Positions 1 through 45,256 of a stretch of 45,256 bases of DNA are shown piece by piece. Within the stretch, counting starts at the first letter, position 1. The number at the start of each line of letters is the position of its first letter. Below the pieces are notes generated by a model. It had not been told where the DNA came from. It saw only the letters and a list, made by a program, of their open reading frames with translations, and ran no database searches. A program made the position numbers and the translations under genes. This DNA is from Escherichia phage bob. The stretch lies in sequence record NC_073072.1; one strand, given 5' to 3'.

Positions 1-145
1 GCATGATGAATTGATCACAGAAGTGCCGGACACCGACGACTACACGACCGAGGAGCTTTGCGCGCTGATGTGCGACCTGCCTGTATGGGCGAAAGGCTTC
101 CCACTTGCCGCCGAAGGCGATTGTATGTATCGATACCGCAAGTAG
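1..145 (+). CDS. DNA polymerase family A, C-terminal end (continuation of the CDS that starts at 43110; gene split by the window boundary)
   Basis: Last 2 nt of window plus first nt form GTG, so the frame runs ...GYEIVLS|VHDELITEVPDTDDYTTEEL...YRK then TAG at 143-145; VHDE resembles Pol A motif C. Confidence 0.8.
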   Translation, partial: HDELITEVPDTDDYTTEELCALMCDLPVWAKGFPLAAEGDCMYRYRK

Positions 146-212
146 CGGAAATGTTGCTTTTAGCGGAAACGTCAGGCAATATTGTCTGGCGTTTTCTTTT
201 TCGGGGGTGTAT

Positions 213-818
213 ATGAAACATTGTGGGCGTTGTAATACGGATAAAGATGGGTCCGCTTTCAACAAGGGTCAGTCGTGGTGTGCCAAATGCATGGCGGCAT
301 ATAAGAAAGAGAGACGGGATAAGGAAAGAGGAGCGCCGCCGCGTGTAGTATGGCGAGAGTATACCGGGGAGATCGTAACATGCCGTACGTGCGGTGAGCG
401 CAAGCGGCTCACGCCGGAAAACTTCCGGCCCGGAAACCAGGCAAGCCAGTCTCATATTCGTAAAGAATGCCGGTCGTGCGCTAATAAGTCTCGCCGTGAG
501 TACAACCACCGGACACCAGAGATCCGCGCTTACTATAAGCTCTTTCAGTACCGTAAGGCGGACGAAAGGAAGGGGCTAAACACCGACCTCACCACCGAGG
601 ACGTGCTACGCCTTACTTCTCTGCCATGCGCTTACTGCGGATCCACCGGCGACAATGGCGCGGCGGAAAACGACGAGATTCGAATCGTCATTAGACTGGA
701 ACGTGGCAAGACCATTACGGCACTTGTCACGCCTGAAAACCTGGCGCTGGCGCTAACCGGTCGATCGGATATACCGGTAGACCTTCGTCTGCGTAACGTG
801 GAATTGCAAACTAAATGA
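213..818 (+). CDS. Zn-ribbon (CxxC...CxxC) repeat protein, possible nuclease-associated DNA-binding protein
   Basis: ATG 213 with GGGGG RBS inside track ORF 105..818; two N-terminal CxxC-x(n)-CxxC-K/R-rich units (CGRCNTDKDG...CAKC; CRTCGERK...CRSC) and a C-terminal CAYCG. Confidence 0.55.
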   Translation: MKHCGRCNTDKDGSAFNKGQSWCAKCMAAYKKERRDKERGAPPRVVWREYTGEIVTCRTCGERKRLTPENFRPGNQASQSHIRKECRSCANKSRREYNHRTPEIRAYYKLFQYRKADERKGLNTDLTTEDVLRLTSLPCAYCGSTGDNGAAENDEIRIVIRLERGKTITALVTPENLALALTGRSDIPVDLRLRNVELQTK

Positions 819-1093
819 CACCAGAAGGCAAGGTGCAGCGTCACCTTATGAAACGGGTTAAAGAGGTCGGCGGATTCTGCAGAAAACTGGCATGGGAGGG
901 GCGCGCGGGTGCGCCCGACCTGATTATTATCATCAACGGCAAAATAGTGTTTGTCGAAGTGAAGCGCCCCGGTGGAAAACCGAAGCCGCACCAGGTACGT
1001 GAACATGAGCGAATGGCCCGCCGCGGTGCTGACGTTCGCGTTATCGACAACATATCCGACTGCGATTTATTGGTTGCTGAATTGGTCGCATAG
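815..1093 (+). CDS. VRR-NUC domain nuclease
   Basis: 92 aa; ...GAPDLIIIINGKIVFVEVKRPGGKPKPHQ... matches the VRR-NUC PD-(D/E)xK core (D...E-V-K); ATG overlaps upstream stop. Confidence 0.8.
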   Translation: MTPEGKVQRHLMKRVKEVGGFCRKLAWEGRAGAPDLIIIINGKIVFVEVKRPGGKPKPHQVREHERMARRGADVRVIDNISDCDLLVAELVA

Positions 1094-1133
1094 CGGTATA
1101 GTGTGCCGGTTAGCCATATCGAGGATTTTAGAG

Positions 1134-1307
1134 ATGATTGAAGAAAAACGTTGTAGTAATTGCGGCTGTGTAAAGCCGCTATCCCAGTTCCACAAATACA
1201 CCGGTAAGACTGCGCGCAGTCCAGACGGGTATCGGGCAGAGTGCAAATCGTGCCGCAATAAGAAAGAGCGCGAACGGCAGCGCCGCTACCGTGCAGAACA
1301 AAAATAA
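1134..1307 (+). CDS. small Zn-ribbon protein (paralogous to N-terminus of 213..818 product)
   Basis: ATG 1134 preceded by GAGGA; MIEEKRCSNCGCVKPLSQFHKYTGKTARSPDGYRAECKSCRNKKERERQ; same CxxC...CxxC pattern. Confidence 0.5.
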   Translation: MIEEKRCSNCGCVKPLSQFHKYTGKTARSPDGYRAECKSCRNKKERERQRRYRAEQK

Positions 1308-1314
1308 TTAATAC

Positions 1315-1337
1315 GGCGGGCTTGTCCCGCCCTTTTT
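1315..1337 (+). terminator. rho-independent terminator
   Basis: GGCGGG-cttgt-CCCGCC stem-loop followed by CTTTTT, directly after stop 1305-1307. Confidence 0.6.
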
Positions 1338-1350
1338 GGGAGACATGACG

Positions 1351-1569
1351 ATGAAAGAACATTACCGACTCACCAAGCTGGGTGAATGCAAACCAGGCGA
1401 TCGCGTATGGTTTATTGCGGGCATGAATGACCCGCTGCCGTTGACGGTATGCTGGCAAAAATTTAAGAGCTTCCGGGCGACGGGTGTGCACATCGGGCAC
1501 CGAACCAACTACGACGCCACAAAAAGGAACTGGAACAGTGAAACCGAAGTCTGGAAAAAGGCGGAATAA
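1351..1569 (+). CDS. hypothetical protein (72 aa)
   Basis: ATG 1351 with GGGAGA RBS 8 nt upstream; in frame with track ORF 1336..1569; stop abuts helicase start. Confidence 0.45.
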   Translation: MKEHYRLTKLGECKPGDRVWFIAGMNDPLPLTVCWQKFKSFRATGVHIGHRTNYDATKRNWNSETEVWKKAE

Positions 1570-1573
1570 AGAT

Positions 1574-2998
1574 ATGGCACGTTTCCGACGTCGCGAATAT
1601 CAGAAGTTGATAACCGCGTTCATCCTCAAGCATAAGCGATGTAATATATGGGCGACAATGGGATCCGGTAAAACCGGCGCGACAATGTGGGCGCTGAATA
1701 AAATGTTCCAGACTGGCGTCCTGTCCCATCATGAGGACCGCGTACTGGTGCTGGCCCCGCTGCGTGTTGCGTCCGGTACATGGCCCCCGGAGCAGGAGAA
1801 ATGGCGGTTCTCATCCCTGCTGGTCGTAGACGGCACCGGGCCGGAGAAGGACCGTATCGCAGCGCTTGAGAGCGACGCCAACGTGGTTTGTGTTAACTAT
1901 GATGTGGTTGAGTGGTTGGTTGACTATTACGGCGATGCGTGGCCCTTTACGGTCGTTGTTGCCGATGAATCGACTAAGCTGAAAGGCTATCGTAGCAAGC
2001 AGGGGAGCAAGCGCGCCCGCGCACTGGCAGCGATTGCACATAAACACGTCAAGCGCTGGATTAACCTTACCGGCACACCAGCGCCAAACGGGCTAAAAGA
2101 CTTATGGGGTCAGACGTGGTTTGTCGACGGTGGCGAACGCCTCGGCAGTAGCTATAAGGCATTTACCGACCGCTGGTTCATTAGCAAGCCTGTTAAGCCT
2201 GGCAGCTTCACTATGCAGCACGCTCCGCTAAAGAACTCCGAGAAAGAGATACAACAACGTCTGTCAGATGTATCCCTCACCGTTGACGCGGCGGAATACT
2301 TCGGGTGCGACAAGCCAATCTATACGCCGGTTGTTGTGGACCTGCCGAAGAAAGCGCGCAAGATTTATGACCAGTTTGAAAGCGAGCTATTTGCAGAACT
2401 GGAAAGCGGAACAGTGGAAGCGGCGAACGCGGCGTCGAAGACAATTAAGTGCCTTCAGCTTGCATCCGGGGCCGTGTATAAGGTGGACGAAGACGGCGAA
2501 CGGACCGACGAGTGGGTGAAGATTCACGACGCGAAGCTGGACGCGCTGGAAAGTATTGTGGAGGAGTTGAACGGAGCGCCGTTGCTCGTTGCGTATCAGT
2601 ATAAGCATGACCTGGCACGTCTTAAGAAGAAATTTCCGCACGGCGTTGCGTTGGGTAAAGGTAAGCAGGGCAATAAGGATATGGAAGCATGGAACAGGGG
2701 CGAGATCCCCATCATGTTTGCACACCCGGCATCGGCGGGCCACGGCCTTAACTTGCAGGACGGCGGTCATCACCTGGCAATCTTCTCCGACACCTGGAAC
2801 TTTGAGCACTTTTCGCAGATTGTGGAGCGTATCGGGCCGGTTCGACAGATGCAAGCCGGGCACCCCTGTCCGGTATTCGTCTACATTATCCAGGCGCGCG
2901 GGACACTGGACGAATTGGTCGCCGAGCGTCGCGACAGTAAGCGAGACATTCAGGACGACTTGATGGAATACATGAAAGCTAAAAAGGCGCGCAAATGA
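1574..2998 (+). CDS. SNF2/DEAD-like superfamily II DNA helicase
   Basis: Walker A ATMGSGKTGAT, motif II VVVADESTKLK, motif III LTGTPAPNG; 474 aa from ATG 1574. Confidence 0.85.
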   Translation: MARFRRREYQKLITAFILKHKRCNIWATMGSGKTGATMWALNKMFQTGVLSHHEDRVLVLAPLRVASGTWPPEQEKWRFSSLLVVDGTGPEKDRIAALESDANVVCVNYDVVEWLVDYYGDAWPFTVVVADESTKLKGYRSKQGSKRARALAAIAHKHVKRWINLTGTPAPNGLKDLWGQTWFVDGGERLGSSYKAFTDRWFISKPVKPGSFTMQHAPLKNSEKEIQQRLSDVSLTVDAAEYFGCDKPIYTPVVVDLPKKARKIYDQFESELFAELESGTVEAANAASKTIKCLQLASGAVYKVDEDGERTDEWVKIHDAKLDALESIVEELNGAPLLVAYQYKHDLARLKKKFPHGVALGKGKQGNKDMEAWNRGEIPIMFAHPASAGHGLNLQDGGHHLAIFSDTWNFEHFSQIVERIGPVRQMQAGHPCPVFVYIIQARGTLDELVAERRDSKRDIQDDLMEYMKAKKARK

Positions 2999-3690
2999 TA
3001 ATCTGGTCATTGTTTGACGGCAGCGGCTTGATGATTGAGCGTGCTGCCGAGATGGGGCATAAGTGCTACTGTTTTAACTACTCCGAAGCCGATCACGGGT
3101 CGTACCTGGACTACCGGATTTATGGTCGCGGGATCCGATATCGCAATGAGTTTATTGATCTGGACTTTGTAGACCGCGCGATGAATGGCGATTTCGGTAC
3201 GCCAGATATCATCTACGCATTCCCGCCGTGTACTGATCTGGCGGTGAGCGGTGCGCCAGCTTTCCCGCGCAAACGCGCCCGCGACCCGGCCTTCCAGCTT
3301 AAGGCGGTGCGCACCGCGAAGATCGCAGCTTACCTGGGTGACTTCTTCGAAGTGCCGTATATGATTGAGAATCCGCGCAGTGTGCTTTCCACACAGTGGC
3401 GTAAGCCAGACCACTCGTTTGATCCGTGGGAGTATGGCGGCTATCTGCCGGAGGATGACGTGCACCCGTTGTTCCCGGAATACATCAACGCGCGCGATTC
3501 ATATCCGAAGCGGACCTGCTTATGGACCGGCAACGGCTTTCGTATGCCAGAGAAAAAGCCTGTATTCGTTGAAAAAGGGTACTCGAAGCAGTATAGTCGC
3601 CTCGGAGGCAAATCAGCCCGCACAAAATTAATCCGGTCGCTCACTCCGCGCGGCTTCGCGATAGCGGTTAACGAGGAAAATTTAAAATGA
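2995..3690 (+). CDS. putative DNA (cytosine-5)-methyltransferase-like protein, minimal/divergent
   Basis: Motif I-like SLFDGSG, PC motif IIYAFPPCTDLAVSG (cf. FPCQxFSxxG), ENV-like YMIENPRSV; only 231 aa so target-recognition region is unclear. Confidence 0.5.
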   Translation: MIIWSLFDGSGLMIERAAEMGHKCYCFNYSEADHGSYLDYRIYGRGIRYRNEFIDLDFVDRAMNGDFGTPDIIYAFPPCTDLAVSGAPAFPRKRARDPAFQLKAVRTAKIAAYLGDFFEVPYMIENPRSVLSTQWRKPDHSFDPWEYGGYLPEDDVHPLFPEYINARDSYPKRTCLWTGNGFRMPEKKPVFVEKGYSKQYSRLGGKSARTKLIRSLTPRGFAIAVNEENLK

Positions 3691-4004
3691 CATTCGAAGC
3701 CATCGATTTTTCGGTTGCAATGACTAACCAGTTATTCTCCTACGACAGCAAAACCGGCGTCATTCGTCTGAAGTCCACCGGCTGCAAAATTGGCAACCTC
3801 AATACCGCCGATGGCGGAACACGTATCGAATACAACGGCAAGACGCTGTCTGGCGCACGCGTGGCGTGGATTATTGAGACGGGCAATACAATCCCTCCAG
3901 GCTTCGCAGTTGTGTGCCGCCAGCGCACTCCAGGGCACTACGGCAACCGCATAAGCAACCTTTACCTGGTAGACGTCGCACGCGACCCGAACTTTTATGC
4001 GTAA
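3687..4004 (+). CDS. HNH_3/NUMOD-like small protein, possibly degenerate homing-endonuclease-like
   Basis: TGVIRLKSTG...GTRIEYNGKTLSGARVAWIIETGNTIPPGFAVV..HYGNRISNLYLV resembles phage HNH_3 layout, but canonical His positions are not all evident. Confidence 0.4.
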   Translation: MTFEAIDFSVAMTNQLFSYDSKTGVIRLKSTGCKIGNLNTADGGTRIEYNGKTLSGARVAWIIETGNTIPPGFAVVCRQRTPGHYGNRISNLYLVDVARDPNFYA

Positions 4005-4031
4005 ATTGGTTGCATAATCATATTGGTTGCA
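4005..4031. promoter_or_regulatory. tandem pair of ATTGGTTGCA motifs
   Basis: ATTGGTTGCA at 4005-4014 and 4022-4031, intergenic; one of about 18 genome-wide copies of this 8-9-mer. Confidence 0.5.
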
Positions 4032-4040
4032 TTATCTTAA

Positions 4041-4072
4041 GGGTGTTCCGAAGGGAACGCCCTTTTTTTTTT
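4041..4072 (+). terminator. rho-independent terminator
   Basis: GGGTGTTCC-gaag-GGAACGCCC stem (one G-U pair) followed by T10. Confidence 0.65.
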
Positions 4073-4089
4073 AATATGAGGATTTGACG

Positions 4090-4332
4090 ATGAAACGATT
4101 CTTTTTAGATTACGACGGTGATTTGCGGTTATGGGTGTGCATGGTGCTGTTCTTATTCTTTTGTCTCCTGCTGCCGATTTCCTGCACGTATAACCTCGAT
4201 AAATATGAATGCCGTATTGTCTACGCAGAACTAACAGGTCGTAACACCCAGTGGCGCTATGGCACTTGCTGGGTTGAAATGGATGGTAAATTTATACCAC
4301 GCAAAGAAATTCGCATGACGGAGATTAAATAA
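4090..4332 (+). CDS. small membrane protein (80 aa)
   Basis: ATG 4090 with GAGGA 8 nt upstream; hydrophobic segment LWVCMVLFLFFCLLLPI. Confidence 0.5.
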   Translation: MKRFFLDYDGDLRLWVCMVLFLFFCLLLPISCTYNLDKYECRIVYAELTGRNTQWRYGTCWVEMDGKFIPRKEIRMTEIK

Positions 4333-4619
4333 TGAAAATTTTACAAGAAGAGAAAGCGTATTGGGTAGCACAGTGTCTTGAAGCCCGCGAACAGGCCGAA
4401 CGCGCGAACGCGCTGGCAAATACCTACCTGGCTAGCTATGAAGAAGAAGAGAAGGTCCGAAAGGAATTAGAGGAACGCTTCGAACTGCTGGGCGAACTGA
4501 TTACCATTATGCAGCGCACCGGATACACAACATCCGTATCGCTCACCCGGCTAACTGCCGAATGTCTGCGCGAGCATTGCAAACGGGCCGAGGCGTACGT
4601 GCGACCGAAGGGCCGCTAG
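4332..4619 (+). CDS. hypothetical protein (95 aa), predicted helical
   Basis: ATG overlaps upstream stop (TAATG); charged helical composition. Confidence 0.5.
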   Translation: MKILQEEKAYWVAQCLEAREQAERANALANTYLASYEEEEKVRKELEERFELLGELITIMQRTGYTTSVSLTRLTAECLREHCKRAEAYVRPKGR

Positions 4620-4782
4620 TCTAAGATCGACCGGAAAGATCTGGTGCTGATAGCGTGGCGGCACACATCAAACGGTGGTTATAGCACTGATATGCGCCCA
4701 ATGAGCGCCGAGGAGTCAAAGCGCGTCCAGCGCGTTATGAAAACCGGCAATAAAGTCCCTTTATACGCGATAGATCCAGGTC

Positions 4783-5268
4783 ATGCAGAAGAGTGAGCAA
4801 AAAGATAGCTGGCGCACGCCGCCAGCTTTATTCAAACCGCTGCGCCGTAAGTTCCGATTCCGTTACGATATGGCGGCAAGCGACGCCAACCATCTGCTAC
4901 CGCGTTACTTCACGGCAGAGCACAGCGCGCTTGATGTGGACTGGTCAGAGTTGAAAGGGTGGAAGTGGTGCAATCCGCCGTATTCCGATCCGCTGCCGTG
5001 GGTCGAGTGTGCAGCGCACGGACGCCGGACTGTCATGCTACTGAATCAGGACACGTCGACGAAGTGGGCGAAGCTGGCCCGGAAGACTGCAAACCTGATA
5101 ATTCTTCTGGACTGGCGGATTAGATTTATACACGCCGTCACCGGCGAAGTCGGGCCTAGCAATAACAAGTGCCAGCAATTGATAATCTTTGACGAAGCGC
5201 CACCCATCGGCAGCGCACAAATTGAAATAATGAGCGAAGGAGAACTCCTTGAATATCTTAATCGTTGA
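4783..5268 (+). CDS. phage-type DNA N6-adenine methyltransferase (Dam family)
   Basis: SWRTPPALF...RYDMAASDANHLLPRYFT...WKWCNPPYSDPLPWV: NPPY catalytic motif and the conserved WxTP N-terminus of the phage Dam family. Confidence 0.85.
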   Translation: MQKSEQKDSWRTPPALFKPLRRKFRFRYDMAASDANHLLPRYFTAEHSALDVDWSELKGWKWCNPPYSDPLPWVECAAHGRRTVMLLNQDTSTKWAKLARKTANLIILLDWRIRFIHAVTGEVGPSNNKCQQLIIFDEAPPIGSAQIEIMSEGELLEYLNR

Positions 5269-5473
5269 CCGCGACCCTGCGGTAGTAGACCGAATGCAAA
5301 GAGACTATAACATCGACCCACGCCGCGATCGTGTGAAGCGAGTGTCACGTCCGGAATATATCCTGGGTCTGGACCTTACCGGCTGGCTTGTCATAACCGC
5401 AAATTGGCATCTTGTGTGTAACAAGTTTTCCGCCAGAGTTGTTCGTTCGGATTTGGTTGAGGAATTAAAATGA
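5249..5473 (+). CDS. hypothetical protein (TTG start), translationally coupled between Dam and HAD genes
   Basis: AAGGAG RBS 7 nt upstream of TTG 5249; stop overlaps ATG of next gene; overlaps Dam 3' end by 20 nt. Confidence 0.35.
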   Translation: MNILIVDRDPAVVDRMQRDYNIDPRRDRVKRVSRPEYILGLDLTGWLVITANWHLVCNKFSARVVRSDLVEELK

Positions 5474-5940
5474 AACTACTGATTTGTGATTTGGATGGCG
5501 TCATTAACGGTTCAAGCGATGCGCGTGCCGACCTGGTGCCAGGTATAAAAACCAAATCAACATTTTGGGCGAAGTGGCACAAAGCGCATGTACGCGAAGA
5601 CCTTAACATGGATATGCTGCCGCTGTTGAGCATGTATAAAGAGCAAGGCTTCGAGATCGCGTATCTGACAAACCGGCAGCGAGAATGCTGGGAGACTACC
5701 GTCGAGCAATTGGAAGTATTCCCCGTAGGCCGGTTGTTTATGCGCCACATGCTGGACGATACCCCGCCGCCAGTGTTTAAAGCGTGCGCCGTGTTCAAAA
5801 TGGTCTGCTATGCGGACGTATCGGAACTGGTCATCATTGAAGACTGTCCGAAGAACATCGCGGCCATTCGACGGGCGTGCAGCGATCTGGTCCCGAAAAT
5901 TTATGCGATAAACGTTGCAAAATTTACTTGCAACCAATAG
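5470..5940 (+). CDS. HAD-superfamily hydrolase (putative nucleotidase/phosphatase)
   Basis: N-terminal HAD motif I LICDLDGVI; 156 aa. Confidence 0.6.
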   Translation: MKLLICDLDGVINGSSDARADLVPGIKTKSTFWAKWHKAHVREDLNMDMLPLLSMYKEQGFEIAYLTNRQRECWETTVEQLEVFPVGRLFMRHMLDDTPPPVFKACAVFKMVCYADVSELVIIEDCPKNIAAIRRACSDLVPKIYAINVAKFTCNQ

Positions 5941-5950
5941 GTTGGTTGCA
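5929..5950. promoter_or_regulatory. perfect palindrome TGCAACCAA-tagg-TTGGTTGCA
   Basis: 9 bp inverted repeat with 4 bp spacer, overlapping stop codon of 5470..5940 and upstream of gene at 6000. Confidence 0.55.
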
Positions 5951-5999
5951 TTATATTTAACTCGTCGGGGCAATACGGCCCCGCTAAAGGAAAAACATC

Positions 6000-6521
6000 A
6001 TGAAAGCATACGAATACTGCAAAAACGCCGCCACCACTATGGAACAGCGCGGGAAAGAAAACGGCTATGACAACGCGAAAGAAGAACGCAGCGCTAAACA
6101 GATCGCTGCCGTGTTTAATGCGCTTACCGGTCGCGACCTGACCGAGCAAGAAGCCTGGACCTTCTTGATCTGCCTGAAGCTGGTGCGCCAGCACCGTAAG
6201 CACCAGGAAGATAATATCGTTGATTTGGTAGCGTACGCCGCATTGCTGGGCGAGTCGTACATGACCGTACACGACGAGATTCAGGTTGATACAACGGCAG
6301 CGCAATACGACAGCCTTAAAGGTTGGCCCATCGCCACCGCGGGGACGTGGCATCCTTCGTCATCGGCAGGCAAGACGGTTAAAGCCGCTAATTTCGGCGT
6401 CGTAGACCAGGACGTCCAGCCTATGGTCGTGCTCACCGGCGAGGACGGATCGAAAATCCTCATGACGCCGGAAGATTTCCGCAACATGGAAAAAACACTG
6501 GTGACTGGCGCACTTAAATAA
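6000..6521 (+). CDS. hypothetical protein; N-terminal all-alpha region loosely MazG-like (tentative)
   Basis: ATG 6000 with AAAGGAAAAA upstream; weak resemblance ...QEDNIVDLVAYAALL... to NTP-pyrophosphohydrolase helices. Confidence 0.5.
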   Translation: MKAYEYCKNAATTMEQRGKENGYDNAKEERSAKQIAAVFNALTGRDLTEQEAWTFLICLKLVRQHRKHQEDNIVDLVAYAALLGESYMTVHDEIQVDTTAAQYDSLKGWPIATAGTWHPSSSAGKTVKAANFGVVDQDVQPMVVLTGEDGSKILMTPEDFRNMEKTLVTGALK

Positions 6522-6563
6522 TGCTAATAGCGGGCTTCGGCCCGCATCAATGAGGACCACACG

Positions 6564-7139
6564 ATGTACGGCGAATACGAAATATCTGGTAAACAATTCC
6601 ACCTGGCGGCAATGATCGCAAGCATCGAGTTTGACCAGTGGAGATACAAGTCTGACGCGTGCAAGCAAAGCCGTCTTGTCGGTGTGCTGGGCGAGATGTT
6701 TGCGGGCATGTACCTCGAGGGTCAGGCGGGCGGGCGTAGTTGTATCCCGCAAGGCTTGCTCATGCGTACCGGCTTGTTCAGCGCCAATACCATCGACCGC
6801 GGCGATATCATCATGGTCGGTAAGCGCAAGGTTAAATCCGGCACCGACTTCCGCGAGCATGTGATCGATGCCGTCTGGACCTACGAGGTTAAAGCCACCA
6901 GCGGCATTCGCCGCGGACTGGTTGAGGCACGTTGCGCTCGCGAGTATCTTGCCCGTCGAGTTGCTGGTGTTATCCTGGTGAGCGTAGATTTCGGACAACA
7001 TAACGCGCACGGCGTGATTGAAGATATCGCGGAACCATACGTCATCGTTAATGACTGGCCCTTAGTGGAAGTTGAGGGCAAGGAATATTACGAAAGCCCG
7101 CTAGTACGGCGCAAAATGGACTGGGAAAACTCAAACTAG
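6564..7139 (+). CDS. hypothetical protein; possible PD-(D/E)xK-like motif
   Basis: ATG 6564 with GAGGA 7 nt upstream; HVIDAVWTYEVKAT resembles D...ExK; function unverified. Confidence 0.5.
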   Translation: MYGEYEISGKQFHLAAMIASIEFDQWRYKSDACKQSRLVGVLGEMFAGMYLEGQAGGRSCIPQGLLMRTGLFSANTIDRGDIIMVGKRKVKSGTDFREHVIDAVWTYEVKATSGIRRGLVEARCAREYLARRVAGVILVSVDFGQHNAHGVIEDIAEPYVIVNDWPLVEVEGKEYYESPLVRRKMDWENSN

Positions 7140-7141
7140 AA

Positions 7142-7175
7142 AAAGGGGCCGCATGGCCCCTTCTATTTATTTCTT
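7142..7175. terminator. bidirectional terminator between convergent genes
   Basis: AAAAA-GGGGCC-gcat-GGCCCC-TTCTATTTATTT. Confidence 0.6.
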
Positions 7176-9332
7176 CAACGCCGCGATCTCGGCCTTCAAA
7201 TCCTCCACCTGCTTATTGAGATATTGAACACACCCCATCAAGTCCATTACGATCGGGTTAACGTCGATGGATGGGCGGTCCGTCATCTTCTCCCCGATCT
7301 TGTTGCCGTCTTCGTCGAGAATATCCTCGATCGGGAACTCGTGGTGCTTAACGTACTGCGGCGCAATTAACTCCGCTTCTTCGGCGATAATACCGAAGCG
7401 CTGGCGGGCCTGCTCATCATCCTTATACACGAAGTTAACAAGGCGCTGGCTGTTAATGCGGTCCATAGCTTCGCTTGCGTCCGCATCGGCTATATCTTTC
7501 TTATACTCGCGGCCGGATGTGCCTTGCAGCGCGATAGTCCCCGATGCGGTAGTCGGGAAGTTAAGCATAATTTCGCCGGTACGGTTCCCATCCTTACGTC
7601 GCATAAACAGGCGAAAATATCGAGTGCCGCTCTTTTCTAGTGCCGGTTCGAAGAACGTCCTACCGCCTACGACGTCGTTCGGCACGGTTTCGCCTACGGT
7701 GTAGTACGGTTCGAATGCAAATTGCAGGTAAGACCCGCGGCTTACTGCCAGGCTACCAACGACATCTGACCCTGAACTGTTCACCGTAAACTTGCCCGGC
7801 AAGGTCATCTCGCCTTTGGTGTTAAAGTCGATGCCTGAACTCTGCGCCGTCTCCAGGTTAGTGATCGCCAGGCGGGCGTAAGTCTCACCGTCGATATTCG
7901 CACGGACGCGCAGCTTTGCTTCCGAGTGTAAAGAAGTGCCAACACGATATTCAGACACAATGCTTCCGCCGTCTGCCGTAGTGCCCGCTGGCGGTTTAGT
8001 GGCGTCGCCGTTGATTACCGACCACGATGTGTTAGCGGCAACAAATCCGCCTGACGCTCGAATAACCCACACGCCCATGAAGTTATTCGGGCGCAACTCC
8101 GATACGGTCCGCCCGTAGATCGCGTTTACCTTCGAGGCGTCCATGTTAATGATGCCGTATGATTCCGCGCCGTTACTAACAGTTAGCCCGCCTGGCGATC
8201 GATATTGCGAAGCCGCACCGCCAGCCCCCCGGAACGCGCCACTTGCACCGTTGATAATACTTGCTGACCCGCCGCCGTGTAATTCGATGCGGCCTGTGAT
8301 GTTAGGTGCTCCTGATTCGTAGATATACCCATCGTTGCCACTTTGCCCGCCGTCACCCCGGCAGAACAAGCCGAATATTGACCCAGGCTGAACGCCATTA
8401 CGGTCCGGCACTCGGAAGGTAGTTGTGCCGTCACCCGTAGAATACTTTCCGCGCTGATTTGGGTTTGCCAGCCAGGTCTCGTCACTAATTGGCGACAGCA
8501 TTTGCGCATACGCCCAAAGCTCAGGCCAATCCGCTCGGTTTAACAATTGACCATCGGACACCACTTCGTAAGGTTGAATATACGCGCGGCTGTCCCGTAA
8601 ATGGAAATCACCTACGCCATAGTTCATGACGCCGTTCATTGTAGGGCCGACAGTGCCGGTGTTGATCAGATTCTGCACCCAGCGCTTTGTCGTGGCGTCG
8701 TAGTCACCAACAGGGTCGCCGGCCAGTGGTGTTGCCCCGTCCGGGCGAACGTTAAGCCAGGCTTGCGGTTTGTCGGTGAGTCCCGCCAGGTTGCCTGATT
8801 TTGTTAGCAAGTTATCCGCGTTAACGCTTTGCGCCCACTCCTCGGCCTGATCGCGGAATCCCTGCGCGGCGGATTTCGATGCTTCGGCTTGCGCTGCGAG
8901 GTCGCGCATCTCAACGGGGTCTACGTTCTTAAGCAATTCCGACAGGTATCCCCATGACATTCCCTGCATGACTTGCCCGTTAGGTAACGTCACTGTGATT
9001 TCTTCAGCGTCGCCGAAGATTGCGCGCCAGTTGTTTTCATCTGCGATCATCAAGCGCAACGCTTTCTGCGCCTGTACTGTTACGCCCATCGTTGCCAGCG
9101 ACATGGTATCGCGCTTAACGCCATCCCACGCAAGGCCGGTTGCCGTTGGGCCGTCGAACGGCAACACCAGCGTAAGCGCCGTGTTACTTTCGATTGATGC
9201 GATCGCCACTGTGTAAGGCACTTGTCCTACCACCAGCGTTAAGAAGTCGCCAGCTTTAAACGCGGTAAACGTTGTGCCGACTCCTACTACCGCCGTGCTA
9301 TTGTTCGTTACGGATAGCGTACCCGCTGCCAT
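7167..9332 (-). CDS. tail fibre/tailspike with C-terminal intramolecular chaperone (peptidase S74-like) domain
   Basis: 721 aa; Gly-rich central region; C-terminus ...GTSGREYKKDIADADASEAMDRINSQRLVNFVYKDDEQARQRFGIIAEEAELIAPQYV... fits the self-cleaving chaperone domain pattern; GAGGA RBS. Confidence 0.8.
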   Translation of the reverse strand: MAAGTLSVTNNSTAVVGVGTTFTAFKAGDFLTLVVGQVPYTVAIASIESNTALTLVLPFDGPTATGLAWDGVKRDTMSLATMGVTVQAQKALRLMIADENNWRAIFGDAEEITVTLPNGQVMQGMSWGYLSELLKNVDPVEMRDLAAQAEASKSAAQGFRDQAEEWAQSVNADNLLTKSGNLAGLTDKPQAWLNVRPDGATPLAGDPVGDYDATTKRWVQNLINTGTVGPTMNGVMNYGVGDFHLRDSRAYIQPYEVVSDGQLLNRADWPELWAYAQMLSPISDETWLANPNQRGKYSTGDGTTTFRVPDRNGVQPGSIFGLFCRGDGGQSGNDGYIYESGAPNITGRIELHGGGSASIINGASGAFRGAGGAASQYRSPGGLTVSNGAESYGIINMDASKVNAIYGRTVSELRPNNFMGVWVIRASGGFVAANTSWSVINGDATKPPAGTTADGGSIVSEYRVGTSLHSEAKLRVRANIDGETYARLAITNLETAQSSGIDFNTKGEMTLPGKFTVNSSGSDVVGSLAVSRGSYLQFAFEPYYTVGETVPNDVVGGRTFFEPALEKSGTRYFRLFMRRKDGNRTGEIMLNFPTTASGTIALQGTSGREYKKDIADADASEAMDRINSQRLVNFVYKDDEQARQRFGIIAEEAELIAPQYVKHHEFPIEDILDEDGNKIGEKMTDRPSIDVNPIVMDLMGCVQYLNKQVEDLKAEIAALKK

Positions 9333-9411
9333 AGCTAAATCCTCGTAATTGGTTGCAATCCTGGCTGAGCGGTGTAATACTAAAACTCAACCAAATATAG
9401 GGGATGATACC

Positions 9412-9630
9412 ATGAAAACTTTAATTATGATTTGTGCGGTTCTTTTGTCCGGTTGTGCCGACATGCCGTCTAAAATCTGCGACGCAACATACATGAATAG
9501 TGGTATGGAGTATTCCGTCCAGGTGTTTGGGGTCGCCGACTTTAGCGGGCATAAAATGCTAAGGGCGGGTTATCCGTTCAACTTCCAGTATGTGTCGGTC
9601 GACCACTTCAAAAGCACCACCTGCGAATAA
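9412..9630 (+). CDS. small outer-membrane-type lipoprotein, candidate receptor-blocking superinfection-exclusion protein (Cor/Llp-like by context)
   Basis: MKTLIMICAVLLSGC: signal peptide with lipobox LSG|C; 72 aa; divergent from tail fibre gene; GGGGA RBS. Confidence 0.65.
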   Translation: MKTLIMICAVLLSGCADMPSKICDATYMNSGMEYSVQVFGVADFSGHKMLRAGYPFNFQYVSVDHFKSTTCE

Positions 9631-9650
9631 GCCCCTTTCGGGGCGTTTTA
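9631..9650. terminator. bidirectional terminator
   Basis: GCCCC-tttc-GGGGC then GTTTTA, between convergent genes. Confidence 0.5.
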
Positions 9651-10319
9651 TATCCCATCCACGTTAATTGCGGTCAGCGCAACGCCTGTGTTTTGATACC
9701 CTGCGATGCTCCCTGACCCAGCCTGCGTAGCGACCGCGTTAATACGAGTGCCGCTTCCGTTGTCGTAAGCCCCGGCCCCTGCCGAGATCTGGATAATCTG
9801 CGGCTGCCCTTGTACAAAGATCTGGATCAGAGTGGCGCCCATTAACATAGGTGATACCGCGTACTTACCCGGCAGCGTCTGGTCTATGTTTATCCCGCCG
9901 TTATTGCCGAAGCTGCCAACTGTGACTAAATCGGTGAGTACCTTGCTCTCGTTGGTGAGTATGCACGTCCCGCTGGCGTCCCAAATCGCGAAGCCCCATT
10001 TTGGCAGCGGTTGCGGGAATCGCGCGAATACGTACGCCGTGACGGTAAAATGCGGGTTATTCTTACCCTGAATGCTTCCGCTAAATATAATCCGGTTACC
10101 TGATCGTGACGCCGCCAGGACGCAACGGTTATTCGACCGCATAAACACCATCGCCGGATAGTTCGCGGGGATATCCACTGCGCCACTCGCGGTTTTATAA
10201 TACGCCCCTGCGTCCACTGAGTTTGCCGACACCTTAGCATAGAGAACGAATGGCGTTGAGTTTGGCGTGACGAATGGGTTGCCGTTGTTGTTGTCAATTA
10301 ATGCTCCGAAGTTTGCCAT
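9648..10319 (-). CDS. tail protein (223 aa), unknown role
   Basis: Natural ATG; sits between J-like gene and tail fibre; Gly/Asn-rich. Confidence 0.5.
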   Translation of the reverse strand: MANFGALIDNNNGNPFVTPNSTPFVLYAKVSANSVDAGAYYKTASGAVDIPANYPAMVFMRSNNRCVLAASRSGNRIIFSGSIQGKNNPHFTVTAYVFARFPQPLPKWGFAIWDASGTCILTNESKVLTDLVTVGSFGNNGGINIDQTLPGKYAVSPMLMGATLIQIFVQGQPQIIQISAGAGAYDNGSGTRINAVATQAGSGSIAGYQNTGVALTAINVDGI

Positions 10320-10321
10320 TT

Positions 10322-10624
10322 TTACGCTTTCTCCACAAAAACTACTACTTCACATTCTGATGCTGGGTAGTTTCCAATACCGACGCTGTTTGCGGCAGAT
10401 ACTGTTATCGTGTTCCCGCTGGCACGGATCGCCCGACCGACCGTAGTGCCGCCTACGTCCAGCGTAACCGCAAAACCTACTTTCATACCTGACGGAATAT
10501 CGAACGTCCACGCCCCCGATGTTTGACCTTGTGCCAGTTTAATAATTCCGACAACCGAAACGGGCTTTATCCCGTAGTTGTTTGGGCGCCCTTGCGCGTC
10601 CCATGTTGCGACACCGAAAGCCAT
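10322..10624 (-). CDS. small tail-associated protein (100 aa)
   Basis: ATG 10624 with GTGAGGT RBS; the longer track ORF start would overlap the J stop. Confidence 0.45.
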   Translation of the reverse strand: MAFGVATWDAQGRPNNYGIKPVSVVGIIKLAQGQTSGAWTFDIPSGMKVGFAVTLDVGGTTVGRAIRASGNTITVSAANSVGIGNYPASECEVVVFVEKA

Positions 10625-10661
10625 GCTATACCTCACTAAGAAAGGGGCCGAAGCCCCTGTG

Positions 10662-13600
10662 TTACCAATAACCTGTGATTTCACCAATTTGCACGCGGAG
10701 CACGCCGTTTCCGTCCCTAACGCTGATTTGCGTGTTTGTCTGTTTCATCCCGCCACCGTTACCGGTTCCCAGGTTGATAAACGTTCCGTCTTTCCCTAAG
10801 CGCCAACCACGCGAGTAGCCGTCATAGTTATTCGATTGCAACGTGTCCGTAATCTGCGCGAAGTTGATAGTCGCGTCTTTGATGCGTGCCGTGTCAATAT
10901 ACACCGCGCCGCCGTCTACGATAAACGCGGACGAAAGCGACCCGTTAGATGGGTGCATGATGTAGAACTGGTCCGCTTTGAATGCGATGCGGGATTTAAC
11001 CGCGCCGCCTTCCGCCACGACGGAAAGCTGCATACCGGCATCATAGTAAGTCCCGTTATACGTCACGCCCGCCTTAAGGCTGTACGTGGCGTTGCCACCA
11101 GCATGGTTAAACGTGGACGTCATCTTCTGCTCGATAGCTGCGGACTGCTGACCGAACTGTGCCGCGACCTGGGTCTTGTACTCCGCCAGCGCGCCCGCTA
11201 CGTCTGCCGTTGCCGTTTGTACCTGCTGGATGGCAGCTTCCTGTTCCCCGAACTTAGCGGCAACAGTTTGCTGGTACTGGGCGAAGGCTTGCTCGTGCGT
11301 GCTTTGCGCTGTCTGCAACGTGTGGATCGCCGCTTCCGCATCGTCAAGTCGCGTGCCGATCAACGTCTCCAGTTGAGCGACCGCCTTGTGGGCGTCCGCC
11401 GCCACGTTATACGCCACCTTGATTTCCGCATAAATGCCCTTGTACTCGGCGCGGGCGTTGAACAATTGCTGCGCGTCGGTGAGCATCGCCTCGTAAATAC
11501 CCTGCGGGATCGTGTCGATTGCTTCCTGGAAGCGTTTACCATCCTCGGAAGTCAAGAACTCGTCATCAAGCCCCTTCATGTACTCGTCAACTTTGTCACT
11601 CACCTGCCCTTCAAACGGGGCCGACCAGTCCGACAGGTTGCCGATTTTATCCGCTACACGGGCGCGCAACTGCTGGTAAATTCCGAACTCCAGCGATGTT
11701 TGCGCATACTCCGCCCCCGGATATGGGACGTTGGTAAGGAATTTCCATTCAGTCTCACCGGTCTTGCGCACTTCAAGCTCGGTGTACGAGATATCAGTAG
11801 CGGCGTTGTTGTGGTTCCACTTCCACAAGATCTGGTGAAGGCCCGAAATAGCGTTGGTGATGATTGGTGCGTTAAGCCCACCGAGACGACCTTCCACCGG
11901 CGTGATGGCGGACGACACCCACGGAGATGAAATCTCGCCCATACCGATCGCGCGGACGCGTGCCTGGTAGTTACCGGAGAACACGTTAGGGATGTGCGCC
12001 CCATTCGACGCCGTGCGTGGGATATTCACCCAGTCGTTACCCCACTGGATTTCCATATTCTGAAGGCTGGTACGCCTCCACTGGATTTCATACACCACGG
12101 CATCCTTCACCGGAGGGAATACAATATCCACGTTGGTGATTAGCTGCCCTTGCGATGAAATCTGCGACGGGGTGATGGTCACGGATTCCGGCCCCTTCAT
12201 TACCCCGTCAGGCACTTGCGTAAAGATACCCGGATCAAGGCGCGCGCCATTATCAACGGCATCATACTTGCTATCGTTGTACTCAATCCCGCGCACCGAG
12301 AAAGTGCTCGTAGAGTCGTCATACTCCAGGTCGGTGATGCGGAATTTCTGCAACTGGATATCGTCGCCATCAACGCAAAACGGCTGGTCAGGAATAGGGT
12401 TGGCGTCCAGTGCGGTTTTTAGCGTTACCTTGTTGCCGTTGACGCTGGCGATCTCGCGAGTCTCCACATTACCGCTATCGGTGCGTACCAGGAACTTATC
12501 GCCAGGGCGGAACGTGATTTCGCTGTCCGTGTTCAGCACAGTACGCGTCCCCGGATCAGACAACAGACGTCCGCCGCGTGTCTCGAAGCCGCCAGAAATA
12601 TTAGTATCCGCGATCGCGACTACGCTACCAGGAATAAAGAATAACCCTTCCATGCCAACTTTAAAGCTAACTTGCTGGTCAAGCTGGTTGGAAATTAGCG
12701 CCCAGTGCCCGCGGCGTTGCGCTTCAGATTCACGCGTACAGCCGATCGCCGTAATATCGAGGCGGTTAATCTTATGGCGGCGCACCAGTTCGACGCGCTG
12801 GCCCGTTGCAATGGCGTCCTCGTAGTGGTTCTTCGGGTTGCCGTATGCTACCGCGAATGTTGAGTACCGAGTTTTCTGGCTTCCCGAGGCATAGTCGAAT
12901 CGCCCATCAATGACCGAGGCGTTGGTGATAGTGTGCGACACCGCGGCGACCGGCTGGTCACTGACGATATTTAACATCTGATTGCCCCACCAGGTCATTC
13001 CGGCGAAGATGGCAGCCAAATCCTTAAGCACGGTCCAGGCGTCGGTCTGCGACTGAATGTACATATCATTCTTAAATCGGATCTCCCGCCCGCCGTTGCC
13101 GTCACTGACCAGCTGATCGCAGCGCTGCGCAATCTGGTAAAGCGCGTATCGGTTTAGCATTTGCGGTTTGATACGACGACCGAGGCCAAAGCGCTCAGTA
13201 ATACAAATATCGTACCAGTGCCACGCAGGGTTATCCGTCCATGCGCGTTTAAACGTGCCGTCCCAGTCCCCGGAATAAGTATGATTAATCGGGTCGTAGT
13301 TGTTCGGTATTAGAACTTTGCGGCCTTTGCACTTGATGGACACGCGCGGGATGTTCTGGAACGCTTTGGCGTCGAACTCCACAAACAACAGCGCGGTTAG
13401 CGGGTAACGCAGGCGGGCGTCGATAATCTCAGTGATGGACTGCACCCGGATATCATTAACCACTTTCGCCGATGTGGAGTCTGCCGTTATGCGGTGCACC
13501 TCCACGCGCCAGCCGGTGTTAACGTTCGGAGGTAATTCGATGCGGTGGTCGCGCTCATACAGCGACATTGTTTTACCAACGGCGGCGAATCTGAACTCAC

Positions 13601-14081
13601 GCGGGTCCGCGTTATCCGTATACACAACGATCTTATAGTCGATGCGCCCGCCCACCAGGTCGCCATTATCTTCGTTAGTGTACAGGGCCGGAATGCCGAT
13701 TCGAATGCGCACGGCGTCAAGACTGGTGTCATTAATCTGGCGCACCCACGGCGTGCCGTTTTCCAGTTTTACGCCGACAGATTGTTCACTTTCCACCGCT
13801 GAAAATCCGTGGATCACATCCTGGTGCTGTGTGCCCGGACGGAACTCCACGCGAGCGCCCGGGAAGTTTTCCGACAGGTCGGCGTTCTGGATCGGTGTTC
13901 CGTCCAGGTAGACGCGCTGCCGTAATTCGCTGGCGCTCGTAATACTTTCGAACTCCCCTTCGCCCAGTGCGAGCAAGATGCGGATTTTAGCCAGCGAATG
14001 CAGGCTGTCTGGCGTCTCCTGTGGGGTGTGCTGTTTGCCGCCGCCGCCTTTATGGCCCGTGACGTCGTAGATAATCGTCAT
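10662..14081 (-). CDS. tail tip / host specificity protein, lambda J-like
   Basis: 1139 aa; N-terminus GHKGGGGKQHTPQETPDSL and central ...PNNYDPINHTYSGDWDGTFKRAWTDNPAWHWYDI... recall lambda J (...SNYNPQTRQYSGIWDGTFKPAYSNNMAWCLWDM...). Confidence 0.9.
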   Translation of the reverse strand: MTIIYDVTGHKGGGGKQHTPQETPDSLHSLAKIRILLALGEGEFESITSASELRQRVYLDGTPIQNADLSENFPGARVEFRPGTQHQDVIHGFSAVESEQSVGVKLENGTPWVRQINDTSLDAVRIRIGIPALYTNEDNGDLVGGRIDYKIVVYTDNADPREFRFAAVGKTMSLYERDHRIELPPNVNTGWRVEVHRITADSTSAKVVNDIRVQSITEIIDARLRYPLTALLFVEFDAKAFQNIPRVSIKCKGRKVLIPNNYDPINHTYSGDWDGTFKRAWTDNPAWHWYDICITERFGLGRRIKPQMLNRYALYQIAQRCDQLVSDGNGGREIRFKNDMYIQSQTDAWTVLKDLAAIFAGMTWWGNQMLNIVSDQPVAAVSHTITNASVIDGRFDYASGSQKTRYSTFAVAYGNPKNHYEDAIATGQRVELVRRHKINRLDITAIGCTRESEAQRRGHWALISNQLDQQVSFKVGMEGLFFIPGSVVAIADTNISGGFETRGGRLLSDPGTRTVLNTDSEITFRPGDKFLVRTDSGNVETREIASVNGNKVTLKTALDANPIPDQPFCVDGDDIQLQKFRITDLEYDDSTSTFSVRGIEYNDSKYDAVDNGARLDPGIFTQVPDGVMKGPESVTITPSQISSQGQLITNVDIVFPPVKDAVVYEIQWRRTSLQNMEIQWGNDWVNIPRTASNGAHIPNVFSGNYQARVRAIGMGEISSPWVSSAITPVEGRLGGLNAPIITNAISGLHQILWKWNHNNAATDISYTELEVRKTGETEWKFLTNVPYPGAEYAQTSLEFGIYQQLRARVADKIGNLSDWSAPFEGQVSDKVDEYMKGLDDEFLTSEDGKRFQEAIDTIPQGIYEAMLTDAQQLFNARAEYKGIYAEIKVAYNVAADAHKAVAQLETLIGTRLDDAEAAIHTLQTAQSTHEQAFAQYQQTVAAKFGEQEAAIQQVQTATADVAGALAEYKTQVAAQFGQQSAAIEQKMTSTFNHAGGNATYSLKAGVTYNGTYYDAGMQLSVVAEGGAVKSRIAFKADQFYIMHPSNGSLSSAFIVDGGAVYIDTARIKDATINFAQITDTLQSNNYDGYSRGWRLGKDGTFINLGTGNGGGMKQTNTQISVRDGNGVLRVQIGEITGYW

Positions 14082-14695
14082 TCGTTCAAGTCCTCGGTTA
14101 CGATTCCGGCGGAAATAATAGCGCCGCCGATCTCACGCTCGCCCCATAATACACCAAGTGCCGTGCCTTGCGCGGTTGTGTTTACCGGTCCGCCGAACGC
14201 ATACGACGCTTTGTTATCCACGTCCTGCCGTGTCTGCAATCCTTTCGGCTGTGGGGACAGCAATTGCATAGCACCGCCCAGCGCAAGCGACATGCCGAAC
14301 GAAAATGTAGCCGTACCGATAGCGGCAGCGGTTGCAGCCGAAGCCCCGAAAGCGGCAGTAGCAAGTCCGCCAGTATAGAACGACGCCACTACAATCGCGA
14401 CACCCGCCAGCAATTGGCCCAATCCTCTTTTTGCGCCAGTCATAACCGGCGCGATGGTAACGACGCGGTTGCCGTGAAACTCGCCTAGCTCATCGTAGCC
14501 GGTCATTGTGTGGTTGCCTTTGCGCACCTTGAACATAATGTTGTCCAGGTGTGCCGACATTAAAAAGTCTTGTAGCCCTGGCAACTTCACACACAAGCCG
14601 GTGATGCCTTCGCCCGGTGTGAAGCAGTCCAGCTTATGCACTTTACCGAATCGACGCCCTAATACGCCGTACAATTTAAACGTTGTCATTGCCAT
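14078..14695 (-). CDS. tail assembly protein, lambda I-like
   Basis: 205 aa; C-terminal Gly/Ala-rich hydrophobic segment as in lambda I; ATGA overlap with J. Confidence 0.75.
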   Translation of the reverse strand: MAMTTFKLYGVLGRRFGKVHKLDCFTPGEGITGLCVKLPGLQDFLMSAHLDNIMFKVRKGNHTMTGYDELGEFHGNRVVTIAPVMTGAKRGLGQLLAGVAIVVASFYTGGLATAAFGASAATAAAIGTATFSFGMSLALGGAMQLLSPQPKGLQTRQDVDNKASYAFGGPVNTTAQGTALGVLWGEREIGGAIISAGIVTEDLNE

Positions 14696-15426
14696 TCTGT
14701 GATATTCCCCGGTAGGTCTTTATGACGTACCCATTTAACCACATTGTCGCGGAAAAATCCTGACCGGAAGGGTATCACACTCGACAGACTGCCGTAGATA
14801 TGGTGTAGAAGTTGGTTGCCCGGAAGAAATATCCCGGCATGGTTAGGTACTGGCGCGCTGATTTGCATAATTACCATTGCCCCCGGCGTATTTTCCTCAC
14901 ACTCCCTGAAGCCCGCGCCGTACCAATTATCCATATACAGATTCTCGCCTGTCTCCCACCAGTTATACGGCACGCGGAAGTCAGGCAGGCTTACTCCCTG
15001 CTTTTTGTGCCAGTCCATGACGAGGCCGTAACAATCCGTAATTCCGAGAACAAATCGACGCCCCACCAGCGGAGGATCTTCAGGGTCGATCTCGATAAAG
15101 TCGCCATATTCGTTAGTGATGGCCCAGACTACGCCGCTGCCGTTGCATCCGTTAACGTCGCCCAGTGATGGGGTAAGCTCTCGCTGGCCTGGGTGCGAGT
15201 GGACTACGCGCACGACGTCGCCCATATCCTCCGCATCCATCCAGGCCATATCACTAATCGTGAACGCGTCTTTGCGTGAGCGCACGCCGGTAGGGTCTTC
15301 GAATACGTTCGTGCACGGGACGAATACTTGCTTACGTCCCACCATGACGACCAACCCACAGGCTTCTTCCGGCAGACATGCCGCAACGTGCGCGGCGATA
15401 TCGCTTTTAACCTTTTTCGTTAACAT
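14686..15426 (-). CDS. tail assembly protein, lambda K-like (MPN/JAMM plus NlpC/P60-type)
   Basis: JAMM-like VHSHPG motif; 246 aa; conserved position between L and I. Confidence 0.8.
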   Translation of the reverse strand: MLTKKVKSDIAAHVAACLPEEACGLVVMVGRKQVFVPCTNVFEDPTGVRSRKDAFTISDMAWMDAEDMGDVVRVVHSHPGQRELTPSLGDVNGCNGSGVVWAITNEYGDFIEIDPEDPPLVGRRFVLGITDCYGLVMDWHKKQGVSLPDFRVPYNWWETGENLYMDNWYGAGFRECEENTPGAMVIMQISAPVPNHAGIFLPGNQLLHHIYGSLSSVIPFRSGFFRDNVVKWVRHKDLPGNITEWQ

Positions 15427-15428
15427 GG

Positions 15429-16217
15429 CTACCCCTTAATCAATTTGGACCCTGGAAAACCACCGAAGTCCAGCACCGCAGCTTTCGGGTCGGCAAGCCC
15501 CTGACCAAAACGAAGATAACAATCTGACAAACAGCCACCGCATCTGTCCATATTCATTGCGATGACTTCGTTTCCGCGTTCGTCGTAATACTTGATGCCT
15601 GGCTGCGCAAGGTTCCAAGTGCAACCGTCCCCGCTGGCGTACTTCCCGTTGAGCGCCCATTCGCACATGTTCATGATTTGGCGACGTGGAACGACCTGCC
15701 CTTCCATATCCGCAGGTGAGGATAGTGCGAAGGTGATTTGCTTGCCCGGATTGCGCCCGACCTGCGAGTCGATGTAATACTCCTGGACTCGTTTCTGCGT
15801 CGGGTCTGGGTCTGTCCCGTTGTCCAGGAACTTCGCGAACGTATCGATTATTTCAACCTTCGCGCCCAGTAGCTGGTCGTGGTTCAGCGACAGCCGGGTG
15901 ATTATGCCGCCAATATCGACAATGGTCAGCTGCGGTTCCGCTGCCGTTGACGTGGAGAAGTTGAGGCCGGACAAATCAAAGGGCCAAAATTCGAACTCCT
16001 GCCCGCCGAAGAAGATGGATTTAGGCTTCAGCTTGTCCTCGTCACCCCCAGCGGCAGCAATATCCTCGGCAGTGTGCGGAATAAAGCAGTAGTGGAAATA
16101 GTGATGGCCCGCGCCGATCGCGCCGTCGCCTGGTTCCACGTCCTGCGCGTCAATATGAATCAGGCGAACGCGACCCGATGGGTCAAAGCGCGTCGCCTCA
16201 CGATATAATTTATTCAT
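15429..16217 (-). CDS. minor tail protein, lambda L-like
   Basis: 262 aa; C-terminal Cys cluster RCGGCLSDCY as in Fe-S-binding L proteins; ATGA overlap with upstream gene. Confidence 0.8.
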   Translation of the reverse strand: MNKLYREATRFDPSGRVRLIHIDAQDVEPGDGAIGAGHHYFHYCFIPHTAEDIAAAGGDEDKLKPKSIFFGGQEFEFWPFDLSGLNFSTSTAAEPQLTIVDIGGIITRLSLNHDQLLGAKVEIIDTFAKFLDNGTDPDPTQKRVQEYYIDSQVGRNPGKQITFALSSPADMEGQVVPRRQIMNMCEWALNGKYASGDGCTWNLAQPGIKYYDERGNEVIAMNMDRCGGCLSDCYLRFGQGLADPKAAVLDFGGFPGSKLIKG

Positions 16218-16813
16218 CTTACAAATCCGATAGCAGTTTTAAGGGTGGCGGATACCGTTGCCGTGTAGTGCCCGTTGTCCGTGTACGACAAGCTCGAACG
16301 CTCGACCACGAATAAACCTGTTTCGCCATCCGGCGCGGTGACGACAAACGGCTTGACGAAGTGCCCGCGAAGGAAGTTGTAAACTAGTTTGGGGTTGCAC
16401 CACCTGTCGGTAGTCAGTCCTATGAATTGCACGGGGAACTGTTTCGTTTCGGCGTTCGGGCCGTCCGCGATGTTCTGTCCATAGCCATTACCGAATTGCA
16501 ATTCCTCCGACCGGAAAGCTAACTGAACGTCGCCGCCGCCCTGCAATTGCATGTGCCAGTAATAGGGCCATTCATTTGACCGCGGGTCGTGTGCTTCGAT
16601 TAGCTCATATACCGCACCGGATTTCGTTGGACCGGCCCAGTTATCCGCCAGGGTGATGACGGTGTTAGAGTTGAATGCCGCAATTTTTCCGGTGTAGTCG
16701 TTGCCGTTGATGCGGGCGAATACGCGGACCTTCCCGACCTCGCTCAAGAACGCCGTCCCCGCGCCCGTGACGGTCTTACTTCCGTTCGTTAGAGTGATTG
16801 TACCTTGTGCCAT
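16214..16813 (-). CDS. minor tail protein, M-like (with N-terminal extension)
   Basis: 199 aa; position between tape measure and L. Confidence 0.55.
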   Translation of the reverse strand: MAQGTITLTNGSKTVTGAGTAFLSEVGKVRVFARINGNDYTGKIAAFNSNTVITLADNWAGPTKSGAVYELIEAHDPRSNEWPYYWHMQLQGGGDVQLAFRSEELQFGNGYGQNIADGPNAETKQFPVQFIGLTTDRWCNPKLVYNFLRGHFVKPFVVTAPDGETGLFVVERSSLSYTDNGHYTATVSATLKTAIGFVR

Positions 16814-16849
16814 GAAAAAGCCCCCACGTTGTATGTGAGGGCCATTTTA

Positions 16850-19492
16850 TCATCGTTTGTAAAGTACACCACCCGGTTTGGTCGCTTTCACAATCTCAGC
16901 CTTTACCGACTCGGTGATTTGCTTTCCGAACGCCTGCGCGGTGCGAGGGTCCGGTCCGCTAACACTGGTGTCCGTCTTACCGGTCCCCATGTTAACGTTG
17001 GTCGTTACAATCATCCCACCGCCCACACCGGCAGCGGCAACGCCCAGTTTCCCGTCTGGCCCGCGCTTCAGTGGCATGATGGCCTCGGGTCCGGCCTCAC
17101 CCATCAATCCTGCGCCCTTAGCGAACGCCTGAACGCCATAACTGAAAAAGGTAGGCTGGCTTACCACTTTCCCCGAATAGGCCGCCAGATTGCCTCCTGC
17201 GTACGCTCCGCCGTCCGCATTCTTAGTGAGGCCCGAGAAGATAGCGCCGAACAATCCGTTTTTGCCGCCGTCGCCACCGAAAGCGCTAACGATCGACTTG
17301 AACGCCTGCGAGGTAGCCAGCTTGATTAACTCGCTCAGGATGGATTTGACCATATCCTTCGCGTTAATCTTGCCCGTCTCGAAAAATTCGTTCATCGTGT
17401 CCTGCATAGCGCTGAACGTGAATTTTGTGAGTGACGTCATCTGCGTATATCCGTTACCCATCTCATCCACGCTATCCTTAAGCCCGCGACTGAATCCATC
17501 CCATAGCGAGGCGTTAGCGCCGGTCTGCGCCTCCTGCACTTCCCGCAGCTTAGACACCGCCTTGTCTATATCGGTATCGTTAGCGCCAACCCTCTTCAGA
17601 CGGTCGATTAGCTGCAATTCTTCGCGCAGGTTAGCCGCTTCGCGCGTAGACAGTGCGTAGCCCGCAGCGGTGGCTTTTATCTCGGCGTTCTGATTCTTGA
17701 GGAAAGCGTCGACCTGCGCGTGGGCTTTGATCTGCTTCTCTTTCGCATCCAGCAATTTGGCTTCTTCGACGATCTGCTCGCGGACTTCCTTCACGCGTCC
17801 AAATTCGACCATCTGCTGCTTTTCGGCTGCCGTTAGTGCTCTTTCTTTGCTCGCAGCGATTAACTGCTCATTATCCGCGATCAGCTTGTTTAGGGCCGCT
17901 TGAGCGCGTTGCGTGCGGGTCTGCGTCGATGCATTGGCTTCGATCTGCTTGCCAGACTCACGAAGCTGGGCTAATTCGCTTCGCGCGACTTCCAGCATTT
18001 TCAGACCGGCATCGACTCGAATTGCCGCGGCCTTTTTCGGTGCGGGGTCTTTGTAGCGTTCGTTGACCTGCTTCACCGCCTCGGCTAGTTCTTTCTCGTT
18101 AATAACACCGCGCTTATTCAGCAAATTGAGGCGGGCGATCTCGTCGGCTCGCCGCTTCGCGTTGGTTGCGTACTCCTTCTCAAACGCGGCGCGGTCGCGG
18201 GCGGTGCGGTTTGCCTCCTCGTTCGCCTTTGCTGCTTCATCCGCGGCGCTGGCGCTGTCTCGCTCTGCACGGTTGCGCAGGGTGAGCGACGCCACTACCT
18301 TTTCCTGGGCGACCAGTTCGCTGTAAAGCATGTTAATACGCGCTTTCTGCGCTTCGGTCATCACCCCACCGGCAGCGTTTACCGCTTTCATCTCGGCATA
18401 GTACGCCGTGGTCATGCGCTGCAAGGACTCACGCGCTTTCATCTCGGACTCATTCGAGGACTGCGCGCGGCCCACATCAAGGATTGCATCCCACATAGAT
18501 TTAGCTGCCGATGTGACGACGTTCATCGAACGCTCAAGCGTACCCATGTTGGACTTAATATCGTTGGTCATAGTGGTAAACGACGCTGCGGCTGTTTTGT
18601 TAGCCAGCGCGACCGCGTCTGTCTCGCGACCCATATCCACAAGCGACTGAACCTGCTGGATCTGCGCTTCGTTTACGACGTGATACTTATCTGCCAGTGC
18701 GCGCAAACCGCCTACTGGGTCAGTTGACAGCTTCGCTACCGCCGCGACAACATCTTCGATCGGCTGGCCCGACGTCTTTGCAAAGTCATTAACCACCTTT
18801 GCTAACCCGCCGAAATCCGCTCCGGCTTTAACCCCAGCCGCCGCCAGTGACTGAATTGTGTCACGCGTCTTGCGGAATGATCCGCCCATGCGCTCGGCGT
18901 TCTCGGATAGCACCAGGATCTGGTTTGCAGTGAGGCCGGAAATGTTACCTGACAGCGCCAGCGTCTTGTTAAGCGCTGCGACCTGGTTCTCTGCGCGGGA
19001 CGTAATTGCCACCCCTACGCCTAACGTTGCCGTTAGTGCTGCAATGCCGATCCCTACCGGACCGAGGACGCCCGCAACATAACGCAGCGTGTTACCAAAT
19101 CCGCCGAACGCCCCAGTTAACTGCGGTAACTGCTGAAGCATAACGCGGTGTACTGGCATCCCCATCTCAAGCGTAACTGCGATATCCTGTAACTGGAATG
19201 CGGCGTTACGCGAGGCAAAGCCCAGGTTTTTGGTCGACATGCCTAACCTGTTGGCAAGTCGCTCCTGTTTCGTCATGCCATCGGCTGCGCGCTGCGATTC
19301 AGTCGCCAGCTTTTCCATTCCGCCCGCGGCGTCACTCGTCACCTTTTTGGATTTGCCGAGGGTGTCGTTTAATTTCTTAACCTTGTTTTCTGTGTTCTCG
19401 GATTTCTGTGCGAAGGAGTCCAGCACAGTATTCGCCGTTCTGATTTGTGCAACATCAGCCTTTAGCGTGATGCCTGCTGCCTGATCTGCCAT
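16850..19492 (-). CDS. tail tape measure protein
   Basis: 880 aa; long Ala/Gln/Lys-rich helical region, Gly-rich C-terminus; AAGGGGA RBS; downstream of chaperone G/GT. Confidence 0.85.
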   Translation of the reverse strand: MADQAAGITLKADVAQIRTANTVLDSFAQKSENTENKVKKLNDTLGKSKKVTSDAAGGMEKLATESQRAADGMTKQERLANRLGMSTKNLGFASRNAAFQLQDIAVTLEMGMPVHRVMLQQLPQLTGAFGGFGNTLRYVAGVLGPVGIGIAALTATLGVGVAITSRAENQVAALNKTLALSGNISGLTANQILVLSENAERMGGSFRKTRDTIQSLAAAGVKAGADFGGLAKVVNDFAKTSGQPIEDVVAAVAKLSTDPVGGLRALADKYHVVNEAQIQQVQSLVDMGRETDAVALANKTAAASFTTMTNDIKSNMGTLERSMNVVTSAAKSMWDAILDVGRAQSSNESEMKARESLQRMTTAYYAEMKAVNAAGGVMTEAQKARINMLYSELVAQEKVVASLTLRNRAERDSASAADEAAKANEEANRTARDRAAFEKEYATNAKRRADEIARLNLLNKRGVINEKELAEAVKQVNERYKDPAPKKAAAIRVDAGLKMLEVARSELAQLRESGKQIEANASTQTRTQRAQAALNKLIADNEQLIAASKERALTAAEKQQMVEFGRVKEVREQIVEEAKLLDAKEKQIKAHAQVDAFLKNQNAEIKATAAGYALSTREAANLREELQLIDRLKRVGANDTDIDKAVSKLREVQEAQTGANASLWDGFSRGLKDSVDEMGNGYTQMTSLTKFTFSAMQDTMNEFFETGKINAKDMVKSILSELIKLATSQAFKSIVSAFGGDGGKNGLFGAIFSGLTKNADGGAYAGGNLAAYSGKVVSQPTFFSYGVQAFAKGAGLMGEAGPEAIMPLKRGPDGKLGVAAAGVGGGMIVTTNVNMGTGKTDTSVSGPDPRTAQAFGKQITESVKAEIVKATKPGGVLYKR

Positions 19493-19555
19493 TATGCAGT
19501 CCCCTTTTTTATGCAGTTGCCGATTGATATTGTATCAGCGATTTCAAAACAAACC

Positions 19556-19745
19556 TTATTCAGTCTCAGACGAGGGGGGCCATTGACCCCCGTCTAGTCT
19601 GAAAGACTGGGGTGCTGTCCCGCTGTCCCGATCGGCTGAAAACCGCGGCAGCACTGGCGGGGACGGGGTGCTGTCCCGTTTTGTCCCGCCCCTTGTTTGT
19701 CCCGCTTTCTGTCCCGCTTACTTTATGCAATAAAACTGCATAGGT
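19556..19745. repeat. copy A of a ~180-190 bp dispersed element (G-rich hairpin plus GTCCCG iterons)
   Basis: First ~75 bp TTATTCAGTCTCAGACGAGGGGGGCCAtTGACCCCCGTCTAGTCTGAAAGACTGGGGTGCTGTCCCGCTGTCCCG near-identical to 35971-36045; both copies end TTTATGCA..TTGCATA. Confidence 0.8.
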
Positions 19746-19764
19746 ATGCACATTTACAGGGCGT

Positions 19765-19874
19765 GACAAAACGGGACGTCCCGCCTGTCCCGCTTTGAGT
19801 TTATGCAATGAAAGTGATTAGATATGCGGTTTTACAGAGGCGGGACAAAACGGGACGTCCCGCCTGTCCCGCTT
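19765..19874. repeat. two perfect 31 bp direct repeats each containing the 12 bp palindrome CGGGACGTCCCG
   Basis: GACAAAACGGGACGTCCCGCCTGTCCCGCTT at 19765-19795 and 19844-19874, inside a ~79 bp imperfect tandem unit. Confidence 0.8.
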
Positions 19875-19876
19875 CA

Positions 19877-20553
19877 TTATGCGGGGTTCTGCTGCGCCAT
19901 CTCATCAAGCGCGATTCGTTCCATTAGCTTGATATCTTTAAACGCGCGCTGCTCGTTTTCGATACCGTGCATCTTAAATAACCACTCCAGCACGCCGTAG
20001 TCGATGCCGTATGCGCCACCAAATCCGGTGCGCCATTGCGTGGAGCAATCTGTGAAGACTGCGACTACCTTCGCGTTGTCGGGCCATAGCGCAACAGGTG
20101 GACAAACATCTTCGGGGGCCGCACCCCATAAACTTGCGGCTAAATCTTCGGAGGGTGGCGGCGGGCCATAAAAGCGTCGCGCCGCCTCAATTAGTTTTTT
20201 TCACGCAATCCCATCAGTTCGAGATAGTACGACGTGTGGAACACACCGAACGCGCGTGGGTAGTTGACCACCAGGCGGCGGACGTTCTCCGAGTTAAATT
20301 CGTCTGGCAGATTCCAGCCTTCCGCGACGTGCATGATGGCCTCGACCATAACGTTAAAGCCGTCCGGGTCATTGTCGTCATATTCCGACAGCTTTCGTTC
20401 GGTGTCCTGCATGGTTTGCGAAAATTCGTCGATCGGGCGGTGGCGGACGGTAAAAGTCATCTTGCCTGGTTCGTTCTCACCTGGGCGCGGGATCTCAATC
20501 GGCAGCTTAAAGGTCGGCTTAGGGTCAAGTGTAAAGAGTGGTGCTTTAGCCAT
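19877..20553 (-). CDS. tail assembly chaperone GT-like fusion product via programmed -1 frameshift (predicted)
   Basis: Slippery A_AAA_AAC at 20194-20200 (coding strand) as last codons of G; -1 frame open ~106 codons to TAA at 19877-19879 with no start codon for its first ~70 codons. Confidence 0.5.
20191..20553 (-). CDS. tail assembly chaperone (lambda G-like)
   Basis: 120 aa acidic protein between major tail and tape measure genes; ATG 20553 with GGAGAA RBS. Confidence 0.65.
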   Translation of the reverse strand: MAKAPLFTLDPKPTFKLPIEIPRPGENEPGKMTFTVRHRPIDEFSQTMQDTERKLSEYDDNDPDGFNVMVEAIMHVAEGWNLPDEFNSENVRRLVVNYPRAFGVFHTSYYLELMGLREKN

Positions 20554-20567
20554 TGTAGTATTCTCCA

Positions 20568-20592
20568 ATAAAAAAGGGGCCGTGCTGGCCCC
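20568..20592 (-). terminator. rho-independent terminator after the major tail protein gene
   Basis: On minus strand GGGGCC-agcac-GGCCCC followed by TTTTTT. Confidence 0.55.
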
Positions 20593-20622
20593 ATATTAAC
20601 ACTCGCTATTTAAGCGACCAAA

Positions 20623-21348
20623 TCAAGACAATGCCTCGACCAGATCCTTACGGTAAATAACCATATCAGACTGCATGGCCAGAGTAGACTGCACCGTTTC
20701 CACGTTGTTTACTTCAGCGGAAGGAATCTTCTGGAAAGATACCTTAGCCGGGTAAATACGAATTTCACCTTTGCCGCTTGCCGCTGCCGGGTTAGTGAAC
20801 TTGATCACAGTGGTTTTCTGTGTGTCGTCCAGGTCTTCCAGGATTGGGCGGATCGGGTCTTCTTCGTCGTGGGTGAAAGTGTAAGTCTGAACCAACGGGT
20901 TTTTCGTGGTGTTCAGACTGATCGCGGTGTTCACCTGTAACGGCTGGAAGGTAGTAGTCTGCTGGTCGCCACCAGACACGGCAACGTTAGTAATGAAAGG
21001 GAAGTCGATAAAGCTCGACACCTTCACCACTTCGCCCGGCGTGCCTACGCTGAAAGCGCCGGTCGGGTATTTTGTGACGTCCGAGGAGTCGAAGCGCGCC
21101 AGCGTCACGTCGTTCTCGGCTACTTTACCCACGATGAATGCGCGGTTAAGCGCTCGGACCCACGGGGTTTTAGTGAACATAACAACGTCGCCAACAACCA
21201 GGCCATGCGATGCCGCGCAGGTAATTACGCAACCTTGCGTAAGGTCAGAGATTGATGCGGTGGCGTTGGTAGCTGCCGTAACAGCGATGCCGCTGCCTAA
21301 TACGGACCCGATCTGGACGCTGGACCCGTTGGGGAGTTGATAACCCAT
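20623..21348 (-). CDS. major tail protein
   Basis: 241 aa; Thr/Val/Ser-rich; AGGAGC RBS; terminator after it; directly upstream of chaperone. Confidence 0.7.
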   Translation of the reverse strand: MGYQLPNGSSVQIGSVLGSGIAVTAATNATASISDLTQGCVITCAASHGLVVGDVVMFTKTPWVRALNRAFIVGKVAENDVTLARFDSSDVTKYPTGAFSVGTPGEVVKVSSFIDFPFITNVAVSGGDQQTTTFQPLQVNTAISLNTTKNPLVQTYTFTHDEEDPIRPILEDLDDTQKTTVIKFTNPAAASGKGEIRIYPAKVSFQKIPSAEVNNVETVQSTLAMQSDMVIYRKDLVEALS

Positions 21349-21408
21349 AATAAAGCTCCTGTTTAGATATACGGTTTAATGATACAGCACGCGCAGAATT
21401 GCGCCAAA

Positions 21409-21831
21409 TCAGGCACAACAGGAATAGGGCACTGTAACCACGATGCGGGCGCGGTCAACATCCTCAATCACTGAACTGGTGTATGGCGCGTCCTGAAGCT
21501 GGAATGCAGCGCCGGTAAGCCTTACGGACTGCCACTTGTCTGACGTCGCAATGGCGTCCGCCAGTTCGCTCGCATACTGTGTGCCCGTGCCCGCAGGAAA
21601 TACCACGGCAATCTGATACACGCCTGCATAGATCCGGCCCTTCTGCTGGAAGCCCACAAACTGGGTAGGGGCCGGAAGCAGATATGGTTCCAGGTAGACA
21701 CCGCCGCCGTTTGCGTGGTCGCCGCTCACGTTCTCCCAGTTAACCTTTATCGGGCGCGTGCTAGTGCTCAGGCTAACCGATAATTCTTCTACTACGCTGT
21801 TAAGCGCCTTGCGGATTAGAGTATTGCTCAT
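21409..21831 (-). CDS. tail completion / head-tail joining protein (by position)
   Basis: 140 aa; start overlaps upstream stop; between capsid and major tail genes. Confidence 0.5.
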   Translation of the reverse strand: MSNTLIRKALNSVVEELSVSLSTSTRPIKVNWENVSGDHANGGGVYLEPYLLPAPTQFVGFQQKGRIYAGVYQIAVVFPAGTGTQYASELADAIATSDKWQSVRLTGAAFQLQDAPYTSSVIEDVDRARIVVTVPYSCCA

Positions 21832-22424
21832 TATTTCACCTTCGAATTAATTTCTGCCGCTACGACGCGAACAATCCCCGCCGGCGCTTGTTTACTCCAG
21901 CCATATTCCAGTCGCTGGGCATACGGTACATTGTTAGTAAACCAGATCGACCCGTATTCACCGGAATCGTAATGCGCCAGCACTTCACGCCCCGCGGCTA
22001 ATGTTGCCGTTCCGGCCTTGTCCACGCGGTCAATAGCGCCGACAGCAGGGCGGTCGAACGTCACCTGCCAGTTTCCCCGGAAGCGTCCGCCGGTGTAATT
22101 CTTCGCGGCCCAGCCACGCTGGCGGAACGTGACGTTGCCATTTTTAGTTTTGAATGAGACGAGCACACTGGCGTGCTTCTTCTGCCCGCGCTTCAGTTTG
22201 CCGCCGTTCTTGCGGCGCTGTGCGGCGTTCACCTTGTTCGCGTGTTCGCGTGCAAGCGCGTAAGCCTTGTTAATCTTCCACCGGCGTGGGTCGCCCACCG
22301 GGGAGATCTCGATCAGGCGTCCGAGTATTTGCATACCGTACGCCCGCACCGCCTTATCGTTGTTCTCCTTCGTCTTATCCACCCACGTAGCAATAGTGGC
22401 GGCGAATGAGTAGACTTCAGCCAC
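21831..22424 (-). CDS. head-tail connector/neck protein (by position)
   Basis: 197 aa; basic central region; conserved module position. Confidence 0.5.
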   Translation of the reverse strand: MAEVYSFAATIATWVDKTKENNDKAVRAYGMQILGRLIEISPVGDPRRWKINKAYALAREHANKVNAAQRRKNGGKLKRGQKKHASVLVSFKTKNGNVTFRQRGWAAKNYTGGRFRGNWQVTFDRPAVGAIDRVDKAGTATLAAGREVLAHYDSGEYGSIWFTNNVPYAQRLEYGWSKQAPAGIVRVVAAEINSKVK

Positions 22425-22425
22425 G

Positions 22426-22779
22426 TTAGCCCCTTAGCTGTAGTTGAAACAGCATGGTAGTGCCCGCCGGTTGCAGTGGGTTAGGGTTGACGACCCGGTA
22501 GTCAGTGCCGTTCAGGTTAACCAGGTCGCCCACCCGCAATTGCTCAACCGCCCGACATAAAAACTTCACATCACCGGCAACGATACGCGTTCCGTCGATC
22601 TCGCTAGGCTTGTATTCCTCGCGAAGACCGATGACGTCAAACGACATCGGCGGGATTACCACTTCATCGCCGTCTACGCGGTCAACCGACCCCGGACGCG
22701 TAACCGTAACGGTCATGCCGAATTTTTTAATCAGCGGATTCACTTTCCGCTTTAATCCTGCGTAATTAAAGCCCGCCAT
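22426..22779 (-). CDS. head completion protein (by position)
   Basis: ATG 22779 with AGGAGAG RBS preferred over the longer track start at 22869. Confidence 0.5.
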   Translation of the reverse strand: MAGFNYAGLKRKVNPLIKKFGMTVTVTRPGSVDRVDGDEVVIPPMSFDVIGLREEYKPSEIDGTRIVAGDVKFLCRAVEQLRVGDLVNLNGTDYRVVNPNPLQPAGTTMLFQLQLRG

Positions 22780-22886
22780 CTTCTTCGCTCTCCTGTGCCG
22801 GTGGTACTGGTTCTGGCTCCGGTTCTTGTTCCGTCGGCTGTTTAGTATTTGCAGCGATAATCGCCGCAAGTAATGCAGGATTCATA

Positions 22887-23414
22887 TTACCCCCTGAATA
22901 CGTCGAAATTGCCTGCGGCGTTGCCGCCAGAATCAACCCAGTGCCCTAACAAGCCATCCCACCACGGGAACGACACCCCGCTACCAATCGACACCCCGCT
23001 ACCAATCGACGCCGGGTCATACTCCATCGTGATCGGGCCGACCGTTTCGCGGATAGTCTCTTTACCATCGCCGACCGGAGAAATATCGATCTCGTCCGCC
23101 ACCAACATCGCCAACCGGTAAACAGCTTGCTCAACGGCAACGGGGGTTGATGCGAAGTCTACGATCTGCCCGGCGGGCACTACCGCCACAACTTCAGTGA
23201 GCGTGTCCCGCACCGGCTTACCGTCTGACGGGTAATTAATGCGGGGCCATGCGTCGATTCCGGTCTGGTCTGCTTGTTCGCCGATCCAGTTGATGCCGTT
23301 AAGGAAGTCGTTAACGATGGTAAGGTGTCGCGTTGCATCGCCTAGCGTAATTTCAACGCCTCGCGCAGCGGCATAATCGACAAAGGTTTGCGGGTCGCCA
23401 TACATTGTATTCAC
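22887..23414 (-). CDS. head-tail adaptor / structural protein
   Basis: 175 aa; directly downstream of major capsid gene and its terminator. Confidence 0.5.
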   Translation of the reverse strand: MNTMYGDPQTFVDYAAARGVEITLGDATRHLTIVNDFLNGINWIGEQADQTGIDAWPRINYPSDGKPVRDTLTEVVAVVPAGQIVDFASTPVAVEQAVYRLAMLVADEIDISPVGDGKETIRETVGPITMEYDPASIGSGVSIGSGVSFPWWDGLLGHWVDSGGNAAGNFDVFRG

Positions 23415-23420
23415 TCCTAT

Positions 23421-23445
23421 AAAAAAAGGCGGGCATAAGCCCGCC
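23421..23445 (-). terminator. rho-independent terminator after the major capsid gene
   Basis: On minus strand GGCGGGC-ttat-GCCCGCC followed by TTTTTTT. Confidence 0.6.
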
Positions 23446-23464
23446 CCTTTGGGATGTGCGCCCG

Positions 23465-24565
23465 TTAAGACGCGGTAGTCGCAGTCAGCGTAACCAGTAC
23501 GCCAGCGGTTTCCTTGATGTGACGGGTAGGCACTGCCTGTGCGGCCTGGGTCTTACGACGACCTTTAGTATCGCCATCACCCACAGCGCCAACGTCCTGC
23601 ACGGTTGCCGGTGCGTTGTCTACCTGGCCCTGGTCCAGTTCCCAGTTAGCGGAAGTGGTAATATCGTCCAGTTTGAACGAGCGCACACCTTCGATCGGGG
23701 TACGAGCGGACGCCTTCAGACGGTAGCCTTTAACGGCCACGTTGAAGTCGAACTCGCCCTGCCACCAGCGTTCGATGTTCTCGTTACCGCCTTTCTCCTG
23801 CGCCAGCATATCGAGGCCGTTGGTGGTAACTGCAACCGCGCCAGGGACCAGACCCAGCATGTTACCAGCGCCCATAGCATCGGCAGCGGCATCGGAGATA
23901 ATGAAGCGACGGCCCAGGCCATCGCCCATTACCTGGAGATCGCCAATTGCGAATACCTGTTCAGCGGAAGGGAGCGCCTGGTACGCAATGAAGTTTGCCC
24001 AGGTAACGCCGTCCATAAACCAGGACTTAATCAAAGACGCCTGATCGCCGAACTTAGAAGCCGCCAGCGGGAAGTCTGCCAGGGTCGGGAAGGTACGACC
24101 GCCAACGCCGTCAACGCGCGCCGGTTGGGTGTATTTTGCCGCTGCGTTGCTTTCGATCGCCGCTTTACTTGCGCCGATACCAGCTTTCAGGTAGTGCAGC
24201 ATAATCGCTTGAGTAGCCTGTGCCGCAATCTCAGCCGCAACGCTGTTAACGTTGGTTTCGATCTTAGCCATCATAGCCTTAGTGATTGCTACCGGACCCA
24301 CTTTTGCGGAAAGGTTAACCGAGTTGGTCAGCATACGCGCCAGCACTTTAGCGGTTGCCGGAGTGCCGACAGGGGCGTAGGCGTTACGGTCGGTAACGAG
24401 GTTGGCGATCAAGCCTACGGACATTTTCTCAATAACATCCTTCAGCACTTCACCAGTACCGAGAACAACAGCGCCATTGGCGGCAGCGTTGAATACGTTC
24501 AGGTTGTCGGGGATCATTTGCGTAACCGCGGTAACGAGTTTACGCTGGAACACTGTTAAAGACAT
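23465..24565 (-). CDS. major capsid protein
   Basis: 366 aa; follows scaffold-like gene and precedes a strong terminator; Ala/Gly/Val-rich composition. Confidence 0.75.
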   Translation of the reverse strand: MSLTVFQRKLVTAVTQMIPDNLNVFNAAANGAVVLGTGEVLKDVIEKMSVGLIANLVTDRNAYAPVGTPATAKVLARMLTNSVNLSAKVGPVAITKAMMAKIETNVNSVAAEIAAQATQAIMLHYLKAGIGASKAAIESNAAAKYTQPARVDGVGGRTFPTLADFPLAASKFGDQASLIKSWFMDGVTWANFIAYQALPSAEQVFAIGDLQVMGDGLGRRFIISDAAADAMGAGNMLGLVPGAVAVTTNGLDMLAQEKGGNENIERWWQGEFDFNVAVKGYRLKASARTPIEGVRSFKLDDITTSANWELDQGQVDNAPATVQDVGAVGDGDTKGRRKTQAAQAVPTRHIKETAGVLVTLTATTAS

Positions 24566-24662
24566 ATCGAAATCCTTTGAGTTGTGAGCATTCGCCCAGT
24601 GACGTTAATGTTACCTTAGATTTACGCGCTAGCAAAATCGCCCGCTTTCGCGGGCGGTCTTC

Positions 24663-25364
24663 CTACTCGTCGCCCATCTTAGCGATGATTTCACCAGCCT
24701 GTTTCGTAAGGTCAGTGATACCGAAGCTGTGGCCCATCGTGATTTTCGACTTCACATCTTCGACAACCTGCGTCGGTTTGCTAGGCGCGCCGCCTGCTGG
24801 CGTGCCAGCCAGGACGGACGCAAAATCGGCGTTATTACGGAACTCTTTTTCAAGTTCTTCCATAGTCAGCGCGGACGGTTTGCCATCCTGCAAGACACGC
24901 ACTTTCAAGCTGCCGTCTTCGCCGTCTTCCAGCGTCAGGCGGTCCATTACGTGGCGTTGCATGATGCCCGCATTCTTACCGAACAGCTTCGACGCCAGGT
25001 CTTTGGCAGCGCTGCCGATGGTTAGATCGTGGATCTGCTTGCGGTAGGCTTCGATTTTTCCCGATGTGTCTGCTTCGTGTTTCGCAAACTTATCTTTCCA
25101 GGACTTGTCGATCGCTTCGAGGTCGCCATTTTTGCGCGCGGCGGCTTCCTCTTTCTCTTTCGCAAGGCGCTCAGCTTCGGCGCGGCGTTCAGCTTCTGCT
25201 TTCTTCTCGCTCACCAGCTTCGCGTTGTTGTCTTTCAGACCCTTGATTTCCGCCTGTACTTCTTCTGCGGTCATGAACGTTGATTTATACCCGTCGCCAT
25301 CGGCAACAAAAAGCGCCTTCATACCTTCCGGCAACGCGTCATATTCTGCTTTAGTAAGTTTCAT
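24663..25364 (-). CDS. putative scaffolding protein
   Basis: ATG 25364 with GGGGGA RBS; Lys/Glu/Ala-rich coiled-coil-like centre (KKAEAERRAEAERLAKEKEEAAARK); immediately upstream of capsid gene. Confidence 0.55.
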   Translation of the reverse strand: MKLTKAEYDALPEGMKALFVADGDGYKSTFMTAEEVQAEIKGLKDNNAKLVSEKKAEAERRAEAERLAKEKEEAAARKNGDLEAIDKSWKDKFAKHEADTSGKIEAYRKQIHDLTIGSAAKDLASKLFGKNAGIMQRHVMDRLTLEDGEDGSLKVRVLQDGKPSALTMEELEKEFRNNADFASVLAGTPAGGAPSKPTQVVEDVKSKITMGHSFGITDLTKQAGEIIAKMGDE

Positions 25365-25467
25365 GCTATCCCCCTGGGATTGTGGCAGAGCAGGCCACCC
25401 GCTCGACTTCACGCTTCTAATATTATCAGCGATAAAAATAATCGCAAAATTCGCTTGCAATCCGCGT

Positions 25468-25492
25468 ATTGGTTGCACTATATTGGTTGCAC
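25468..25492. promoter_or_regulatory. tandem pair of TATTGGTTGCA motifs in a divergent intergenic region
   Basis: Copies at 25468-25478 and 25482-25492, between scaffold gene start (25364) and plus-strand gene at 25514. Confidence 0.5.
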
Positions 25493-25513
25493 ACCAACAA
25501 CGAGGACACAAAA

Positions 25514-26278
25514 ATGAGACTGACAAAAGACATTAAAAACCAGATTCTGGCTAACATCCTGCGCGACCACGAAATCGCGACCGAAGCCAAATCAATCATG
25601 ATGGACTCTCGAAATCTGGCGTACGCCATTACGATGGACTGTATGCCGGAAGGCATTCATTCGTTCGCCGAGCTACGTGAGCGCATTGCAGCAATCGGCG
25701 GTGACCCGTCGCAGATGTACGGCGTCTGTGTGTACACCAACAAGGCGACGTATAGACATGACGCCGACAGCCCATATGGTGTAGGCAGCGTTTACGAAGC
25801 CACTTTCGAAATCAACGCAGGCGGAAACGTCCGTACCGTGTCATTGAGCGGAGACGGACACCGAGTCCGAGTATATCGCGGATACGGGGAGTATAAATAC
25901 ATGAATAAACTGTCTCCCGATCTCGGCGATATTGTGCCTGGGTATGAGGAAATTTTGTTAGCGTCAGTGTGCGAAGTCGATGACGACGGGAAAGCGCTGC
26001 CGATATATATGCCACGCGGTCGTATAGACTACCCGGCGGACCATGATTTCTGTAAGCGCCTGGACCGTAACGACAAGGCCCGCCGTGAGTTGCGTGCTAA
26101 GTATGACGCGTTCAAACTAACTGTTACCGGCGTGCTGGATATGCACAATACCGATAAGAAGCTGATCAAGGCGTGGCCTGAAGTGGAACAGTTCATTCCT
26201 TACCCGGGCAAGCCGAAGTCCACGGCGGTGGCGCTGGACGTGAAGACGTTAAACGAGATTTGCGGTATTCCGCGCTAA
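25514..26278 (+). CDS. hypothetical protein (254 aa) on the opposite strand within the late operon (moron-like)
   Basis: ATG 25514; own upstream motif pair and downstream bidirectional terminator; no recognisable domain. Confidence 0.6.
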   Translation: MRLTKDIKNQILANILRDHEIATEAKSIMMDSRNLAYAITMDCMPEGIHSFAELRERIAAIGGDPSQMYGVCVYTNKATYRHDADSPYGVGSVYEATFEINAGGNVRTVSLSGDGHRVRVYRGYGEYKYMNKLSPDLGDIVPGYEEILLASVCEVDDDGKALPIYMPRGRIDYPADHDFCKRLDRNDKARRELRAKYDAFKLTVTGVLDMHNTDKKLIKAWPEVEQFIPYPGKPKSTAVALDVKTLNEICGIPR

Positions 26279-26283
26279 TAAAA

Positions 26284-26300
26284 GGGGCCATTACGGCCCC
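26284..26300. terminator. bidirectional terminator hairpin
   Basis: GGGGCC-attac-GGCCCC flanked by A/T runs; overlaps 3' end of o-spanin ORF. Confidence 0.5.
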
Positions 26301-26521
26301 CGAATTATTTGCTGCAACTCCAGGACCTGCGCCCTCAGCTTCGCCCCGCATTCCATATTTTTCACGTCAATCATCAAATCTTCGTCGGGGTCCGCGGACG
26401 GGTTATCGAACTTGCACGGCGGTCGCAGTGCCGACTCCGTTAGCGGCATCAACGGCGCTTTGCTTGATCCGCACGCGCTCAGCATCAAAACTGCAATCAG
26501 GACGGTTAGGACGCGTAACAT
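26291..26521 (-). CDS. o-spanin (Rz1-like outer-membrane lipoprotein)
   Basis: MLRVLTVLIAVLMLSAC: lipobox LSA|C; Pro-rich mature part; start embedded out of frame in the i-spanin gene. Confidence 0.6.
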   Translation of the reverse strand: MLRVLTVLIAVLMLSACGSSKAPLMPLTESALRPPCKFDNPSADPDEDLMIDVKNMECGAKLRAQVLELQQIIRGP

Positions 26522-26732
26522 ATTTCACAACCTCTTTCGTGATAGTCCGGTATTCCACATCGCGGGCCTGTTCTGCCTGCACAGCCCCCTCGACAACCTT
26601 AGTTTGCTGCCGTTGGGCTTTCGCTTGCGCTTCTTGCGATGCTCTCGCCACAACGGCAGCGCGGTAGGAATCACCCTGCCAGAATCCTACCACCAGACCG
26701 ATAACCAGTCCGATCGCTGCATATTTAATCAC
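26403..26732 (-). CDS. i-spanin (Rz-like)
   Basis: GTG 26732 with GGGGG RBS; N-terminal TMD IKYAAIGLVIGLVVGFW then Gln/Ala-rich helical region. Confidence 0.55.
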   Translation of the reverse strand: MIKYAAIGLVIGLVVGFWQGDSYRAAVVARASQEAQAKAQRQQTKVVEGAVQAEQARDVEYRTITKEVVKYVTRPNRPDCSFDAERVRIKQSAVDAANGVGTATAVQVR

Positions 26733-27828
26733 GCCATAACCCCCGGTTTTTAAGCTGTGCAATAGTCATCAGTTCGCCAGAATCGGTAAACATCTTCGGC
26801 ACTTTCACGCCGCGCATAATCTGGTCGGCGCGTTGCACTCCATATAACTCCTCCAGGATGTGGCGCGGCTGGCGCTGCACCCAGGAGAAGAAATCAGTCT
26901 GCGCGTCGACCTGCTCACTCAGCAACCGGCCCGCGTCAGCCTTCAATGCCGGACGCTTACCACTGGGCCAATCTTCCATGCCCTTAACTTTCCACGTCTC
27001 CGTAGACCGGCAACAATAATGCAACTTGCCCGGACCAGCGCCATATTGTGACCCAGCCACCACTTTCCCGCCGCGCTTTCCTTTGGTGTTGGGAGTGACG
27101 TCAACAGGATAAAACAGGCGATCGCGTAGCTGGCACATTGGGGAAGTATGAGTGTCCAATGTAGCCAACCATTGGCGACCTTCGAGAATATCGTCATTAG
27201 CTTTCACCATTAATTCGCGGGCAGTCGCCGCATAGTGGTTAACTGCGGACTTAACAACGCTTGAGATTGCCTGCGCACTACGACCGCCGAGAGCGCGCCT
27301 CACGTCCGCGATAATTTCCATAGTCGGCTTGCCCTGGATGAAGCCAGCGCGCACCTGATTACCGATCTGCGTCCTGGTCCACTCAGAGAGTGAGTCAGGC
27401 CATTGCATCATCGTATTACCCTGGAACGGGTTTTTCATAGCCGTCGCTGCGATCTGTGCACCGGTAACAACGCCAACTACTTCAACAGCGGGTACGGCGA
27501 CAGCGGGCTGGATCGCTGCCGTTAGTGTGTCAGCGAGATAATCAGCCTCGGTGTCGGCGAACTCCTGAAGGCTTTCAGCCAGCGCCTTAAACTCGGTGCG
27601 CAGTTCTGTTTTAACGGTCTTGTCGAGTTGCGTTAACAGAGTGGTAAGTGCCTTGTTGTTCATGGACTTTTTGCCATCAAGTAACTCGGTCAGCTTACCC
27701 AGTAACGTGGGCCGGAACTTCTCCCACATAGCCAGCACCCGCCGCGCCTGGTCATTGCTCAGGCGCTGGGTGAAGATGTGACGACGGATCATGCGATCCG
27801 CCATATGTTGATTAATCGTTCTCGCCAT
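26725..27828 (-). CDS. head morphogenesis protein (Mu F / SPP1 gp7-like)
   Basis: 367 aa; ...WLATLDTHTSPMCQ... motif typical of the family; immediately downstream of portal. Confidence 0.75.
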   Translation of the reverse strand: MARTINQHMADRMIRRHIFTQRLSNDQARRVLAMWEKFRPTLLGKLTELLDGKKSMNNKALTTLLTQLDKTVKTELRTEFKALAESLQEFADTEADYLADTLTAAIQPAVAVPAVEVVGVVTGAQIAATAMKNPFQGNTMMQWPDSLSEWTRTQIGNQVRAGFIQGKPTMEIIADVRRALGGRSAQAISSVVKSAVNHYAATARELMVKANDDILEGRQWLATLDTHTSPMCQLRDRLFYPVDVTPNTKGKRGGKVVAGSQYGAGPGKLHYCCRSTETWKVKGMEDWPSGKRPALKADAGRLLSEQVDAQTDFFSWVQRQPRHILEELYGVQRADQIMRGVKVPKMFTDSGELMTIAQLKNRGLWRD

Positions 27829-29332
27829 TGTCCGCTACCTTGTCCGGGTCTTCTTCGGTGGATTCTACCGCATCAGGGGACATTTGAGGCAATGGATTCT
27901 GATTTCGCAATTCGTCTTCCACCTGCTCGACGGTTTGCGAGTCGTCAATGACGCCCTGGGCCATCATCCACTTGATGAAGTCAGCAAGTCGGACCGTACC
28001 AGTTTGCACACCTGCCATCATCGCGGTCATAAGCTGCGCATCAACCGCGATTTCGGTGTAGAACTTGTTCAGCGTTACGCGCTGGTCAGCGGTGTCACCC
28101 GTGAATAGCTGGACGATTTGCAGCGCACGGTTGAAAGCCTTCTCTACGTTACCGGCAATCAGTGACAGGATACTGTTATCAGTCTGCGCGTCGTAGGCCG
28201 CTTCGGTTGCCGTCTTAGGTGCGGTCCCCTTCTCAACCAGGGCCGCGCCAAGTTTAGCCATTTGCAGTTCGCGACGCTCACACAGTGCAACCGACAAGTT
28301 GCGCTCCTCGGCCTGAATCAGTTTAGCGTCCATGTTCTGGCCCAAGATAACGCCCTTAGTCGCACCGAGAGCAATGCCGCCCTTCAGGTTCTTGTCAGCC
28401 CATGATTGAGTCAAGCCAGTTGCCACTAGGGTAGGCTGACCCACGATGTGCGCAATCTCGGCGACGTCCGCTTCGGCGTTGTAGTGCTTAATGTTGATGG
28501 ATGCGATATCCGCCAGCGGAGCGGCGTCAGGCGTTGCGTTGTTGTCCACCGCGCCACACCAGCAAAACGGAAGCTGTGTCAGCGCCTTACCGGCAGCATC
28601 CACCAGCGGCACAAGGTCGGTGCGGGTAAATCCACGCGGCAAGTCCATTTGCACCTCGGATGTGTCCGCGTTATAAAACCAGCGGCGGGCGTGTGCCGCA
28701 CCGTTAATCATGCGAAGCTCGGTCCAAATGGTTACTTCGTGGTTTGCGAAGTCGTCCGGGTCTTCGGTGCTGATTTCGTCCGTTTCCTTCAGCACGATTA
28801 GCGTGTCAACACCGTGGGTCTGCCGCCAGTTGATGATCTGTTCTGCCGTATACAGGCGGATAAGCGGGCGGTGTGTAGCCATCTCGGCGGCGGTCTGTGG
28901 CACTACGTTACCCAGTTCGTCAAAGTTAGCCTGGCGGTCGTAGTCCACCATAAAGCCCGCACGGCCTGATTGCAGAACTTCAGACATAGCACCGCGCAGG
29001 AGTTGCGGCAGCGGCATGCCACTGCCGTCTACATCGTCAATCAGGTCAGCCATCGCCCCGGAAAGGTCCAGACTTACCGGTTTAGCAAAGGCAACGCCTA
29101 ACAGCGCGTTAAGTGTGCGGGCGGTGGCGTTCAGGAATACAGCGCGTTGCTTATACGCCTTATATCGCGCCCGTGCTTTCGGGTCAGTATTGTCGCCACT
29201 GGCAGGATGAGGCAGGTACAAAGGGCCGCACGCCTTCACGGCGCGCTCCCCTGCTACACAATCGCGGATCATCTTCCACTCTGGCGCGATGCGCGCATAG
29301 AGCGGGTGCTGGTTGTCAACGTTAACGGTCAT
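27812..29332 (-). CDS. portal protein
   Basis: 506 aa; between terminase large subunit and MuF-like gene; acidic C-terminus. Confidence 0.7.
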   Translation of the reverse strand: MTVNVDNQHPLYARIAPEWKMIRDCVAGERAVKACGPLYLPHPASGDNTDPKARARYKAYKQRAVFLNATARTLNALLGVAFAKPVSLDLSGAMADLIDDVDGSGMPLPQLLRGAMSEVLQSGRAGFMVDYDRQANFDELGNVVPQTAAEMATHRPLIRLYTAEQIINWRQTHGVDTLIVLKETDEISTEDPDDFANHEVTIWTELRMINGAAHARRWFYNADTSEVQMDLPRGFTRTDLVPLVDAAGKALTQLPFCWCGAVDNNATPDAAPLADIASINIKHYNAEADVAEIAHIVGQPTLVATGLTQSWADKNLKGGIALGATKGVILGQNMDAKLIQAEERNLSVALCERRELQMAKLGAALVEKGTAPKTATEAAYDAQTDNSILSLIAGNVEKAFNRALQIVQLFTGDTADQRVTLNKFYTEIAVDAQLMTAMMAGVQTGTVRLADFIKWMMAQGVIDDSQTVEQVEDELRNQNPLPQMSPDAVESTEEDPDKVADNGEND

Positions 29333-29343
29333 GGTCGGTTTCC

Positions 29344-30729
29344 TTAGTAGAAATCTACGGTAGGAACAACGGCGATTGGACGAATCACAGGGAACAGGTG
29401 CGCAATTGGATAACCCGCGGCATCGTTCATGTGGTCCACACCGGCGGTTTTATCCGGCTCGCCTTTCTTCAGGTCGTAAACCTGCTGTTCCAGACATTTC
29501 GCTAGTGTAGGGCATTTATCCAGGTTGACAAAATACTGGCGCACGCCCTTCGAGTTGCACATCATCGTATTCATCGCGATCAATCGGTCTTTCACAGGCG
29601 GGTTAACGCTGTCGTATTCCACCTCGAAGCCCGCATCTTCCAGTTGCGCGATATCGGACGACGAAGCGTTAACCGTTTTGCGGGATTTGCCGCTGCTATC
29701 CGGGTACACGACAACACGACCGGCAGCGCAATGATCGGGGTAGCGCTCCTCGATCGCTTCAATCATAGCCGGGGTATCAAACAGGTCCACGAATTCATCC
29801 ACGGCGTGAATCTCGTCGCGGAACTCCTTGTTCTCGGTGGTACGCTGCCGTCTTACATACACGACCGCCGCCATTTTCGTGACGTTAAAGTCCATACCGA
29901 TAATCAGCGTGTCTTCCGGTTGTACTTCTTCGGTGCTGGCGTTCTCCTCGCGGTTGAACATCTTGTACACCGCGCCCGACGTAAGGTTAACAAACAGGCC
30001 GTTCAGGTACGCATCAATCAGGTTAGCCGGGTACTGACTGCGCAGCGTGTCGATAAAGTCTGCCGGTAGGTGGTGGTTATCGGTGGTCTTCGCCCGGATC
30101 AAACGTTTCTGGCTATCCTTCTCCACTTCGAAAATCTGGTACATCGCCCGGTAGCCTTCCGGGGTGGACACGATGACGAACTGGCGTACAAAGCCTGCAC
30201 GCAGACGACCGAGCAATTTGTGATACGCCGCCAGCGCAACGTCTTGCTTCGTGGTATCGAACTCGTCGGCAACAATCCACGCGGCGTTAACCCCGATCAG
30301 GCGGGTATAGTTCTCCATTGACTCGCAGATTACGCGCGTCCATTTTCCTTTCACCAGCACGCTATAAATCTTGTCCTGCTTGTTGAACTTCCACCGGAAG
30401 CCTGCCTCGTCGAAAGCCTTCTCCAGTTCCGGGTACATGATCTTAACCAGGAGTGGGATAGTCGGCTCGGTCACGATGCCGTCATGACCCGGATTCAGTG
30501 TCAGAAGCTGGATGACCTTACGTGCCGCGACCCATGACTTTCCGCCACCGAAGCCGGAACACAGGCCGAGTATTTTGGTCTTTGTGTCACGCAGTAGTTC
30601 CACCTGGTGCGGAAGGCAATCGGGCTGATACAGGCGGACGGCCTGCGCAACGCGTGTCGGTCGCGGCGGTCGATTTCGCTTTGCGATCGCCCGTTCGAGG
30701 GCGCGGTGTTCTGCCGCATAGTTACGCAT
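29344..30729 (-). CDS. terminase large subunit
   Basis: Walker A LGLCSGFGGGKSWV; 461 aa; ATGA overlap with upstream gene. Confidence 0.85.
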   Translation of the reverse strand: MRNYAAEHRALERAIAKRNRPPRPTRVAQAVRLYQPDCLPHQVELLRDTKTKILGLCSGFGGGKSWVAARKVIQLLTLNPGHDGIVTEPTIPLLVKIMYPELEKAFDEAGFRWKFNKQDKIYSVLVKGKWTRVICESMENYTRLIGVNAAWIVADEFDTTKQDVALAAYHKLLGRLRAGFVRQFVIVSTPEGYRAMYQIFEVEKDSQKRLIRAKTTDNHHLPADFIDTLRSQYPANLIDAYLNGLFVNLTSGAVYKMFNREENASTEEVQPEDTLIIGMDFNVTKMAAVVYVRRQRTTENKEFRDEIHAVDEFVDLFDTPAMIEAIEERYPDHCAAGRVVVYPDSSGKSRKTVNASSSDIAQLEDAGFEVEYDSVNPPVKDRLIAMNTMMCNSKGVRQYFVNLDKCPTLAKCLEQQVYDLKKGEPDKTAGVDHMNDAAGYPIAHLFPVIRPIAVVPTVDFY

Positions 30730-31280
30730 TATTCACCCTGGCCTTTGCCGGAAGGTTCGACAACTACGTCGCCGTTATCATCTTCGTCGTCATCCAGCGG
30801 TACATCGTCGCGGACGCCGTGGTTTGCTTTAAGCAGGAATGTAGCGAAGCCTGCCGCGATGGTCACACCACCGGCTTCCATCAGGAAAGTTTTCTGCAGT
30901 TCCATTGCGTCCGCCATCGCTTCGGCAAACTCCTCATGTGCTCGCGCCCAGCGGTACAGGCAAGCTACGCCTACGCCGATTTCAGCGGCAAATCGACCGA
31001 AGGTTGGCATTTTGTTGCGGGGGATTACTTGCGCAGCGCCTTTATCGGAGTAGTTTACCTGCCAGGCGTCGGCGTCGGCAAAATAGCGGCGAAGCTGGTC
31101 GCAGTAAACGGATCGGTAGTCAGTAGGGCGTCCACATTTTCCGCCTTTACGGCGCTTGCCGTACTCGATTTCAGGTCCGAGATTGGTGTGCTCGGTTTGC
31201 TCGCCTGGTTTACGGCGCGGGGTTACTGCTACTCGTCCGTCCAGTTTGGCGCGTCGGCCCTTAACTTTGATTTCTGCCAT
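30729..31280 (-). CDS. putative terminase small subunit
   Basis: ATG 31280 with AAAGGG RBS; basic N-terminus; directly upstream of and overlapping terminase large subunit. Confidence 0.5.
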   Translation of the reverse strand: MAEIKVKGRRAKLDGRVAVTPRRKPGEQTEHTNLGPEIEYGKRRKGGKCGRPTDYRSVYCDQLRRYFADADAWQVNYSDKGAAQVIPRNKMPTFGRFAAEIGVGVACLYRWARAHEEFAEAMADAMELQKTFLMEAGGVTIAAGFATFLLKANHGVRDDVPLDDDEDDNGDVVVEPSGKGQGE

Positions 31281-31410
31281 GATATAAGCCCTTTTGTTCA
31301 TATGCGCCGACCATCGGCAACATAGGAGACGGCCCTGCCATCTAAGTGGGATTATAACAGGCACAAAAAAGCCCACCAAATCGGCAGGCTGGGAGGATTA
31401 CTGGCTGCCG

Positions 31411-32553
31411 TTACTTCAACATTTCCGGGCTAATGGTTAAGCGCGCTACTTCGCCGTAGTTGGCGCTGTAGGTAATGACGTTTGCGCTGCGACCGGACAT
31501 CCAACCGCCACGACTGGCGTAGGCGTCTTTCGCTGCGAGCGTCCGGTGCTGTTCAACAATCATGTTGCGGGATTCTACAATCTTCTGGTGGTGCAAGTGG
31601 CCTATGTGCGCGTAGCTGTACTCACTGGATCCGAAAGCCTGTCTGAATTTAGAAATCATGACGGTTTCGATAGCGTCAAAGCGCGCTTTGTGCCCGTGGT
31701 GGAAGAATAGCGTGGTCTTGCCGTGCTGCACCATTTTGTAGACGTCCGGGGACGTATCCACATCGACGCGCGGCTCGTTCTCGTACAGAGTATTGAACAT
31801 CTCAGCCAGCCAAATCATACCCGACTCGTCATGATTTCCCTGGACGATTAGCAGTTTGACTTTGTGGTGTTTTTGCAGCGCCAGTTCGACGACGTTGCGC
31901 ACCATGCGAATCATGTAGCGGACCAACTTCTGGTATCGGGTATCTGCGTCCAGGATATGACCACTGGCTGGGGTGACGGCATCGAGGCTATCAAAATGCG
32001 CCATATCACCGAGGATATTGATTACGGCAGTTCCTGCGTCTGGTGCGCGGGCGAAGGCTTCGACAAACCAGCGGTAAAACAGGTCTTCGGCAATCGCCAT
32101 ATCCCAGTCTTCGCCAGTCTCCTCGCCCCAGGCCAACATGCCCAGGTGGAAGTCGGACACGGTATACAGGTTGAGCAAGTCGAGCGCCTTGATCGGTACT
32201 GGCGGGGCGTTTACTGGCGCTGCCGGTGTGATTTCGCTGTTCATACCCTCGACAACAGCGCGCATGGCTTCGAGTTGGCGCTCTTTGTCCTGCTCAGTGA
32301 TGACCCACGACATGACCTCTTCGCCATTGCCGCGCACCAGGGCCGATACGCGCTTAACCCCAAAGCCATCTGCAACTCGCTTACGGATCACGGCATCATT
32401 ACCGTGACCAATTCCCTTTTTCGATAGGCGGGCTTTGCGCATATAGACATTTCGAAGTGCAATGCCGTATTTCTTTGCAATCTCTTTAACCGTAGTCCCT
32501 GCCTGAATTTCTGCGATCAATTGCTCATCGGTAATTTTAGTTTGCGGGTGCAT
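31411..32553 (-). CDS. calcineurin-like metallophosphoesterase with N-terminal HTH domain
   Basis: Motifs ILGDMAHFD, VQGNHDE, HHGH, GHLHH; N-terminal TVKEIAKKYGIALRNVY helix-turn-helix. Confidence 0.75.
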   Translation of the reverse strand: MHPQTKITDEQLIAEIQAGTTVKEIAKKYGIALRNVYMRKARLSKKGIGHGNDAVIRKRVADGFGVKRVSALVRGNGEEVMSWVITEQDKERQLEAMRAVVEGMNSEITPAAPVNAPPVPIKALDLLNLYTVSDFHLGMLAWGEETGEDWDMAIAEDLFYRWFVEAFARAPDAGTAVINILGDMAHFDSLDAVTPASGHILDADTRYQKLVRYMIRMVRNVVELALQKHHKVKLLIVQGNHDESGMIWLAEMFNTLYENEPRVDVDTSPDVYKMVQHGKTTLFFHHGHKARFDAIETVMISKFRQAFGSSEYSYAHIGHLHHQKIVESRNMIVEQHRTLAAKDAYASRGGWMSGRSANVITYSANYGEVARLTISPEMLK

Positions 32554-32614
32554 ATTTAATTAATTCCTGATTAGTGGACCGTGGACAATATACCACGGTC
32601 CGTATGGCGGCGGG

Positions 32615-32695
32615 CTATATCAATTCGCAAATAACCATGCCGATAAAAGCCGCGGTGGTCCAGATCGCTAATACCCAAATATCTTTACGTGCCAT
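32615..32695 (-). CDS. tiny hydrophobic peptide (26 aa), speculative
   Basis: MARKDIWVLAIWTTAAFIGMVICELI with strong GAGAGGAG RBS; below the track size cutoff. Confidence 0.25.
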   Translation of the reverse strand: MARKDIWVLAIWTTAAFIGMVICELI

Positions 32696-32714
32696 CTTAA
32701 TTACTCCTCTCGTT

Positions 32715-32750
32715 GATTGGTTGCAGTATGGCGTCTATGTTGGTTGCAAG
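32715..32750. promoter_or_regulatory. pair of TTGGTTGCA motifs
   Basis: GATTGGTTGCAG 32715-32726 and TGTTGGTTGCAAG 32738-32750, between lysis-cassette terminator and the tiny ORF/phosphatase gene. Confidence 0.5.
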
Positions 32751-32759
32751 TCAAGCAAT

Positions 32760-32790
32760 AAAAAGCCCGGTATTATCCGGGCTTGATTGT
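32760..32790 (-). terminator. rho-independent terminator ending the lysis cassette
   Basis: On minus strand AGCCCGG-ataata-CCGGGCT followed by TTTTATT. Confidence 0.55.
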
Positions 32791-32958
32791 TTACGCTGCG
32801 GGGCCGGGTTCTTCCGGCGGTGGCGGGCTTGGCAGCTTCGCGTCAAAGACGCCTGCATGGCTGATAGTGTCCGCGATGATAGCGCGTGCGCCAGGGTCTT
32901 CGGTTTTAGCCAGCGCGGCGAGCGCGTCAGCGTTATGATCAAGAATACTTTTTAACAT
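32791..32958 (-). CDS. small hydrophilic protein (55 aa), Pro-rich C-terminus
   Basis: ATG 32958 with GAGGTGA RBS; ends PSPPPPEEPGPAA; below track cutoff. Confidence 0.35.
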   Translation of the reverse strand: MLKSILDHNADALAALAKTEDPGARAIIADTISHAGVFDAKLPSPPPPEEPGPAA

Positions 32959-32974
32959 ATTGTGTCACCTCGTA

Positions 32975-33466
32975 TTATGCAGCGTTACGTCCGATTCGCT
33001 CGGCAACGTCCCACTGCTTGCCATCAAACAACGCCTGTCTGCCGATTGCACGGCGTACCAGACCCTTCAGCACTTCCCCGCCTTGCTTGCGGAACTGCGG
33101 CAGAGTAGCACGGACCTTCGCCCAGTCCCCCAGTCGCACCGCATCGTCGAAATCATTCGCGACGTCATCCGGTACGATCGGACCAGGACCGGCGTTGATT
33201 ACCAGGTCCACCAGCGCGTCGAATTGCGCCTGGTTAATACTCTTATGCGCGTATTTGTTCACCCAGTCCTCGGCATACGCCACATCGCGCTTGAGTAGCT
33301 CCAGCGCTTCCGCGCGGGTAATGCTTCGAGGCGGGTTAGTGCCGGTGTGCCCATAACCCCAGGTGTACAGGCCGCGGGCCTGCTCTTTCTTAGTCGCGAA
33401 ATACGGCACCGGGCTGAAAGCCTCCCATGCTGCCGTAAATCTTAGACCGTTGTCACTGAATCGCAT
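32975..33466 (-). CDS. endolysin (phage lysozyme, GH24-like)
   Basis: 163 aa; ...WEAFSPVPYF...GLYTWGYGHTG... resembles lysozyme catalytic region; follows two membrane proteins. Confidence 0.75.
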   Translation of the reverse strand: MRFSDNGLRFTAAWEAFSPVPYFATKKEQARGLYTWGYGHTGTNPPRSITRAEALELLKRDVAYAEDWVNKYAHKSINQAQFDALVDLVINAGPGPIVPDDVANDFDDAVRLGDWAKVRATLPQFRKQGGEVLKGLVRRAIGRQALFDGKQWDVAERIGRNAA

Positions 33467-33698
33467 GTTTTACCCCATTCAAAACAGCATTACGCAGTGT
33501 GCGCAATGCAAACAGCCAGATTAACGCGGTCCAGGTGGTATCTGATACGTCTCCTGTTTGCAACAATCCGATAACGCAGACCATCGCCGTTAGCAGATAT
33601 AACACCCGGCCTAAAATGCCATCCTGGACGGACGGCGCATACACGTTAAACAGGGACGAAGCCCCTATGATAACAAACAACAGGACGGAGATAATCAT
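33453..33698 (-). CDS. holin/antiholin-like membrane protein
   Basis: 81 aa with 2-3 hydrophobic helices; overlaps endolysin start. Confidence 0.5.
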   Translation of the reverse strand: MIISVLLFVIIGASSLFNVYAPSVQDGILGRVLYLLTAMVCVIGLLQTGDVSDTTWTALIWLFALRTLRNAVLNGVKHAIQ

Positions 33699-33985
33699 TT
33701 TGCGCCCCCCGGAAGTCGGAACGACTCAATAGTCTCCCTGATCCGGGCGGCTATTGGCATCCAGAAGATGGCAGTTACGAAGCCCAACCCGGCAACAGTG
33801 CGCTCGCCAGATAAGCCAGCCCACTCGGCAATAGCTGGCGCACCAAATATGGCACACAAGAAGCCGACCACGATATATAAAACGAAGTTTAGCGGCCCTT
33901 TCGTAGCCTCGCCATGAATGCGAGCGCCAACGAAGCCCCCCGCGAGACACGCGAGGGCGAATAGCCACTCGTTTAGCTTATCCAT
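33695..33985 (-). CDS. holin-like membrane protein
   Basis: 96 aa, multiple TMDs (LFALACLAGGFVGA; FVLYIVVGFLCAIFGAPAI). Confidence 0.55.
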   Translation of the reverse strand: MDKLNEWLFALACLAGGFVGARIHGEATKGPLNFVLYIVVGFLCAIFGAPAIAEWAGLSGERTVAGLGFVTAIFWMPIAARIRETIESFRLPGGAK

Positions 33986-34037
33986 AAAAAAGTCCCAGTA
34001 AGTTTTATCTCACTGGGACTATATCACGCTTGCATAA

Positions 34038-34325
34038 TTAATCGAAAATAGACCACTTGCCGACGCCTTTCCACTCCCATCCACTCGACCGGACGGCCTC
34101 GAATGTTCGCCCGCCTATCATATCCCGATACCACAGCCACCACATGCGCAACCTGGTCGGGTGCTCCGTGATCCCGCGGCGCTTGTATACCTCGAACGTC
34201 ATGCGGGTAATACTGGCGGCTTCCACTGCAGGCCATACGACGAACATCAGGATGCCCAACAGCACCGCGGTAAGCAGGCATAGCCCGCAGATCAAACCAA
34301 ACCAATAAATCACATCGTGTAGCAT
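34038..34325 (-). CDS. membrane protein (95 aa) upstream of holins
   Basis: ATG 34325 with GGAAGGGG RBS; TMD VIYWFGLICGLCLLTAVLLGILMFVVW. Confidence 0.45.
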   Translation of the reverse strand: MLHDVIYWFGLICGLCLLTAVLLGILMFVVWPAVEAASITRMTFEVYKRRGITEHPTRLRMWWLWYRDMIGGRTFEAVRSSGWEWKGVGKWSIFD

Positions 34326-34446
34326 CGAATTGCCCCTTCCGGTTTGCCAATATGGCGCGCCCATGCACGCGCCACGAAGTAATTGCGAAACACCCGACCG
34401 CCTATCTCAAAGCGGTTGTGCATGAGCATATCACGGATAGACGCAC

Positions 34447-35028
34447 TCATTTCAGAATCACCGAGCGCGGGTCGATGGCCTTCATGCTGCCGTCTCGTTC
34501 TACCCGGATGAATCCAACGCCGTATTCCCGCGCCTGGCGCTGTGCATTCGTCATGGCATCAAAGCGATTGATTATCTCACGCGTGGCCTGGCGGATCGGC
34601 TCCATCACTTTGCTCGCGTCGTAAGTGGCATACGCGGGCTGCGACTTGCGGAACTCCACGCGCTCATCGCGCTCATGCGGATGGCGATCACGGAGGCTGT
34701 ACTTGCGTCCAACTCGCTCGTAGTTGACCAGCCCGAAATACGTCATGCCCCTCCGTACGTTGCCCGTAACTCCGCCAACGCGGGTCTGCATACGCAGGCC
34801 GTTCCGGTAGGTGCACTCCACGACCCACAATTGCCCGTCGCGAATATCACGCAACACATCGCCGCGCTCAATATCGTGTGTGAGGACTTCGAAGAACTGC
34901 GGCAATGTGCCCTTCGATGCGCGGAATACCCGATCGCTTGCCGCGTGGTGCAAGCGGACGTAGGAATCCAGGGTCTGGATCGGCCGCATTAGGTAGCCAT
35001 CTGCTTTACGGCGGAATAGTAATTTCAT
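34447..35028 (-). CDS. hypothetical protein (193 aa)
   Basis: Natural ATG overlapping stop of upstream small ORF. Confidence 0.55.
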   Translation of the reverse strand: MKLLFRRKADGYLMRPIQTLDSYVRLHHAASDRVFRASKGTLPQFFEVLTHDIERGDVLRDIRDGQLWVVECTYRNGLRMQTRVGGVTGNVRRGMTYFGLVNYERVGRKYSLRDRHPHERDERVEFRKSQPAYATYDASKVMEPIRQATREIINRFDAMTNAQRQAREYGVGFIRVERDGSMKAIDPRSVILK

Positions 35029-35177
35029 TGCTCTGTCTCCTCGATCTCGTAAACAGTTTTCGTATCACCATCGCATACCGTTGCGATGCCGTGGCGTTCG
35101 TAGTCAAGTGCGCACATACGCGGGTCGATATTACCCTGCGAAGACAGCCGCATTAGTTCTCTCTGCATTGGTGTCAT
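35025..35177 (-). CDS. small hypothetical protein (50 aa), speculative
   Basis: GGAG RBS; ATGA-type overlaps with both neighbours; below track cutoff. Confidence 0.3.
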   Translation of the reverse strand: MTPMQRELMRLSSQGNIDPRMCALDYERHGIATVCDGDTKTVYEIEETEQ

Positions 35178-35443
35178 TTGCTCAGTCTCCAGTGTTTGCC
35201 TACCCGCTCAACGGCAGGCTTTCGGCGTAATGTAATACGAATCCCCATTGGTTGCAAGGAAGTCCGCACCCTGAAATCGTGTTGTGCTGCGAACTGGTGC
35301 AAGTAGCGAGTCTGCGTCAGTGGCTTTACGTCATCGCGATAGCACCAGTACACAGAATCCCCCACATTCGCATTCTTAGCCCATATTCGTATGCAATGCA
35401 GGGGAATATGCCACGAAAGCTGTTTTGCTCGTCTACGTCCCAT
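35174..35443 (-). CDS. hypothetical protein (89 aa)
   Basis: ATG 35443 with AAGGGG RBS; stop overlaps next start. Confidence 0.45.
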   Translation of the reverse strand: MGRRRAKQLSWHIPLHCIRIWAKNANVGDSVYWCYRDDVKPLTQTRYLHQFAAQHDFRVRTSLQPMGIRITLRRKPAVERVGKHWRLSK

Positions 35444-35452
35444 TTTGGCCCC

Positions 35453-35758
35453 TTATTTCGCAAGCTGGGTGAATAGCTCACGCTGGGCTTTAATCCTGGC
35501 GACGTTTGTCACTGCCTTATCGCCAATACCGAAGCGATATGCCAGGCGCTCGCGGGAGAATGCACGCGCGTATTCGTGGATTGCCTTCGCCAGCGTCTTC
35601 AGTTCGTCAAGGCTGGCATCAATGCCGTCGAGCGCATACATGATTGCCTGCTGGGCCAGTATTACTACATGCGCCGCGCGGTCTGCGTTGCCGTTCAGAG
35701 CCTTCGCTTCGTCCAGCTTCGCCAGGGCCATTGCGTAATTCCAGATTAATGCTCTCAT
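35453..35758 (-). CDS. hypothetical protein (101 aa), helical
   Basis: Natural ATG; first gene downstream of the 590 bp non-coding region. Confidence 0.55.
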   Translation of the reverse strand: MRALIWNYAMALAKLDEAKALNGNADRAAHVVILAQQAIMYALDGIDASLDELKTLAKAIHEYARAFSRERLAYRFGIGDKAVTNVARIKAQRELFTQLAK

Positions 35759-35779
35759 CGTTCAGTCCTCATGTTGGTG

Positions 35780-35821
35780 TGCAACCAATATAGCAAGGTG
35801 CCAGGGCGAATGCAACCAATA
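35780..35821. promoter_or_regulatory. pair of TGCAACCAAT motifs upstream of minus-strand gene 35758
   Basis: Copies at 35780-35790 and 35811-35821; a further TATTGGTTGCC at 35901-35911. Confidence 0.5.
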
Positions 35822-35970
35822 TTAATCACGCGCATGAAAAAGTTGATCGCTATCTGCTGCAACTGCAAACTGCGTTTTTCACTCAGCATAGTGCATCTCG
35901 TATTGGTTGCCTAGTTCATCCGCGACCGCACTTCACATCATGCTGCCGTGTATTTTGCAATCTCCGGATT

Positions 35971-36158
35971 TTATTCAGTCTCAGACGAGGGGGGCCACTG
36001 ACCCCCGTCTAGTCTGAAAGACTGGGGTGCTGTCCCGCTGTCCCGCTCCTCTGGAAGCCGCGCCATCCGGGGCGGGACGGGGGTGCTGTCCCGCTTTGTC
36101 CCGCCCCTAGTCTGTCCCGCTTTTTGTCCCGTTTGGTTTATGCAGTTTTATTGCATAA
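35971..36158. repeat. copy B of the ~180-190 bp dispersed element
   Basis: Same hairpin GACGAGGGGGGCCAcTGACCCCCGTC and six GTCCCG iterons; aligns with 19556-19745. Confidence 0.8.
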
Positions 36159-36182
36159 CTATTCATTACATCCACATTACAC

Positions 36183-36302
36183 GGCAACCAACGCGACTGG
36201 ATAAAAACACTCAAAATGGCAACCAATGCGCGCAAAATTTAGTCTTTTAGCGATATGGGAATCCACATATCGGCAACCAATGCGCGCAAAATTTAATCTT
36301 TT
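36183..36302. repeat. iteron-like direct repeats GGCAACCAA(T/C)GCG(CGCAAAATTTARTCTTTTA) next to an AT-rich tract; candidate replication origin
   Basis: Three copies starting 36183, 36217, 36271; the last two are 32 bp near-identical; AT-rich 36136-36180. Confidence 0.45.
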
Positions 36303-36345
36303 AAATCGTCATCGGTCGCCGAAAGCGTGATGGGTATATTCGTTT

Positions 36346-38634
36346 TTATGACAATATTCGACGACCCATAGATGGCTCCGGTGTGTGGGTCTGTATAAAA
36401 ACCGAGTACGCCGCGCTCGACCATATCGTCGATTGCCTTCGTCGATGTGCCACCTTTCGCAAGCCCAGCCTGGCGGACAATTGCCGATTTACTGAATCCG
36501 GTATGGTCCGGGTTATCTTCGATGTGCCACCTTTCGCAAGCCCAGCCTGGCGGACAATTGCCGATTTACTGAATCCGGTATGGTCCGGGTTATCTTCCAT
36601 CAGTTTTTCCAGCGCTGCATAAAGCACTTTCTCTTTTTCGTTGCGCGGTCCTGCTGCGTTCTCTTCCTTAACTGCTGCCTTGCCAGCGGCCTTCGCCTGT
36701 TCGATGGCGAACGGTGCCAGGGCGACCGGTACGAGGTAAAGAGTCTCGTCGCGTGGCGTGGAGGCAATTGGCTTGACGTCCCAACCGGCAACTACATCGC
36801 CGAAGTCCGGCCCGGTGCTGGTGGACTGGTGTGCCTCGAACGCCTCGGACTTGCGGAGATCCACCTTAACTTTGCACTTGAGCAGGACGAAGCCACGCGG
36901 CGCTTGCTTGATGCCGTTACGTGACTTCTCATGATACAGGTTCAATTGTCCGGGCTGGTTGTCGTCCGGCTGTTCCAGGAAGAACGCAGAATCGACAGCA
37001 CCATGCAGCGCGCCGGACCCGCGGGGAGATCTGCTGCCGTTTGAACCTTTCGCCGGGTGGTGGATGACGCCCGCACTGCCGCCTGTATTTTCCGCAATGG
37101 CCTTCAGCGCTTTGACCACTTCGCCCATATCGCTGGCGTTGTTCTCGTCGAACGGTTTTGCATCGGCGGACCGCAGCGCAACAGTCTGGTTGAGTGAGTC
37201 GAACGCCACCAGGCCAACCGGCTCGCCGTTAGCGGTGCGGTTGATGAAGCTGATAACTTCACGCAAGCCAGATTTGCTGGTGATATCCCATCCGCGTGAT
37301 TGCAGATCGATAATGTGCAGCTTGTCCAGGTCGTGCTCATATTTGATCTGCAGTGCTTCTTTACGCTGGTTGGAGGCCTCACCACCTTCCGCATCGAAAT
37401 AGAAGCAATGAGACTGGACGACCTTCGCACCGCCGAACGGAATACCGGCAGATACTGACGCCATCTGGCCCAGCACGTAGAACGACTTGCCAATGTTCGA
37501 TTCGCCAGCCATATACCAGGTCGATTTGAAGTTGACCAGGCCTTCGATGATCGGGTCGTGCTTACTGAACAGTGCGACCGGCTCGTTGTCCAGGTCTGCA
37601 TCAGTACACACGCCGTACTCGTCGCCGTCTCCGACCGCATCAACGATATGTTCATAGCACGATTCCACTTCCTCATCGTCCAGTCCCGGAAGGATGGCGG
37701 CGATTTGCTTACGTGACATGTTGTGCGGCTCGACGTTCAGGTGGTCCGGGATCCCGATAAGACGTAGCGCCAGGTGCTGGTGTCTGTTCAGTTCCGAGCA
37801 ACACTCGTTGCCGGTGTGCATACACTTGAAACGGATCTCGCCATCCTTAACCATGATAGCGGTGGACCCTTCGCCGCTGTGCAGGTGTTCGTTCGGGCAT
37901 GGCACTTCATAACCACGACCAGACGACAGCGGTTCGAATCCCGCCTGGAAGCACCAATCCAGAATACCGTCCGCCACACCATCATCGCCCTGGGTCAGTT
38001 CGCGGCGTACTTCCTCTTTCTCGACTCCCAGCTTGTCCGCCAGGCGGAGAAGACGACGGACGCGGGCGCGCTTGCCGTAGTGGCACTTAACGACAGACTG
38101 CTGATGTGGCAGGTACATAAGGCGGTTTGTGTCTTTTGTACAGTCGTCGAAGTCCACATCTGACAGACCAAGTTGGTGTAATAGCGCATACTGGACACGG
38201 CCCAGGTCTTCAGCCGGTACAGGCTTGTCCGTGAGTACCAGGAATCGAGCGCAACGCGTGCCGCCTTTCAGCGGGTGGCGGTCGCCGGTTGTGGTGTGAA
38301 ATACGTGCTCCAGCCCCGCGTCGATGAAAGCCTTACGGCAGCGGCGTAGGGTGCGGGTGTCGGTACGGTCAATATCGAAGAACAGGATCGAGCGGTCCAC
38401 CGCACTGGTCTTGCGGCGTAAGCCGTCACTGGTATACGCTACGATGCCATCGGCCTTACGCTTGCGGCGCGCATACTCGGCTTTATCTTCCGTCTTGTTG
38501 ATATGCACCGACGATATCTCTTTCGCATCTTTGATAAATTCGAAAAATTCATCGGTCGTCATCCGGAAGTTTTCCGCCCTGGCTTTTTCGCCTTTTTTAG
38601 CGGGTCGTGTTACAGCGAATTTAATTAAGCTCAT
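36346..38634 (-). CDS. primase-helicase (AEP-type primase N-terminus, Zn-binding middle, P-loop helicase C-terminus), with an altered C-terminal tail
   Basis: 762 aa; FFDIDRTD primase-like, CPNEHLHSGE...CMHTGNEC, Walker A GESNIGKS, Walker B LVAFDSL; 3' end carries a 77 bp tandem duplication. Confidence 0.8.
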   Translation of the reverse strand: MSLIKFAVTRPAKKGEKARAENFRMTTDEFFEFIKDAKEISSVHINKTEDKAEYARRKRKADGIVAYTSDGLRRKTSAVDRSILFFDIDRTDTRTLRRCRKAFIDAGLEHVFHTTTGDRHPLKGGTRCARFLVLTDKPVPAEDLGRVQYALLHQLGLSDVDFDDCTKDTNRLMYLPHQQSVVKCHYGKRARVRRLLRLADKLGVEKEEVRRELTQGDDGVADGILDWCFQAGFEPLSSGRGYEVPCPNEHLHSGEGSTAIMVKDGEIRFKCMHTGNECCSELNRHQHLALRLIGIPDHLNVEPHNMSRKQIAAILPGLDDEEVESCYEHIVDAVGDGDEYGVCTDADLDNEPVALFSKHDPIIEGLVNFKSTWYMAGESNIGKSFYVLGQMASVSAGIPFGGAKVVQSHCFYFDAEGGEASNQRKEALQIKYEHDLDKLHIIDLQSRGWDITSKSGLREVISFINRTANGEPVGLVAFDSLNQTVALRSADAKPFDENNASDMGEVVKALKAIAENTGGSAGVIHHPAKGSNGSRSPRGSGALHGAVDSAFFLEQPDDNQPGQLNLYHEKSRNGIKQAPRGFVLLKCKVKVDLRKSEAFEAHQSTSTGPDFGDVVAGWDVKPIASTPRDETLYLVPVALAPFAIEQAKAAGKAAVKEENAAGPRNEKEKVLYAALEKLMEDNPDHTGFSKSAIVRQAGLAKGGTSKITRTIPDSVNRQLSARLGLRKVAHRRRQSTIWSSAAYSVFIQTHTPEPSMGRRILS
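36443..36596. repeat. perfect 77 bp tandem duplication inside the primase-helicase coding region
   Basis: 36443-36519 and 36520-36596 are identical; 77 is not a multiple of 3, so the second-read copy is translated in a shifted frame. Confidence 0.85.
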
Positions 38635-38644
38635 TGCCGTTGCC

Positions 38645-38974
38645 TTACTTAGAAGTTTTATTATTGCGTACCCAGGAGCGCACTGTGCTCTGATTAATTC
38701 CGGTCAACTCGGCAATCATCGCCCAGGATTTGCCCTCGGCGCGCAAACGGATAACCTGTTTTTTGTATTCTTCCATTTCTTCATTGTGCTTTTGCAGCTT
38801 GCTTGCTGCCGTGCCGTTGAGCAATTCCAGCCTGGCGCGTAATTCTTTTTCGGTAAGTCGCAGACGTTCGATTTCAAATAGCACCGCACCCACGGCATCG
38901 GTATACGCCCAAGACCGGCTTGTCTCACTGCAAACAGTCTTAGTTAACATTTCGATTGCGTCGTCGATATTCAT
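38645..38974 (-). CDS. HTH DNA-binding protein (putative regulator)
   Basis: 109 aa; C-terminal KSWAMIAELTGINQSTVRSWV helix-turn-helix; GGAG RBS; first gene of the leftward early operon. Confidence 0.6.
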   Translation of the reverse strand: MNIDDAIEMLTKTVCSETSRSWAYTDAVGAVLFEIERLRLTEKELRARLELLNGTAASKLQKHNEEMEEYKKQVIRLRAEGKSWAMIAELTGINQSTVRSWVRNNKTSK

Positions 38975-39104
38975 TTTTCTGTCTCCGGTTGGTTAATGAC
39001 CAACGAAACTACACCTAAAACCGCAGGGTGTCAACTTCTTTGGAATATTGAAACGGGCGCGCACGCGTGTAATAATACTCCCGTCTCATTGTCTCTTATT
39101 GGTT

Positions 39105-39140
39105 AGCGCCGTCGCATTTTGCTTCGGCGCTTTTTTTTTT
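39105..39140 (+). terminator. hairpin plus T10 tract (terminator-like, or UP-element-like T-tract for the adjacent promoter)
   Basis: AGCGCCG-(13 nt loop)-CGGCGCT then T10 at 39131-39140, 12-21 bp upstream of the -35. Confidence 0.4.
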
Positions 39141-39151
39141 GAAATTAGTTG

Positions 39152-39181
39152 TTGACACCCATCCTGCAACCAATCTATTAT
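39152..39181 (+). promoter_or_regulatory. sigma70-type early promoter (TTGACA-18-TATTAT)
   Basis: Consensus -35 TTGACA at 39152-39157, -10 TATTAT at 39176-39181; a GCAACCAAT motif lies in the spacer. Confidence 0.6.
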
Positions 39182-39377
39182 TCACCCCGTCGACAGGATG
39201 CAGGACGCAAACTGGAGAGGGGCAACGCAGGGGCCGGATCGAAGTGTCAGGATTCCCAACCGTGATTATATAACCCGGTCCACTACCCGAACGGGAGAAC
39301 GCGCAACCGGGCAATATGTTAAGGCCACCGACGAAGTTAACTGCCGACACCTAAACTTAACCAATCGGAGATATACC

Positions 39378-39899
39378 ATGTTTGAGCAAATCGTAAACCT
39401 GATCACTCGCGGCGTAGTAGCACTGGAAACCATCGCTAAGCATTATGAAACCGTTGGCGCTGCCGTTGGTAAACAGGAAGATAAGAAGCCGTCTAAGGCG
39501 AAAAAAGAAGTTGTCGAAGATGACGACGATGAAGCTGAAGACGAAAAACCGGCTAAATCTAAAAAAGCACCGGCGAAAGGTAAGGCTAAAAAAGAAGTCG
39601 TAGAAGATGACGACGACGATGCCGAAGACGATGCCGAAGACGAAAAACCGGCTAAGTCTAAAAAAGCGAAAGGCAAAGGTAAGAAAGATGCCGATCCGCT
39701 GGCGGAGATGCGCGACGAAATCAAACAGTATGCCGCGATTATTGCGGGTGGTGATGACGACGACGCGAACGACGAATTCGACGACCTGCTGGAATCGTTC
39801 GAGATCAAATCAATCGCCAAGCTGGAAGATGACGACGTCGAAGACTTCCACAAAGAGCTAAAAGAAATCGTCGAAACCTATTTCGAACTGGAAGATTAA
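39378..39899 (+). CDS. highly acidic low-complexity repeat protein (first gene of rightward early operon)
   Basis: ATG 39378 with GGAG RBS; repeats KKEVVEDDDDEAEDEKPAKSKKA; an in-frame upstream ATG at 39198 is a possible alternative start. Confidence 0.6.
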   Translation: MFEQIVNLITRGVVALETIAKHYETVGAAVGKQEDKKPSKAKKEVVEDDDDEAEDEKPAKSKKAPAKGKAKKEVVEDDDDDAEDDAEDEKPAKSKKAKGKGKKDADPLAEMRDEIKQYAAIIAGGDDDDANDEFDDLLESFEIKSIAKLEDDDVEDFHKELKEIVETYFELED

Positions 39900-39947
39900 T
39901 ATATTCCGGCCCGCAGATTAGCGGGCCTCTTTTTAGAGGACGAGACA

Positions 39948-40199
39948 ATGGCACGCTTCACGCTAATCGAGGCGGTGGACTCCCGCGACCAACGCCCTTA
40001 TTATTGGCTATTCGAACGCATCGGCAACTTTCAGTCACGCGTTGCCGTAATAGATAAACGCCGCAATACTCCCGCGCAAATTAAGCGCACCACCTTTATC
40101 AATCCTGACTTTTATATTTGGGCTGATTCCAATCTGGAATATGTTCGCTTCGCCGTTGCATCCGAAGCAAGAACAATTGACCGCTGGGAGACAAAATAA
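39948..40199 (+). CDS. hypothetical protein (83 aa)
   Basis: Natural ATG; stop overlaps next start (TAATG). Confidence 0.5.
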   Translation: MARFTLIEAVDSRDQRPYYWLFERIGNFQSRVAVIDKRRNTPAQIKRTTFINPDFYIWADSNLEYVRFAVASEARTIDRWETK

Positions 40200-40377
40200 T
40201 GAAATTCTTCGTCATGGCAACATGCCACGAATTAAACGATCACACTTCTTTTATTGTTGAAAACACCAACGCAAGCAATTGCTTTGTGGACGCGCAAAAT
40301 GAAGTTAAGCGCCGAGTCGAAAAAGCGGGCCTGGCTAATGTGAAATATGTAATTGTCCAGTTTACACGGGTGGAATA
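40199..40377 (+). CDS. small hypothetical protein (58 aa)
   Basis: Tightly packed between two genes with overlapping stop/start codons; below track cutoff. Confidence 0.4.
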
Positions 40378-41775
40378 ATGGCGATTAAACCAAAACGTAA
40401 AACGCAATCCGGTAGCAATACGGAACACTCATTACTCGGGCCATCCGGTGCTAAAAAATGGATGGGTTGCCCTGCCGCCCTGGTGGTAGAAAAAGATATC
40501 CCGAACGAATCCGGGCAAGCGGCGATTAATGGTACGAGTATGCACACCGTATCTGAAGTCGTGCTCAACCGCATTATCGCCGGTGAGAAGCTGATAACCG
40601 CGAAGACGTACAAAGGGTGTTACGTCGAGAACGAAGGTAAGGGGCCGGTAAAGGCGCACCCGAAAGCACCGAAAGGCGGCGTGCTGGTCAACGACGACAT
40701 GGTGAAACAGTGCGACGCATACATAGACCACTGGCGACCGCTCCTCGAAGTGGCGGAGTTTGTTCAGCTTGAGATGCGCGCCGATCTTACCCGCGTCCTA
40801 CACTCTGGCTTCGAGATCGACGGCAACCGGGTTAAGACGTTCGGTACTGCCGATATGGTCATGGTCATGAAGAAGACCGACGGCACGTACATGCTGATTG
40901 TTGGCGACCTGAAGACGGGACGGCATAAGGTCGAGGCGAAAGAAAACAAACAACTTATGTTGTACGCGCTCGGCCTGCTGCGCAAGCTGCAAACCATGTA
41001 CGACATTACGACCGTGCGCCTGGTCATCTTCCAGCCGTATTGCGGCGGGGCGTCAGAGTGGGATATCTCAGTGGAAGCGCTGGAGATATTCGCGAAGTTT
41101 GCGGCCAAGCGTGCTATCGCCGCGCTCGATGCATACGCCCGTGGCAAGAAGGGACTGACCCGCGCTGACTTCCGACCCAGCGTTGATGCGTGCCAGTGGT
41201 GTCGATTTGCGGACCAGTGTAGTCCCCGCGCTAAGGCTGCAATCGACACGATGGCCCCACCAACGGCAACAGACGAAGACCTGGCGGACGAAGCACTGAA
41301 GCCAACCGACTGCGAAGCCCGCAAAGCAGCACGACGTGCGAAGCGAGGCAAGAAAGAAGCGGCCCCCGGCGCTATGAGCGCGGCGGAACTGCGCAAGGCA
41401 TATGAAGGTCTTGACGCAATGCGCCAGCACATCAAGGCTATCGAGTACGCGGTATTCAAGGCGGTCATGGCGGGAGATGGCGAATCGCTGGGCCTCAAGA
41501 TGGTTGCCGGTAAGGAAGGGATTCGCAAGTGGGCAGACGAAAGCGAAGTGATTGAAATCTTCACGAAGGCCAGGATCAAGCGCGATGTGATGTACAAAGA
41601 AACATTGCTCAGTCCTACGGATGCCGAAAAGGTACTGAAGGACGAGAAGCCGAAAGTATGGGCGAAGCTGTGTGATAAAATCACGCGCGCACCGGCAAAA
41701 CCGGTATTAGCACCAATCGACGACCCGCGCCCTGCGTGGTCTGAAGCTACTGACGAGGACTTAAGCAATGAATAA
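40378..41775 (+). CDS. PD-(D/E)xK exonuclease, Cas4/RecB-like (DUF2800-type)
   Basis: 465 aa; N-terminus LLGPSGAKKWMGCPAAL...GTSMH; C-terminal Cys cluster CQWCRFADQC typical of Cas4-like nucleases. Confidence 0.7.
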   Translation: MAIKPKRKTQSGSNTEHSLLGPSGAKKWMGCPAALVVEKDIPNESGQAAINGTSMHTVSEVVLNRIIAGEKLITAKTYKGCYVENEGKGPVKAHPKAPKGGVLVNDDMVKQCDAYIDHWRPLLEVAEFVQLEMRADLTRVLHSGFEIDGNRVKTFGTADMVMVMKKTDGTYMLIVGDLKTGRHKVEAKENKQLMLYALGLLRKLQTMYDITTVRLVIFQPYCGGASEWDISVEALEIFAKFAAKRAIAALDAYARGKKGLTRADFRPSVDACQWCRFADQCSPRAKAAIDTMAPPTATDEDLADEALKPTDCEARKAARRAKRGKKEAAPGAMSAAELRKAYEGLDAMRQHIKAIEYAVFKAVMAGDGESLGLKMVAGKEGIRKWADESEVIEIFTKARIKRDVMYKETLLSPTDAEKVLKDEKPKVWAKLCDKITRAPAKPVLAPIDDPRPAWSEATDEDLSNE

Positions 41776-42010
41776 AGTATTTGCAATCTTATTGATGTTT
41801 GTTATCGGCGCGCTGGGCTTTATCCTGAATTGTGTGCAAGGCGTGTTAATGGTGGCGTGGATGGTTCGACATCCGACCCGCTGGCTGGATGACGGTTATA
41901 GCGAAGCTGCCGCCGATTGGGTGGAGAAGAACATCGACCGCCCGCCGTTAAGCTGGATCGAGAACGCCACCAACTACGTGACCAGAAATCTTTTTAATGA
42001 AAATGCTTGA
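41768..42010 (+). CDS. small membrane protein (80 aa)
   Basis: TMD FAILLMFVIGALGFIL; start overlaps upstream gene end. Confidence 0.5.
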   Translation: MNKVFAILLMFVIGALGFILNCVQGVLMVAWMVRHPTRWLDDGYSEAAADWVEKNIDRPPLSWIENATNYVTRNLFNENA

Positions 42011-42100
42011 CCGCTTAGGCGCAACCAAGTAGATTAGCAACCAAGCCGGACGGGGTGGCTTCCAATAACCCCGATACATGTGAAAATGAGGAATTGGAAA

Positions 42101-42883
42101 ATGGCTAAAGTCAACCTGAAAAATGTGCGCGTATGTTTCCTGAAAATTTGGGAACGTGATACCCCTAAACAGGATGGGCAAAAACCGGCATACCGTGCCG
42201 TGATTCTTCTTGATAAAGAAGATCCGCAGGTGGACAAAGTGGAAGAGGCAGCGCGCGCAGTGCTCACCGACAAGCTGAAGTCCGAGAAGAACGCCGATAA
42301 GTGGATGGACCGCCACTACGCCCAGGATTCGAAGGAATGCGCAGTTCGCGACGGTGACGAGCGCGACGAAGTGACCGAAGAATTCGAAGGCATGTTGTAT
42401 ATCAACGCCAAATCGTTCAAACAGCCTATCATTCAAACGTCACTCGGCGAGAAGCAGACTGAACAAGGTCTGACCATCGACGGCGACGAGATTGAAGGCC
42501 AGGAGATCTACTCCGGTTGTTATTGCAACGTGTCCCTTGATATTTGGGCATGGAACAATACCAACGGCAAGGGTCTCGGGGCTGGCTTGCTGGGTCTGCG
42601 ATTCCGTGAAGACGGCGAAGCCTTCGGAGGTGGCGGGTCTTCTTGCTCCGATGAAGACCTGGACAACGACGACGAAGACGAAGCACCGCGCAAGTCCAAA
42701 AAGTCAAAACGTCGTGATGTCGATGATGTAGATGACAAGCCGCGCAAGTCCAAGAAATCCAAGCGCCGCGATGACGACGACGATGAGGAAGATGAAAAAC
42801 CTCGCAAACGTCGTAAGCCACGCGATGACGAAGATGAGGACGACGACGAAGACGAAGCGCCACGTAAACGTCGCCGCCGTTAA
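42101..42883 (+). CDS. ssDNA-binding protein, T7 gp2.5-like (DUF2815-type), with charged repeat tail
   Basis: ATG 42101 with GAGGA RBS; MAKVNLKNVRVCF N-terminus; three C-terminal repeats DEAPRKSKKSKRRD. Confidence 0.65.
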   Translation: MAKVNLKNVRVCFLKIWERDTPKQDGQKPAYRAVILLDKEDPQVDKVEEAARAVLTDKLKSEKNADKWMDRHYAQDSKECAVRDGDERDEVTEEFEGMLYINAKSFKQPIIQTSLGEKQTEQGLTIDGDEIEGQEIYSGCYCNVSLDIWAWNNTNGKGLGAGLLGLRFREDGEAFGGGGSSCSDEDLDNDDEDEAPRKSKKSKRRDVDDVDDKPRKSKKSKRRDDDDDEEDEKPRKRRKPRDDEDEDDDEDEAPRKRRRR

Positions 42884-42902
42884 GGGCAAAGCCCACTATT
42901 CA

Positions 42903-42925
42903 AGCCCGCTTAATGCGGGCTTTTT
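42903..42925 (+). terminator. rho-independent terminator
   Basis: AGCCCGC-ttaat-GCGGGCT followed by TTTTT, 20 nt after the SSB stop. Confidence 0.65.
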
Positions 42926-42942
42926 AATAGGACAATGAAAAA

Positions 42943-43113
42943 ATGCGTATTAAAGCCAGCGAAGTAAAAGTCGGAATGAAAGTATGGTCTAAGCTACTGG
43001 GGGAGTATTTCACAGTTGCCGAGATTCGCAACAACGGCGAAGAGATTGCCCTGTCTGACGGCATCTTCTCCATGATCGGCAGCGCTGACGCCGTAGTGAG
43101 GATAAAGCAATGA
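42943..43113 (+). CDS. small hypothetical protein (56 aa)
   Basis: ATG 42943; stop overlaps the polymerase ATG (ATGA); below track cutoff. Confidence 0.4.
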   Translation: MRIKASEVKVGMKVWSKLLGEYFTVAEIRNNGEEIALSDGIFSMIGSADAVVRIKQ

Positions 43114-45256
43114 AAGACTTCGAACGCCTGTTTCTCGATACCGAGACATTTAGCGGGGTGGACCTGAAGAAAGTTGGGGCGTACGCCTACGCAGAGCACC
43201 CAACCACCGAGATTATGATTTGCACATACGCCATCGACGAGGGCCGCGTGCAGACATGGGATGCCACTGAATCCCCAACAATGCCGCGTGAACTGCGCAA
43301 GGCGCTTCGCCAGGTATCCCGCAAGAAAGCAAAAATCGTGATGGCTAACGGCCTCCTGTTTGACCGCCTGGTTATCCGTGAGAAGTGGGGCATCGACCTG
43401 CCGGTAAGCCAGATCGAAGACACCATGATTATGGCCTTTCGCCACGCGCTGCCCGGTAGCCTAGATATGCAGTGCCAGGTGCTGGGCGTTGACGCAGAGC
43501 ACGCGAAAGATAAGGCAGGCAAGGCGCTGATTAAACGATTCTGTAAGCCCACCCCTAAGACCTACAAAATCCGCCGCTACACACGCGAGACGCACCCCGA
43601 AGAATGGGCCAAATTCTTGCGCTATGCCGCGCTGGATATTGTTGCCATGCGTGAAGTCTACTGGCGCATACCGGACTGGGGTAATACTCAGAAGGAAGAT
43701 GAAATCCTGCTCATCGACCAGTTGATTAACGACCGCGGCTTCTACGTTGACGTTGATCTGGCGAACGCCGCGATCAAAGCGGTGCAGGCGCATAAGGAAG
43801 AATTGAAGGAAGAAGCCTGGGAGCGATTTGGTGGTAAACTGACAGGCAATGACTTCCTGCCAATCCTGCGTGATATCGCCCCGGCGTTCACAATCCACAA
43901 CGCGCAGAAATCCACACTTAACGACCTGCTTGAAGACCCGGACTTCCCCGACGAAGGCAAAGCGCTTATCGAAATGCGCCTCGGAGCGTCATCAACGGCA
44001 TCGACTAAGTACAATCCGCTCGTTAACGGCCTATCCGCAGATGGTCGCCGCCGTGGGTGTCTTCAGTATGGCGGCGCAAAGCGCACGCTACGCTGGGCCG
44101 GTAAAGGCTTCCAGCCTCAAAACCTGGCACGCGGCGAGTATAGCGACGACCACGAAGGGAAGATTAAGCGCCGCGAAGGCGAGAGCGACGTCTCGTTTTG
44201 GGTCCGGTCGCACATGCTCACCAACGGCATCAACTCCCTGTTACGCGGGACCGCACACTGGGCGTATGACATATCGAAGCTGACTGCCTCGACCGTTCGC
44301 GGGTGCATTATCCCAGCTAAGGGTAAGAAGTTTGTCGTCGCGGACTACTCCAACGTGGAAGGGCGCGGCCTTGCCTGGATCGCTGGCGAGAAAACCGCGC
44401 TAATGGTGTTTAAGGCCGGACGCGATATCTATTGTGAGACCGCCGGTAAGATGTTCGGCCTGGACCCGGACTACATTAAAGCCAACCGCAAGGACTTACG
44501 CCAGATCGGTAAGGCGTGCGAATTGGGACTGGGCTATGGTGGCGGCGTGGCAGCGTTCTTGCAGTTCGCTAAAAACCTGGGCCTCGACCTTTACACTATG
44601 GCGGACGTGATGAAGGGCACGTTCCCGGATCACATTTGGGCGGCGGCGAAACGCGGCTATGAGTACGCCCGCATTAACGAAGCGAAACGCCCACCGAAGC
44701 CTGGCAAGAAGGACGAGCGACCGACTTACATACTGCCGAAAAACGTATGGCTTACGTGTGATGCGATTAAACGCATGTGGCGCGAGGCTCACCCGAAGAC
44801 GGTAGCCTTTTGGGCCGAGCTTGAGGACGCGGTGTTGTGTGCAATCCGCAATCCTGGCAAAGCGTACTGGGCTGGCGCGAACGTTCGCCCGGATGGTAAG
44901 AAAGCGCTCAAGATAGTCCGCACGAAGGCGAAGCATGACCCAACCTTCGACGAGGAACGCGACGACCCGAACGCCGCGGGGTGGTGGTTGAAAATTGAGT
45001 TGCCGTCGGGGCGTATTATGAGTTATCCAGGCATTGCGCTGTCTGTCACTACCGAGATTGACGAAGACACCGGCAAGAAGCGCACCAGCACACGCATTAA
45101 ATATCAGGGCGAGAATCAGACGACGCGCCAGTGGGGATTCCAGTATACCTACGGCGGCAAACTGACGGAGAACATCGTGCAGGCGTTGTGTCGCGATATT
45201 CTCGCATGGTCTATGCCTGGCGTTGAAGCTGCGGGCTATGAAATCGTTCTATCGGT
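43110..45256 (+). CDS. DNA polymerase family A with 3'-5' exonuclease domain, N-terminal ~715 codons (open at window end, continues at 1..145)
   Basis: ATG 43110 with GAGGA RBS; exo motif LFLDTETFS; ...RQIGKACELGLGYGGG... motif B-like; absent from the ORF track because it has no stop within the window. Confidence 0.9.
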   Translation, partial: MKDFERLFLDTETFSGVDLKKVGAYAYAEHPTTEIMICTYAIDEGRVQTWDATESPTMPRELRKALRQVSRKKAKIVMANGLLFDRLVIREKWGIDLPVSQIEDTMIMAFRHALPGSLDMQCQVLGVDAEHAKDKAGKALIKRFCKPTPKTYKIRRYTRETHPEEWAKFLRYAALDIVAMREVYWRIPDWGNTQKEDEILLIDQLINDRGFYVDVDLANAAIKAVQAHKEELKEEAWERFGGKLTGNDFLPILRDIAPAFTIHNAQKSTLNDLLEDPDFPDEGKALIEMRLGASSTASTKYNPLVNGLSADGRRRGCLQYGGAKRTLRWAGKGFQPQNLARGEYSDDHEGKIKRREGESDVSFWVRSHMLTNGINSLLRGTAHWAYDISKLTASTVRGCIIPAKGKKFVVADYSNVEGRGLAWIAGEKTALMVFKAGRDIYCETAGKMFGLDPDYIKANRKDLRQIGKACELGLGYGGGVAAFLQFAKNLGLDLYTMADVMKGTFPDHIWAAAKRGYEYARINEAKRPPKPGKKDERPTYILPKNVWLTCDAIKRMWREAHPKTVAFWAELEDAVLCAIRNPGKAYWAGANVRPDGKKALKIVRTKAKHDPTFDEERDDPNAAGWWLKIELPSGRIMSYPGIALSVTTEIDEDTGKKRTSTRIKYQGENQTTRQWGFQYTYGGKLTENIVQALCRDILAWSMPGVEAAGYEIVLS

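What the first reader, a model, noticed from the sequence alone, without database searches (positions are those of the whole stretch)
2995..5268. Two DNA methyltransferases of different specificity classes in the early region
A minimal C5-cytosine-MTase-like protein (SLFDGSG, FPPC, ENP motifs; 2995..3690) and a phage-type N6-adenine MTase (NPPY; 4783..5268) lie within 2.3 kb, together with an HNH-like ORF and a HAD-like hydrolase. Orphan methyltransferases in phages usually give broad anti-restriction protection. The Dcm-like protein is unusually short (231 aa), so its target recognition and activity are uncertain.
Basis: partly seen in the sequence, partly recalled or inferred. Interest (0 to 1): 0.45.

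Follow-up and report, generated by a model that had tools for sequence, protein, structure and literature searches.

The report
Two orphan phage DNA methyltransferases (known)
This E. coli phage (genus Dhillonvirus) carries a very small cytosine-C5 methyltransferase and a small adenine-N6 methyltransferase, both real and conserved but already annotated in over a hundred related phages, and a relative of the cytosine enzyme has been tested experimentally.

Summary
ORF 2995-3690 (231 aa) and ORF 4783-5268 (161 aa) exist with the quoted motifs, and an HNH-like ORF and a HAD-like ORF lie between and after them.

The window is a Dhillonvirus genome. The same gene order is already annotated as "Dcm-like" and "Dam-like" methyltransferases in BASEL phage Oekolampad and many other records.

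The 161-aa protein is a PF05869 phage Dam, 30% identical to the GATC-specific T1 Dam. Both genes are under strong purifying selection.

The targets CCWGG and GATC are inferred, not shown. "Broad anti-restriction protection" is not supported. Verdict: ordinary, already known, low interest.

The parts
1574..2998 (+). SNF2-family DNA helicase (context). Its stop codon overlaps the Dcm-like start codon (ATGA).
   Evidence: Pfam SNF2-rel_dom 1.9e-10. A 1425-bp 'DNA helicase' CDS sits at the same position in Oekolampad and Sponge. Sequence at 2995-2998.
2995..3690 (+). Mini C5-cytosine DNA methyltransferase ('Dcm-like', 231 aa). Motif I is F7-G9-G11, motif IV is P77-P78-C79, motif VI is E125-N126-P127, and K172 is invariant. 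Motif IX is R214-S-L-T-P-R-G220. No motif X counterpart was found.
3687..4004 (+). HNH_3-like ORF (105 aa), translationally coupled to the Dcm-like gene by a 4-bp overlap. Probably a degenerate homing-endonuclease relative.
   Evidence: phrog_99 2.6e-16 covering only profile positions 108-198 of 383. Pfam HNH_3 13.2 bits against a 24.8 cut-off. No PDB sequence hit. dN/dS 0.14-0.31. By eye, the positions where HNH_3 has His read 'GARVAW' and 'VVCRQ'.
4039..4064 (+). Terminator-like GC-rich hairpin followed by a run of 10 T, lying between the HNH-like ORF and the next gene.
   Evidence: This is a consensus match only.
4090..4332 (+). Small hydrophobic protein of unknown function (80 aa from the ATG used in relatives). 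Absent from phage Gluttony.
   Evidence: phrog_18961 9e-49..
4332..4796 (+). Gene of unknown function (phrog_10530, 154 aa in relatives). Here it is interrupted by an in-frame amber codon at 4617-4619 (CAG to TAG).
4783..5268 (+). Small N6-adenine DNA methyltransferase of the phage 'Dam' family PF05869 (161 aa). The catalytic motif NPPY is at residues 64-67.
5249..5473 (+). 74-aa ORF of unknown function. It overlaps both neighbouring genes.
   Evidence: phrog_10685 8.9e-46. Annotated in relatives.
5470..5940 (+). HAD-superfamily phosphatase-like protein (156 aa), similar to the phosphatase part of phage polynucleotide kinase/phosphatase.
   Evidence: phrog_415 2e-36. Pfam Acid_phosphat_B 24.9 bits against a cut-off of 27. 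DLDGV motif at residues 7-11. Annotated 'putative phosphatase' in Oekolampad.

Best explanation
These are two stand-alone (orphan) phage DNA methyltransferases in the DNA-metabolism gene block of a Dhillonvirus.

The 231-aa protein is a member of a large phage family of minimal C5-cytosine methyltransferases. It uses the standard covalent mechanism: Cys79 of the PPC loop attacks C6 of a flipped-out cytosine, Glu125 of ENP protonates N3, and the methyl group comes from SAM bound at the FxGxG loop. The most likely target is the inner cytosine of CCWGG, the same as host Dcm.

The 161-aa protein is a minimal PF05869 'phage Dam'. It uses its NPPY motif to methylate adenine N6, most likely in GATC, the same as host Dam and T1 Dam.

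Together they would keep fast-replicating phage DNA fully marked with the host-like Dam/Dcm pattern, whatever the host genotype. This would protect only against nucleases blocked by those two marks. It comes at the price of exposing the phage to defences that sense the methylation, such as retron Ec86/Eco1.

Shown here: enzyme class, fold, conserved catalytic motifs, family membership, conservation and purifying selection. Shown in the literature for homologues: 5mC formation (K42 Dcm) and GATC methylation (T1 Dam). Inferred: the target sequences and the biological role of the two window proteins.
For: Identity of the phage and synteny: about 92% nucleotide identity to Dhillonviruses, with the same gene order annotated as Dcm-like and Dam-like.

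Dcm-like protein:
- phrog_757 8e-83.
- Motifs I, IV and VI are invariant.
- AlphaFold pLDDT 90.6, pTM 0.89.
- Four homologues pass the PF00145 cut-off over motifs I-IV.
- 54% identity over the full length to KarlJaspers bas06_0055. That gene is 711 bp, and by my count of the Warwickvirus homologue and the alignment its C82, E128 and K175/K176 match the numbering of the published K42 Dcm.
- K42 Dcm raises 5mC on Ec86 msDNA by LC-MS, and mutating the CCTGG site in the msDNA abolishes defence.
- KP36 carries a 44%-identical homologue. Its DNA has 155 EcoRII sites left uncut and 302 DpnI sites cut (PMC3620542).

Dam-like protein:
- PF05869 8.4e-36.
- T1 Dam is PF05869 at 1.7e-70 and is 30% identical to the window protein.
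- T1 Dam methylates GATC in a dam- host, and deleting it removes the mark and lowers burst size (PMC10470545).

Both genes: dN/dS 0.01-0.07. CCWGG (161 sites) is not depleted (O/E 1.0-1.4) and GATC (162 sites) is at most mildly depleted (O/E 0.77-0.93) in the window.
Against: The Dcm-like protein itself has no Pfam, NCBIfam, PADLOC or PDB sequence hit. Its link to canonical C5-MTases therefore rests on motifs, a predicted structure and its homologues.

The transfer of target specificity is weak. Residues about 186-202, inside the short segment that stands in for the target-recognition domain, read 'GYSKQYSRL' in the window but 'DNPGWAKT' in KarlJaspers/K42 and something else again in KP36.

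In the K42 study the CCWGG site was assumed from host Dcm and tested only through msDNA mutants. The dcm+ host MG1655 did not trigger the retron by itself, so the phage enzyme may differ from host Dcm in site or efficiency.

The KP36 digests are confounded by host Dam and Dcm.

The Dam-like protein is only 30% identical to T1 Dam, lacks T1's roughly 50-aa N-terminal extension, and scores below the TIGR01712 equivalog cut-off (87.6 against 97.05).

Site counts close to expectation are compatible with methylation but do not demonstrate it.
Confidence: 0.75

Rival explanations
1. The Dcm-like enzyme is an active C5-methyltransferase, but its target is not CCWGG. It might recognise a shorter or degenerate site, the outer cytosine, or hairpin/single-stranded DNA. 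The reason would be that its recognition segment is very short and differs from that of the tested K42 enzyme.
For: Only about 34 residues lie between the last core strand and motif IX (DSSP). The loop at 186-202 falls into at least three sequence types across the family. Host Dcm in MG1655 does not trigger Ec86 while the phage enzyme does. No direct methylome exists for any member in the literature I could search.
Against: Replacing either C of CCTGG in the msDNA abolished defence against K42. These phages are isolated and grown on K-12 MG1655. From general knowledge, K-12 has McrBC, which cuts at purine-5mC, so a 5mC pattern other than pyrimidine-5mC would probably be restricted. KP36 DNA is fully EcoRII-resistant.
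Confidence: 0.2
2. The main role of both enzymes is not protection from restriction. Instead they keep phage DNA fully methylated for the phage's own replication, packaging or repair evasion, for example by avoiding MutH cleavage at unmethylated GATC.
For: Deleting T1 dam lowers burst size by about 40% even without any restriction system and in a dam+ host, and host Dam only partly methylates T1 DNA (PMC10470545). BASEL found no simple link between methyltransferase genes and restriction resistance. dN/dS is very low for both genes.
Against: The Dcm-like gene is dispensable. Teewinot carries a natural internal deletion, and K42 escape mutants that lose it are viable. No mechanism for a 5mC requirement is known. 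This rival concerns the role only and is compatible with the enzymology of the best explanation.
Confidence: 0.3
3. The Dcm-like protein transfers something other than a methyl group, for example a carboxymethyl group from carboxy-SAM made by host CmoA, as phage CmoX does.
Confidence: 0.03
4. The 231-aa protein is a catalytically dead remnant, or it acts on RNA like DNMT2.
Against: All catalytic motifs are invariant across 30 diverse members. dN/dS is 0.02-0.04. The homologue methylates DNA in vivo, and its active-site mutant does not.
Confidence: 0.03

Closest known systems
Phage K42 / KarlJaspers (Bas06) 'Dcm-like C5 cytosine methyltransferase', the trigger of retron Ec86 (Eco1)
   Same: Same family and architecture. 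The two proteins are 54% identical over the full length, E 4e-87. They are 231 and 236 aa long. The motif I, PPC, ENP, YPK and RSLTPRGFA elements are the same. Both are stand-alone genes in small E. coli siphoviruses.
   Different: The loop at about 186-202 in the recognition segment is a different sequence type. K176 of K42 is Arg173 here. The genomic neighbourhood differs: here the gene follows the SNF2 helicase and precedes an HNH-like ORF, while in KarlJaspers it sits among small hypothetical genes. No experiment exists for the Dhillonvirus protein.
Canonical bacterial and eukaryotic C5-MTases (M.HhaI, E. coli Dcm, DNMT3A/3B; Pfam PF00145)
   Different: No sequence-level hit to PF00145 or to any PDB chain. 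A family profile finds only 1919 representatives among 1.84 billion, so it does not appear to reach the canonical enzymes. The protein is about 100 residues shorter than M.HhaI. Only about 34 residues lie where the target-recognition domain should be. A conserved roughly 30-residue insert sits between the last two core strands. The protein ends about 10 residues after motif IX, so motif X (GN[S/A]V), which closes the SAM pocket in HhaI, has no counterpart.
Phage T1 Dam (YP_003925.1) and other PF05869 phage Dam proteins (HP1, VT2/Stx phages)
   Same: Same Pfam family and the same (N/D)PPY motif. Both are stand-alone phage genes. The window protein is 30% identical to T1 Dam and about 37% identical to the Dam of Stx-converting phages.
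   Different: 161 aa against 237 aa. It lacks T1's roughly 50-aa N-terminal extension and an internal insertion of about 15 aa. It is below the TIGR01712 equivalog cut-off. Its close subfamily is narrow, with 16 clusters found by the word-indexed search, essentially Dhillonvirus. GATC specificity is untested.
Host E. coli Dam and Dcm
   Same: Probably the same target sequences and the same chemical marks.
   Different: There is no detectable sequence relationship for Dam, which belongs to a different permutation class. The relationship to Dcm is only motif-level: E. coli Dcm is 472 aa, with a full recognition domain and motif X.

Membership tests
C5-cytosine DNA methyltransferase superfamily (PF00145-type) | Motif I FxGxG (SAM binding) | tested here: met
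   F7-D-G9-S-G11 is invariant in 30 family members. It aligns to HhaI F18-x-G20-x-G22.
C5-cytosine DNA methyltransferase superfamily (PF00145-type) | Motif IV Pro-Cys with the catalytic cysteine | tested here: met
   P77-P78-C79 is invariant. It aligns to HhaI P80-C81.
C5-cytosine DNA methyltransferase superfamily (PF00145-type) | Motif VI ENV (Glu that protonates N3) | tested here: met
   E125-N126-P127 is invariant. It is placed on HhaI 'MENV' in the extended hhalign alignment, which has low confidence.
C5-cytosine DNA methyltransferase superfamily (PF00145-type) | Motif VIII QxRxR | tested here: inconclusive
   There is no QxRxR. An invariant K172 in 'YPK(K/R)T' lies just before the last core strand. 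The equivalent K175/K176 were among the four residues mutated in the inactive K42 protein. No residue-level structural superposition was available.
C5-cytosine DNA methyltransferase superfamily (PF00145-type) | Motif IX (R-x-L-T/H-P-R-E) | tested here: met
   R214-S-L-T-P-R-G220 is invariant. Compare E. coli Dcm 'RRLTPRECA' and HhaI 'RKLHPRECA'.
C5-cytosine DNA methyltransferase superfamily (PF00145-type) | Motif X (GN[S/A]V helix completing the SAM pocket) | tested here: not met
   The protein ends 11 residues after motif IX. The hhalign alignment stops at HhaI residue 289, before the FGNSV of motif X. In most full-length family representatives the match likewise ends within about 15 residues of the C-terminus. 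This rests on sequence only.
C5-cytosine DNA methyltransferase superfamily (PF00145-type) | Score above Pfam PF00145 gathering threshold | tested here: not met
   No hit at E<=0.1 for the window protein. Homologues P0023, P0026, P0059 and P0018 pass, at 22.8-28.5 bits against a cut-off of 22, over motifs I-IV only.
C5-cytosine DNA methyltransferase superfamily (PF00145-type) | C5-MTase fold | tested here: met
C5-cytosine DNA methyltransferase superfamily (PF00145-type) | SAM-dependent formation of 5-methylcytosine in DNA | not testable with these tools
   Reported for the K42 homologue by LC-MS (bioRxiv 10.1101/2023.08.16.553469). Not tested for this protein.
Phage mini-Dcm family (phrog_757; K42/KarlJaspers Dcm) | Full-length similarity and about 225-250 aa architecture | tested here: met
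   phrog_757 8e-83 over residues 1-229. 54% identity to bas06_0055. The 120 listed homologues are mostly 225-260 aa.
Phage mini-Dcm family (phrog_757; K42/KarlJaspers Dcm) | CCWGG target | not testable with these tools
   Only indirect evidence exists: msDNA site mutants for K42, EcoRII resistance of KP36 DNA, and no CCWGG depletion in the window.
Phage N6-adenine methyltransferase 'Dam' (PF05869 / TIGR01712) | Score above Pfam gathering threshold | tested here: met
   123.6 bits against 28.1, E 8.4e-36, covering profile positions 5-151 of 169.
Phage N6-adenine methyltransferase 'Dam' (PF05869 / TIGR01712) | (D/N)PP(Y/F) catalytic motif IV | tested here: met
   N64-P65-P66-Y67. P66 and Y67 are invariant, N64 and P65 nearly so.
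Phage N6-adenine methyltransferase 'Dam' (PF05869 / TIGR01712) | NCBIfam equivalog cut-off (TIGR01712) | tested here: not met
   87.6 bits against a cut-off of 97.05.
Phage N6-adenine methyltransferase 'Dam' (PF05869 / TIGR01712) | GATC specificity | not testable with these tools
   Shown for T1 Dam, which is 30% identical (PMC10470545). Not shown for this protein.
Restriction-modification system | Cognate restriction endonuclease next to the methyltransferase | tested here: not met
   Neighbouring genes are a helicase, a short HNH_3-like ORF, small ORFs and a phosphatase. The Dam-like protein's best PADLOC hit is an 'orphan methyltransferase' model, with weaker hits to type II MTase models. 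The Dcm-like protein hits no PADLOC model.
HNH_3 homing endonuclease (ORF 3687-4004) | Pfam threshold and catalytic His residues | tested here: not met
   13.2 bits against 24.8. Only 105 aa, matching a part of phrog_99. By eye, the expected His positions read Ala/Cys. This is inference.
HAD-superfamily phosphatase (ORF 5470-5940) | DxDx(T/V) motif I and family score | tested here: inconclusive
   D7-L-D9-G-V is present. phrog_415 2e-36. Pfam Acid_phosphat_B 24.9 bits is just under the cut-off of 27.

The most novel reading that the evidence does not exclude
The roughly 230-aa phage mini-Dcm family is a structurally distinct kind of C5-methyltransferase. It works without motix X... corrected: without motif X and with only about 34 residues in place of a recognition domain. 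Its sequence subtypes, which differ in the 186-202 loop, may have different or relaxed targets. Under this reading the Dhillonvirus enzyme does not simply copy host Dcm. That would explain why the phage enzyme, but not host Dcm, triggers retron Ec86.
Probability: 0.2. Interest if true: 0.45.

Novelty: already known. Interest (0 to 1): 0.15.

Why it matters
The finding matters little as a discovery. The two genes are already annotated in GenBank. The Dcm-like protein is 99.6% identical to that of phage JLBYU37, and the Dam-like protein is 100% identical to that of phage Sponge. Homologues of both have been tested experimentally.

It has some practical value. A phage with these genes is predicted to resist nucleases that are blocked by Dam or Dcm methylation. 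It is also predicted to be vulnerable to hosts carrying retron Ec86/Eco1, such as E. coli BL21. Both points are relevant when choosing or engineering therapeutic phages.

One modest open question remains. How does a 231-aa enzyme that seems to lack motif X, and has almost no recognition domain, bind SAM and read a 5-bp site? No structure or methylome exists for this family.

Tried and rejected
1. Sequence searches of the Dcm-like protein against Pfam, NCBIfam, PADLOC and PDB found nothing meaningful, whether run with the single sequence or with a 30-sequence profile. The only hit was a chance match to kinase ToxD at E 0.7. The link to C5-MTases had to come from structure prediction and fold search.

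2. hhalign of the family against M.HhaI (my recalled sequence was verified as 100% identical to 10mh_A) gave a confident alignment only for motifs I-IV. The extended alignment covering motifs VI and IX has low statistical support, E 0.03. I could not obtain model coordinates, so no residue-level superposition was possible. The assignment of motif VIII stays open.

3. I considered whether the HNH-like ORF might be a specificity partner of the mini-methyltransferase, because it is translationally coupled. I rejected this. K42 Dcm works alone in E. coli. KarlJaspers and KP36 have no such neighbour. Teewinot keeps the HNH-like ORF while its Dcm-like gene is deleted.

4. I considered whether the Dam-like protein belongs to the non-specific adenine methyltransferases (Hia5/Hin1523). 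I rejected this. Those enzymes have FxGxG plus DPPY and a recognition region of about 90 residues, so they look like a different family (PMC3299994); I did not compare the sequences directly.

5. Counting restriction-site words in the window showed no avoidance of CCWGG and only mild depletion of GATC. This is compatible with methylation but not diagnostic.

6. Longer family members with N-terminal extensions (P0247, P0275, P0276 and others) gave no Pfam domain that would hint at function. The exception was one fusion to HNH_2.

7. Literature searches found no methylome or restriction-digest study of any Dhillonvirus.

Full report
**What the window is.** The 3.5 kb around the finding is 88-95% identical in nucleotide sequence to more than 130 Escherichia phages of the genus Dhillonvirus (HK578-like small siphoviruses of about 45 kb). 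The gene order is the same in these relatives: helicase, 231-aa gene, about 105-aa gene, small gene, about 154-aa gene, 161-aa gene, 74-aa gene, then a 156-aa gene. In BASEL phage Oekolampad (Bas18) the two genes of interest are annotated as "Dcm-like C5 cytosine methyltransferase" and "Dam-like N6-adenine methyltransferase". In phage Sponge the annotation is similar. The Dcm-like protein is 99.6% identical to that of phage JLBYU37. The Dam-like protein is 100% identical to that of Sponge.

**Check of the observation.** All four ORFs exist at the stated coordinates, with the stated motifs.
- The 231-aa ORF matches phrog_757 "DNA methyltransferase" at 8e-83.
- The 161-aa ORF matches Pfam PF05869 "Dam" at 8.4e-36, well above threshold.
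- The 105-aa ORF matches only a part of the HNH phrog_99 and is below threshold for Pfam HNH_3.
- The 156-aa ORF matches phrog_415 and has a HAD motif I (DLDGV), but falls just under the Pfam cut-off.

The genes are tightly packed. The helicase and Dcm-like genes overlap by 4 bp (ATGA), as do the Dcm-like and HNH-like genes. A strong terminator-like hairpin with a T-run lies at 4039-4064, between the HNH-like ORF and the next gene. The two methyltransferases may therefore be in different transcription units. This is a consensus match only. Both methyltransferase genes are under strong purifying selection. Against other Dhillonviruses, dN/dS is 0.01-0.07 at dS up to 0.4.

**The 231-aa protein: family.** It has no hit in Pfam, NCBIfam or PADLOC, and none among PDB sequences, even with a 30-sequence profile. 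Even so, it belongs to a very large family:
- 2896 clusters at 90% identity in the metagenome-scale database, nearly all 225-260 aa long.
- 1919 representatives at 50% identity in an exhaustive HMMER scan.
- 1511 of 50,697 phage records, including phages annotated as Drexlerviridae (T1-like, Webervirus), rV5-like phages and Krischvirus, and phages of Klebsiella, Salmonella, Vibrio and other hosts.

A count of 1919, rather than a far larger one, suggests that the family profile does not reach the canonical C5-methyltransferases. The family is sharply delimited. Four members do pass the PF00145 threshold, but only over motifs I-IV.

- F7-x-G9-S10-G11 (motif I)
- P77-P78-C79 (motif IV, the catalytic Cys)
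- E125-N126-P127 (motif VI)
- K172
- R214-S-L-T-P-R-G220

The last element corresponds to motif IX, which reads "RRLTPRECA" in E. coli Dcm and "RKLHPRECA" in HhaI. The protein ends 11 residues later. This holds for most full-length family representatives. The GN(S/A)V helix of motif X, which helps form the SAM pocket in HhaI, therefore has no counterpart. Only about 34 residues lie between the last core strand and motif IX, where canonical enzymes carry their target-recognition domain. These last points rest on sequence alignment and the secondary-structure string. I could not obtain model coordinates for a residue-level superposition.

**Experimental knowledge about the family.** A bioRxiv preprint (10.1101/2023.08.16.553469) isolated escape mutants of phage K42, a KarlJaspers-like Drexlerviridae phage, on retron Ec86.
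- All four escapers disrupted, or carried a mutation just upstream of, a 711-bp "Dcm-like C5 cytosine methyltransferase" gene.
- Expressing the gene alone was toxic only in the presence of the retron.
- LC-MS showed raised 5mC on the msDNA with the wild-type protein, but not with a C82A/E128A/K175A/K176A mutant.
- Changing the CCTGG site in the msDNA stem-loop abolished defence.
- 34 of 35 Ec86-sensitive phages encoded such a Dcm.

I fetched KarlJaspers. Its bas06_0055 is 711 bp, and my count on the alignments places C82, E128 and K175/K176 as in the published K42 numbering. It is 54% identical to the window protein over the full length, E 4e-87.

A second, indirect piece of evidence comes from Klebsiella phage KP36. 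Its gp74 is 44% identical to the window protein. KP36 DNA was reported to be uncut at all 155 EcoRII sites and cut by DpnI (PMC3620542). The authors of that paper believed KP36 had no cytosine methyltransferase gene and credited the host. Host Dcm remains a confounder.

**Caveat on specificity.** The loop at about 186-202, inside the short recognition segment, comes in several sequence types. It reads "GYSxQ...LGGKS" in the window and most members, "DNPGW" in KarlJaspers/K42, and something else in KP36. In the K42 work the CCWGG site was assumed from host Dcm. The dcm+ host MG1655 did not itself activate the retron. I therefore rate CCWGG as the most likely target for the window enzyme, at roughly 60%, but not as established. 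The window has 161 CCWGG sites, with an observed/expected ratio of 1.0-1.4, so there is no avoidance. From general knowledge, these phages grow on McrBC-positive K-12, which argues for a pyrimidine-5mC context such as C-5mC-WGG.

Its close subfamily is small, with 16 clusters that are essentially Dhillonvirus. tblastn finds weaker relatives in 1688 phage records. These include Stx-converting phages at about 37% identity and T1-like phages at about 30%. T1 Dam (YP_003925.1) is PF05869 at 1.7e-70 and is 30% identical to the window protein. T1 DNA from a dam- host is GATC-methylated. A T1 dam deletion loses the mark and has a burst about 40% smaller even in a dam+ host, and host Dam only partly methylates T1 DNA (PMC10470545). 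The window protein lacks T1's N-terminal extension and one insertion, and it is below the TIGR01712 equivalog cut-off. GATC is therefore likely but unproven. The window has 162 GATC sites, observed/expected 0.77-0.93.

**How it most likely works.** After infection, the two enzymes use host SAM to place 5mC (probably at CCWGG) and m6A (probably at GATC) on replicating phage DNA. This completes a host-like Dam/Dcm pattern that the host enzymes cannot finish on fast-replicating DNA, or cannot make at all in dam- or dcm- hosts such as E. coli B. The benefit is protection against nucleases blocked by these marks. From general knowledge these include EcoRII-type enzymes for CCWGG and MboI/DpnII-type enzymes for GATC. 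There may also be a restriction-independent gain in burst size, as seen for T1.

The cost is exposure to defences that sense the marks, such as retron Ec86/Eco1. Consistent with such a trade-off, the Dcm-like gene is dispensable. One natural Dhillonvirus, Teewinot, has an internal deletion that leaves only a 186-bp ORF. The protection is narrow, not broad. BASEL describes Dhillonvirus phages as less resistant to type I and II restriction-modification systems than Queuovirinae phages. It also saw no simple link between methyltransferase genes and resistance in the related Drexlerviridae (PMC8594841).

**Rivals.**
- A non-CCWGG or relaxed target for the Dcm-like enzyme is the main open alternative (about 0.2).
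- A mainly non-defensive role is compatible with the same enzymology (about 0.3 as a co-function).
- Use of carboxy-SAM, as in phage CmoX (PMC12783734), is unlikely. 5mC was detected for the homologue, and the Arg that determines CmoX selectivity lies in motif X, which is absent here.
- An inactive or RNA-directed protein is unlikely given the invariant motifs, the purifying selection and the homologue data.

**Verdict.** "Broad anti-restriction" is not supported, and the idea that the short length puts activity in doubt is answered by the homologue data. The feature is already known and annotated, so interest is low. The one point a specialist might still find worthwhile is structural and biochemical. 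A widespread family of about 230-aa C5-methyltransferases appears to do without motif X and has almost no recognition domain. No structure or direct methylome exists for it.

Noticed in passing
It could be a real nonsense mutation in a dispensable gene, a sequencing error, or a mutation tolerated in supE hosts, which insert Gln at UAG. The nearest database copies of this gene are only about 91% identical.
   Followed up: partly
L007 (Escherichia phage Teewinot, OK499993) 2986-3171: This is a natural Dhillonvirus in which most of the Dcm-like gene is deleted. Only a 186-bp ORF with the C-terminal 24% of the protein remains. The HNH-like ORF and the Dam-like gene are intact. It resembles the laboratory retron-escape deletions reported for phage K42.
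   Followed up: partly
window 3687-4004: The 'HNH-like' ORF is only 105 aa and matches just the middle of the HNH phrog. By eye, it has Ala/Cys where HNH_3 domains have their His residues ('GARVAW', 'VVCRQ'). It is kept under moderate constraint (dN/dS 0.14-0.31). It is probably a degenerate, non-cutting relative of homing endonucleases.
   Followed up: partly
window 4039-4064: A strong terminator-like hairpin (11-bp stem, 6 GC pairs) followed by 10 T lies between the HNH-like ORF and the next gene. It suggests that the Dcm-like and Dam-like genes are in separate transcription units.
   Followed up: no
L009 (Klebsiella phage KP36, NC_029099) 11553-12245, minus strand: KP36 gp74 (230 aa) is a member of the mini-Dcm family, 44% identical to the window protein. 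A 2013 paper stated that KP36 has no cytosine methyltransferase gene and attributed the complete EcoRII resistance of its DNA to host Dcm. The phage gene may be responsible instead. KP36 has 'PSC' rather than 'PPC' in motif IV.
   Followed up: partly
alignment A1, window residues about 186-202 (window 3550-3600): The mini-Dcm family splits into sequence subtypes in the loop before 'LGGKS'. The types are 'GYSxQ', 'DNPGW' and others. Model confidence is lower in this region. It is a candidate specificity determinant.
   Followed up: no
window 4084-4332; L006 (phage Gluttony): The small hydrophobic ORF (80-82 aa, phrog_18961) between the terminator-like hairpin and the amber-interrupted gene is absent from the phage Gluttony locus examined. 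This makes the stretch between the two methyltransferase genes a variable spot.
   Followed up: no
window 7141-7164: A hairpin that scores as terminator-like on both strands lies where the + strand DNA-metabolism block (ending at 7139) meets the - strand tail-fibre gene (7167-9332).
   Followed up: no

What the first reader, a model, noticed from the sequence alone, without database searches (positions are those of the whole stretch)
4005..4031. Recurrent TTGGTTGCA / TGCAACCAA motif, often in pairs, in almost every intergenic region
Copies seen in TTGGTTGCA orientation on the plus strand: 4005-4014, 4022-4031, 5942-5950, 9347-9358, 25468-25478, 25482-25492, 32715-32726, 32738-32750 and 35901-35911. 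Copies in TGCAACCAA orientation: 5929-5937, 35780-35790, 35811-35821, 36183, 36217, 36271, 39166-39174 and 42021/42037 (variant CAACCAAG). That is about 18 copies where 1-2 are expected by chance for an 8-mer in 2 x 45 kb. They are predominantly intergenic, occur in both orientations relative to the downstream gene, and frequently as tandem pairs 14-31 bp apart. Orientation independence argues for a dimeric DNA-binding-protein site (phage regulator or host factor) rather than a simple -35 element.
Basis: seen in the sequence. Interest (0 to 1): 0.7.

Follow-up and report, generated by a model that had tools for sequence, protein, structure and literature searches.

The report
Conserved promoter-embedded phage operator motif
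A ten-base sequence, (A)TTGGTTGC(A), is built into almost all recognisable promoters and the presumed replication origin of this E. coli phage and of related phages in other genera, so it looks like the docking site of a still unidentified master regulator.

Summary
TTGGTTGCA occurs 13 times (0.43 expected) and TTGGTTGC 22 times (1.3 expected). Seventeen copies lie in the 7.8% of the genome that is intergenic (p = 3e-15). The window is a Dhillonvirus (HK578-like coliphage).

The motif is asymmetric, about 10 bp long, and sits inside sigma-70-type core promoters at three stereotyped places:
- its TTGCAN serves as the -35 hexamer, exactly 17 bp from a -10;
- it lies in the spacer abutting the -10, in either orientation;
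- it lies directly after or overlapping the -10, in either orientation.

Four GCC-variants flank iterons in the origin-like gap after the primase-helicase gene. Motif columns are 97-100% invariant across Dhillonviruses, against 74-94% for flanks. The same word is enriched 10-18-fold in Edwardsiella, Klebsiella and Serratia phages, but absent from seven sister lineages.

The best reading is an operator for a trans-acting factor that occludes RNA polymerase. The only co-distributed phage gene is a small N6-adenine methyltransferase, and this is a weak lead. No description was found in the literature searched.

The parts
1070..1090 (+). Variant pair TTGGTTGCT (1070-1078) and TTGGTCGCA (1082-1090). 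TTGCTG (1074-1079) acts as the -35, with a 17-bp spacer to TATAGT (1097-1102). The promoter faces the Zn-finger gene 1134..1307.
   Evidence: Motif columns are 100% conserved in 7 distinct relatives. Orthologous promoters upstream of the Zn-finger gene in eiAU-183 and VLCpiS11a also carry motif pairs.
4006..4038 (+). Tandem pair at 4006-4014 and 4023-4031. TTGCAT (4010-4015), a 17-bp spacer and TATCTT (4033-4038) form a promoter, and the second copy fills the spacer up to the -10. The promoter overlaps the 5' arm of terminator hairpin 4039-4064 and faces gene 4084..4332.
   Evidence: (terminator).
5928..5957 (+). Inverted pair TGCAACCAA (5929-5937) and TTGGTTGCA (5942-5950) inside promoter TTGCAA-18-TATATT. 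The palindromic TTGCAA of the reverse copy supplies the -35. The forward copy abuts the -10.
   Evidence: promoter scan hit; conservation.
9349..9381 (+). Single copy at 9349-9357. TTGCAA (9353-9358) is the -35, with a 17-bp spacer to TGT-AATACT (9373-9381). The promoter faces the cor-like superinfection-exclusion gene 9412..9630.
   Evidence: gene name taken from annotation of relatives.
25455..25491 (+). Promoter TTGCAA-18-TATATT (25455-25484) of the Nmad5 gene 25514..26278. Copy 25469-25477 lies in the spacer abutting the -10. Copy 25483-25491 overlaps the last TT of the -10 and covers the start-site region.
   Evidence: promoter hit; Nmad5.
32717..32754 (-). Promoter TTGACT-18-CATACT (32754-32725, minus strand). 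Two copies lie in reverse orientation relative to transcription. Copy 32740-32748 starts right after the -35. Copy 32717-32725 starts at the last T of the -10. The promoter lies downstream of terminator 32784-32763 and upstream of a 26-aa ORF and the phosphoesterase gene.
35248..35256 (+). Exact copy inside CDS 35174..35443 (minus strand). Its function is uncertain.
   Evidence: It is conserved in 6 relatives, but its columns are coding.
35780..35819 (-). Promoter of the leftward middle/lysis gene block. Copy 35811-35819 gives the -35 TTGCAT (35815-35810), followed by a 17-bp spacer and the -10 TATATT (35792-35787). Copy 35780-35788 overlaps the -10 and the start site. The 5' leader ACACCAACA..GAGGA is shared with the Nmad5 promoter.
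35903..36280 (.). Origin-like gap. CGTATTGGTTGCC (35899-35911, plus strand) and three copies of GGCAACCAAYGCG (36183-36191, 36218-36226, 36272-36280; motif on the minus strand) flank a block of GTCCCGC iterons (about 36030-36125).
   Evidence: Equivalent motif clusters lie at the 3' end of the primase-helicase gene in eiAU-183 (8 copies in 300 bp), VLCpiS11a (3) and Tsm2 (4, inside the coding end).
39152..39181 (+). Near-consensus rightward early promoter TTGACA-18-TATTAT, with one reverse copy (39165-39173) in its spacer.
   Evidence: 11 of 12 match; conserved in all five Dhillonviruses compared.
42007..42044 (+). Promoter TTGACC-17-TAGATT of the Enc34-type ssDNA-binding-protein gene 42080..42883. 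Reverse copy 42020-42028 lies in the spacer. Reverse copy 42036-42044 lies directly after the -10.
   Evidence: Orthologous gaps upstream of the SSB gene in VLCpiS11a and eiAU-183 also carry a copy.
38987..39001 (.). Degenerate palindrome TTGGTTAATGACCAA (two TTGGT half-words) two bases after the -10 of the leftward early promoter (TTGACA-17-TAGTTT, minus strand). It may be related to the motif, or it may be a separate autoregulatory operator of the HTH gene.
   Evidence: It is present with the window-type HTH allele (window, mckay, Gluttony) and absent in HK578 and CHD5UKE2, which carry the divergent allele.

Best explanation
(R)TTGGTTGC(A) is the recognition site of a sequence-specific DNA-binding factor that acts on nearly all promoters of this virulent siphophage, and it also marks the replication-origin region.

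Shown:
- The word is asymmetric and about one helical turn long.
- It is under strong purifying selection.
- It is embedded in the DNA that RNA polymerase must occupy. It overlaps the -35 (its TTGCAN is the -35 hexamer), fills the spacer up to the -10, or covers the -10, discriminator and start site. It does this in either orientation and often twice per promoter.

Inferred:
- A factor bound at any of these positions excludes RNA polymerase. The motif would therefore work as a dispersed operator giving genome-wide negative control, either timing or shut-off of early, middle and moron promoters.
- Extra copies bracket the origin iterons, which could couple transcription and replication.

The factor is not identified. 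Its specificity has stayed constant across phage genera whose proteins are only 45-65% identical. This points either to a conserved host protein or to a phage protein frozen by having 20 or more sites. The Dhillonvirus-specific HTH protein is not the common binder.
For: - Enrichment is strong and almost exclusively intergenic.
- In 11 aligned regions from 3-10 distinct Dhillonvirus sequences, motif columns are 0.97-1.00 identical against 0.74-0.94 for flanks.
- -10-like hexamers occur at fixed offsets from the motif in three independent lineages (55 copies): +27 on the same strand (10 copies, p = 1e-6), -4 on the same strand (9, p = 1e-5), +10 on the same strand (6), and +8 on the opposite strand (10, p = 1e-6).
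- Five of the 8 intergenic promoter-scan hits contain the motif, and every motif-bearing promoter points at the adjacent gene.
- The same word is enriched 10-18-fold in eiAU-183 (23 copies), VLCpiS11a (13), Tsm2 (12), a divergent Dhillon-like contig and five VLC-like contigs. Promoter architecture is the same in eiAU-183 and VLCpiS11a, and motif clusters lie next to the primase-helicase gene in all three named genomes.
- Seven sister lineages have 0-4 copies and no substitute motif.
- The iterons are lineage-specific (GTCCCGC in Dhillonvirus, ATCGCCCCG-type in eiAU) while TTGGTTGC is constant.
Against: - No binder is identified. Pfam, PHROGs and NCBIfam show no transcription factor shared by the motif-bearing lineages.
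- Promoters and start sites are consensus predictions, not mapped, and genome-wide promoter-scan counts equal chance.
- About 40% of copies in the three lineages have no -10 at a stereotyped offset.
- Part of the signal, the -35 class, needs no extra factor.
- Repression, as opposed to activation or an architectural role, is inferred from position only.
Confidence: 0.55

Rival explanations
1. The motif is simply the -35 region of this phage group's sigma-70 promoters (TTGCAN plus an upstream TTGG). RNA polymerase reads it directly and no extra factor is involved.
For: TTGCAN lies exactly 17 bp (16-18) upstream of good -10 hexamers at 1074, 4010, 9353 and 35815, and in eiAU-183 and VLCpiS11a. 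TTGCAA of the reverse copy serves as the -35 at 5928.
Against: - Only about 10 of 55 copies are in this register.
- Reverse copies at 39165, 42020, 42036, 32717 and 32740 contain no TTG-type hexamer on the transcribed strand.
- Copies abut or follow the -10.
- Promoters with their own TTGACA/TTGACC/TTGACT -35 still carry the motif elsewhere.
- The GCC variants around the iterons have no -10 partner.
- The TTGG extension is invariant although it lies outside the hexamer.
Confidence: 0.12
2. The motif is the operator of the phage HTH protein 38645..38974 (109 aa, coiled-coil N-terminus plus a sigma-70-region-4 / HTH_23-like C-terminus). This is the first gene of the leftward early operon and the first reader's candidate.
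For: - It is the only protein in the window with a recognisable HTH among the 35 small or unannotated gene products scanned in Pfam (HTH_23 E = 2e-7, Sigma70_r4_2 E = 1e-6; ECF sigma region 4 E = 1.6e-4).
- It is encoded next to the divergent early promoters.
- Its own leader carries a TTGGT-N5-ACCAA palindrome.
- The putative recognition helix (TGIN-Q/R-ST-V/I-R) is kept between the two divergent alleles.
Against: - There is no homologue in eiAU-183, VLCpiS11a or Tsm2, even with a profile search at E <= 10, yet these phages have the same motif and architecture. They carry an unrelated XRE-type protein at that position, which motif-less relatives also have.
- The motif has no dyad, whereas a coiled-coil dimer would be expected to need one.
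- The leader palindrome is lost in HK578 and CHD5UKE2 while all other copies persist.
Confidence: 0.12
3. A conserved host (Enterobacterales) DNA-binding protein is recruited to the motif. CytR, whose half-site is GTTGCATT and which tolerates direct or inverted half-sites at variable spacing, is the closest named candidate.
For: - The core is constant across phages of Escherichia, Edwardsiella, Klebsiella and Serratia, while phage-specific iterons diverge.
- No shared phage transcription factor exists.
- GTTGCA is 6 of the 8 bases of the CytR octamer, and CytR accepts variable spacing and orientation (PMC3454398).
Against: - For CytR: the invariant TTG prefix is not part of the octamer; the octamer's final TT follows only 3 of 13 exact copies; and no CRP-like site (>= 8 of 10) lies within 60 bp of any copy, although CytR works between CRP sites.
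- For any host factor: coliphage relatives (Kagunavirus) lack the motif, and the preferred flank differs by phage lineage (A at -1 in Dhillonvirus, G in the others).
- No host regulator with this site was found in the literature searched.
Confidence: 0.2
4. The motif contains the target of the phage N6-adenine methyltransferase 4783..5268. Its methylation state then tunes promoter and origin activity, in the manner of Dam/GATC logic at oriC and at Dam-sensitive promoters.
For: - This methyltransferase (PF05869 E = 8e-36; TIGR01712; NPPY motif) is the only ORF found in all motif-bearing lineages and in none of 7 motif-less sister lineages, even by 3-round jackhmmer.
- Orientation and position independence within the polymerase footprint, and clustering at the origin, are what a methylation mark would allow.
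Against: - The motif-less genomes form only two clades, so the correlation rests on about two loss events.
- Orthologues of equal similarity (42-52%) occur in unrelated phages without the motif, including a T1-like Veterinaerplatzvirus.
- The family is typified by the phage T1 enzyme (cited in PMC3025963), which methylates GATC to my knowledge, and the motif has no GATC.
- A contiguous 9-10 bp asymmetric target is unusual for such a small enzyme.
- Position 9 (the only top-strand A) is variable.
Confidence: 0.1
5. The motif is the iteron of the replication initiator (the primase-helicase 36346..38634), and the promoter copies are incidental or autoregulatory.
For: Clusters of 3-8 copies sit at or just after the 3' end of the primase-helicase gene in all four lineages.
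Against: - A different, lineage-specific repeat (GTCCCGC; 22 genome copies in two blocks) is the better iteron candidate, and it diverges with the initiator.
- The duplicated iteron block at 19.56-19.88 kb has no TTGGTTGC.
- Motif-less relatives have initiators just as similar (46% against 45-49%).
- Most copies are at promoters far from the origin.
Confidence: 0.06

Closest known systems
Phage P1 C1 repressor operators (dispersed asymmetric 17-bp operators)
   Same: Both are asymmetric sites scattered over the whole phage genome. They overlap -35 or -10 regions of many promoters, occur singly or as pairs, and occur in either orientation, so one factor controls many transcription units. (My knowledge of P1, not tested here.)
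   Different: P1 is temperate and C1 maintains lysogeny, whereas this is a virulent phage with no integrase or recognisable repressor. The site here is 10 bp rather than 17 bp and has an unrelated sequence. The binder is unknown, and copies also bracket origin iterons.
Mycobacteriophage L5 gp71 'stoperators'
   Same: Both involve about 20-30 copies of a short asymmetric word in short intergenic gaps throughout the genome, conserved across related phages.
   Different: Stoperators are oriented with the direction of transcription and act within transcribed DNA. Here both orientations occur relative to transcription and the copies lie in the core promoter. The host and sequence are unrelated.
Phi29 p4 / T4 MotA-type temporal regulators of host-polymerase promoters in virulent phages
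   Same: A phage-specific word replaces or overlaps the -35 region of sigma-70 promoters in a virulent phage that lacks its own polymerase. The MotA box is also a 9-bp asymmetric word.
   Different: MotA boxes have one orientation and one position (about -30). Here the positions (-35, spacer, after the -10) and the orientation vary. No MotA, AsiA or p4 homologue was detected.
E. coli CytR operator half-site GTTGCATT
   Same: It shares the hexamer GTTGCA and tolerates direct or inverted arrangement and variable spacing (PMC3454398).
   Different: It has no flanking CRP sites, the octamer's terminal TT is not conserved, and an invariant TTG prefix lies outside the CytR site.
Dam/GATC clusters at oriC and Dam-sensitive promoters
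   Same: A short word is concentrated at an origin and within promoter cores, in phages that encode their own adenine methyltransferase.
   Different: The motif has no GATC, the word is 9-10 bp and asymmetric, and no methylation data exist.

Membership tests
Sigma-70 -35 promoter element | A TTGACA-like hexamer 16-18 bp upstream of a TATAAT-like hexamer, on the transcribed strand. | tested here: inconclusive
   This is met by about a fifth of copies: 10 of 55 have TTGCAN-17-(-10) (p = 1e-6), including window sites 1074, 4010, 9353 and 35815. It is not met by reverse-oriented, spacer, post--10 and origin copies.
   There is no internal dyad. The information content of flanks is about 0, apart from a purine at -1 and A at +9. 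Pair spacings are 12-54 bp, direct or inverted.
Operator of HTH protein 38645..38974 | The protein co-occurs with the motif across genomes. | tested here: not met
   The protein is confined to Dhillonvirus. The motif is present in eiAU-183, VLCpiS11a and Tsm2, which lack it.
L5-type stoperator | Site orientation correlates with the direction of transcription. | tested here: not met
   Both orientations occur within co-directional promoters. Examples are the forward copies at 4006 and 25469 against the reverse copies at 39165, 42020 and 32717.
P1 C1-type dispersed operator | An asymmetric site dispersed genome-wide and overlapping promoter cores. | tested here: met
P1 C1-type dispersed operator | The site is bound by a monomeric phage repressor homologous to C1. 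| tested here: inconclusive
   No family match to a repressor was found in Pfam, PHROGs or NCBIfam scans of the small proteins. C1 was not compared directly, and binding cannot be tested with these tools.
CytR operator | GTTGCATT octamers located between tandem cAMP-CRP sites. | tested here: not met
   The octamer's TT follows 3 of 13 copies. No CRP-like site (>= 8 of 10) lies within 60 bp of any copy. The definition is taken from PMC3454398.
Sigma-54 promoter | GG and GC doublets separated by 10 bp (TGGCAC-N5-TTGCA). | tested here: not met
   GG and GC are 2 bp apart within the motif. No pair spacing (12-54 bp) gives the required register, which would need 8 bp start-to-start (sequence inspection).
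Lambda CII-type activator site | TTGC-N6-TTGC direct repeat straddling the -35. | tested here: not met
   Each copy has a single TTGC. The nearest TTGC-TTGC distance is 8 bp or more, and the usual distances are 10-27 bp.
Replication iteron of the phage initiator | The repeat is confined to origin region(s) and co-varies with the initiator protein. | tested here: not met
   Most copies are at distant promoters. The word is identical across initiators that are 45-49% identical. A separate lineage-specific repeat, GTCCCGC, behaves as the iteron.
Target of the phage PF05869 N6A methyltransferase | The enzyme is present wherever the motif is enriched. | tested here: met
   The enzyme is present in all motif-bearing lineages and in 0 of 7 motif-less sister lineages.
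Target of the phage PF05869 N6A methyltransferase | m6A is actually present in the motif. | not testable with these tools
   This needs SMRT or nanopore methylome data. Orthologues exist in motif-less phages.

The most novel reading that the evidence does not exclude
No conventional transcription factor reads the motif. Instead it is the cis-element of an epigenetic or hijacked-host control circuit shared by several virulent siphophage genera. For example, the small phage N6-adenine methyltransferase (the only co-distributed gene) marks or binds TTGGTTGC/GCAACCAA. The methylation or occupancy state of incoming versus newly replicated DNA then sets which promoters and which origin fire.
Probability: 0.12. 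Interest if true: 0.8.

Novelty: new variant of a known kind. Interest (0 to 1): 0.58.

Why it matters
Dhillonviruses are among the commonest coliphages in therapy and defence-system studies (BASEL, SECphi, Tmn and Avs work). Yet their transcription programme is undescribed, and the Edwardsiella-phage paper states that no phage transcription factor was detected (PMC3025963).

One 10-bp word marks essentially every promoter plus the origin and is conserved across genera infecting four host genera. This gives three things:
- a direct handle for finding the master regulator by DNA-affinity capture;
- a map of promoters for engineering these phages;
- a test case for how a virulent phage without its own polymerase or recognisable regulators times its genes.

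If the binder is a host protein or the methyltransferase, it would be an unusual control logic.

Tried and rejected
- **Sigma-54, lambda CII (TTGC-N6-TTGC), DnaA box, IHF, MarA/Rob box, and PdhR/GntR half-site (ATTGGT-N3-ACCAAT).** These were compared by inspection. The registers or conserved bases do not fit. Only the first six bases match a GntR half-site, and the 'spacer' TGC is invariant.
- **Nmad5 (25514..26278) as binder.** Rejected. HK578 lacks the gene but keeps 19 motif copies, and a Nmad5 deletion phage is viable (PMC11846954).
- **Zn-finger protein 1134..1307 as binder.** Rejected. Homologues occur in the motif-less VSiA, phiEap-2, TS33 and TS6. It is the zinc module of HNH/endonuclease VII proteins.
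- **Methyltransferase 2995..3690.** Absent from eiAU-183 and Tsm2 and present in the motif-less AH01.
- **Pattern scan of IMG/VR for tandem motif pairs.** Mostly unrelated 27-bp tandem arrays. It produced no new lineage beyond Dhillon-like contigs.
- **BLAST of a motif pair against E. coli genomes.** No match; the query was too short.
- **Rfam.** Nothing in the window.
- **Literature searches by sequence and by phage names.** No description of the motif. One search was badly specified and uninformative.
Full report
**What the window is.** The 45,256-bp window is a complete, circularly permuted genome of a Dhillonvirus (HK578-like virulent coliphage). It is 93-96% identical to phages mckay, Sloth and Envy. 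Its G+C content is 54.5%. Genes run rightwards from about 39.2 kb through the window end to 7.1 kb; these are the early and replication genes. Genes run leftwards from 38.97 kb down to 9.6 kb: the HTH gene, the primase-helicase, small genes, lysis genes, packaging genes and structural genes. A few plus-strand inserts (cor-like 9412..9630, Nmad5 25514..26278) interrupt the leftward block.

**Observation check.** TTGGTTGCA occurs 13 times, against 0.43 in shuffles with a maximum of 2. With one mismatch there are 26 matches against 11.3 expected. The 8-mer TTGGTTGC occurs 22 times against about 1.3 expected, and ATTGGTTGC is the commonest 9-mer of the genome.
- Seventeen of the 22 copies lie in the 7.8% of the sequence that is intergenic (p = 2.9e-15).
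- Two more lie in the last bases of genes.
- Two are probably chance (GCC/GCG variants in tail genes).
- One exact copy (35248) is inside a small gene.

**Anatomy.** Oriented alignment of 74 copies from four genomes shows an asymmetric word. The flanks carry almost no information, apart from a purine at -1 (67 of 74) and A at +9 (43 of 74). There is no dyad. Reading each intergenic region in the direction of transcription, together with the promoter and terminator scan, shows that the copies are embedded in sigma-70-type core promoters in three ways:
- **The motif's TTGCAN is the -35 hexamer, 17 bp from a -10.** Examples are 1074-1102 (TTGCTG-17-TATAGT), 4010-4038 (TTGCAT-17-TATCTT), 9353-9381 (TTGCAA-17-AATACT with an upstream TG) and 35815-35787 (TTGCAT-17-TATATT).
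- **A copy fills the spacer and ends 1-2 nt before the -10, in either orientation.** Examples are 4023, 5942 and 25469 (forward), and 39165 and 42020 (reverse). Copy 32740 instead starts immediately after the -35.
- **A copy overlaps or immediately follows the -10 and so covers the discriminator and start site, in either orientation.** Examples are 25483 and 35780 (TATA-TTGGTTGCA), and 32717 and 42036 (-10 followed by GCAACCAA).

Promoters that have their own good -35 (TTGACA at 39152, TTGACC at 42007, TTGACT at 32754) still carry the motif elsewhere in the core. Five of the 8 intergenic promoter-scan hits contain the motif, and every motif-bearing promoter faces the adjacent gene. In three independent lineages (55 copies), -10-like hexamers pile up at offsets +27, -4 and +10 on the motif strand and +8 on the opposite strand (p from 3e-3 down to 1e-6 against the local background). 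About 40% of copies have no partner at these offsets.

**The origin-like gap.** The 587-bp gap after the primase-helicase gene (35759-36345) holds six copies.
- Two belong to the promoter of the next gene block.
- Four are a distinct CGYRTTGGTTGCC subclass. Three lie on one side and one, inverted, lies on the other side of a block of GTCCCGC repeats.

The GTCCCGC block, together with about 85 bp of adjacent sequence, is duplicated at 19.56-19.88 kb without any TTGGTTGC. GTCCCGC is therefore the better candidate for the initiator's iteron, and TTGGTTGC is something else that brackets it.

**Conservation.** Within Dhillonvirus, 3-10 distinct sequences were aligned per region. Motif columns are 0.97-1.00 identical, while the flanks of the same gaps are 0.74-0.94 identical. 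The predicted -35 and -10 hexamers are conserved too. Copy number is maintained in HK578, CHD5UKE2, Gluttony and mckay, at 19-21 copies of the 8-mer.

The same word is enriched beyond the genus. It is the top or near-top over-represented 8-mer in:
- Edwardsiella phage eiAU-183 (23 copies);
- Klebsiella phage VLCpiS11a (13 copies);
- Serratia phage Tsm2 (12 copies).

It is also enriched in a divergent Dhillon-like contig and five VLC-like metagenomic contigs. The architecture recurs (for example eiAU TTGGTTGCAT-N17-TATAGT-TGGTTGCA), and so do the locations:
- upstream of the Zn-finger gene in eiAU-183 and VLCpiS11a;
- upstream of the SSB gene in eiAU-183 and VLCpiS11a;
- a cluster of 3-8 copies at the 3' end of the primase-helicase gene in all three genomes, inside the coding end in Tsm2.

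Seven related lineages have 0-4 copies and no substitute intergenic motif: Cornellvirus VSiA, TS6, phiEap-2, AH01, TS33, Jerseyvirus SETP7 and a Kagunavirus. The preferred base at -1 is A in Dhillonvirus and G in the other lineages.

**Who binds it.**
It has a C-terminal HTH_23 / sigma-70-region-4-like helix-turn-helix, but it is confined to Dhillonvirus. A profile of its HTH domain finds nothing in eiAU-183 or VLCpiS11a, and tblastn and jackhmmer searches also find no homologue in Tsm2. Those phages carry an unrelated XRE-type protein at that position, which motif-less relatives also have. HK578 and CHD5UKE2 have an allele only 47-49% identical over its C-terminal half, and they lack the TTGGT-N5-ACCAA palindrome in the gene's leader. 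They keep every other copy.
- **Phyletic profile.** A profile over 11 lineages, including a three-round jackhmmer of all window ORFs, leaves one gene present in all motif-bearing lineages and absent from all motif-less ones. This is the 161-aa N6-adenine methyltransferase 4783..5268 (PF05869/TIGR01712, NPPY). Nmad5, the Zn-finger protein and the second methyltransferase all fail the test.
- **Why the methyltransferase link is weak.** The motif-less genomes form only two clades in replication-gene trees. Equally similar orthologues (42-52%) occur in unrelated motif-less phages, including a T1-like phage. The family prototype, T1 Dam (cited in PMC3025963), methylates GATC to my knowledge.
- **Host factors.** No host factor could be named. 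CytR shares GTTGCA and tolerates flexible arrangements (PMC3454398). However, the invariant TTG prefix, the unconserved octamer end and the absence of CRP sites argue against it.

**Mechanism.** The following are shown: a selected, asymmetric, roughly one-turn word, placed in either orientation within the polymerase footprint of nearly all predicted promoters and around the origin iterons, with constant specificity across genera.

The following are inferred. The word is a dispersed operator. A bound factor would occlude RNA polymerase at the -35, spacer or start site, giving coordinated negative control of phage transcription (timing or shut-off), possibly linked to origin use. The -35-class copies double as promoter elements. 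The constancy of the word, in contrast to the diverging iterons, suggests either a conserved host protein or a phage protein constrained by its 20 or more sites.

I rate the operator reading at about 0.55. The remaining probability is split among:
- a host factor as the binder;
- the Dhillonvirus HTH protein;
- the methyltransferase, acting by marking or by binding;
- polymerase-only recognition;
- an initiator iteron.

**Comparison and novelty.** Functionally the closest analogues are the dispersed asymmetric operators of P1 C1 and the L5 stoperators. Among virulent phages, the closest are MotA- or p4-type words at -35 regions. The motif fails the defining tests for stoperators (orientation), MotA boxes (fixed position), CytR, sigma-54, CII sites and iterons.

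I found no description of the motif in the papers searched or in the annotations of relatives. HK578's record annotates only three consensus promoters in the divergent early region. The eiAU paper reports no phage transcription factor. Subscription-journal genome papers could not be checked. I class the motif as a new variant of a known kind, of moderate-to-good interest, because it makes the unknown transcription programme of a widely used phage group directly testable.

Noticed in passing
window 35990-36140 and 19560-19880: GTCCCGC/GCGGGAC repeats occur 22 times in the genome, mostly in two blocks 16.4 kb apart. The blocks share about 85 bp of near-identical flanking sequence and a 'TTATGCAATAAAACTGCATA' element. 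This resembles an origin plus a second cis-replication region (as in P4 ori/crr). ORF 19566..19808 in the second block is probably not a gene. eiAU-183 has a different repeat (ATCGCCCCG-type) in the equivalent place.
   Followed up: partly
window 39048-39145 (+): A good promoter (TTGAAA-17-AATAAT with TG, 10 of 12) is followed after about 60 nt by a strong hairpin and a T10 terminator, with no ORF. It lies just upstream of the main rightward early promoter and is conserved in all five Dhillonviruses compared. It may be a small RNA or an attenuator. It contains a TTGGTTAGC variant, and Rfam finds nothing.
   Followed up: partly
window 38987-39001: The palindrome TTGGTTAATGACCAA lies right after the -10 of the leftward early promoter. 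It is present only in phages with the window-type HTH allele. HK578 and CHD5UKE2 have a different leader and a different N-terminal half of the HTH protein, so the exchange boundary lies in the promoter spacer.
   Followed up: yes
window 4033-4064 (+): Promoter and terminator overlap. The -10 TATCTT (4033-4038) is immediately followed by the terminator hairpin 4039-4064 plus T10. Transcripts starting here would begin inside the 5' arm and escape termination, while upstream transcripts stop.
   Followed up: no
window 32618-32695 (-): An unannotated 26-codon ORF (MARKDIWVLAIWTTAAFIGMVICELI) with a Shine-Dalgarno sequence GAGAGGAG lies between promoter 32754-32725 and the phosphoesterase gene. 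It is hydrophobic and may encode a small membrane peptide. An extended -10 (TGGTATATT) follows at about 32590.
   Followed up: no
window 1-145 and 43110-45256: The DNA polymerase gene is split by the window ends, so the record is a circular permutation of the genome.
   Followed up: partly
L125 (Klebsiella phage VLCpiS11a), whole genome: A second over-represented word, GATAAATC, occurs 11 times against 0.75 expected. It often lies just downstream of -10-like hexamers near TTGGTTGC copies. It was not seen in the window.
   Followed up: no
12 compared genomes (window, L002, L125-L134): Motif-bearing genomes have higher G+C (0.545-0.570) than motif-less relatives (0.495-0.522). In every non-Dhillon motif-bearing genome (eiAU-183, VLCpiS11a, Tsm2) the PF05869 methyltransferase sits directly downstream of a second, non-orthologous DNA methyltransferase gene.
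   Followed up: partly
window 25491-25513 and 35780-35759: The Nmad5 gene and the first gene of the leftward small-gene block share an almost identical promoter and leader (TATATTGGTTGCACACCAACA-n-GAGGAC), which suggests promoter duplication or cassette exchange.
   Followed up: no

What the first reader, a model, noticed from the sequence alone, without database searches (positions are those of the whole stretch)
5929..5950. Perfect 9+9 bp palindrome made of two head-to-head motif copies
TGCAACCAA-tagg-TTGGTTGCA is a perfect inverted repeat with a 4 bp spacer, overlapping the stop codon of the HAD-like gene and ~50 bp upstream of the next gene. This is the clearest operator-like arrangement of the recurrent motif and supports its half-sites being bound by a dimer.
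Basis: seen in the sequence. Interest (0 to 1): 0.45.

Follow-up and report, generated by a model that had tools for sequence, protein, structure and literature searches.

The report
Paired regulatory boxes inside a phage promoter
The palindrome is real, but it is two copies of a 10-base box (TGCAACCAAT) that marks most predicted promoters of this E. coli phage genus, here sitting head-to-head between the -35 and -10 elements of one promoter. The box is most likely a docking site for a phage regulatory protein, and the mirror symmetry itself is not conserved.

Summary
TGCAACCAA-TAGG-TTGGTTGCA lies at 5929-5950, covers the last three codons and the TAG stop of the HAD-like phosphatase gene, and ends 49 bp before the ATG at 6000. 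The window is a complete Dhillonvirus genome (HK578/SSL-2009a-like virulent E. coli siphovirus).

TGCAACCAAT is its most over-represented 10-mer: 11 copies against 0.09 expected. Copies are almost all intergenic and are kept at the same loci across the genus. At eight loci the boxes sit inside or next to sigma70-like promoters.

At this locus the two boxes fill the 18-bp spacer of TTGCAA(5928)-N18-TATATT(5957). A conserved hairpin, a ribosome-binding site and the DUF6378 gene follow.

In relatives the same promoter carries the two boxes as direct repeats in either orientation, and it still keeps TTGCAA 17-18 bp upstream of TAnnnT. So the functional unit is a single asymmetric box, not a dyad, and a hairpin or terminator role is not conserved.

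Best reading: these are operator boxes for a phage-encoded helix-turn-helix protein. The top candidate is the 109-aa early protein at 38645..38974. This is an undescribed member of a known kind of element, and binding is untested.

The parts
5929..5938 (+). Box 1, TGCAACCAAT. It overlaps the -35-like hexamer and the last three codons plus the first base of the stop codon of gene 5470..5940.
   Evidence: It is conserved in 8 of 9 aligned genomes at this position.
5941..5950 (-). Box 2, TGCAACCAAC on the minus strand. It lies 1 nt upstream of the -10 hexamer.
   Evidence: A box is kept at this position in all 9 genomes, but its orientation flips in Bas84 and slur05.
5928..5933 (+). -35-like hexamer TTGCAA.
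   Evidence: In all three box arrangements TTGCAA lies 17-18 bp upstream of TAnnnT.
5952..5957 (+). -10-like hexamer TATATT, with an 18-bp spacer.
   Evidence: Relatives have TATAGT, TACATT or TATATT, so positions 1, 2 and 6 are invariant and only positions 3 and 5 vary.
5966..5983 (+). Conserved stem-loop CGGGGC-aatacg-GCCCCG. It starts about 2 nt after the predicted transcription start (~5964) and is probably a 5'-terminal mRNA hairpin.
   Evidence: All 9 genomes keep it, with one pair showing a compensatory G-C to A-U change and a stem lengthened on both sides.
6000..6521 (+). Downstream gene (DUF6378, a nucleotide-modification-associated protein) with ribosome-binding site AGGA at 5988-5991.
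5470..5940 (+). Upstream HAD-like phosphatase gene. Its stop codon TAG (5938-5940) lies in the loop of the palindrome.
4006..4038 (+). Same architecture: TTGGTTGCA-N8-TTGGTTGCA-t-TATCTT. A terminator hairpin at 4039-4064 follows immediately.
25455..25491 (+). Same architecture: TTGCAA-N8-TTGGTTGCA-c-TATATT overlapping a second box. It drives the Nmad5 gene 25514..26278. On the minus strand the same two boxes flank TATAGT and face the scaffold and capsid genes.
32717..32754 (-). TTGACT-[box]-N9-CATAC[T-box], placed after a bidirectional terminator and upstream of the metallophosphatase and terminase operon.
35780..35819 (-). Two boxes at the start of the leftward operon: TTGCAT-17-TATATT, with a box from the -10 to +1. 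They lie 22 nt upstream of the ATG at 35758.
39152..39181 (+). Strong promoter-like site TTGACA-18-TATTAT with one box (39165-39174) in the spacer.
   Evidence: The HK578 GenBank record annotates a promoter at the equivalent place.
42007..42044 (+). TTGACC-17-TAGATT with CGCAACCAA in the spacer and AGCAACCAA just after the -10. It lies upstream of the SSB-like gene.
1070..1102 (+). TTGGTTGC-N4-TTGGTCGC-N7-TATAGT at the 3' end of the VRR-NUC gene, upstream of the next small gene.
9349..9357 (-). Single box 17 nt upstream of the ATG (9332) of the lateral tail-fibre gene. LM40P1 has two boxes here.
35248..35256 (-). Single exact box inside the 89-aa ORF 35174..35443, conserved in all genomes examined.
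38645..38974 (-). Candidate box-binding protein of 109 aa: a long coiled-coil helix followed by a C-terminal helix-turn-helix. It is the first gene of the leftward early operon.

Best explanation
The 22-bp palindrome is two copies of an asymmetric 10-bp regulatory box, TGCAACCAAT. The boxes are embedded in a sigma70-type promoter that drives the DUF6378 gene at 6000. Box 1 overlaps the -35 hexamer (TTGCAA). Box 2 fills the rest of the 18-bp spacer and ends 1 nt before the -10 (TATATT).

The box is a genus-wide signal. It sits in the spacer, over the -35, or from the -10 to +3 at most predicted promoters of the phage, in either orientation and at variable spacing.

Most likely each box is read by one helix-turn-helix domain of a phage-encoded protein that is joined into dimers by a flexible coiled coil. 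The best candidate is the 109-aa early protein at 38645..38974.

Because the boxes overlap the core promoter elements and the start site, binding here would compete with RNA polymerase. That would turn this promoter, and the others, down or time them during the lytic cycle.

Shown: the sequence, its enrichment, its intergenic and promoter-associated placement, its conservation, and the plasticity of its orientation.

Inferred: that a protein binds the box, which protein it is, and whether it represses or activates.
For: 1. Enrichment and placement. TGCAACCAAT occurs 11 times against 0.09 expected and is the top 10-mer. In the annotated relative Bas15, 11 of 13 exact boxes lie in the 6% of the genome that is intergenic (P=3e-12), and a 12th straddles a stop codon.

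2. Conservation. All eight complete relatives carry boxes at the same loci; the three counted for the exact 9-mer hold 11-13 copies. Pooled identity is 0.93-0.96 in the core, against about 0.77-0.93 in the flanks.

3. Promoter context. A simple scan finds TTGCAA-18-TATATT at 5928-5957. Boxes lie within or beside the best sigma70-like match at eight loci. Five of the 27 promoter-like hits in the two scanned stretches (30 kb) overlap boxes, all on the gene strand.

4. Footprint at this locus. Across 9 genomes the two boxes occur as ->/<-, ->/-> and <-/<-. TTGCAA stays 17-18 bp upstream of TAnnnT throughout, and the -10 changes only at positions 3 and 5. A conserved hairpin starts at about +2.

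5. Candidate binder.
- It is the only Pfam-recognisable helix-turn-helix among the 20 small or unassigned proteins scanned.
- It scores above the gathering threshold for HTH_23, Sigma70_r4_2 and HTH_28.
- The AlphaFold2 model has mean pLDDT 85 and shows a helix at 21-79 followed by a C-terminal helix-turn-helix.
- That domain superposes locally (about 1 A over 34-46 residues) on LuxR/GerE/NarL and resolvase DNA-binding domains.
- The last ~60 residues are nearly invariant while the N-terminus is swapped among lineages, matching the invariance of the box.

6. Distant relative. On an ENA contig whose protein is 61% identical, boxes again fill a promoter spacer (TTGACG-[CAACCAAC][GCAACCAAT]-TAACCT). 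An exact box also lies about 8 nt after the -10 of the helix-turn-helix gene's own promoter, which suggests autoregulation.

7. Not a host or prophage element. The 22-mer is absent from 185,579 representative bacterial and archaeal genomes. The early region has no match in 5,426 complete E. coli genomes.
Against: - There is no experimental evidence of binding, of a transcription start, or of regulation.
- The box never varies, so co-variation between box and protein cannot be tested.
- HK578-type genomes have no box at the helix-turn-helix gene's own promoter, and the window has only a 7/10 variant there.
- A global repressor of nearly all promoters is an odd design for a strictly virulent phage.
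- Two late promoters, for the head genes (leftward) and the tail fibre, lack a recognisable -35. That fits activation better than repression.
- TTGCA inside the box is itself -35-like, so part of the conservation could be plain promoter selection.
- The Foldseek matches are local only, with E-values above 0.8.
Confidence: 0.55

Rival explanations
1. The box is a positive promoter element. A phage factor, possibly the same sigma-region-4-like protein, binds it and recruits or remodels host RNA polymerase. Box-bearing promoters would then form the middle and late class, switched on after the box-free early promoters PL and PR1.
For: - The divergent early promoters PL (TTGACA-17-TAGTTT) and PR1 (TTGAAA-17-AATAAT) carry no canonical box, and the helix-turn-helix gene is the first gene transcribed from PL.
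- Box-bearing sites precede replication, head, tail-fibre and packaging genes.
- Several box-bearing sites have weak or absent -35 hexamers and suboptimal 18-bp spacers.
- The protein scores above threshold for Sigma70_r4_2.
- A strictly lytic phage with no RNA polymerase of its own needs some such switch.
Against: - Box position relative to the -10 is not fixed. Box centres range from about -35 to about +1, and orientation varies. Known specificity elements such as the T4 MotA box sit at a fixed distance.
- Boxes lying from the -10 to +3, or between the start site and the ribosome-binding site (32717, 35780, 9349), are placed where activators do not normally bind.
- The promoter at 39152 matches the consensus at 11 of 12 positions and should need no activator.
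Confidence: 0.25
2. The palindrome acts in RNA as an intrinsic terminator, or attenuating hairpin, at the end of the phosphatase gene.
For: - The scan lists it as terminator-like on both strands: a 9-bp stem, a 4-nt loop and the tail TTATATTT.
- The RNA fold is -11.8 kcal/mol, z=-3.3 against shuffles.
- It lies exactly at a gene end.
Against: - The stem has only 4 G-C pairs. Bona fide terminators in the window have 5-7 G-C pairs and runs of 4-10 T.
- In relatives with the palindrome the tail is CTATAGTTAAC or CTATAGTAAAC, which falls below the U-tract criterion.
- In 3 of 9 genomes the boxes are direct repeats that cannot pair.
- The same box is mostly unpaired or in direct repeats at the other loci.
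- Rfam gives no match.
Confidence: 0.08
3. The box is a site for a host transcription factor that the phage exploits, for example a CytR-like or GntR/FadR-like protein.
For: - Three boxes are preceded by AA, giving the CytR octamer AATGCAAC/GTTGCATT. CytR is known to accept direct or inverted half-sites (my own knowledge of the CytR literature, not tested here).
- ACCAAT resembles a half-site of PdhR/UxuR-type operators.
- TTGGT-N5-ACCAA palindromes occur at 25483-25497, 35774-35788 and 38989-39003.
Against: - The most conserved part is GCAACCAAT. The AA needed for the CytR octamer is present in only 3 of 13 boxes.
- The GntR-type arrangement TTGGT-N3-ACCAA is never seen.
- No flanking CRP sites were looked for or noticed.
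- None of my literature searches linked the word to a phage or to a host regulator.
Confidence: 0.07
4. The boxes are iterons for a replication-origin-binding protein, and their promoter association is secondary.
For: - The helix-turn-helix gene directly precedes the primase-helicase gene.
- Three GGCAACCAA(T/C)GCG copies (two of them carrying the 32-nt unit GGCAACCAATGCGCGCAAAATTTA...) lie next to an AT-rich stretch and a cluster of TGTCCCGC repeats, just downstream of the helicase gene (36031-36303).
- The same layout recurs on the distant contig L142.
Against: - The locus under study, and most other boxes, are far from that region.
- They are tied to -35 and -10 geometry, which iterons do not require.
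- The two roles are not exclusive. DnaA and P1 RepA act both as initiators and as repressors (established knowledge).
Confidence: 0.05

Closest known systems
Dispersed asymmetric operators of phage P1 C1 repressor and the operator/stoperator sites of mycobacteriophage L5 gp71
   Same: A short asymmetric site is present in a dozen or more copies scattered over the phage genome. Nearly all copies are intergenic, as singles or as direct or inverted pairs, and they overlap promoters or lie just downstream of them. In P1 and L5 the site is read by one phage-encoded helix-turn-helix protein. (P1 and L5 facts are established knowledge; the L5 comparison is also made for T1-like repeats in PMC11447400.)
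   Different: P1 and L5 are temperate and those proteins are immunity repressors. This phage has no integrase, and I found no prophage or plasmid copies. L5 stoperators keep one orientation relative to transcription, whereas these boxes occur in both. The sequences are unrelated, and binding here is untested.
KorA/KorB global regulons of IncP plasmids (operators inside about 7-12 promoters)
   Same: A small helix-turn-helix protein with a dimerisation helix, and identical short operators placed over the -10 or -35 of many promoters of one replicon. (Established knowledge, used as an analogy only.)
   Different: KorA and KorB operators are palindromes read by symmetric dimers. The box here is asymmetric with free orientation. 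The replicon is a virulent phage rather than a plasmid. I detected no sequence homology.
21-nt direct repeats of T1-like phages (TLS: aaATAGCACnnnTTGnTAAAA, 21 copies)
   Same: The phages belong to a sister group (Drexlerviridae). They likewise have few recognisable promoters, a conserved intergenic repeat of unknown function upstream of genes, and modules bounded by terminators (PMC11447400).
   Different: The sequence and length differ. [quoted passage not shown] The boxes here lie inside the core promoter, in both orientations.
CytR operators of E. coli (octamer GTTGCATT, direct or inverted, variable spacing)
   Same: The word TGCAAC/GTTGCA is shared, and half-sites tolerate direct or inverted arrangement. 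(Own knowledge of the CytR literature.)
   Different: The conserved core extends into CCAAT, which CytR does not need. The AA of the CytR octamer is present in only 3 of 13 boxes.
Rho-independent terminator
   Same: A stem-loop at a gene end followed by a T-rich tail.
   Different: The stem is weak, the tail is not conserved, and pairing is impossible in 3 of 9 relatives.

Membership tests
Sigma70-type promoter | -35-like and -10-like hexamers separated by 16-18 bp on the strand of the downstream gene | tested here: met
   TTGCAA (5928) -18- TATATT (5957), matching 9 of 12 consensus positions.
Sigma70-type promoter | Conservation pattern expected of -10 selection: positions 1, 2 and 6 fixed | tested here: met
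   Nine genomes have TATATT, TATAGT or TACATT, so only positions 3 and 5 vary. TTGCAA is kept 17-18 bp upstream in all three box arrangements.
Sigma70-type promoter | A mapped transcription start | not testable with these tools
   I found no transcript data. The start predicted from the geometry is about 5964.
Symmetric (dyad) operator bound by a homodimer | Inverted-repeat symmetry and half-site spacing conserved among orthologous sites and among sites of the regulon | tested here: not met
   Orthologous sites are ->/<-, ->/-> or <-/<- with gaps of 4, 3 or 8 nt. Other loci hold direct repeats spaced 12-31 bp, or single boxes.
Symmetric (dyad) operator bound by a homodimer | Overlap with core promoter elements | tested here: met
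   Both boxes lie between, and overlap, the -35 and -10.
Dispersed asymmetric phage operators (P1 C1 or L5 gp71 type) | An asymmetric site in many copies, overwhelmingly intergenic | tested here: met
   13 exact copies. 11-12 of 13 are intergenic in Bas15, P=3e-12.
Dispersed asymmetric phage operators (P1 C1 or L5 gp71 type) | A cognate phage-encoded repressor shown to bind the site | not testable with these tools
   I have only a candidate, the 109-aa helix-turn-helix protein.
Dispersed asymmetric phage operators (P1 C1 or L5 gp71 type) | Temperate lifestyle, with the sites serving prophage immunity | tested here: not met
   No integrase is annotated in four relatives. The 22-mer is absent from 185,579 representative genomes, and the early region is absent from 5,426 complete E. 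coli genomes.
L5 stoperators specifically | A single orientation relative to the direction of transcription | tested here: not met
   Both orientations occur relative to the downstream gene, even at one orthologous site.
Rho-independent terminator | A G+C-rich stem followed by a U-tract, conserved in relatives | tested here: not met
   The stem has 4 G-C pairs of 9 and folds at -11.8 kcal/mol. The tail loses its T's in relatives, and 3 of 9 genomes cannot form the stem.
TLS/T1-type 21-nt direct repeats | Consensus aaATAGCACnnnTTGnTAAAA, co-oriented with transcription, about 76 nt upstream of the start codon | tested here: not met
   The sequence, placement and orientation behaviour all differ.
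Known RNA family (Rfam) | A match to any covariance model | tested here: not met
   No match with E<=1 in 5000-7000.

The most novel reading that the evidence does not exclude
The TGCAACCAAT boxes and the coiled-coil, sigma-region-4-like 109-aa protein together form a genus-wide transcription switch of a strictly virulent siphovirus. One early protein would read orientation-free single boxes placed over the -35, spacer or start site of nearly every non-early promoter. It would act as a stand-in or competitor for sigma70 region 4, both supplying and masking -35-like TTGCA elements. It might also mark the replication origin region through the GGCAACCAAT repeats. That would be a mode of host-polymerase reprogramming not described for T1-like or Dhillonvirus-type phages.
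Probability: 0.12. Interest if true: 0.6.

Novelty: new member of a known kind. Interest (0 to 1): 0.36.

Why it matters
Dhillonviruses are common E. coli phages. They are used in the BASEL collection, in studies of anti-phage defence systems and in phage-therapy work, yet their transcription programme is unknown.

A single 10-bp box tied to most predicted promoters gives three things. It is a direct handle for mapping transcription units. It points to a candidate master regulator that can be tested by gel shift, knock-out or expression in trans. It also offers a compact, orientation-tolerant operator-and-promoter design that could be reused in phage engineering.

For this particular finding, the practical message concerns experimental design. 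Experiments should target the single box and its position in the promoter, not the dyad symmetry.

Tried and rejected
- **Pair scan in IMG/VR.** Scanning for any pair TGCAACCAA-N(1-31)-TGCAACCAA returned 120 or more mostly unrelated contigs, largely tandem coding repeats and chance hits. It gave no information on other phage groups that might use the box.
- **Third arrangement.** The exact LM40P1-type arrangement was not found in IMG/VR.
- **Literature.** Searches for Dhillonvirus with promoter, for HK578, for the related phage names, and for the motif words on either strand found no description of the box.
- **RNA families.** Rfam gave nothing on 5000-7000.
- **Solved structures.** A profile search of the PDB with the helix-turn-helix protein family gave only a designed repeat protein and coiled-coil noise. 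Foldseek gave only local helix-turn-helix matches.
- **Outside the genus.** tblastn of the helix-turn-helix protein against 50,697 phage records found it only in Dhillonvirus-like genomes; a few records carry Campylobacter, Acinetobacter or Sodalis organism names. No comparison outside the genus was therefore possible, apart from one 6-kb ENA contig.
- **Co-variation.** A test of box against recognition helix is impossible, because both are invariant.
- **Ideas considered and dropped.**
  - Sigma54 promoter: the GG/GC spacing is wrong.
  - ECF-type promoter: TGCAAC is present, but no CGT-type -10 lies at 16-17 bp.
  - Extended -10: there is no TG at -15/-14.
  - MotA-like element at a fixed distance: box positions vary from about -35 to +1.
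  - RNA-level motif in 5' UTRs: the orientation flips at orthologous sites.
  - cos site: the 'cohesive ends' note in the SECphi4 record only says that the ends are unknown.
Full report
**What the window is.** The 45,256-bp window matches Dhillonvirus genomes (HK578, SSL-2009a, Envy, Bas15 and others) at about 80-95% identity; 166 phage records match an 8-kb stretch and 154 match the locus under study. The gene order equals that of the annotated relatives, read in reverse. The window is a complete, circularly permuted genome that appears to be cut inside the DNA polymerase gene. Plus-strand replication genes run from about 39.2 kb through the window ends to 7.1 kb. Minus-strand genes run from 38.97 kb down to 7.17 kb; these are the helix-turn-helix protein, primase-helicase, small genes, lysis, packaging, head and tail genes.

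**The observation.** TGCAACCAA-TAGG-TTGGTTGCA is at 5929-5950, exactly as described. Box 1 encodes the last three codons (Cys-Asn-Gln) of the phosphatase gene 5470..5940, and the loop holds its TAG stop. The next ATG is at 6000. The upstream protein matches HAD IIIB acid phosphatase and the PHROG polynucleotide kinase/phosphatase family. The downstream protein is DUF6378.

A perfect 9+9 palindrome is not in itself unusual: the window has 4 with loops of up to 10 nt, against 1.6 in shuffles. Its building block, however, is the most over-represented word in the genome. TGCAACCAA occurs 13 times against 0.5 in shuffles, and TGCAACCAAT 11 times against 0.09 expected.

**The box family.** Exact boxes are at 4006-, 4023-, 5929+, 5942-, 9349-, 25469-, 25483-, 32717-, 32740-, 35248-, 35780+, 35811+ and 39165+. 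Variants that keep GCAACCAA are at 1070-, 35903-, 36183+, 36218+, 36272+, 42020+ and 42036+, with a weaker copy (GCGACCAA) at 1082-.
- The flanks show no conservation upstream of the box. Downstream there is only a T at position 10 and a weak A/T preference, so the unit is an asymmetric 10-mer.
- In Bas15, 11 of 13 exact boxes are intergenic, in 6% of the genome (P=3e-12). A twelfth straddles a stop codon.
- Eight complete relatives (Bas15, Bas84, HK578, WFI, LM40P1, slur05 and CHD5UKE2, plus partial SECphi4 and SECphi18) keep boxes at the same loci.
- Pooled identity is 0.93-0.96 for the eight core positions and mostly 0.77-0.93 in the flanks.
- Copy number drifts locally. Bas15 has three 17-bp-spaced boxes at the 4006 locus. 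HK578 has one exact and one degenerate box there. LM40P1 has two at the tail-fibre locus and one at the 32740 locus.

**Promoter context.** A consensus scan flags 5928-5957 as TTGCAA-18-TATATT. The same scan and my own scoring place boxes inside or beside the best sigma70-like match at these sites:
- 39152: TTGACA-18-TATTAT, with a box in the spacer.
- 42007: TTGACC-17-TAGATT, with boxes on both sides of the -10.
- 32754 (minus strand): TTGACT-[box]-N9-CATAC[T-box].
- 25455: TTGCAA-N8-[box]-c-TATAT[T-box].
- 35815 (minus strand): [box supplying TTGCAT]-17-TATAT[T-box].
- 1074, and by eye 4006-4038 ([box]-N8-[box]-t-TATCTT).

Five of the 27 promoter-like hits in the two scanned stretches (30 kb) overlap boxes, and all five are on the gene strand. 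Chance overlap would be far below one.

Two promoters share the layout TTGCAA-N8-TTGGTTGCA-N-TATATT. These are 5928 and 25455, and they drive the two genes annotated as nucleotide-modification-associated: DUF6378 and Nmad5.

The divergent early promoters PL (TTGACA-17-TAGTTT, 39034-39006) and PR1 (TTGAAA-17-AATAAT, 39048-39076) carry no canonical box.

**Comparative footprint at the locus.** The alignment of nine genomes is the key result. Six genomes, including the window, have ->/<- with a 4-nt gap. Bas84 and slur05 have ->/-> with a 3-nt gap. LM40P1 has <-/<- with an 8-nt gap.
- In all three arrangements, TTGCAA lies 17-18 bp upstream of a TAnnnT hexamer.
- The hexamer varies only at positions 3 and 5 (TATATT, TATAGT, TACATT).
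- A box always ends 1 nt before the -10.
- Downstream, a hairpin (5966-5983 in the window) is kept in all nine genomes. It shows one G-C to A-U compensatory pair and lengthening on both sides of the stem. It starts about 2 nt after the predicted start site, as a 5'-terminal stabilising stem-loop would.
- In IMG/VR the exact palindrome occurs in 13 contigs of 42-45 kb and the direct version in 2.

This pattern argues for a real promoter and for DNA-level recognition of single boxes. It argues against a requirement for dyad symmetry. It also argues against an RNA hairpin or terminator role, because three of the nine genomes cannot form the stem. The T-rich tail seen in the window (TTATATTT) becomes CTATAGTT or CTATAGTA in the other palindrome-bearing genomes. 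The hairpin itself is modest, at -11.8 kcal/mol with 4 G-C pairs. Rfam finds nothing.

**Who reads the box.** I scanned 20 small or unassigned proteins against Pfam. Only the 109-aa product of 38645..38974 has a recognisable DNA-binding domain: HTH_23 at 2e-7, Sigma70_r4_2 at 1e-6 and HTH_28 at 2e-6, all above their gathering scores.
- It is the first gene after PL and directly precedes the primase-helicase gene.
- AlphaFold2 (17-sequence alignment, mean pLDDT 85) predicts a short helix, a 59-residue helix and a C-terminal helix-turn-helix.
- Foldseek aligns only that last domain, at about 1 A over 34-46 residues, with LuxR/GerE/NarL, DeoR, resolvase and IstA DNA-binding domains. E-values exceed 0.8, so this is a fold resemblance and not homology evidence. 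The PDB sequence search was uninformative.
- The family is narrow: 24 clusters, almost all on contigs of about 45 kb. Its N-terminal third is replaced in several lineages, including the 142-149-aa HK578/CHD5UKE2 form. The last ~60 residues, including the recognition helix (GIN-x-ST-V/I-R-S/Q-W), are nearly invariant. That fits an invariant DNA target.
- On a 6-kb ENA contig whose protein is 61% identical, the boxes recur. Two tandem boxes fill a TTGACG...TAACCT spacer. Two boxes precede TATTAT, with TTGCAA at 17 bp. GGCAACCAATTGCA repeats lie beside GTCCCGC repeats downstream of the helicase gene. An exact box lies about 8 nt after the -10 of the helix-turn-helix gene's own promoter.
- In the window that last position holds TTGGTCATTAACCAAC, a 7/10 variant within a TTGGT-N5-ACCAA palindrome. 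HK578-type genomes have nothing there.

This is circumstantial support for the protein-box pairing and for negative autoregulation in part of the family.

**Mechanism and its uncertainty.** Boxes cover the -35, the spacer, or the stretch from the -10 to +3. They sometimes also cover the short leader before the ribosome-binding site (9349, 32717, 35780). A bound protein should therefore hinder polymerase binding or escape. Most box-bearing promoters also match the sigma70 consensus well enough (7-11 of 12) to fire unaided. I therefore favour an operator (repressing or timing) role at 5929-5950.

There is counter-evidence. The phage appears strictly virulent: the 22-mer is absent from 185,579 representative genomes, and the early region is absent from 5,426 complete E. 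coli genomes. No integrase is annotated in relatives. Boxes precede nearly every class of gene except the two early promoters. The leftward head promoter and the tail-fibre promoter lack a -35. All of that would suit an activator, or a dual-function switch like phi29 p4.

The sign of regulation is therefore an inference. I give repression at this promoter about 60:40 over activation, conditional on a protein binding at all.

**Comparison with known systems.** The closest functional analogues are the dispersed asymmetric operators of P1 C1 and L5 gp71, and the KorA/KorB multi-promoter regulons. The nearest relative in taxonomy is the uncharacterised 21-nt direct repeat of T1-like phages (PMC11447400). 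The membership tests show that this element is none of those families. Its sequence is unrelated, its orientation is free, the lifestyle is not temperate, and the operator is not palindromic. None of my searches found a description of the box. I rate it a new, uncharacterised member of a known kind, of moderate interest.

Noticed in passing
window 19616-19872 and 36031-36120: A second over-represented word, (C)TGTCCCGC(T), occurs 15 times against 2.1 expected. It forms two non-coding clusters. One (7 copies) lies upstream of the tape-measure gene. The other (5 copies) lies just downstream of the primase-helicase gene, next to an AT-rich stretch. These are candidate origin or packaging signals. 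The same layout recurs on the distant contig L142 (2860-3000).
   Followed up: partly
window 36183-36303 and 35903-35911: Three GGCAACCAA(T/C)GCG copies lie here; two of them form a 32-nt direct repeat (GGCAACCAATGCGCGCAAAATTTA(G/A)TCTTTTA, 54 bp apart). An inverted copy sits at 35903. This is a longer variant of the box, confined to the putative origin region.
   Followed up: partly
window 39048-39140: The box-free promoter-like site PR1 (TTGAAA-17-AATAAT, preceded by TG) is followed about 30 nt later by a strong terminator (GCGCCG-N13-CGGCGC-T10). This predicts a ~55-nt RNA just upstream of the box-bearing promoter at 39152. Relatives annotate a 36-aa ORF here.
   Followed up: no
window 5966-5983: A conserved hairpin lies between the predicted transcription start and the ribosome-binding site of gene 6000. 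One pair shows a compensatory change, and the stem is lengthened on both sides in Bas84, slur05 and LM40P1.
   Followed up: yes
window 4023-4064: A box-plus-TATCTT promoter-like site abuts a strong terminator hairpin (4039-4064, followed by T10). A start about 7 nt after the -10 would fall inside the 5' arm of the stem, so transcripts initiated here might escape the terminator that stops upstream transcripts.
   Followed up: no
window 25483-25497, 35774-35788, 38989-39003: Three TTGGT-N5-ACCAA near-palindromes. Two are the identical 20-mer TATATTGGTTGCACACCAAC at the starts of divergent operons. One sits over the predicted start site of the helix-turn-helix gene's own promoter.
   Followed up: partly
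window 25514-26278 and 6000-6521: The Nmad5 gene and the DUF6378 gene, both annotated as nucleotide-modification-associated, are 19 kb apart. They are preceded by the same promoter layout, TTGCAA-N8-TTGGTTGCA-N-TATATT, which suggests co-regulation.
   Followed up: partly
window 38645-38974; L005 35575-36003; L139 20200-20649; P0014-P0024: The helix-turn-helix protein has a mosaic history. Its last ~60 residues are nearly invariant, while the N-terminal part is replaced by at least four unrelated sequences in different lineages.
   Followed up: partly
window 31411-32553 (-): The 380-aa metallophosphatase begins with a helix-turn-helix-like segment (TVKEIAKKYGIALRNVYMRKARL) that Pfam does not recognise. 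It is a second, weaker candidate DNA-binding protein, and it sits directly downstream of a box pair.
   Followed up: no
L003 (Bas15) 26949-26991: Three boxes in a perfect 17-bp tandem (TGCAACCAATATGATTA repeated twice, then a third box) where the window has two. This shows box gain by tandem duplication.
   Followed up: no
window 35834-35914 (+): A small ORF, MKKLIAICCNCKLRFSLSIVHLVLVA, starts 15 nt after box 35811. It lies on the strand opposite to the surrounding genes. HK578 annotates a 34-aa version that begins inside the box.
   Followed up: no

What the first reader, a model, noticed from the sequence alone, without database searches (positions are those of the whole stretch)
9412..9630. 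Small lipoprotein gene divergent from the tail fibre gene: candidate receptor-masking superinfection exclusion
The 72 aa product starts MKTLIMICAVLLSG|C, a textbook lipoprotein signal with lipobox, and is the only plus-strand gene inside the 17 kb minus-strand tail module, directly beside the tail fibre gene. In T1-like and T5 phages, small outer-membrane lipoproteins (Cor, Llp) encoded next to receptor-binding genes inactivate the phage receptor after infection. The same architecture here suggests this function and hints at the receptor class.
Basis: partly seen in the sequence, partly recalled or inferred. Interest (0 to 1): 0.55.

Follow-up and report, generated by a model that had tools for sequence, protein, structure and literature searches.

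The report
Cor receptor-blocking lipoprotein of a Dhillonvirus
The small gene is a real, well-conserved copy of the known phage "Cor" lipoprotein, which makes an infected E. coli cell refuse further phages that use the FhuA iron-transporter; it is ordinary and already annotated as such in near-identical phages.

Summary
ORF 9412-9630 (+) encodes a 72-aa precursor with a canonical lipoprotein signal (LLSG|C15), a ribosome-binding site and an intrinsic terminator. It is under strong purifying selection (dN/dS about 0.06).

The protein matches NCBIfam "phage exclusion lipoprotein Cor" (62.9 bits, cutoff 31) and PHROG 1119 (E=5e-28). It is 98.6% identical to the annotated super-infection exclusion protein of phage mckay. 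It keeps the Cor hallmarks: lipobox, Cys23/Cys71 and the AGYPF motif.

The window is a whole Dhillonvirus genome, probably phage Bob. The gene sits in the classic cor cassette, as in T1: gpJ, a 100-aa protein, a 223-aa receptor-binding candidate, then cor. Dhillonviruses with this cassette (BASEL Bas15-17) are experimentally FhuA-dependent. A 2026 paper already reports the cor cassette in FhuA-using Dhillonviruses.

The most likely mechanism is an Llp-like block of FhuA from the periplasmic side. That step is inferred, not shown.

One extra point may be unreported. Dhillonviruses with FhuA-, LptD- and BtuB-type cassettes share the same promoter and signal peptide (MKTLIMICAVLLSGC). Homology ends two codons at most after the lipid-anchor cysteine.

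The parts
9353..9381 (+). Putative sigma-70 promoter of cor: TTGCAA, 17-nt spacer, AATACT preceded by TGt (extended -10)
   Evidence: Read by eye. It scores 8/12 plus the TG motif, below the 9/12 threshold of the scan, which therefore did not list it. The -35 and TGnAATACT elements are conserved in mckay, PaulFeyerabend, Oekolampad and PTXU06. This is an inference, not a demonstrated promoter.
9399..9404 (+). Ribosome-binding site AGGGGA, 7 nt before the ATG
   Evidence: Sequence. Conserved in relatives (AGGGGA or AGGAGA).
9412..9630 (+). cor gene: 72-aa Cor superinfection-exclusion lipoprotein precursor (stop codon included)
   Evidence: ORF confirmed. PHROG 1119 E=4.7e-28. NCBIfam NF047972 62.9 bits against a cutoff of 31. 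98.6% identical to the mckay 'super-infection exclusion protein'. dN/dS 0.06.
9412..9456 (+). Lipoprotein signal peptide MKTLIMICAVLLSG plus the lipid-anchor Cys15 (codon 9454-9456). This segment is shared with Dhillonviruses that carry other receptor cassettes.
   Evidence: Lipobox rule met. The lipobox L-x-G-C is invariant in the Cor alignment. The peptide is identical in the LptD-type and BtuB-type lipoproteins.
9457..9627 (+). Mature Cor domain (57 aa after the Cys): Ala at +2, conserved Cys23 (9478-9480) and Cys71 (9622-9624), AGYPF motif at residues 52-56
   Evidence: Alignment with the T1, phi80 and HK022 Cor proteins. The AF2 model is all-beta, with pLDDT about 75 in this part. Best PDB fold match is T5 Llp, 8a60_B.
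9631..9654 (+). Intrinsic terminator GCCCCTTTCGGGGC followed by GTTTTATATC, lying between the convergent cor and RBP genes
   Evidence: Found by the terminator scan. The stem is conserved in mckay and PaulFeyerabend.
9648..10319 (-). 223-aa candidate receptor-binding protein of the FhuA-type cassette (databases call it 'membrane associated protein')
   Evidence: PHROG 425 E=7e-67. 100% identical to mckay, 95.5% to the FhuA-dependent PaulFeyerabend, 56% to the FhuA-dependent JakobBernoulli and 46% to HK022-like phages. Positional equivalent of the annotated 'membrane associated protein' T1 ST31 and of phi80 gp23.
10322..10624 (-). 100-aa accessory protein of the cassette (databases call it 'outer membrane protein')
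   Evidence: PHROG 557 E=1.4e-32. Annotated at 303 nt in mckay and PaulFeyerabend. Positional equivalent of the annotated 'outer membrane protein' T1 ST32 and of phi80 gp22.
10662..14081 (-). gpJ-like central tail-tip protein. Only its last 55 or so residues (about 10665-10830) belong to the exchangeable receptor cassette.
   Evidence: Against Oekolampad (LptD type), identity is 92-100% up to residue 1050, 78% for residues 1051-1099, and 20-40% after that. Against PaulFeyerabend (FhuA type) it stays at or above 90% to the end.
7167..9332 (-). Lateral tail fibre gene, divergent from cor. It is the conserved left flank of the cassette, not part of the exclusion function.
   Evidence: PHROG tail-fibre families. 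Peptidase_S74 chaperone domain at residues 607-662. Annotated as 'lateral tail fiber protein' in BASEL phages.

Best explanation
The gene is the Dhillonvirus orthologue of cor, the superinfection-exclusion lipoprotein of T1, phi80, N15 and HK022.

Proposed mechanism, step by step:
1. After injection, host RNA polymerase transcribes cor from its own small promoter. This transcription runs opposite to the tail genes.
2. The precursor is exported, lipid-modified at Cys15 and cleaved by signal peptidase II.
3. [quoted passage not shown]
4. There the 57-residue beta-rich domain, probably held by a Cys23-Cys71 disulfide, binds the periplasmic face of the TonB-dependent ferrichrome transporter FhuA.
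5. As shown for T5 Llp, this locks FhuA in a state that phage receptor-binding proteins cannot use.

The consequences would be twofold. Further FhuA-dependent phages, this phage included, could not inject into the infected cell. Progeny would not be wasted on FhuA in cell debris.

Status of each step:
- Shown here: gene reality, Cor family membership, cassette synteny, and perfect co-variation of the mature domain with the receptor cassette.
- Taken from the literature: relatives with this cassette depend on FhuA.
- Inferred: expression timing, localisation, direct FhuA binding and the allosteric mode of action.
For: Family membership:
- NCBIfam equivalog 'phage exclusion lipoprotein Cor', 62.9 bits against a cutoff of 31.
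- PHROG 1119 full length, E=4.7e-28.
- 51%, 40% and 44% identity to T1, phi80 and HK022 Cor, with invariant lipobox, Cys23, Cys71 and AGYPF.
- tblastn finds 239 phage records, many annotated as Cor or superinfection exclusion protein.

Context:
- Same J / phrog_557 / phrog_425 / cor layout as T1, where cor is also convergent, and phi80.

Receptor:
- BASEL S5 table lists PaulFeyerabend, GeorgBuechner, KarlBarth and JakobBernoulli as FhuA-dependent, and Oekolampad and TheodorHerzl as LptD-dependent.
- PaulFeyerabend matches the window locus at 88.7% nt identity, with 95.5% RBP and 91% Cor identity.
- In 14 Dhillonvirus loci the Cor mature domain goes with the FhuA-type RBP 8/8, and the LptD-type lipoprotein with the LptD-type RBP 6/6.
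- PMC13164509 reports cor together with both partner genes in 10 FhuA-using BASEL phages, a group that includes Dhillonviruses.

Mechanism by analogy:
[quoted passage not shown] The authors expect Cor to act likewise (PMC9586334).
- Cor and Llp are predicted to share a fold (bioRxiv 10.64898/2026.03.26.714494). An AF3 model places T1-like Cor on the periplasmic side of FhuA with ipTM 0.84 (PMC13164509).
- Here, the best of 350,542 PDB chains for the AF2 model is Llp, 8a60_B (prob 1.0, TM 0.53, rmsd 3.0 A, 26% identity).
- A Cor profile hits Llp at E=1.5e-4.

Gene reality:
- RBS and terminator; dN/dS 0.06.
Against: - No experiment on any Dhillonvirus Cor was found in the papers I read. This phage's own receptor is inferred from relatives.
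- The AF2 model is only moderately confident (mean pLDDT 66, 7-sequence alignment).
- The Foldseek E-value for Llp is 0.078, not significant by itself.
- The profile hit to Llp covers mainly the signal peptide and the first cysteine.
- The molecular mechanism of Cor is explicitly described as not yet elucidated.
- The promoter is below the scan's threshold.
Confidence: 0.8

Rival explanations
1. Cor excludes FhuA-dependent phages indirectly. It would work through, or together with, other outer-membrane proteins such as porins or OmpA, rather than through an Llp-like one-to-one complex with FhuA.
For: The reference list of PMC13164509 cites Arguijo-Hernandez et al. [quoted passage not shown] The 2026 Llp preprint states that the Cor mechanism has not been elucidated. 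The sequence relationship of Cor to Llp is weak outside the signal peptide.
Against: The best structural match of the model is Llp in its FhuA complex. The published AF3 model puts Cor on the periplasmic face of FhuA with ipTM 0.84. The mature domain co-varies strictly with the receptor cassette, as expected for a receptor-specific binder.
Confidence: 0.12
2. The protein blocks a receptor other than FhuA, for example another TonB-dependent transporter. On this reading the FhuA assignment from relatives does not hold for this phage.
For: The receptor of this particular phage was not tested. A distant Cor-like lipoprotein sits in the different cassette of PTXU06, which PMC10373560 calls BtuB-dependent. 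PMC13164509 notes Cor-like proteins in BtuB-using phages.
Against: The 223-aa RBP is 95.5% identical to that of the FhuA-dependent PaulFeyerabend, and Cor is 91% identical. No LptD- or BtuB-type cassette genes are present in the window.
Confidence: 0.04
3. It is a lysis lipoprotein (an o-spanin or similar), or another structural or assembly lipoprotein, and not an exclusion factor.
For: o-Spanins are also small outer-membrane lipoproteins of about 60-80 aa with a lipobox.
Against: The phage has a separate o-spanin candidate at 26291..26521 (-) that overlaps a longer ORF (26403..26762). This matches the annotated i-spanin/o-spanin pair of Oekolampad. No i-spanin partner lies beside cor. HMM matches are to Cor, not to spanins.
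Confidence: 0.01
4. It is a chance ORF or a mis-called start, and no protein is made.
For: Short ORFs are abundant: there are 49 ORFs of at least 30 aa in 4.5 kb. Annotators disagree on the start, with 72 aa in some records and 93-94 aa in others.
Against: dN/dS is 0.06 while synonymous sites are near saturation. There is a full-length HMM match, an RBS and a terminator, and conservation across several phage families.
Confidence: 0.01

Closest known systems
Cor lipoproteins of phages T1, phi80, N15, HK022 and mEp167 (NCBIfam NF047972, PHROG 1119)
   Same: Same size, lipobox, Cys pair and AGYPF motif, with 40-51% identity. Same cassette directly after gpJ and two small genes. As in T1, cor is convergent with those genes. 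Relatives carrying the cassette use FhuA.
   Different: The host phage is a virulent Dhillonvirus rather than a Drexlerviridae phage or a temperate lambdoid. The signal peptide belongs to the Dhillonvirus backbone and is shared with lipoproteins directed at other receptors. In phi80 and HK022, cor is on the same strand as J.
Annotated Cor / 'super-infection exclusion protein' genes of other Dhillonviruses (mckay, SECphi18, YD-2008.s, SSL-2009a, Envy and others)
   Same: 82-99% amino-acid identity, with identical position and orientation.
   Different: Essentially nothing differs. The window differs from mckay Cor by one residue (R51 versus E51).
Llp, the lytic conversion lipoprotein of phage T5 (PDB 8A60, in complex with FhuA)
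   Same: A small periplasm-facing outer-membrane lipoprotein with one disulfide, encoded beside the receptor-binding gene, that inactivates FhuA. It is the best PDB fold match to the model, and the literature predicts a common fold.
   Different: Only about 20-26% identity. The profile match is weak and mostly N-terminal. The partner RBP in T5 is pb5, which PMC12685063 names as the T5 RBP; it was not compared with the 223-aa protein here. No direct binding data exist for Cor.
Rtp45 / Oekolampad bas18_0026, the LptD-directed exclusion lipoproteins (PDB 9RPS)
   Same: Same genomic slot, same orientation and, in Oekolampad, an identical signal peptide. Same logic of a periplasmic lipoprotein disabling the phage's own receptor.
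   Different: The mature domain is unrelated: BLASTP aligns only residues 1-16. It belongs to PHROG 4281, not 1119. The target is LptDE, and the mechanism is steric rather than TonB-transporter allostery.

Membership tests
Cor superinfection-exclusion lipoprotein | Sequence scores above the curated threshold of the family model | tested here: met
   NCBIfam NF047972 (equivalog) 62.9 bits against a cutoff of 31, E=2e-17, covering residues 2-72. PHROG 1119 E=4.7e-28, residues 1-72. There is no match to any Pfam model.
Cor superinfection-exclusion lipoprotein | Precursor of about 70-80 aa with an N-terminal lipoprotein signal peptide and a lipobox cysteine | tested here: met
   MKTLIMICAVLLSG|C15 fits the lipobox rule. 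L-x-G-C is invariant across Cor of T1, phi80, HK022 and the Dhillonviruses. SignalP and LipoP were not available.
Cor superinfection-exclusion lipoprotein | Conserved cysteine pair and core motif of the mature domain | tested here: met
   Cys23, Cys71 and A52-G-Y-P-F56 are invariant in the 8-sequence alignment. PMC9586334 notes that the intramolecular disulfide is shared by Llp and Cor.
Cor superinfection-exclusion lipoprotein | Located at the end of the gpJ / small protein / ~225-aa protein cassette | tested here: met
   Window: J 10662-14081, 100-aa gene 10322-10624 (PHROG 557), 223-aa gene 9648-10319 (PHROG 425), cor 9412-9630. T1 and phi80 have the same order.
Cor superinfection-exclusion lipoprotein | The carrying phage uses FhuA as its terminal receptor | tested here: inconclusive
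   This phage's receptor cannot be tested here. Relatives with the same cassette (Bas15, Bas16, Bas17, Bas07) are FhuA-dependent in BASEL table S5. RBP identity to Bas15 is 95.5%.
Cor superinfection-exclusion lipoprotein | Expression excludes FhuA-dependent phages and inactivates FhuA transport functions | not testable with these tools
   This needs plating, adsorption and ferrichrome, albomycin or colicin M assays. It is reported for lambdoid Cor proteins (Uc-Mass 2004, as cited).
Cor superinfection-exclusion lipoprotein | Outer-membrane localisation facing the periplasm | not testable with these tools
   Only the sorting rule can be read: residue +2 is Ala, not Asp. From general knowledge of Lol sorting in E. 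coli, this predicts release to the outer membrane.
T5 Llp family | Llp fold (small beta domain with one disulfide) | tested here: inconclusive
   The AF2 model has pLDDT 66. 8a60_B ranks first in the PDB, but with E=0.078, TM 0.47/0.53 and rmsd 3.0 A over 49 columns. In BFVD, rank 2 is an uncharacterized 75-aa protein of Escherichia phage DT571/2 (E=3.5e-3, 26% id) and rank 11 a 'receptor-blocking protein' of Yersinia phage phiR2-01 (E=0.054).
T5 Llp family | Detectable sequence homology to Llp | tested here: inconclusive
   The single sequence gives E=0.14. The Cor profile gives E=1.5e-4, but only over positions 1-42, which are dominated by the signal peptide.
LptD-directed exclusion lipoproteins (Rtp45 / SE-Oeko, PHROG 4281) | Homologous mature domain | tested here: not met
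   BLASTP aligns only the 16 N-terminal residues. tblastn with the mature domains finds no cross-matches. For the window protein, PHROG 4281 matches only residues 2-19, at E=0.19.
o-Spanin | Lipoprotein gene embedded in or next to an i-spanin gene | tested here: not met
   The o-spanin-like lipoprotein is elsewhere, at 26291-26521 (-), overlapping ORF 26403-26762. This corresponds to the annotated spanin pair of Oekolampad. Nothing of the kind is adjacent to cor.

The most novel reading that the evidence does not exclude
In Dhillonviruses the cor promoter, 5' UTR and lipoprotein signal peptide up to the lipid-anchor cysteine belong to the conserved genome backbone. They act as a fixed export 'socket' and as one homology arm for swapping whole receptor cassettes. 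The other arm lies about 55 codons before the end of gpJ. A cassette consists of the gpJ tip, the receptor-binding gene(s) and the mature domain of the matching exclusion lipoprotein.

Three cassettes (FhuA, LptD, BtuB) with unrelated or barely related mature domains are fused in frame to the same 15-residue leader. A single recombination event would therefore re-target adsorption and self-exclusion together.

The unusual nucleotide-level conservation of the leader might also reflect signals for the lateral-fibre gene on the opposite strand.

I did not find this junction described in the four papers I checked, but I cannot exclude that it is known.
Probability: 0.45. Interest if true: 0.4.

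Novelty: already known. Interest (0 to 1): 0.15.

Why it matters
As a finding, it mainly confirms annotation. The gene tells us that this phage almost certainly uses FhuA, and that infected cells should become refractory to T1-, T5- and phi80-type phages. That is useful when designing phage cocktails or explaining cross-resistance.

The modest added value is the clean cassette architecture. A receptor switch in these phages carries its own matching exclusion domain, spliced at or within two codons after the lipid-anchor cysteine. This gives a natural design rule for engineering receptor specificity and self-exclusion together. It also gives a simple sequence handle, the conserved leader, for fishing out new receptor-directed exclusion lipoproteins from metagenomes.

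Tried and rejected
- Pfam has no Cor model. The only hit was a spurious transporter match at E=0.16.
- A single-sequence search of PDB sequences gave nothing significant; Llp came out at E=0.14.
- The word-indexed protein search returned only six close homologues, 73-93% identical. The AF2 alignment was therefore shallow and the model only moderately confident. I ran no further search on it, because the family assignment was already decisive.
- The record MN850628.1 (phage Bob) has the same length as the window (45,256 bp, listed in PMC10373560). It is not in the collection, so the window's identity is probable, not verified.
- The promoter scan found no site in the 79-nt intergenic region at its 9/12 threshold. 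The promoter I propose is an 8/12 match plus a TG motif, read by eye.
- The o-spanin idea is rejected because a separate spanin pair exists.
- Homology to the LptD-type exclusion lipoprotein is rejected beyond the signal peptide.
- My first dN/dS script mis-sorted two Cor genes that have E or M before AGYPF. The pooled estimate therefore rests on six genes. The classification was corrected.
- Ten of the comparison loci were found by an exact match to the first 26 nt of the gene, so their identity in that stretch is by construction. Oekolampad, PaulFeyerabend, mckay and PTXU06 were obtained independently and show the same junction.

Full report
**1. Observation**

The window holds an ORF at 9412-9630 on the plus strand. 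It encodes MKTLIMICAVLLSGCADMPSKICDATYMNSGMEYSVQVFGVADFSGHKMLRAGYPFNFQYVSVDHFKSTTCE, 72 aa.

The longest mechanical ORF starts at TTG 9349 (93 aa). ATG 9412 is the better start for three reasons:
- AGGGGA precedes it at a 7-nt spacing.
- A lipoprotein signal must be N-terminal.
- All homologues begin with MKTL.

The N-terminus fits the classical lipoprotein rule: Lys in the n-region, an uncharged h-region, L-S-G-C with Cys15. Of 1584 start/ORF candidates of at least 40 aa in the window, ten fit this rule. Three begin with ATG, and only two of those correspond to annotated genes in relatives: this one and the o-spanin at 26291-26521.

A 5-bp all-GC hairpin plus a T-run follows the stop codon. 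Among Dhillonvirus copies the mature region has pS 0.54 but pN 0.057, giving dN/dS of about 0.06. It is therefore a translated, constrained gene.

It is the only plus-strand gene in the minus-strand tail block.

**2. What the window is**

The region is 88-94% identical at the DNA level to many Dhillonvirus coliphages, with mckay the best match. The window length of 45,256 bp equals the genome length listed for Escherichia phage Bob, MN850628.1, in PMC10373560. That record is not in the searchable collection. The window is therefore a complete Dhillonvirus genome, probably Bob.

**3. What the gene is**

Family matches:
- NCBIfam NF047972 "phage exclusion lipoprotein Cor" (equivalog): 62.9 bits against a curated cutoff of 31.
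- PHROG 1119 "Cor superinfection exclusion protein": end-to-end match at E=4.7e-28.
- Pfam has no model for it.

tblastn finds the protein in 239 phage records:
- 82-99% identity in Dhillonviruses, many of them annotated "super-infection exclusion protein" or "Cor".
- About 50% in T1-like Drexlerviridae.
- 40-44% in phi80, HK022 and the mEp lambdoids.

An alignment with T1, phi80 and HK022 Cor shows these features as invariant: the lipobox, Cys23, Cys71 and the AGYPF motif.

**4. Context**

To the right of cor, on the minus strand, lie three genes:
- gpJ (10662-14081).
- A 100-aa gene (10322-10624, PHROG 557, "outer membrane protein").
- A 223-aa gene (9648-10319, PHROG 425, "membrane associated protein").

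This is the cor cassette of T1: J, ST32, ST31, then a convergent cor. It is also that of phi80: J, gp22, gp23, cor.

The BASEL study argued that the genes directly downstream of gpJ encode the true receptor-binding protein together with a cognate exclusion protein. It also argued that allelic variants of this locus predict the terminal receptor (PMC8594841).

Its table S5 lists the receptors as follows:
- FhuA: the Dhillonviruses PaulFeyerabend, GeorgBuechner and KarlBarth, and the Drexlerviridae phage JakobBernoulli.
- LptD: TheodorHerzl and Oekolampad.

The window's 223-aa protein is 95.5% identical to PaulFeyerabend's, 56% to JakobBernoulli's and 46% to those of HK022-like phages. A 2026 paper states explicitly that cor plus both partner genes occurs in ten BASEL phages, Drexlerviridae and Dhillonvirus, all using FhuA (PMC13164509).

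It carries a Peptidase_S74 chaperone domain. It is thought to bind surface glycans, not FhuA.

**5. Co-variation test**

If the lipoprotein masks the phage's own receptor, its mature domain should change when the receptor cassette changes. It does.
- Oekolampad (LptD) carries, in the same slot and orientation, a 73-aa lipoprotein. Its first 16 residues are identical to the window protein and the rest is unrelated.
- Across 14 Dhillonvirus loci, the Cor-type mature domain accompanies the FhuA-type RBP in 8 of 8 cases. The other mature domain accompanies the 321-aa LptD-type RBP in 6 of 6 cases.
- PTXU06, called BtuB-dependent in PMC10373560, has a third cassette. Its lipoprotein again starts MKTLIMICAVLLSGC and continues with a distant Cor-like domain.
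- The Oekolampad-type protein is the one treated as the LptD exclusion factor in PMC12685063. That paper solved the structure of its homologue Rtp45 bound to the periplasmic side of LptDE.

**6. Cassette boundaries**

Between cassette types, DNA identity is about 90-100% from the lateral-fibre 5' end, through the 79-nt intergenic region, to nucleotide 45-48 of the lipoprotein gene (the Cys15 or Ala16 codon). It then falls to random levels.

On the other side, gpJ is 92-100% identical between the window and Oekolampad up to residue 1050. It is 78% identical for residues 1051-1099, and then drops to 20-40%.

The exchangeable unit is therefore the J tip, the RBP gene(s) and the mature exclusion domain.

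One caveat applies. Ten loci were ascertained through an exact match to the first 26 nt of the gene. Four independently obtained genomes show the same junction.

**7. Mechanism**

Shown for relatives in the literature:
- Cor functionally inactivates FhuA and excludes FhuA-dependent phages (Uc-Mass 2004 and Hernandez-Sanchez 2008, as cited).
[quoted passage not shown] The authors expect Cor to act in the same way (PMC9586334).
- Cor and Llp are predicted to share a fold.
- An AF3 model of a T1-like Cor docks on the periplasmic face of FhuA.

Tested here:
- An AF2 model of the window protein is all-beta. Its mean pLDDT is 66, and about 75 in the mature part.
- Its best match among 350,542 PDB chains is Llp from the FhuA complex: 8a60_B, prob 1.0, TM 0.53, rmsd 3.0 A, 26% identity. 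The E-value is only 0.078.
- In the viral structure library, the best hits after a Dhillonvirus Cor are an uncharacterized 75-aa protein of Escherichia phage DT571/2 (26% id) and, at rank 11, a "receptor-blocking protein" of Yersinia phage phiR2-01.
- A Cor profile reaches Llp at E=1.5e-4, mostly through the N-terminal part.

Inferred:
- The +2 residue is Ala, which by the E. coli Lol sorting rule predicts outer-membrane localisation.
- Within Dhillonviruses the RBP occurs as two alleles only about 52% identical, while Cor stays 82-89% identical. This fits a protein that acts on the conserved periplasmic side of the receptor rather than competing at the RBP's surface epitope.
- Expression from its own sigma-70-like promoter (TTGCAA, 17-nt spacer, TGtAATACT; 9353-9381) is read by eye and was not detected by the scan.

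**8. Rivals**

- Indirect action through other outer-membrane proteins. A 2018 paper, seen only as a citation, points this way. It cannot be excluded.
- A different receptor. This is unlikely given the RBP identity to FhuA-dependent phages.
- A spanin. This is excluded by the separate spanin pair.
- A chance ORF. This is excluded by selection and homology.

**9. Comparison and novelty**

The gene is a member of the Cor family on every feature that could be tested. The functional features could not be tested here.

It works like T5 Llp, but membership of one family with Llp is only weakly supported by my data. It is not related, beyond the leader, to the LptD-directed lipoproteins.

The finding as written is already known. 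The gene is annotated as a Cor or superinfection-exclusion protein in near-identical genomes, and the association of the cassette with FhuA-using Dhillonviruses is published.

The one point I did not see in the papers I checked is that the promoter and signal peptide are a shared backbone element, and that the recombination junction lies at or within two codons after the lipid-anchor cysteine. This is a modest, descriptive addition.

**10. Verdict**

- Observation: confirmed.
- Interpretation: supported.
- Novelty: already known.
- Interest: low (0.15).
- Confidence that this is a Cor-family lipoprotein is very high.
- Confidence that it disables FhuA from the periplasmic side in an Llp-like manner is about 0.8 overall. 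The binding mode is the weakest step.

Noticed in passing
window 9333-9459; L002 21796-21923 (-); L017 27184-27311 (-): The intergenic region and the first 45-48 nt of the lipoprotein gene (signal peptide MKTLIMICAVLLSGC, plus Ala16 in the LptD type) are nearly identical in Dhillonviruses with FhuA-, LptD- and BtuB-type receptor cassettes. Homology stops one to two codons after the lipid-anchor cysteine. I did not find this in the BASEL or LptDE papers.
   Followed up: yes
window 10665-10830 (gpJ C-terminus): gpJ is 92-100% identical to that of the LptD-dependent Oekolampad up to residue 1050, and 78% for residues 1051-1099. After that, identity collapses to 20-40%, so the J tip travels with the RBP cassette. 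The J body is closer to Oekolampad than to the FhuA-type PaulFeyerabend in its first 200 residues, which suggests a recent cassette swap.
   Followed up: partly
window 9648-10319 versus L011 and L013: The 223-aa RBP candidate exists as two alleles only 52-54% identical within Dhillonvirus. The adjacent Cor stays 82-89% identical, so the RBP and the exclusion protein are not tightly co-evolving.
   Followed up: partly
window 9424-9451 (-) and 9333-9411: The lateral tail-fibre gene has an RBS (GAGGA, about 9341-9345 on the minus strand) but little room for a promoter in the 79-nt gap. The scan lists a minus-strand promoter-like site (CGGACA, 16-nt spacer, CATAAT) inside the signal-peptide coding region of cor. 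Tail-fibre transcripts must therefore start inside cor or run antisense through it. This might contribute to the nucleotide-level conservation of the leader. It is a consensus match only.
   Followed up: no
window 9631-9644; L003 about 4833-4846: The terminator hairpin between cor and the RBP gene has the same stem in PaulFeyerabend, but its loop is the reverse complement (GAAA instead of TTTC), as if the palindromic element had been inverted.
   Followed up: no
window 26291-26521 (-), overlapping ORF 26403-26762 (-): A second lipobox protein (MLRVLTVLIAVLMLSAC..., 76 aa) overlaps a longer ORF in another frame. It corresponds to the o-spanin/i-spanin pair annotated in Oekolampad. Oddly, that pair sits next to the head genes rather than beside the holin and endolysin.
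   Followed up: partly
window 7347-7514 (-), lateral tail fibre residues 607-662: A Peptidase_S74 intramolecular chaperone domain lies near the C-terminus of the lateral tail fibre (E=1.7e-9). This implies autoproteolytic maturation of the fibre.
   Followed up: no
phage database records MG065648 (A144), MG065687 (A136), MG065688 (A110b), MG065636 (A16a) and ON843697 (Motto): Some records are labelled Campylobacter or Pseudomonas phages yet carry coliphage-type cor cassettes. A144 is 92% identical at the DNA level to this window's locus. The host labels look doubtful, or the samples were contaminated.
   Followed up: no
window 9349-9630: The start-codon annotation is inconsistent among relatives. 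The UniProt/BFVD entry for phage CEC_Kaz_2018 is 94 aa, consistent with a start upstream of the ATG (cf. the 93-aa TTG 9349 ORF here), which would bury the signal peptide. Other records use the 72-aa ATG start.
   Followed up: no

What the first reader, a model, noticed from the sequence alone, without database searches (positions are those of the whole stretch)
19493..19876. 384 bp non-coding insert between chaperone GT and the tape measure gene, with two perfect 31 bp direct repeats and a CGGGACGTCCCG palindrome
In lambda-like tail operons the tape measure gene normally follows G/GT directly. Here 384 bp of non-coding DNA separates them, holding copy A of the dispersed element plus a ~79 bp imperfect tandem unit whose core GACAAAACGGGACGTCCCGCCTGTCCCGCTT is repeated perfectly (19765-19795, 19844-19874). 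Each core contains the 12 bp perfect palindrome CGGGACGTCCCG. This may tune chaperone-to-tape-measure expression, act as a protein-binding array, or encode a structured RNA.
Basis: seen in the sequence. Interest (0 to 1): 0.65.

Follow-up and report, generated by a model that had tools for sequence, protein, structure and literature searches.

The report
Second replication-origin-like module inside tail operon
The 384 bp gap between the tail chaperone and tape measure genes of this E. coli phage is an extra copy of the repeat-and-hairpin module that lies just after the phage's primase-helicase gene, so it is most likely a second replication origin or initiator-binding site in an unusual place.

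Summary
The window is a Dhillonvirus (HK578-like coliphage). The spacer 19493-19876 is non-coding. It holds 14 GGGAC cores (consensus GCGGGACA) in both orientations, three ~40 bp AT-rich patches and a ~50 nt imperfect hairpin.

The half nearest the tape measure gene is an 85% copy of a module at 35971-36165, directly 3' of the primase-helicase gene.

The same module follows that gene in four Guernseyvirinae-like lineages, once per genome in the two complete genomes checked. Each lineage has its own repeat: CGGACAA, TCCGACA, GGGGGAGA or ACTCGCAA. Repeat type tracks the helicase's C-terminal ~95 residues, which model as a winged helix. Pairs 96-98% identical over residues 1-660 but with different repeats are only 45-48% identical in that tail. 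A nearby Cro-like HTH protein is 95-99% identical across repeat types.

Best reading: iterons, AT-rich DNA and a priming or loading hairpin. This is an origin of the SaPI Rep/ori, P4 alpha/ori-crr or RSF1010 oriV kind. It was duplicated into the tail operon with two extra 79 bp units and is kept in about 150 sequenced relatives.

No binding or replication experiment exists. I found no known RNA family, good terminator or conserved ORF.

The parts
19493..19876 (-). Whole non-coding spacer between the GT stop and the tape measure ATG (module copy A plus two extra 79 bp units)
19839..19874 (-). Iteron cluster 1 of the tandem part: GCGGGACA, then the head-to-head pair CGGGAC|GTCCCG, then an inverted GTCCCGC. 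It can extrude as a hairpin or cruciform.
   Evidence: cores kept in 12-14 of 15 relatives
19797..19838 (-). AT-rich patch 1 (GC 0.33), a degenerate copy of the palindrome segment
   Evidence: (D3)
19760..19795 (-). Iteron cluster 2 of the tandem part (36 nt, one mismatch to cluster 1)
19720..19759 (-). AT-rich patch 2 (GC 0.33) holding the palindrome TTATGCA-N7-TGCATA (19723-19742). This is the start of the segment shared with copy B.
   Evidence: (I20)
19657..19719 (-). Main iteron block: four direct GCGGGACA-type repeats spaced 10-16 bp, then one inverted GTCCC
   Evidence: direct-repeat cores kept in 14-15 of 15 relatives and the inverted GTCCC in 11 of 15, spacers variable
19631..19656 (-). 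Spacer between iteron blocks, CAGTGCTGCCGCGGTTTTCAGCCGAT. It is largely invariant in copy A (the CAGTGCTGCCGC core is identical in all 14), and a related GCCGC..GGTTT..GCCGA is present in phiEap-2 and W5 despite their different iterons.
19615..19630 (-). Pair of adjacent iterons (CGGGACAGCGGGACA) flanking the hairpin
19561..19609. Long imperfect hairpin (about 18 bp with two bulges). In the 15 aligned relatives both arms are identical in every sequence except one position (14 of 15) at the base of the loop, and the loop is variable. Hairpins of different sequence occupy the same place in four other lineages.
19493..19560 (-). AT-rich leader (GC 0.33-0.45) with an invariant extended -10-like TGATACAAT (19537-19529), a CGGCAAC motif and the ribosome-binding site AAGGGGA before the tape measure ATG
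   Evidence: the promoter role is inferred, not detected by the two-hexamer scan
35971..36165 (-). Module copy B (85% identical to 19556-19750). Its upstream end lies ~180 bp 3' of the primase-helicase stop codon, which is the conserved position for this module across lineages.
36346..38634 (-). Primase-helicase gene (AAA_25/RepA-like core at residues 357-531; C-terminal winged helix). In this window its last ~50 codons are frameshifted by an exact 77 bp duplication.
19877..20568 (-). Tail assembly chaperone G and its -1 frameshift product GT
16850..19492 (-). Tape measure protein gene

Best explanation
The spacer is a second, enlarged copy of the cis-acting replication module of this phage. 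The module consists of short repeats (iterons, GCGGGACA) in direct and head-to-head orientation, interleaved AT-rich DNA, a conserved spacer motif and a ~50 nt hairpin. The proposed mechanism is as follows. The C-terminal winged-helix domain of the phage's own primase-helicase binds the iterons. Oligomerisation on the array melts the adjacent AT-rich DNA and lets the RepA-like helicase load itself. The extruded hairpin and the following CGGCAAC region serve as the loading or priming site. Copy B, directly 3' of the primase-helicase gene, is the ancestral origin. Copy A was duplicated into the GT-tape measure junction at or before the radiation of the sequenced Dhillonviruses and gained two more 79 bp [iteron cluster + AT-rich] units. 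It acts either as a second origin or as a P4-crr-like cis enhancer. The segment next to the tape measure gene probably carries a promoter that restarts tail-gene transcription behind the bound array. What is shown: the anatomy, the conservation pattern, the position of the module next to the gene in five lineages, the co-variation of iteron type with the C-terminal domain only, the predicted winged-helix fold, and selection on the hairpin structure. What is inferred: binding itself, origin activity, the role of the hairpin, and the promoter.
Against: No experiment shows binding or origin activity in any of these phages. Co-variation of the C-terminal domain and the iterons could partly reflect physical linkage, since they lie within ~400 bp of each other. 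Copy A lies 16.4 kb from the initiator gene, inside a late operon, where an origin is not expected. The two complete Guernseyvirinae genomes checked manage with one copy. Copies A and B are hardly more alike within a genome than between genomes (77.6% versus 75.8%). So nothing beyond the shared motifs ties them together functionally. The N-terminal primase assignment rests on PHROG annotation only. P4 alpha's solved origin-binding domain was not among the top fold hits.
Confidence: 0.6

Rival explanations
1. The spacer is a transcriptional control region for the tape measure and distal tail genes. The repeat array would be an upstream activator or roadblock site, bound by the primase-helicase or another protein. 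It would set the ratio of chaperone to tape measure, or time distal tail expression, with no role in replication.
For: The module has the same orientation as transcription at both sites. In other lineages it lies at the boundary between the replication gene and the downstream late-type genes. An invariant TGATACAAT lies ~37 nt before the tape measure ATG. Ioannina and L014 have an intrinsic terminator right after GT.
Against: The promoter-like element lies outside the part shared with copy B. In Guernseyvirinae-like loci the sigma-70-like promoter with its own operator motif lies after the module, not in it. Arrays of 10 or more sites with a conserved hairpin, co-varying with a helicase domain, are typical of origins rather than of activator sites. 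No two-hexamer promoter or good terminator was found in the array.
Confidence: 0.15
2. The element acts as RNA within the late transcript. It could be a nut/put-like antitermination signal, or an array of GGA motifs that titrates an RNA-binding protein such as CsrA.
For: There are two copies per genome, both in the sense orientation. Small and large stem-loops are conserved in shape across lineages. All iteron types contain GGA. In some relatives a terminator lies just upstream.
Against: No Rfam family matches, even at E<=1. Iterons occur on both strands and as perfect DNA palindromes. The antisense strand folds as well or better (for example -28.7 versus -21.0 kcal/mol in L047). Specificity tracks a winged-helix domain of a helicase. 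The hairpin arms are sequence-invariant within the genus, which is unlike a purely structural RNA.
Confidence: 0.07
3. Copy A is a passively retained duplication or a small selfish insertion with no present function.
For: The two complete Guernseyvirinae genomes checked lack it at this junction. The 79 bp tandem and the flipped palindrome loop show that the region is prone to slippage.
Against: At least 148 GenBank Dhillonviruses keep it at 80-100% identity. Cores and hairpin are conserved well above the intervening bases. The copy A inter-iteron spacer is more conserved than that of copy B. A virulent 44 kb headful-packaging phage is unlikely to carry 384 useless bases across a whole genus.
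Confidence: 0.08
4. The arrays are packaging signals (pac-type sites) bound by the small terminase.
For: Repeat arrays are known in some pac and cosB sites, and the genomes are circularly permuted (note in the W5_chr3 record).
Against: Copy B lies about 4 kb from the small terminase gene and copy A about 12 kb from it, not within or beside it. The module is always tied to the primase-helicase gene, and its specificity tracks that protein's tail.
Confidence: 0.03

Closest known systems
SaPI replication module (Rep or Pri-Rep self-loading helicase plus ori) of Staphylococcus aureus pathogenicity islands
   Same: The initiator-helicase has a C-terminal winged helix that reads short iterons. There are 6-12 iterons immediately 3' of the gene, AT-rich DNA between iteron sets of opposite orientation, lineage-specific cognate pairs, and in SaPI5 a fused primase (PMC9371898). 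Copy B matches this layout point for point.
   Different: The helicase class differs: SF3/SF6 in SaPIs, RepA-like AAA_25 here. SaPI oris have no reported conserved long hairpin and no second copy elsewhere in the element. There is no detectable sequence homology.
Satellite phage P4 alpha protein with ori and crr
   Same: A single polypeptide combines primase, helicase and a C-terminal winged-helix origin binder. The same octamer iterons occur in two separated clusters, ori and the cis replication region crr, and crr contains a direct duplication. The winged helix binding origin repeats is summarised in PMC4234260. The ori/crr details are from my own knowledge of Flensburg & Calendar 1987 and Ziegelin et al. 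1993-95.
   Different: P4 alpha has a Toprim primase and an SF3 helicase. P4's clusters are ~4.5 kb apart in the replication region, not inside a tail operon. Whether both sites are required in cis is untested here.
RSF1010 (IncQ) oriV with RepC, RepA and RepB'
   Same: Iterons, then GC-rich and AT-rich segments, then hairpin single-strand initiation sites. The helicase is of the RepA family, which is the family the AAA_25 hit points to, and there is a weak direct match to RepA 1g8y. The mechanism is summarised in PMC4234260.
   Different: Three separate proteins in RSF1010 versus one fused protein here. RSF1010 has two opposed ssi hairpins versus one long hairpin per module here. The iterons are 20 bp in RSF1010 and 8 bp here.
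pRN1 ORF904 and Bordetella phage BIP-1 origin stem-loop
   Same: The origin lies 3' of a primase-helicase-winged-helix gene and contains a large stem-loop whose integrity is required (PMC4234260).
   Different: pRN1 has no iterons and an SF3 helicase. The stem-loop is ~100 nt there and ~50 nt here.

Membership tests
Iteron-type replication origin served by a self-loading initiator-helicase (SaPI Rep/ori and P4 alpha/ori kind) | Cluster of short repeats (iterons) in non-coding DNA, far above chance | tested here: met
   15 GCGGGACA against 2.2 expected, with 12 in the two modules. 14 GGGAC cores in 19615-19876.
Iteron-type replication origin served by a self-loading initiator-helicase (SaPI Rep/ori and P4 alpha/ori kind) | AT-rich, easily melted DNA next to or between iteron sets, with iterons in opposite orientations | tested here: met
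   Three patches of GC 0.33 alternate with iteron blocks of GC 0.62-0.72. Ten cores point one way and four the other.
Iteron-type replication origin served by a self-loading initiator-helicase (SaPI Rep/ori and P4 alpha/ori kind) | Location directly beside (3' of) the initiator gene | tested here: not met
   Met for copy B, which begins ~180 bp after the stop codon, and for the modules of four other lineages. Not met for the finding itself, copy A, which is 16.4 kb away in the tail operon.
Iteron-type replication origin served by a self-loading initiator-helicase (SaPI Rep/ori and P4 alpha/ori kind) | Initiator carries a sequence-specific DNA-binding domain | tested here: met
Iteron-type replication origin served by a self-loading initiator-helicase (SaPI Rep/ori and P4 alpha/ori kind) | Cognate specificity: the DNA-binding domain and the iteron sequence change together | tested here: met
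   Five iteron types pair with five C-terminal domain types. Pairs 96-98% identical over residues 1-660 are 45-48% identical in the tail when their iterons differ. The neighbouring HTH protein does not co-vary.
Iteron-type replication origin served by a self-loading initiator-helicase (SaPI Rep/ori and P4 alpha/ori kind) | Initiator binds the repeats, and the region supports initiation of DNA synthesis | not testable with these tools
   Needs gel-shift or footprinting assays, marker-frequency analysis or a plasmid ori assay.
P4-type two-site arrangement (ori plus crr) | Two separated clusters of the same iteron in one genome, one containing a direct duplication | tested here: met
   Modules at 19556-19876 and 35971-36165, with a 79 bp tandem in the first. 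Two exact hairpin copies in 13 of 16 IMG/VR Dhillonvirus contigs.
P4-type two-site arrangement (ori plus crr) | Both sites required in cis for replication | not testable with these tools
   Needs deletion genetics.
P4-type two-site arrangement (ori plus crr) | Initiator homologous to P4 alpha (Toprim primase plus SF3 helicase) | tested here: not met
   Pfam finds only AAA_25 (RepA-like). There is no Toprim or D5/SF3 hit. The PDB sequence search finds only a weak RepA match.
RSF1010 oriV type (iterons plus ssi hairpins, RepA helicase) | RepA-family helicase | tested here: met
   PF13481 AAA_25 at 1.6e-19.
RSF1010 oriV type (iterons plus ssi hairpins, RepA helicase) | Conserved hairpin next to the iterons that acts as a single-strand priming site | tested here: inconclusive
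   The hairpin is present and under structural selection in all lineages. Priming at the hairpin cannot be tested here. There is one hairpin rather than two opposed ones.
Intrinsic (rho-independent) terminator | GC-rich stem-loop followed by a T run on the transcribed strand | tested here: not met
   None on the coding strand. Three weak antisense candidates against 1.4 +/- 1.3 in shuffles. The long hairpin is followed by AATAAGG.
Known structured RNA families (Rfam 15) | Covariance-model match at or near the gathering score | tested here: not met
   No hit at gathering score. Only mir-4433 at 22 bits against a gathering score of 77 when searched at E<=1.

The most novel reading that the evidence does not exclude
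The tail-operon copy is not just a spare origin. It would be a replication-coupled switch. Early in infection the primase-helicase bound to the enlarged array blocks or insulates transcription between GT and the tape measure gene. Origin firing, or titration of the protein onto replicated copies, then releases expression of the distal tail genes from the invariant extended -10 promoter. Tail assembly would thereby be tied to genome copy number. A related possibility is a P4-crr-like obligatory cis partner that loops to the origin 16.4 kb away.
Probability: 0.12. Interest if true: 0.8.

Novelty: new variant of a known kind. Interest (0 to 1): 0.6.

Why it matters
No paper in the searchable library describes an origin for Dhillonvirus or for its Guernseyvirinae relatives. 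This analysis gives a concrete, testable origin candidate and a cognate initiator domain for about 150 sequenced coliphages and several Salmonella and Enterobacter phage lineages. It also provides five natural specificity variants, which suit domain-swap experiments. It explains a conserved oddity of the genus, a tail operon broken by 384 non-coding bases. It raises the question of why a virulent siphovirus keeps a second initiator-binding module between its tail chaperone and its tape measure gene. In practice, the modules are sites to avoid or exploit when engineering these phages. They also make annotators call spurious small ORFs: several records annotate hypothetical proteins across the spacer.

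Tried and rejected
- Rfam at gathering score and at E<=1 gave nothing usable.
- The sigma-70 two-hexamer and terminator scans of both modules found no convincing site in the arrays.
- Coding potential of the spacer was rejected: frames and lengths are not conserved.
- The Cro-like HTH protein upstream of the helicase was rejected as the iteron binder. It is 95-99% identical across three iteron types, although only 37% identical between phiEap-2 and W5.
- The first gene downstream of the module was rejected as the binder. It differs between L042 and L057, which share iterons.
- A sequence search of the helicase against PDB chains gave only a marginal RepA hit.
- The wild-type C-terminal sequence could not be submitted directly for structure prediction. 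This was solved through a protein search and an alignment of fragments.
- The cross-lineage RNAalifold run on a MAFFT alignment was uninformative because the alignment is not structure-aware. Per-lineage folds and a within-lineage alignment were used instead.
- A 14-mer scan of IMG/VR, meant to find copy A in the divergent contig 3300045988_050407, returned only chance hits. Whether that 68%-identity relative has copy A remains open; it has a single exact hairpin match.
- The lineage L043-46/48/51 has terminators and reverse-strand genes after the helicase gene, and no module within 1.5 kb.
- Concerted evolution of copies A and B was looked for and is not evident.
- DnaA-box and IHF-like matches seen by eye in the AT-rich patches were too weak to claim.

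Full report
**What is there**

The window is a Dhillonvirus (HK578-like siphovirus of E. coli). The stretch 19300-20100 is 100% identical to Escherichia phage mckay. 148 GenBank phage records cover at least 80% of it at 80-100% identity.

All genes around the finding are on the minus strand.
- Chaperone G is 20194-20568 (Phage_TAC_4).
- Its -1 frameshift extension T is 19880-20194 (DUF1799). It is reached at A_AAA_AAC and stops at 19877-19879.
- The tape measure gene is 16850-19492.

So the 384 bp at 19493-19876 really do separate GT from the tape measure gene.
- the two perfect 31-mers;
- the two CGGGACGTCCCG palindromes;
- the 79 bp tandem (2.1 copies, 85% matches);
- a 195 nt, 85% identical second copy at 35971-36165.

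The spacer is non-coding. In 15 relatives the open stretches change frame, place and length, and the indels are not multiples of three.

**Anatomy, read 5' to 3' on the coding strand**

1. Two 79 bp units come first. Each is a 36 nt cluster of GGGAC cores (one direct, one head-to-head pair, one inverted) followed by a ~40 bp AT-rich patch.
2. An AT-rich palindrome follows: TTATGCA-N7-TGCATA.
3. Next come four direct GCGGGACA-type repeats spaced 10-16 bp, plus one inverted core.
4. A conserved 26 nt spacer follows (..GCTGCCGCGGTTTTCAGCCGAT).
5. Two adjacent repeats follow.
6. A ~50 nt imperfect hairpin occupies 19561-19609.
7. A 68 nt AT-rich leader ends the spacer. It holds TGATACAAT, CGGCAAC and the ribosome-binding site.

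GC content alternates between 0.62-0.72 in the repeat blocks and 0.33 in the three AT-rich patches. GCGGGACA occurs 15 times in the window against 2.2 expected, and 12 of these fall in the two modules. As single-stranded DNA the spacer folds with a z-score of -5.25.

**Conservation pattern**

Across 15 Dhillonvirus spacers the GGGAC cores and the hairpin arms are almost invariant. The bases between the cores and the hairpin loop vary freely. This is the footprint of sequence-specific recognition sites plus a structure. It is not the footprint of a coding region or of neutral DNA.

**The second copy gives the context**

Copy B begins ~180 bp after the stop codon of the 754-residue primase-helicase, annotated as replicative helicase/primase.

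I fetched relatives of that protein from GenBank and IMG/VR. The same ordered module lies directly 3' of the gene in four further lineages, mostly Guernseyvirinae-like:
- Enterobacter phage phiEap-2 and its relatives, with iteron CGGACAA;
- Salmonella phage W5_chr3 and its relatives, with GGGGGAGA;
- a group with TCCGACA;
- a group with ACTCGCAA.

The AT-rich palindrome segment, the GCCGC..GGTTT..GCCGA spacer and a CACGGCARCA motif after the hairpin are recognisable across lineages. The repeats and the hairpin sequence differ.

The two complete Guernseyvirinae genomes have one module each, and their tape measure gene overlaps the T gene. Copy A is therefore an addition found in the Dhillonviruses examined. 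It was not tested in the other lineages.

**Which protein reads the repeats?**

Repeat type tracks the last ~100 residues of the primase-helicase and nothing else nearby.

| Pair | Identity, residues 1-660 | Identity, C-terminal tail | Repeat |
|---|---|---|---|
| L042/L057 vs L049 | 96% | 45-46% | different |
| L052/L053 vs L055 | 97-98% | 48% | different |
| L047 vs L058 | 78% | 82% | same |

At the DNA level, identity drops over the last ~330 nt of the gene. It recovers to ~93% over the palindrome segment, drops again over the repeats and hairpin, and recovers after the hairpin. So two separate patches change together. This is not one swapped block.

The 73-residue Cro-like HTH protein encoded upstream is 95-99% identical among phages with three different repeat types. 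The first downstream gene differs between phages with the same repeats. Both are therefore poor candidates for the specific binder.

**The hairpin**

Every lineage has a long imperfect hairpin at the same place, with folding energies of -21 to -38 kcal/mol, built from different sequences. Within the ACTCGCAA lineage, 4 of 28 pairs show compensatory double changes and none is broken.

The antisense strand folds as well or better than the sense strand. In the phiEap-2 and TCCGACA lineages the loop carries an inverted repeat unit.

**Interpretation**

The best-supported explanation is an iteron-type replication origin module. Its repeats would be read by the winged-helix tail of a self-loading primase-helicase. 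The AT-rich DNA would be melted, and the hairpin would serve as the loading or priming site.

The layout of copy B matches the experimentally characterised SaPI Rep/ori system closely. There, 6-12 iterons lie immediately 3' of rep, a C-terminal winged helix reads them, and opposed iterons flank an AT-rich centre (PMC9371898). It also matches the origin stem-loop 3' of the pRN1 and BIP-1 primase-helicase-winged-helix genes (PMC4234260). The combination of iterons, a hairpin and a RepA-type helicase recalls RSF1010 oriV (summarised in PMC4234260).

Two separated clusters of one iteron, one of them internally duplicated, recall P4 ori and crr. That comparison rests on my own knowledge of the P4 literature.

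The finding itself, copy A, contains every part of the module plus two extra [iteron cluster + AT-rich] units. I therefore read it as a second origin or a crr-like cis partner.

The segment next to the tape measure gene is not shared with copy B. It carries an invariant extended -10-like element. Two relatives have an intrinsic terminator right after GT. Transcription of the distal tail genes therefore probably restarts behind the array. This is an inference.

**Limits**

- Binding, origin firing, priming at the hairpin and the promoter are all untested.
- Linkage could contribute to the domain-repeat co-variation.
- Copies A and B show no clear concerted evolution (77.6% within genomes versus 75.8% between genomes).
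- I could not establish whether the most divergent Dhillon-like contig (68% helicase identity) has copy A.

**Rivals**

- A purely transcriptional element remains possible, mainly for the leader segment.
- An RNA element is disfavoured. There is no Rfam hit. The repeats lie on both strands and form DNA palindromes. The antisense strand folds as well or better. Specificity tracks a DNA-binding fold.
- A useless remnant is disfavoured by genus-wide conservation focused on the cores.
- A packaging site is disfavoured because the module is always tied to the helicase gene and lies kilobases from the terminase genes.

**Novelty**

Searches of the paper library found no description of an origin or of these repeats in Dhillonvirus or Guernseyvirinae. 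The mechanism class is known. The variant is new in three respects: a RepA-like fused primase-helicase with a winged-helix tail, five natural specificity types, and above all a second, enlarged copy between GT and the tape measure gene.

Noticed in passing
window 36439-36592 (within the primase-helicase gene 36346-38634, minus strand): An exact 77 bp tandem duplication frameshifts the last ~50 codons, destroying the recognition helix and wing of the predicted iteron-binding winged helix. None of 153 related GenBank records has it. 77 is the default largest SPAdes k-mer, so an untrimmed circular-contig overlap is the likely cause. If the duplication is real, the phage should be replication-defective under my model.
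   Followed up: yes
window 4004-4038, 5940-5957, 25467-25499, 35772-35793, about 35810, and three copies in 36190-36290: A second dispersed motif, ATTGGTTGCA, is partly palindromic (TGTTGGTGTGCAACCAATATAG occurs as a perfect 22 nt inverted pair at 25478-25499 and 35772-35793). The Guernseyvirinae equivalent, TGTTGGCTG...GCCAACA, brackets a sigma-70-like promoter (TTGCAA-17-TAATAT) just after the module. It is probably the operator of the small Cro-like HTH protein, which stays 95-99% identical across iteron types.
   Followed up: partly
window 19723-19742 versus 36139-36158; copy B of L024-L036: The 7 nt spacer of the palindrome TTATGCA-N7-TGCATAA is inverted (ATAAAAC versus GTTTTAT) between copies A and B of this genome, and among copy B of different phages. 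This is a loop-inversion polymorphism typical of hairpin-forming quasi-palindromes.
   Followed up: partly
L018 (phage Ioannina) 11424-11446; L014: An intrinsic terminator, GGCCGGgtaattCCGGCCTTTTT, lies immediately after the T stop codon and before the first iteron in two divergent Dhillonviruses. It is absent from the window.
   Followed up: no
L043-L046, L048, L051 (IMG/VR contigs, helicase 43-45% identical): This lineage has a related primase-helicase with a winged-helix tail, but terminators and reverse-strand genes follow the gene and no iteron module lies within 1.5 kb. Its origin, if of the same kind, must be elsewhere.
   Followed up: partly
window 39500-39700 and 42640-42870: There are coding-level repeats rich in GAAGACGA/GATGACGA (acidic D/E runs followed by K-rich stretches) in two genes of the plus-strand early region. 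They share 60-78% identical 45 nt units.
   Followed up: no
GenBank MG065648.1: A record named 'Campylobacter phage A144' (35 kb, unannotated) is 97% identical to this coliphage region. It is probably a contaminant or a mislabelled Dhillonvirus.
   Followed up: no
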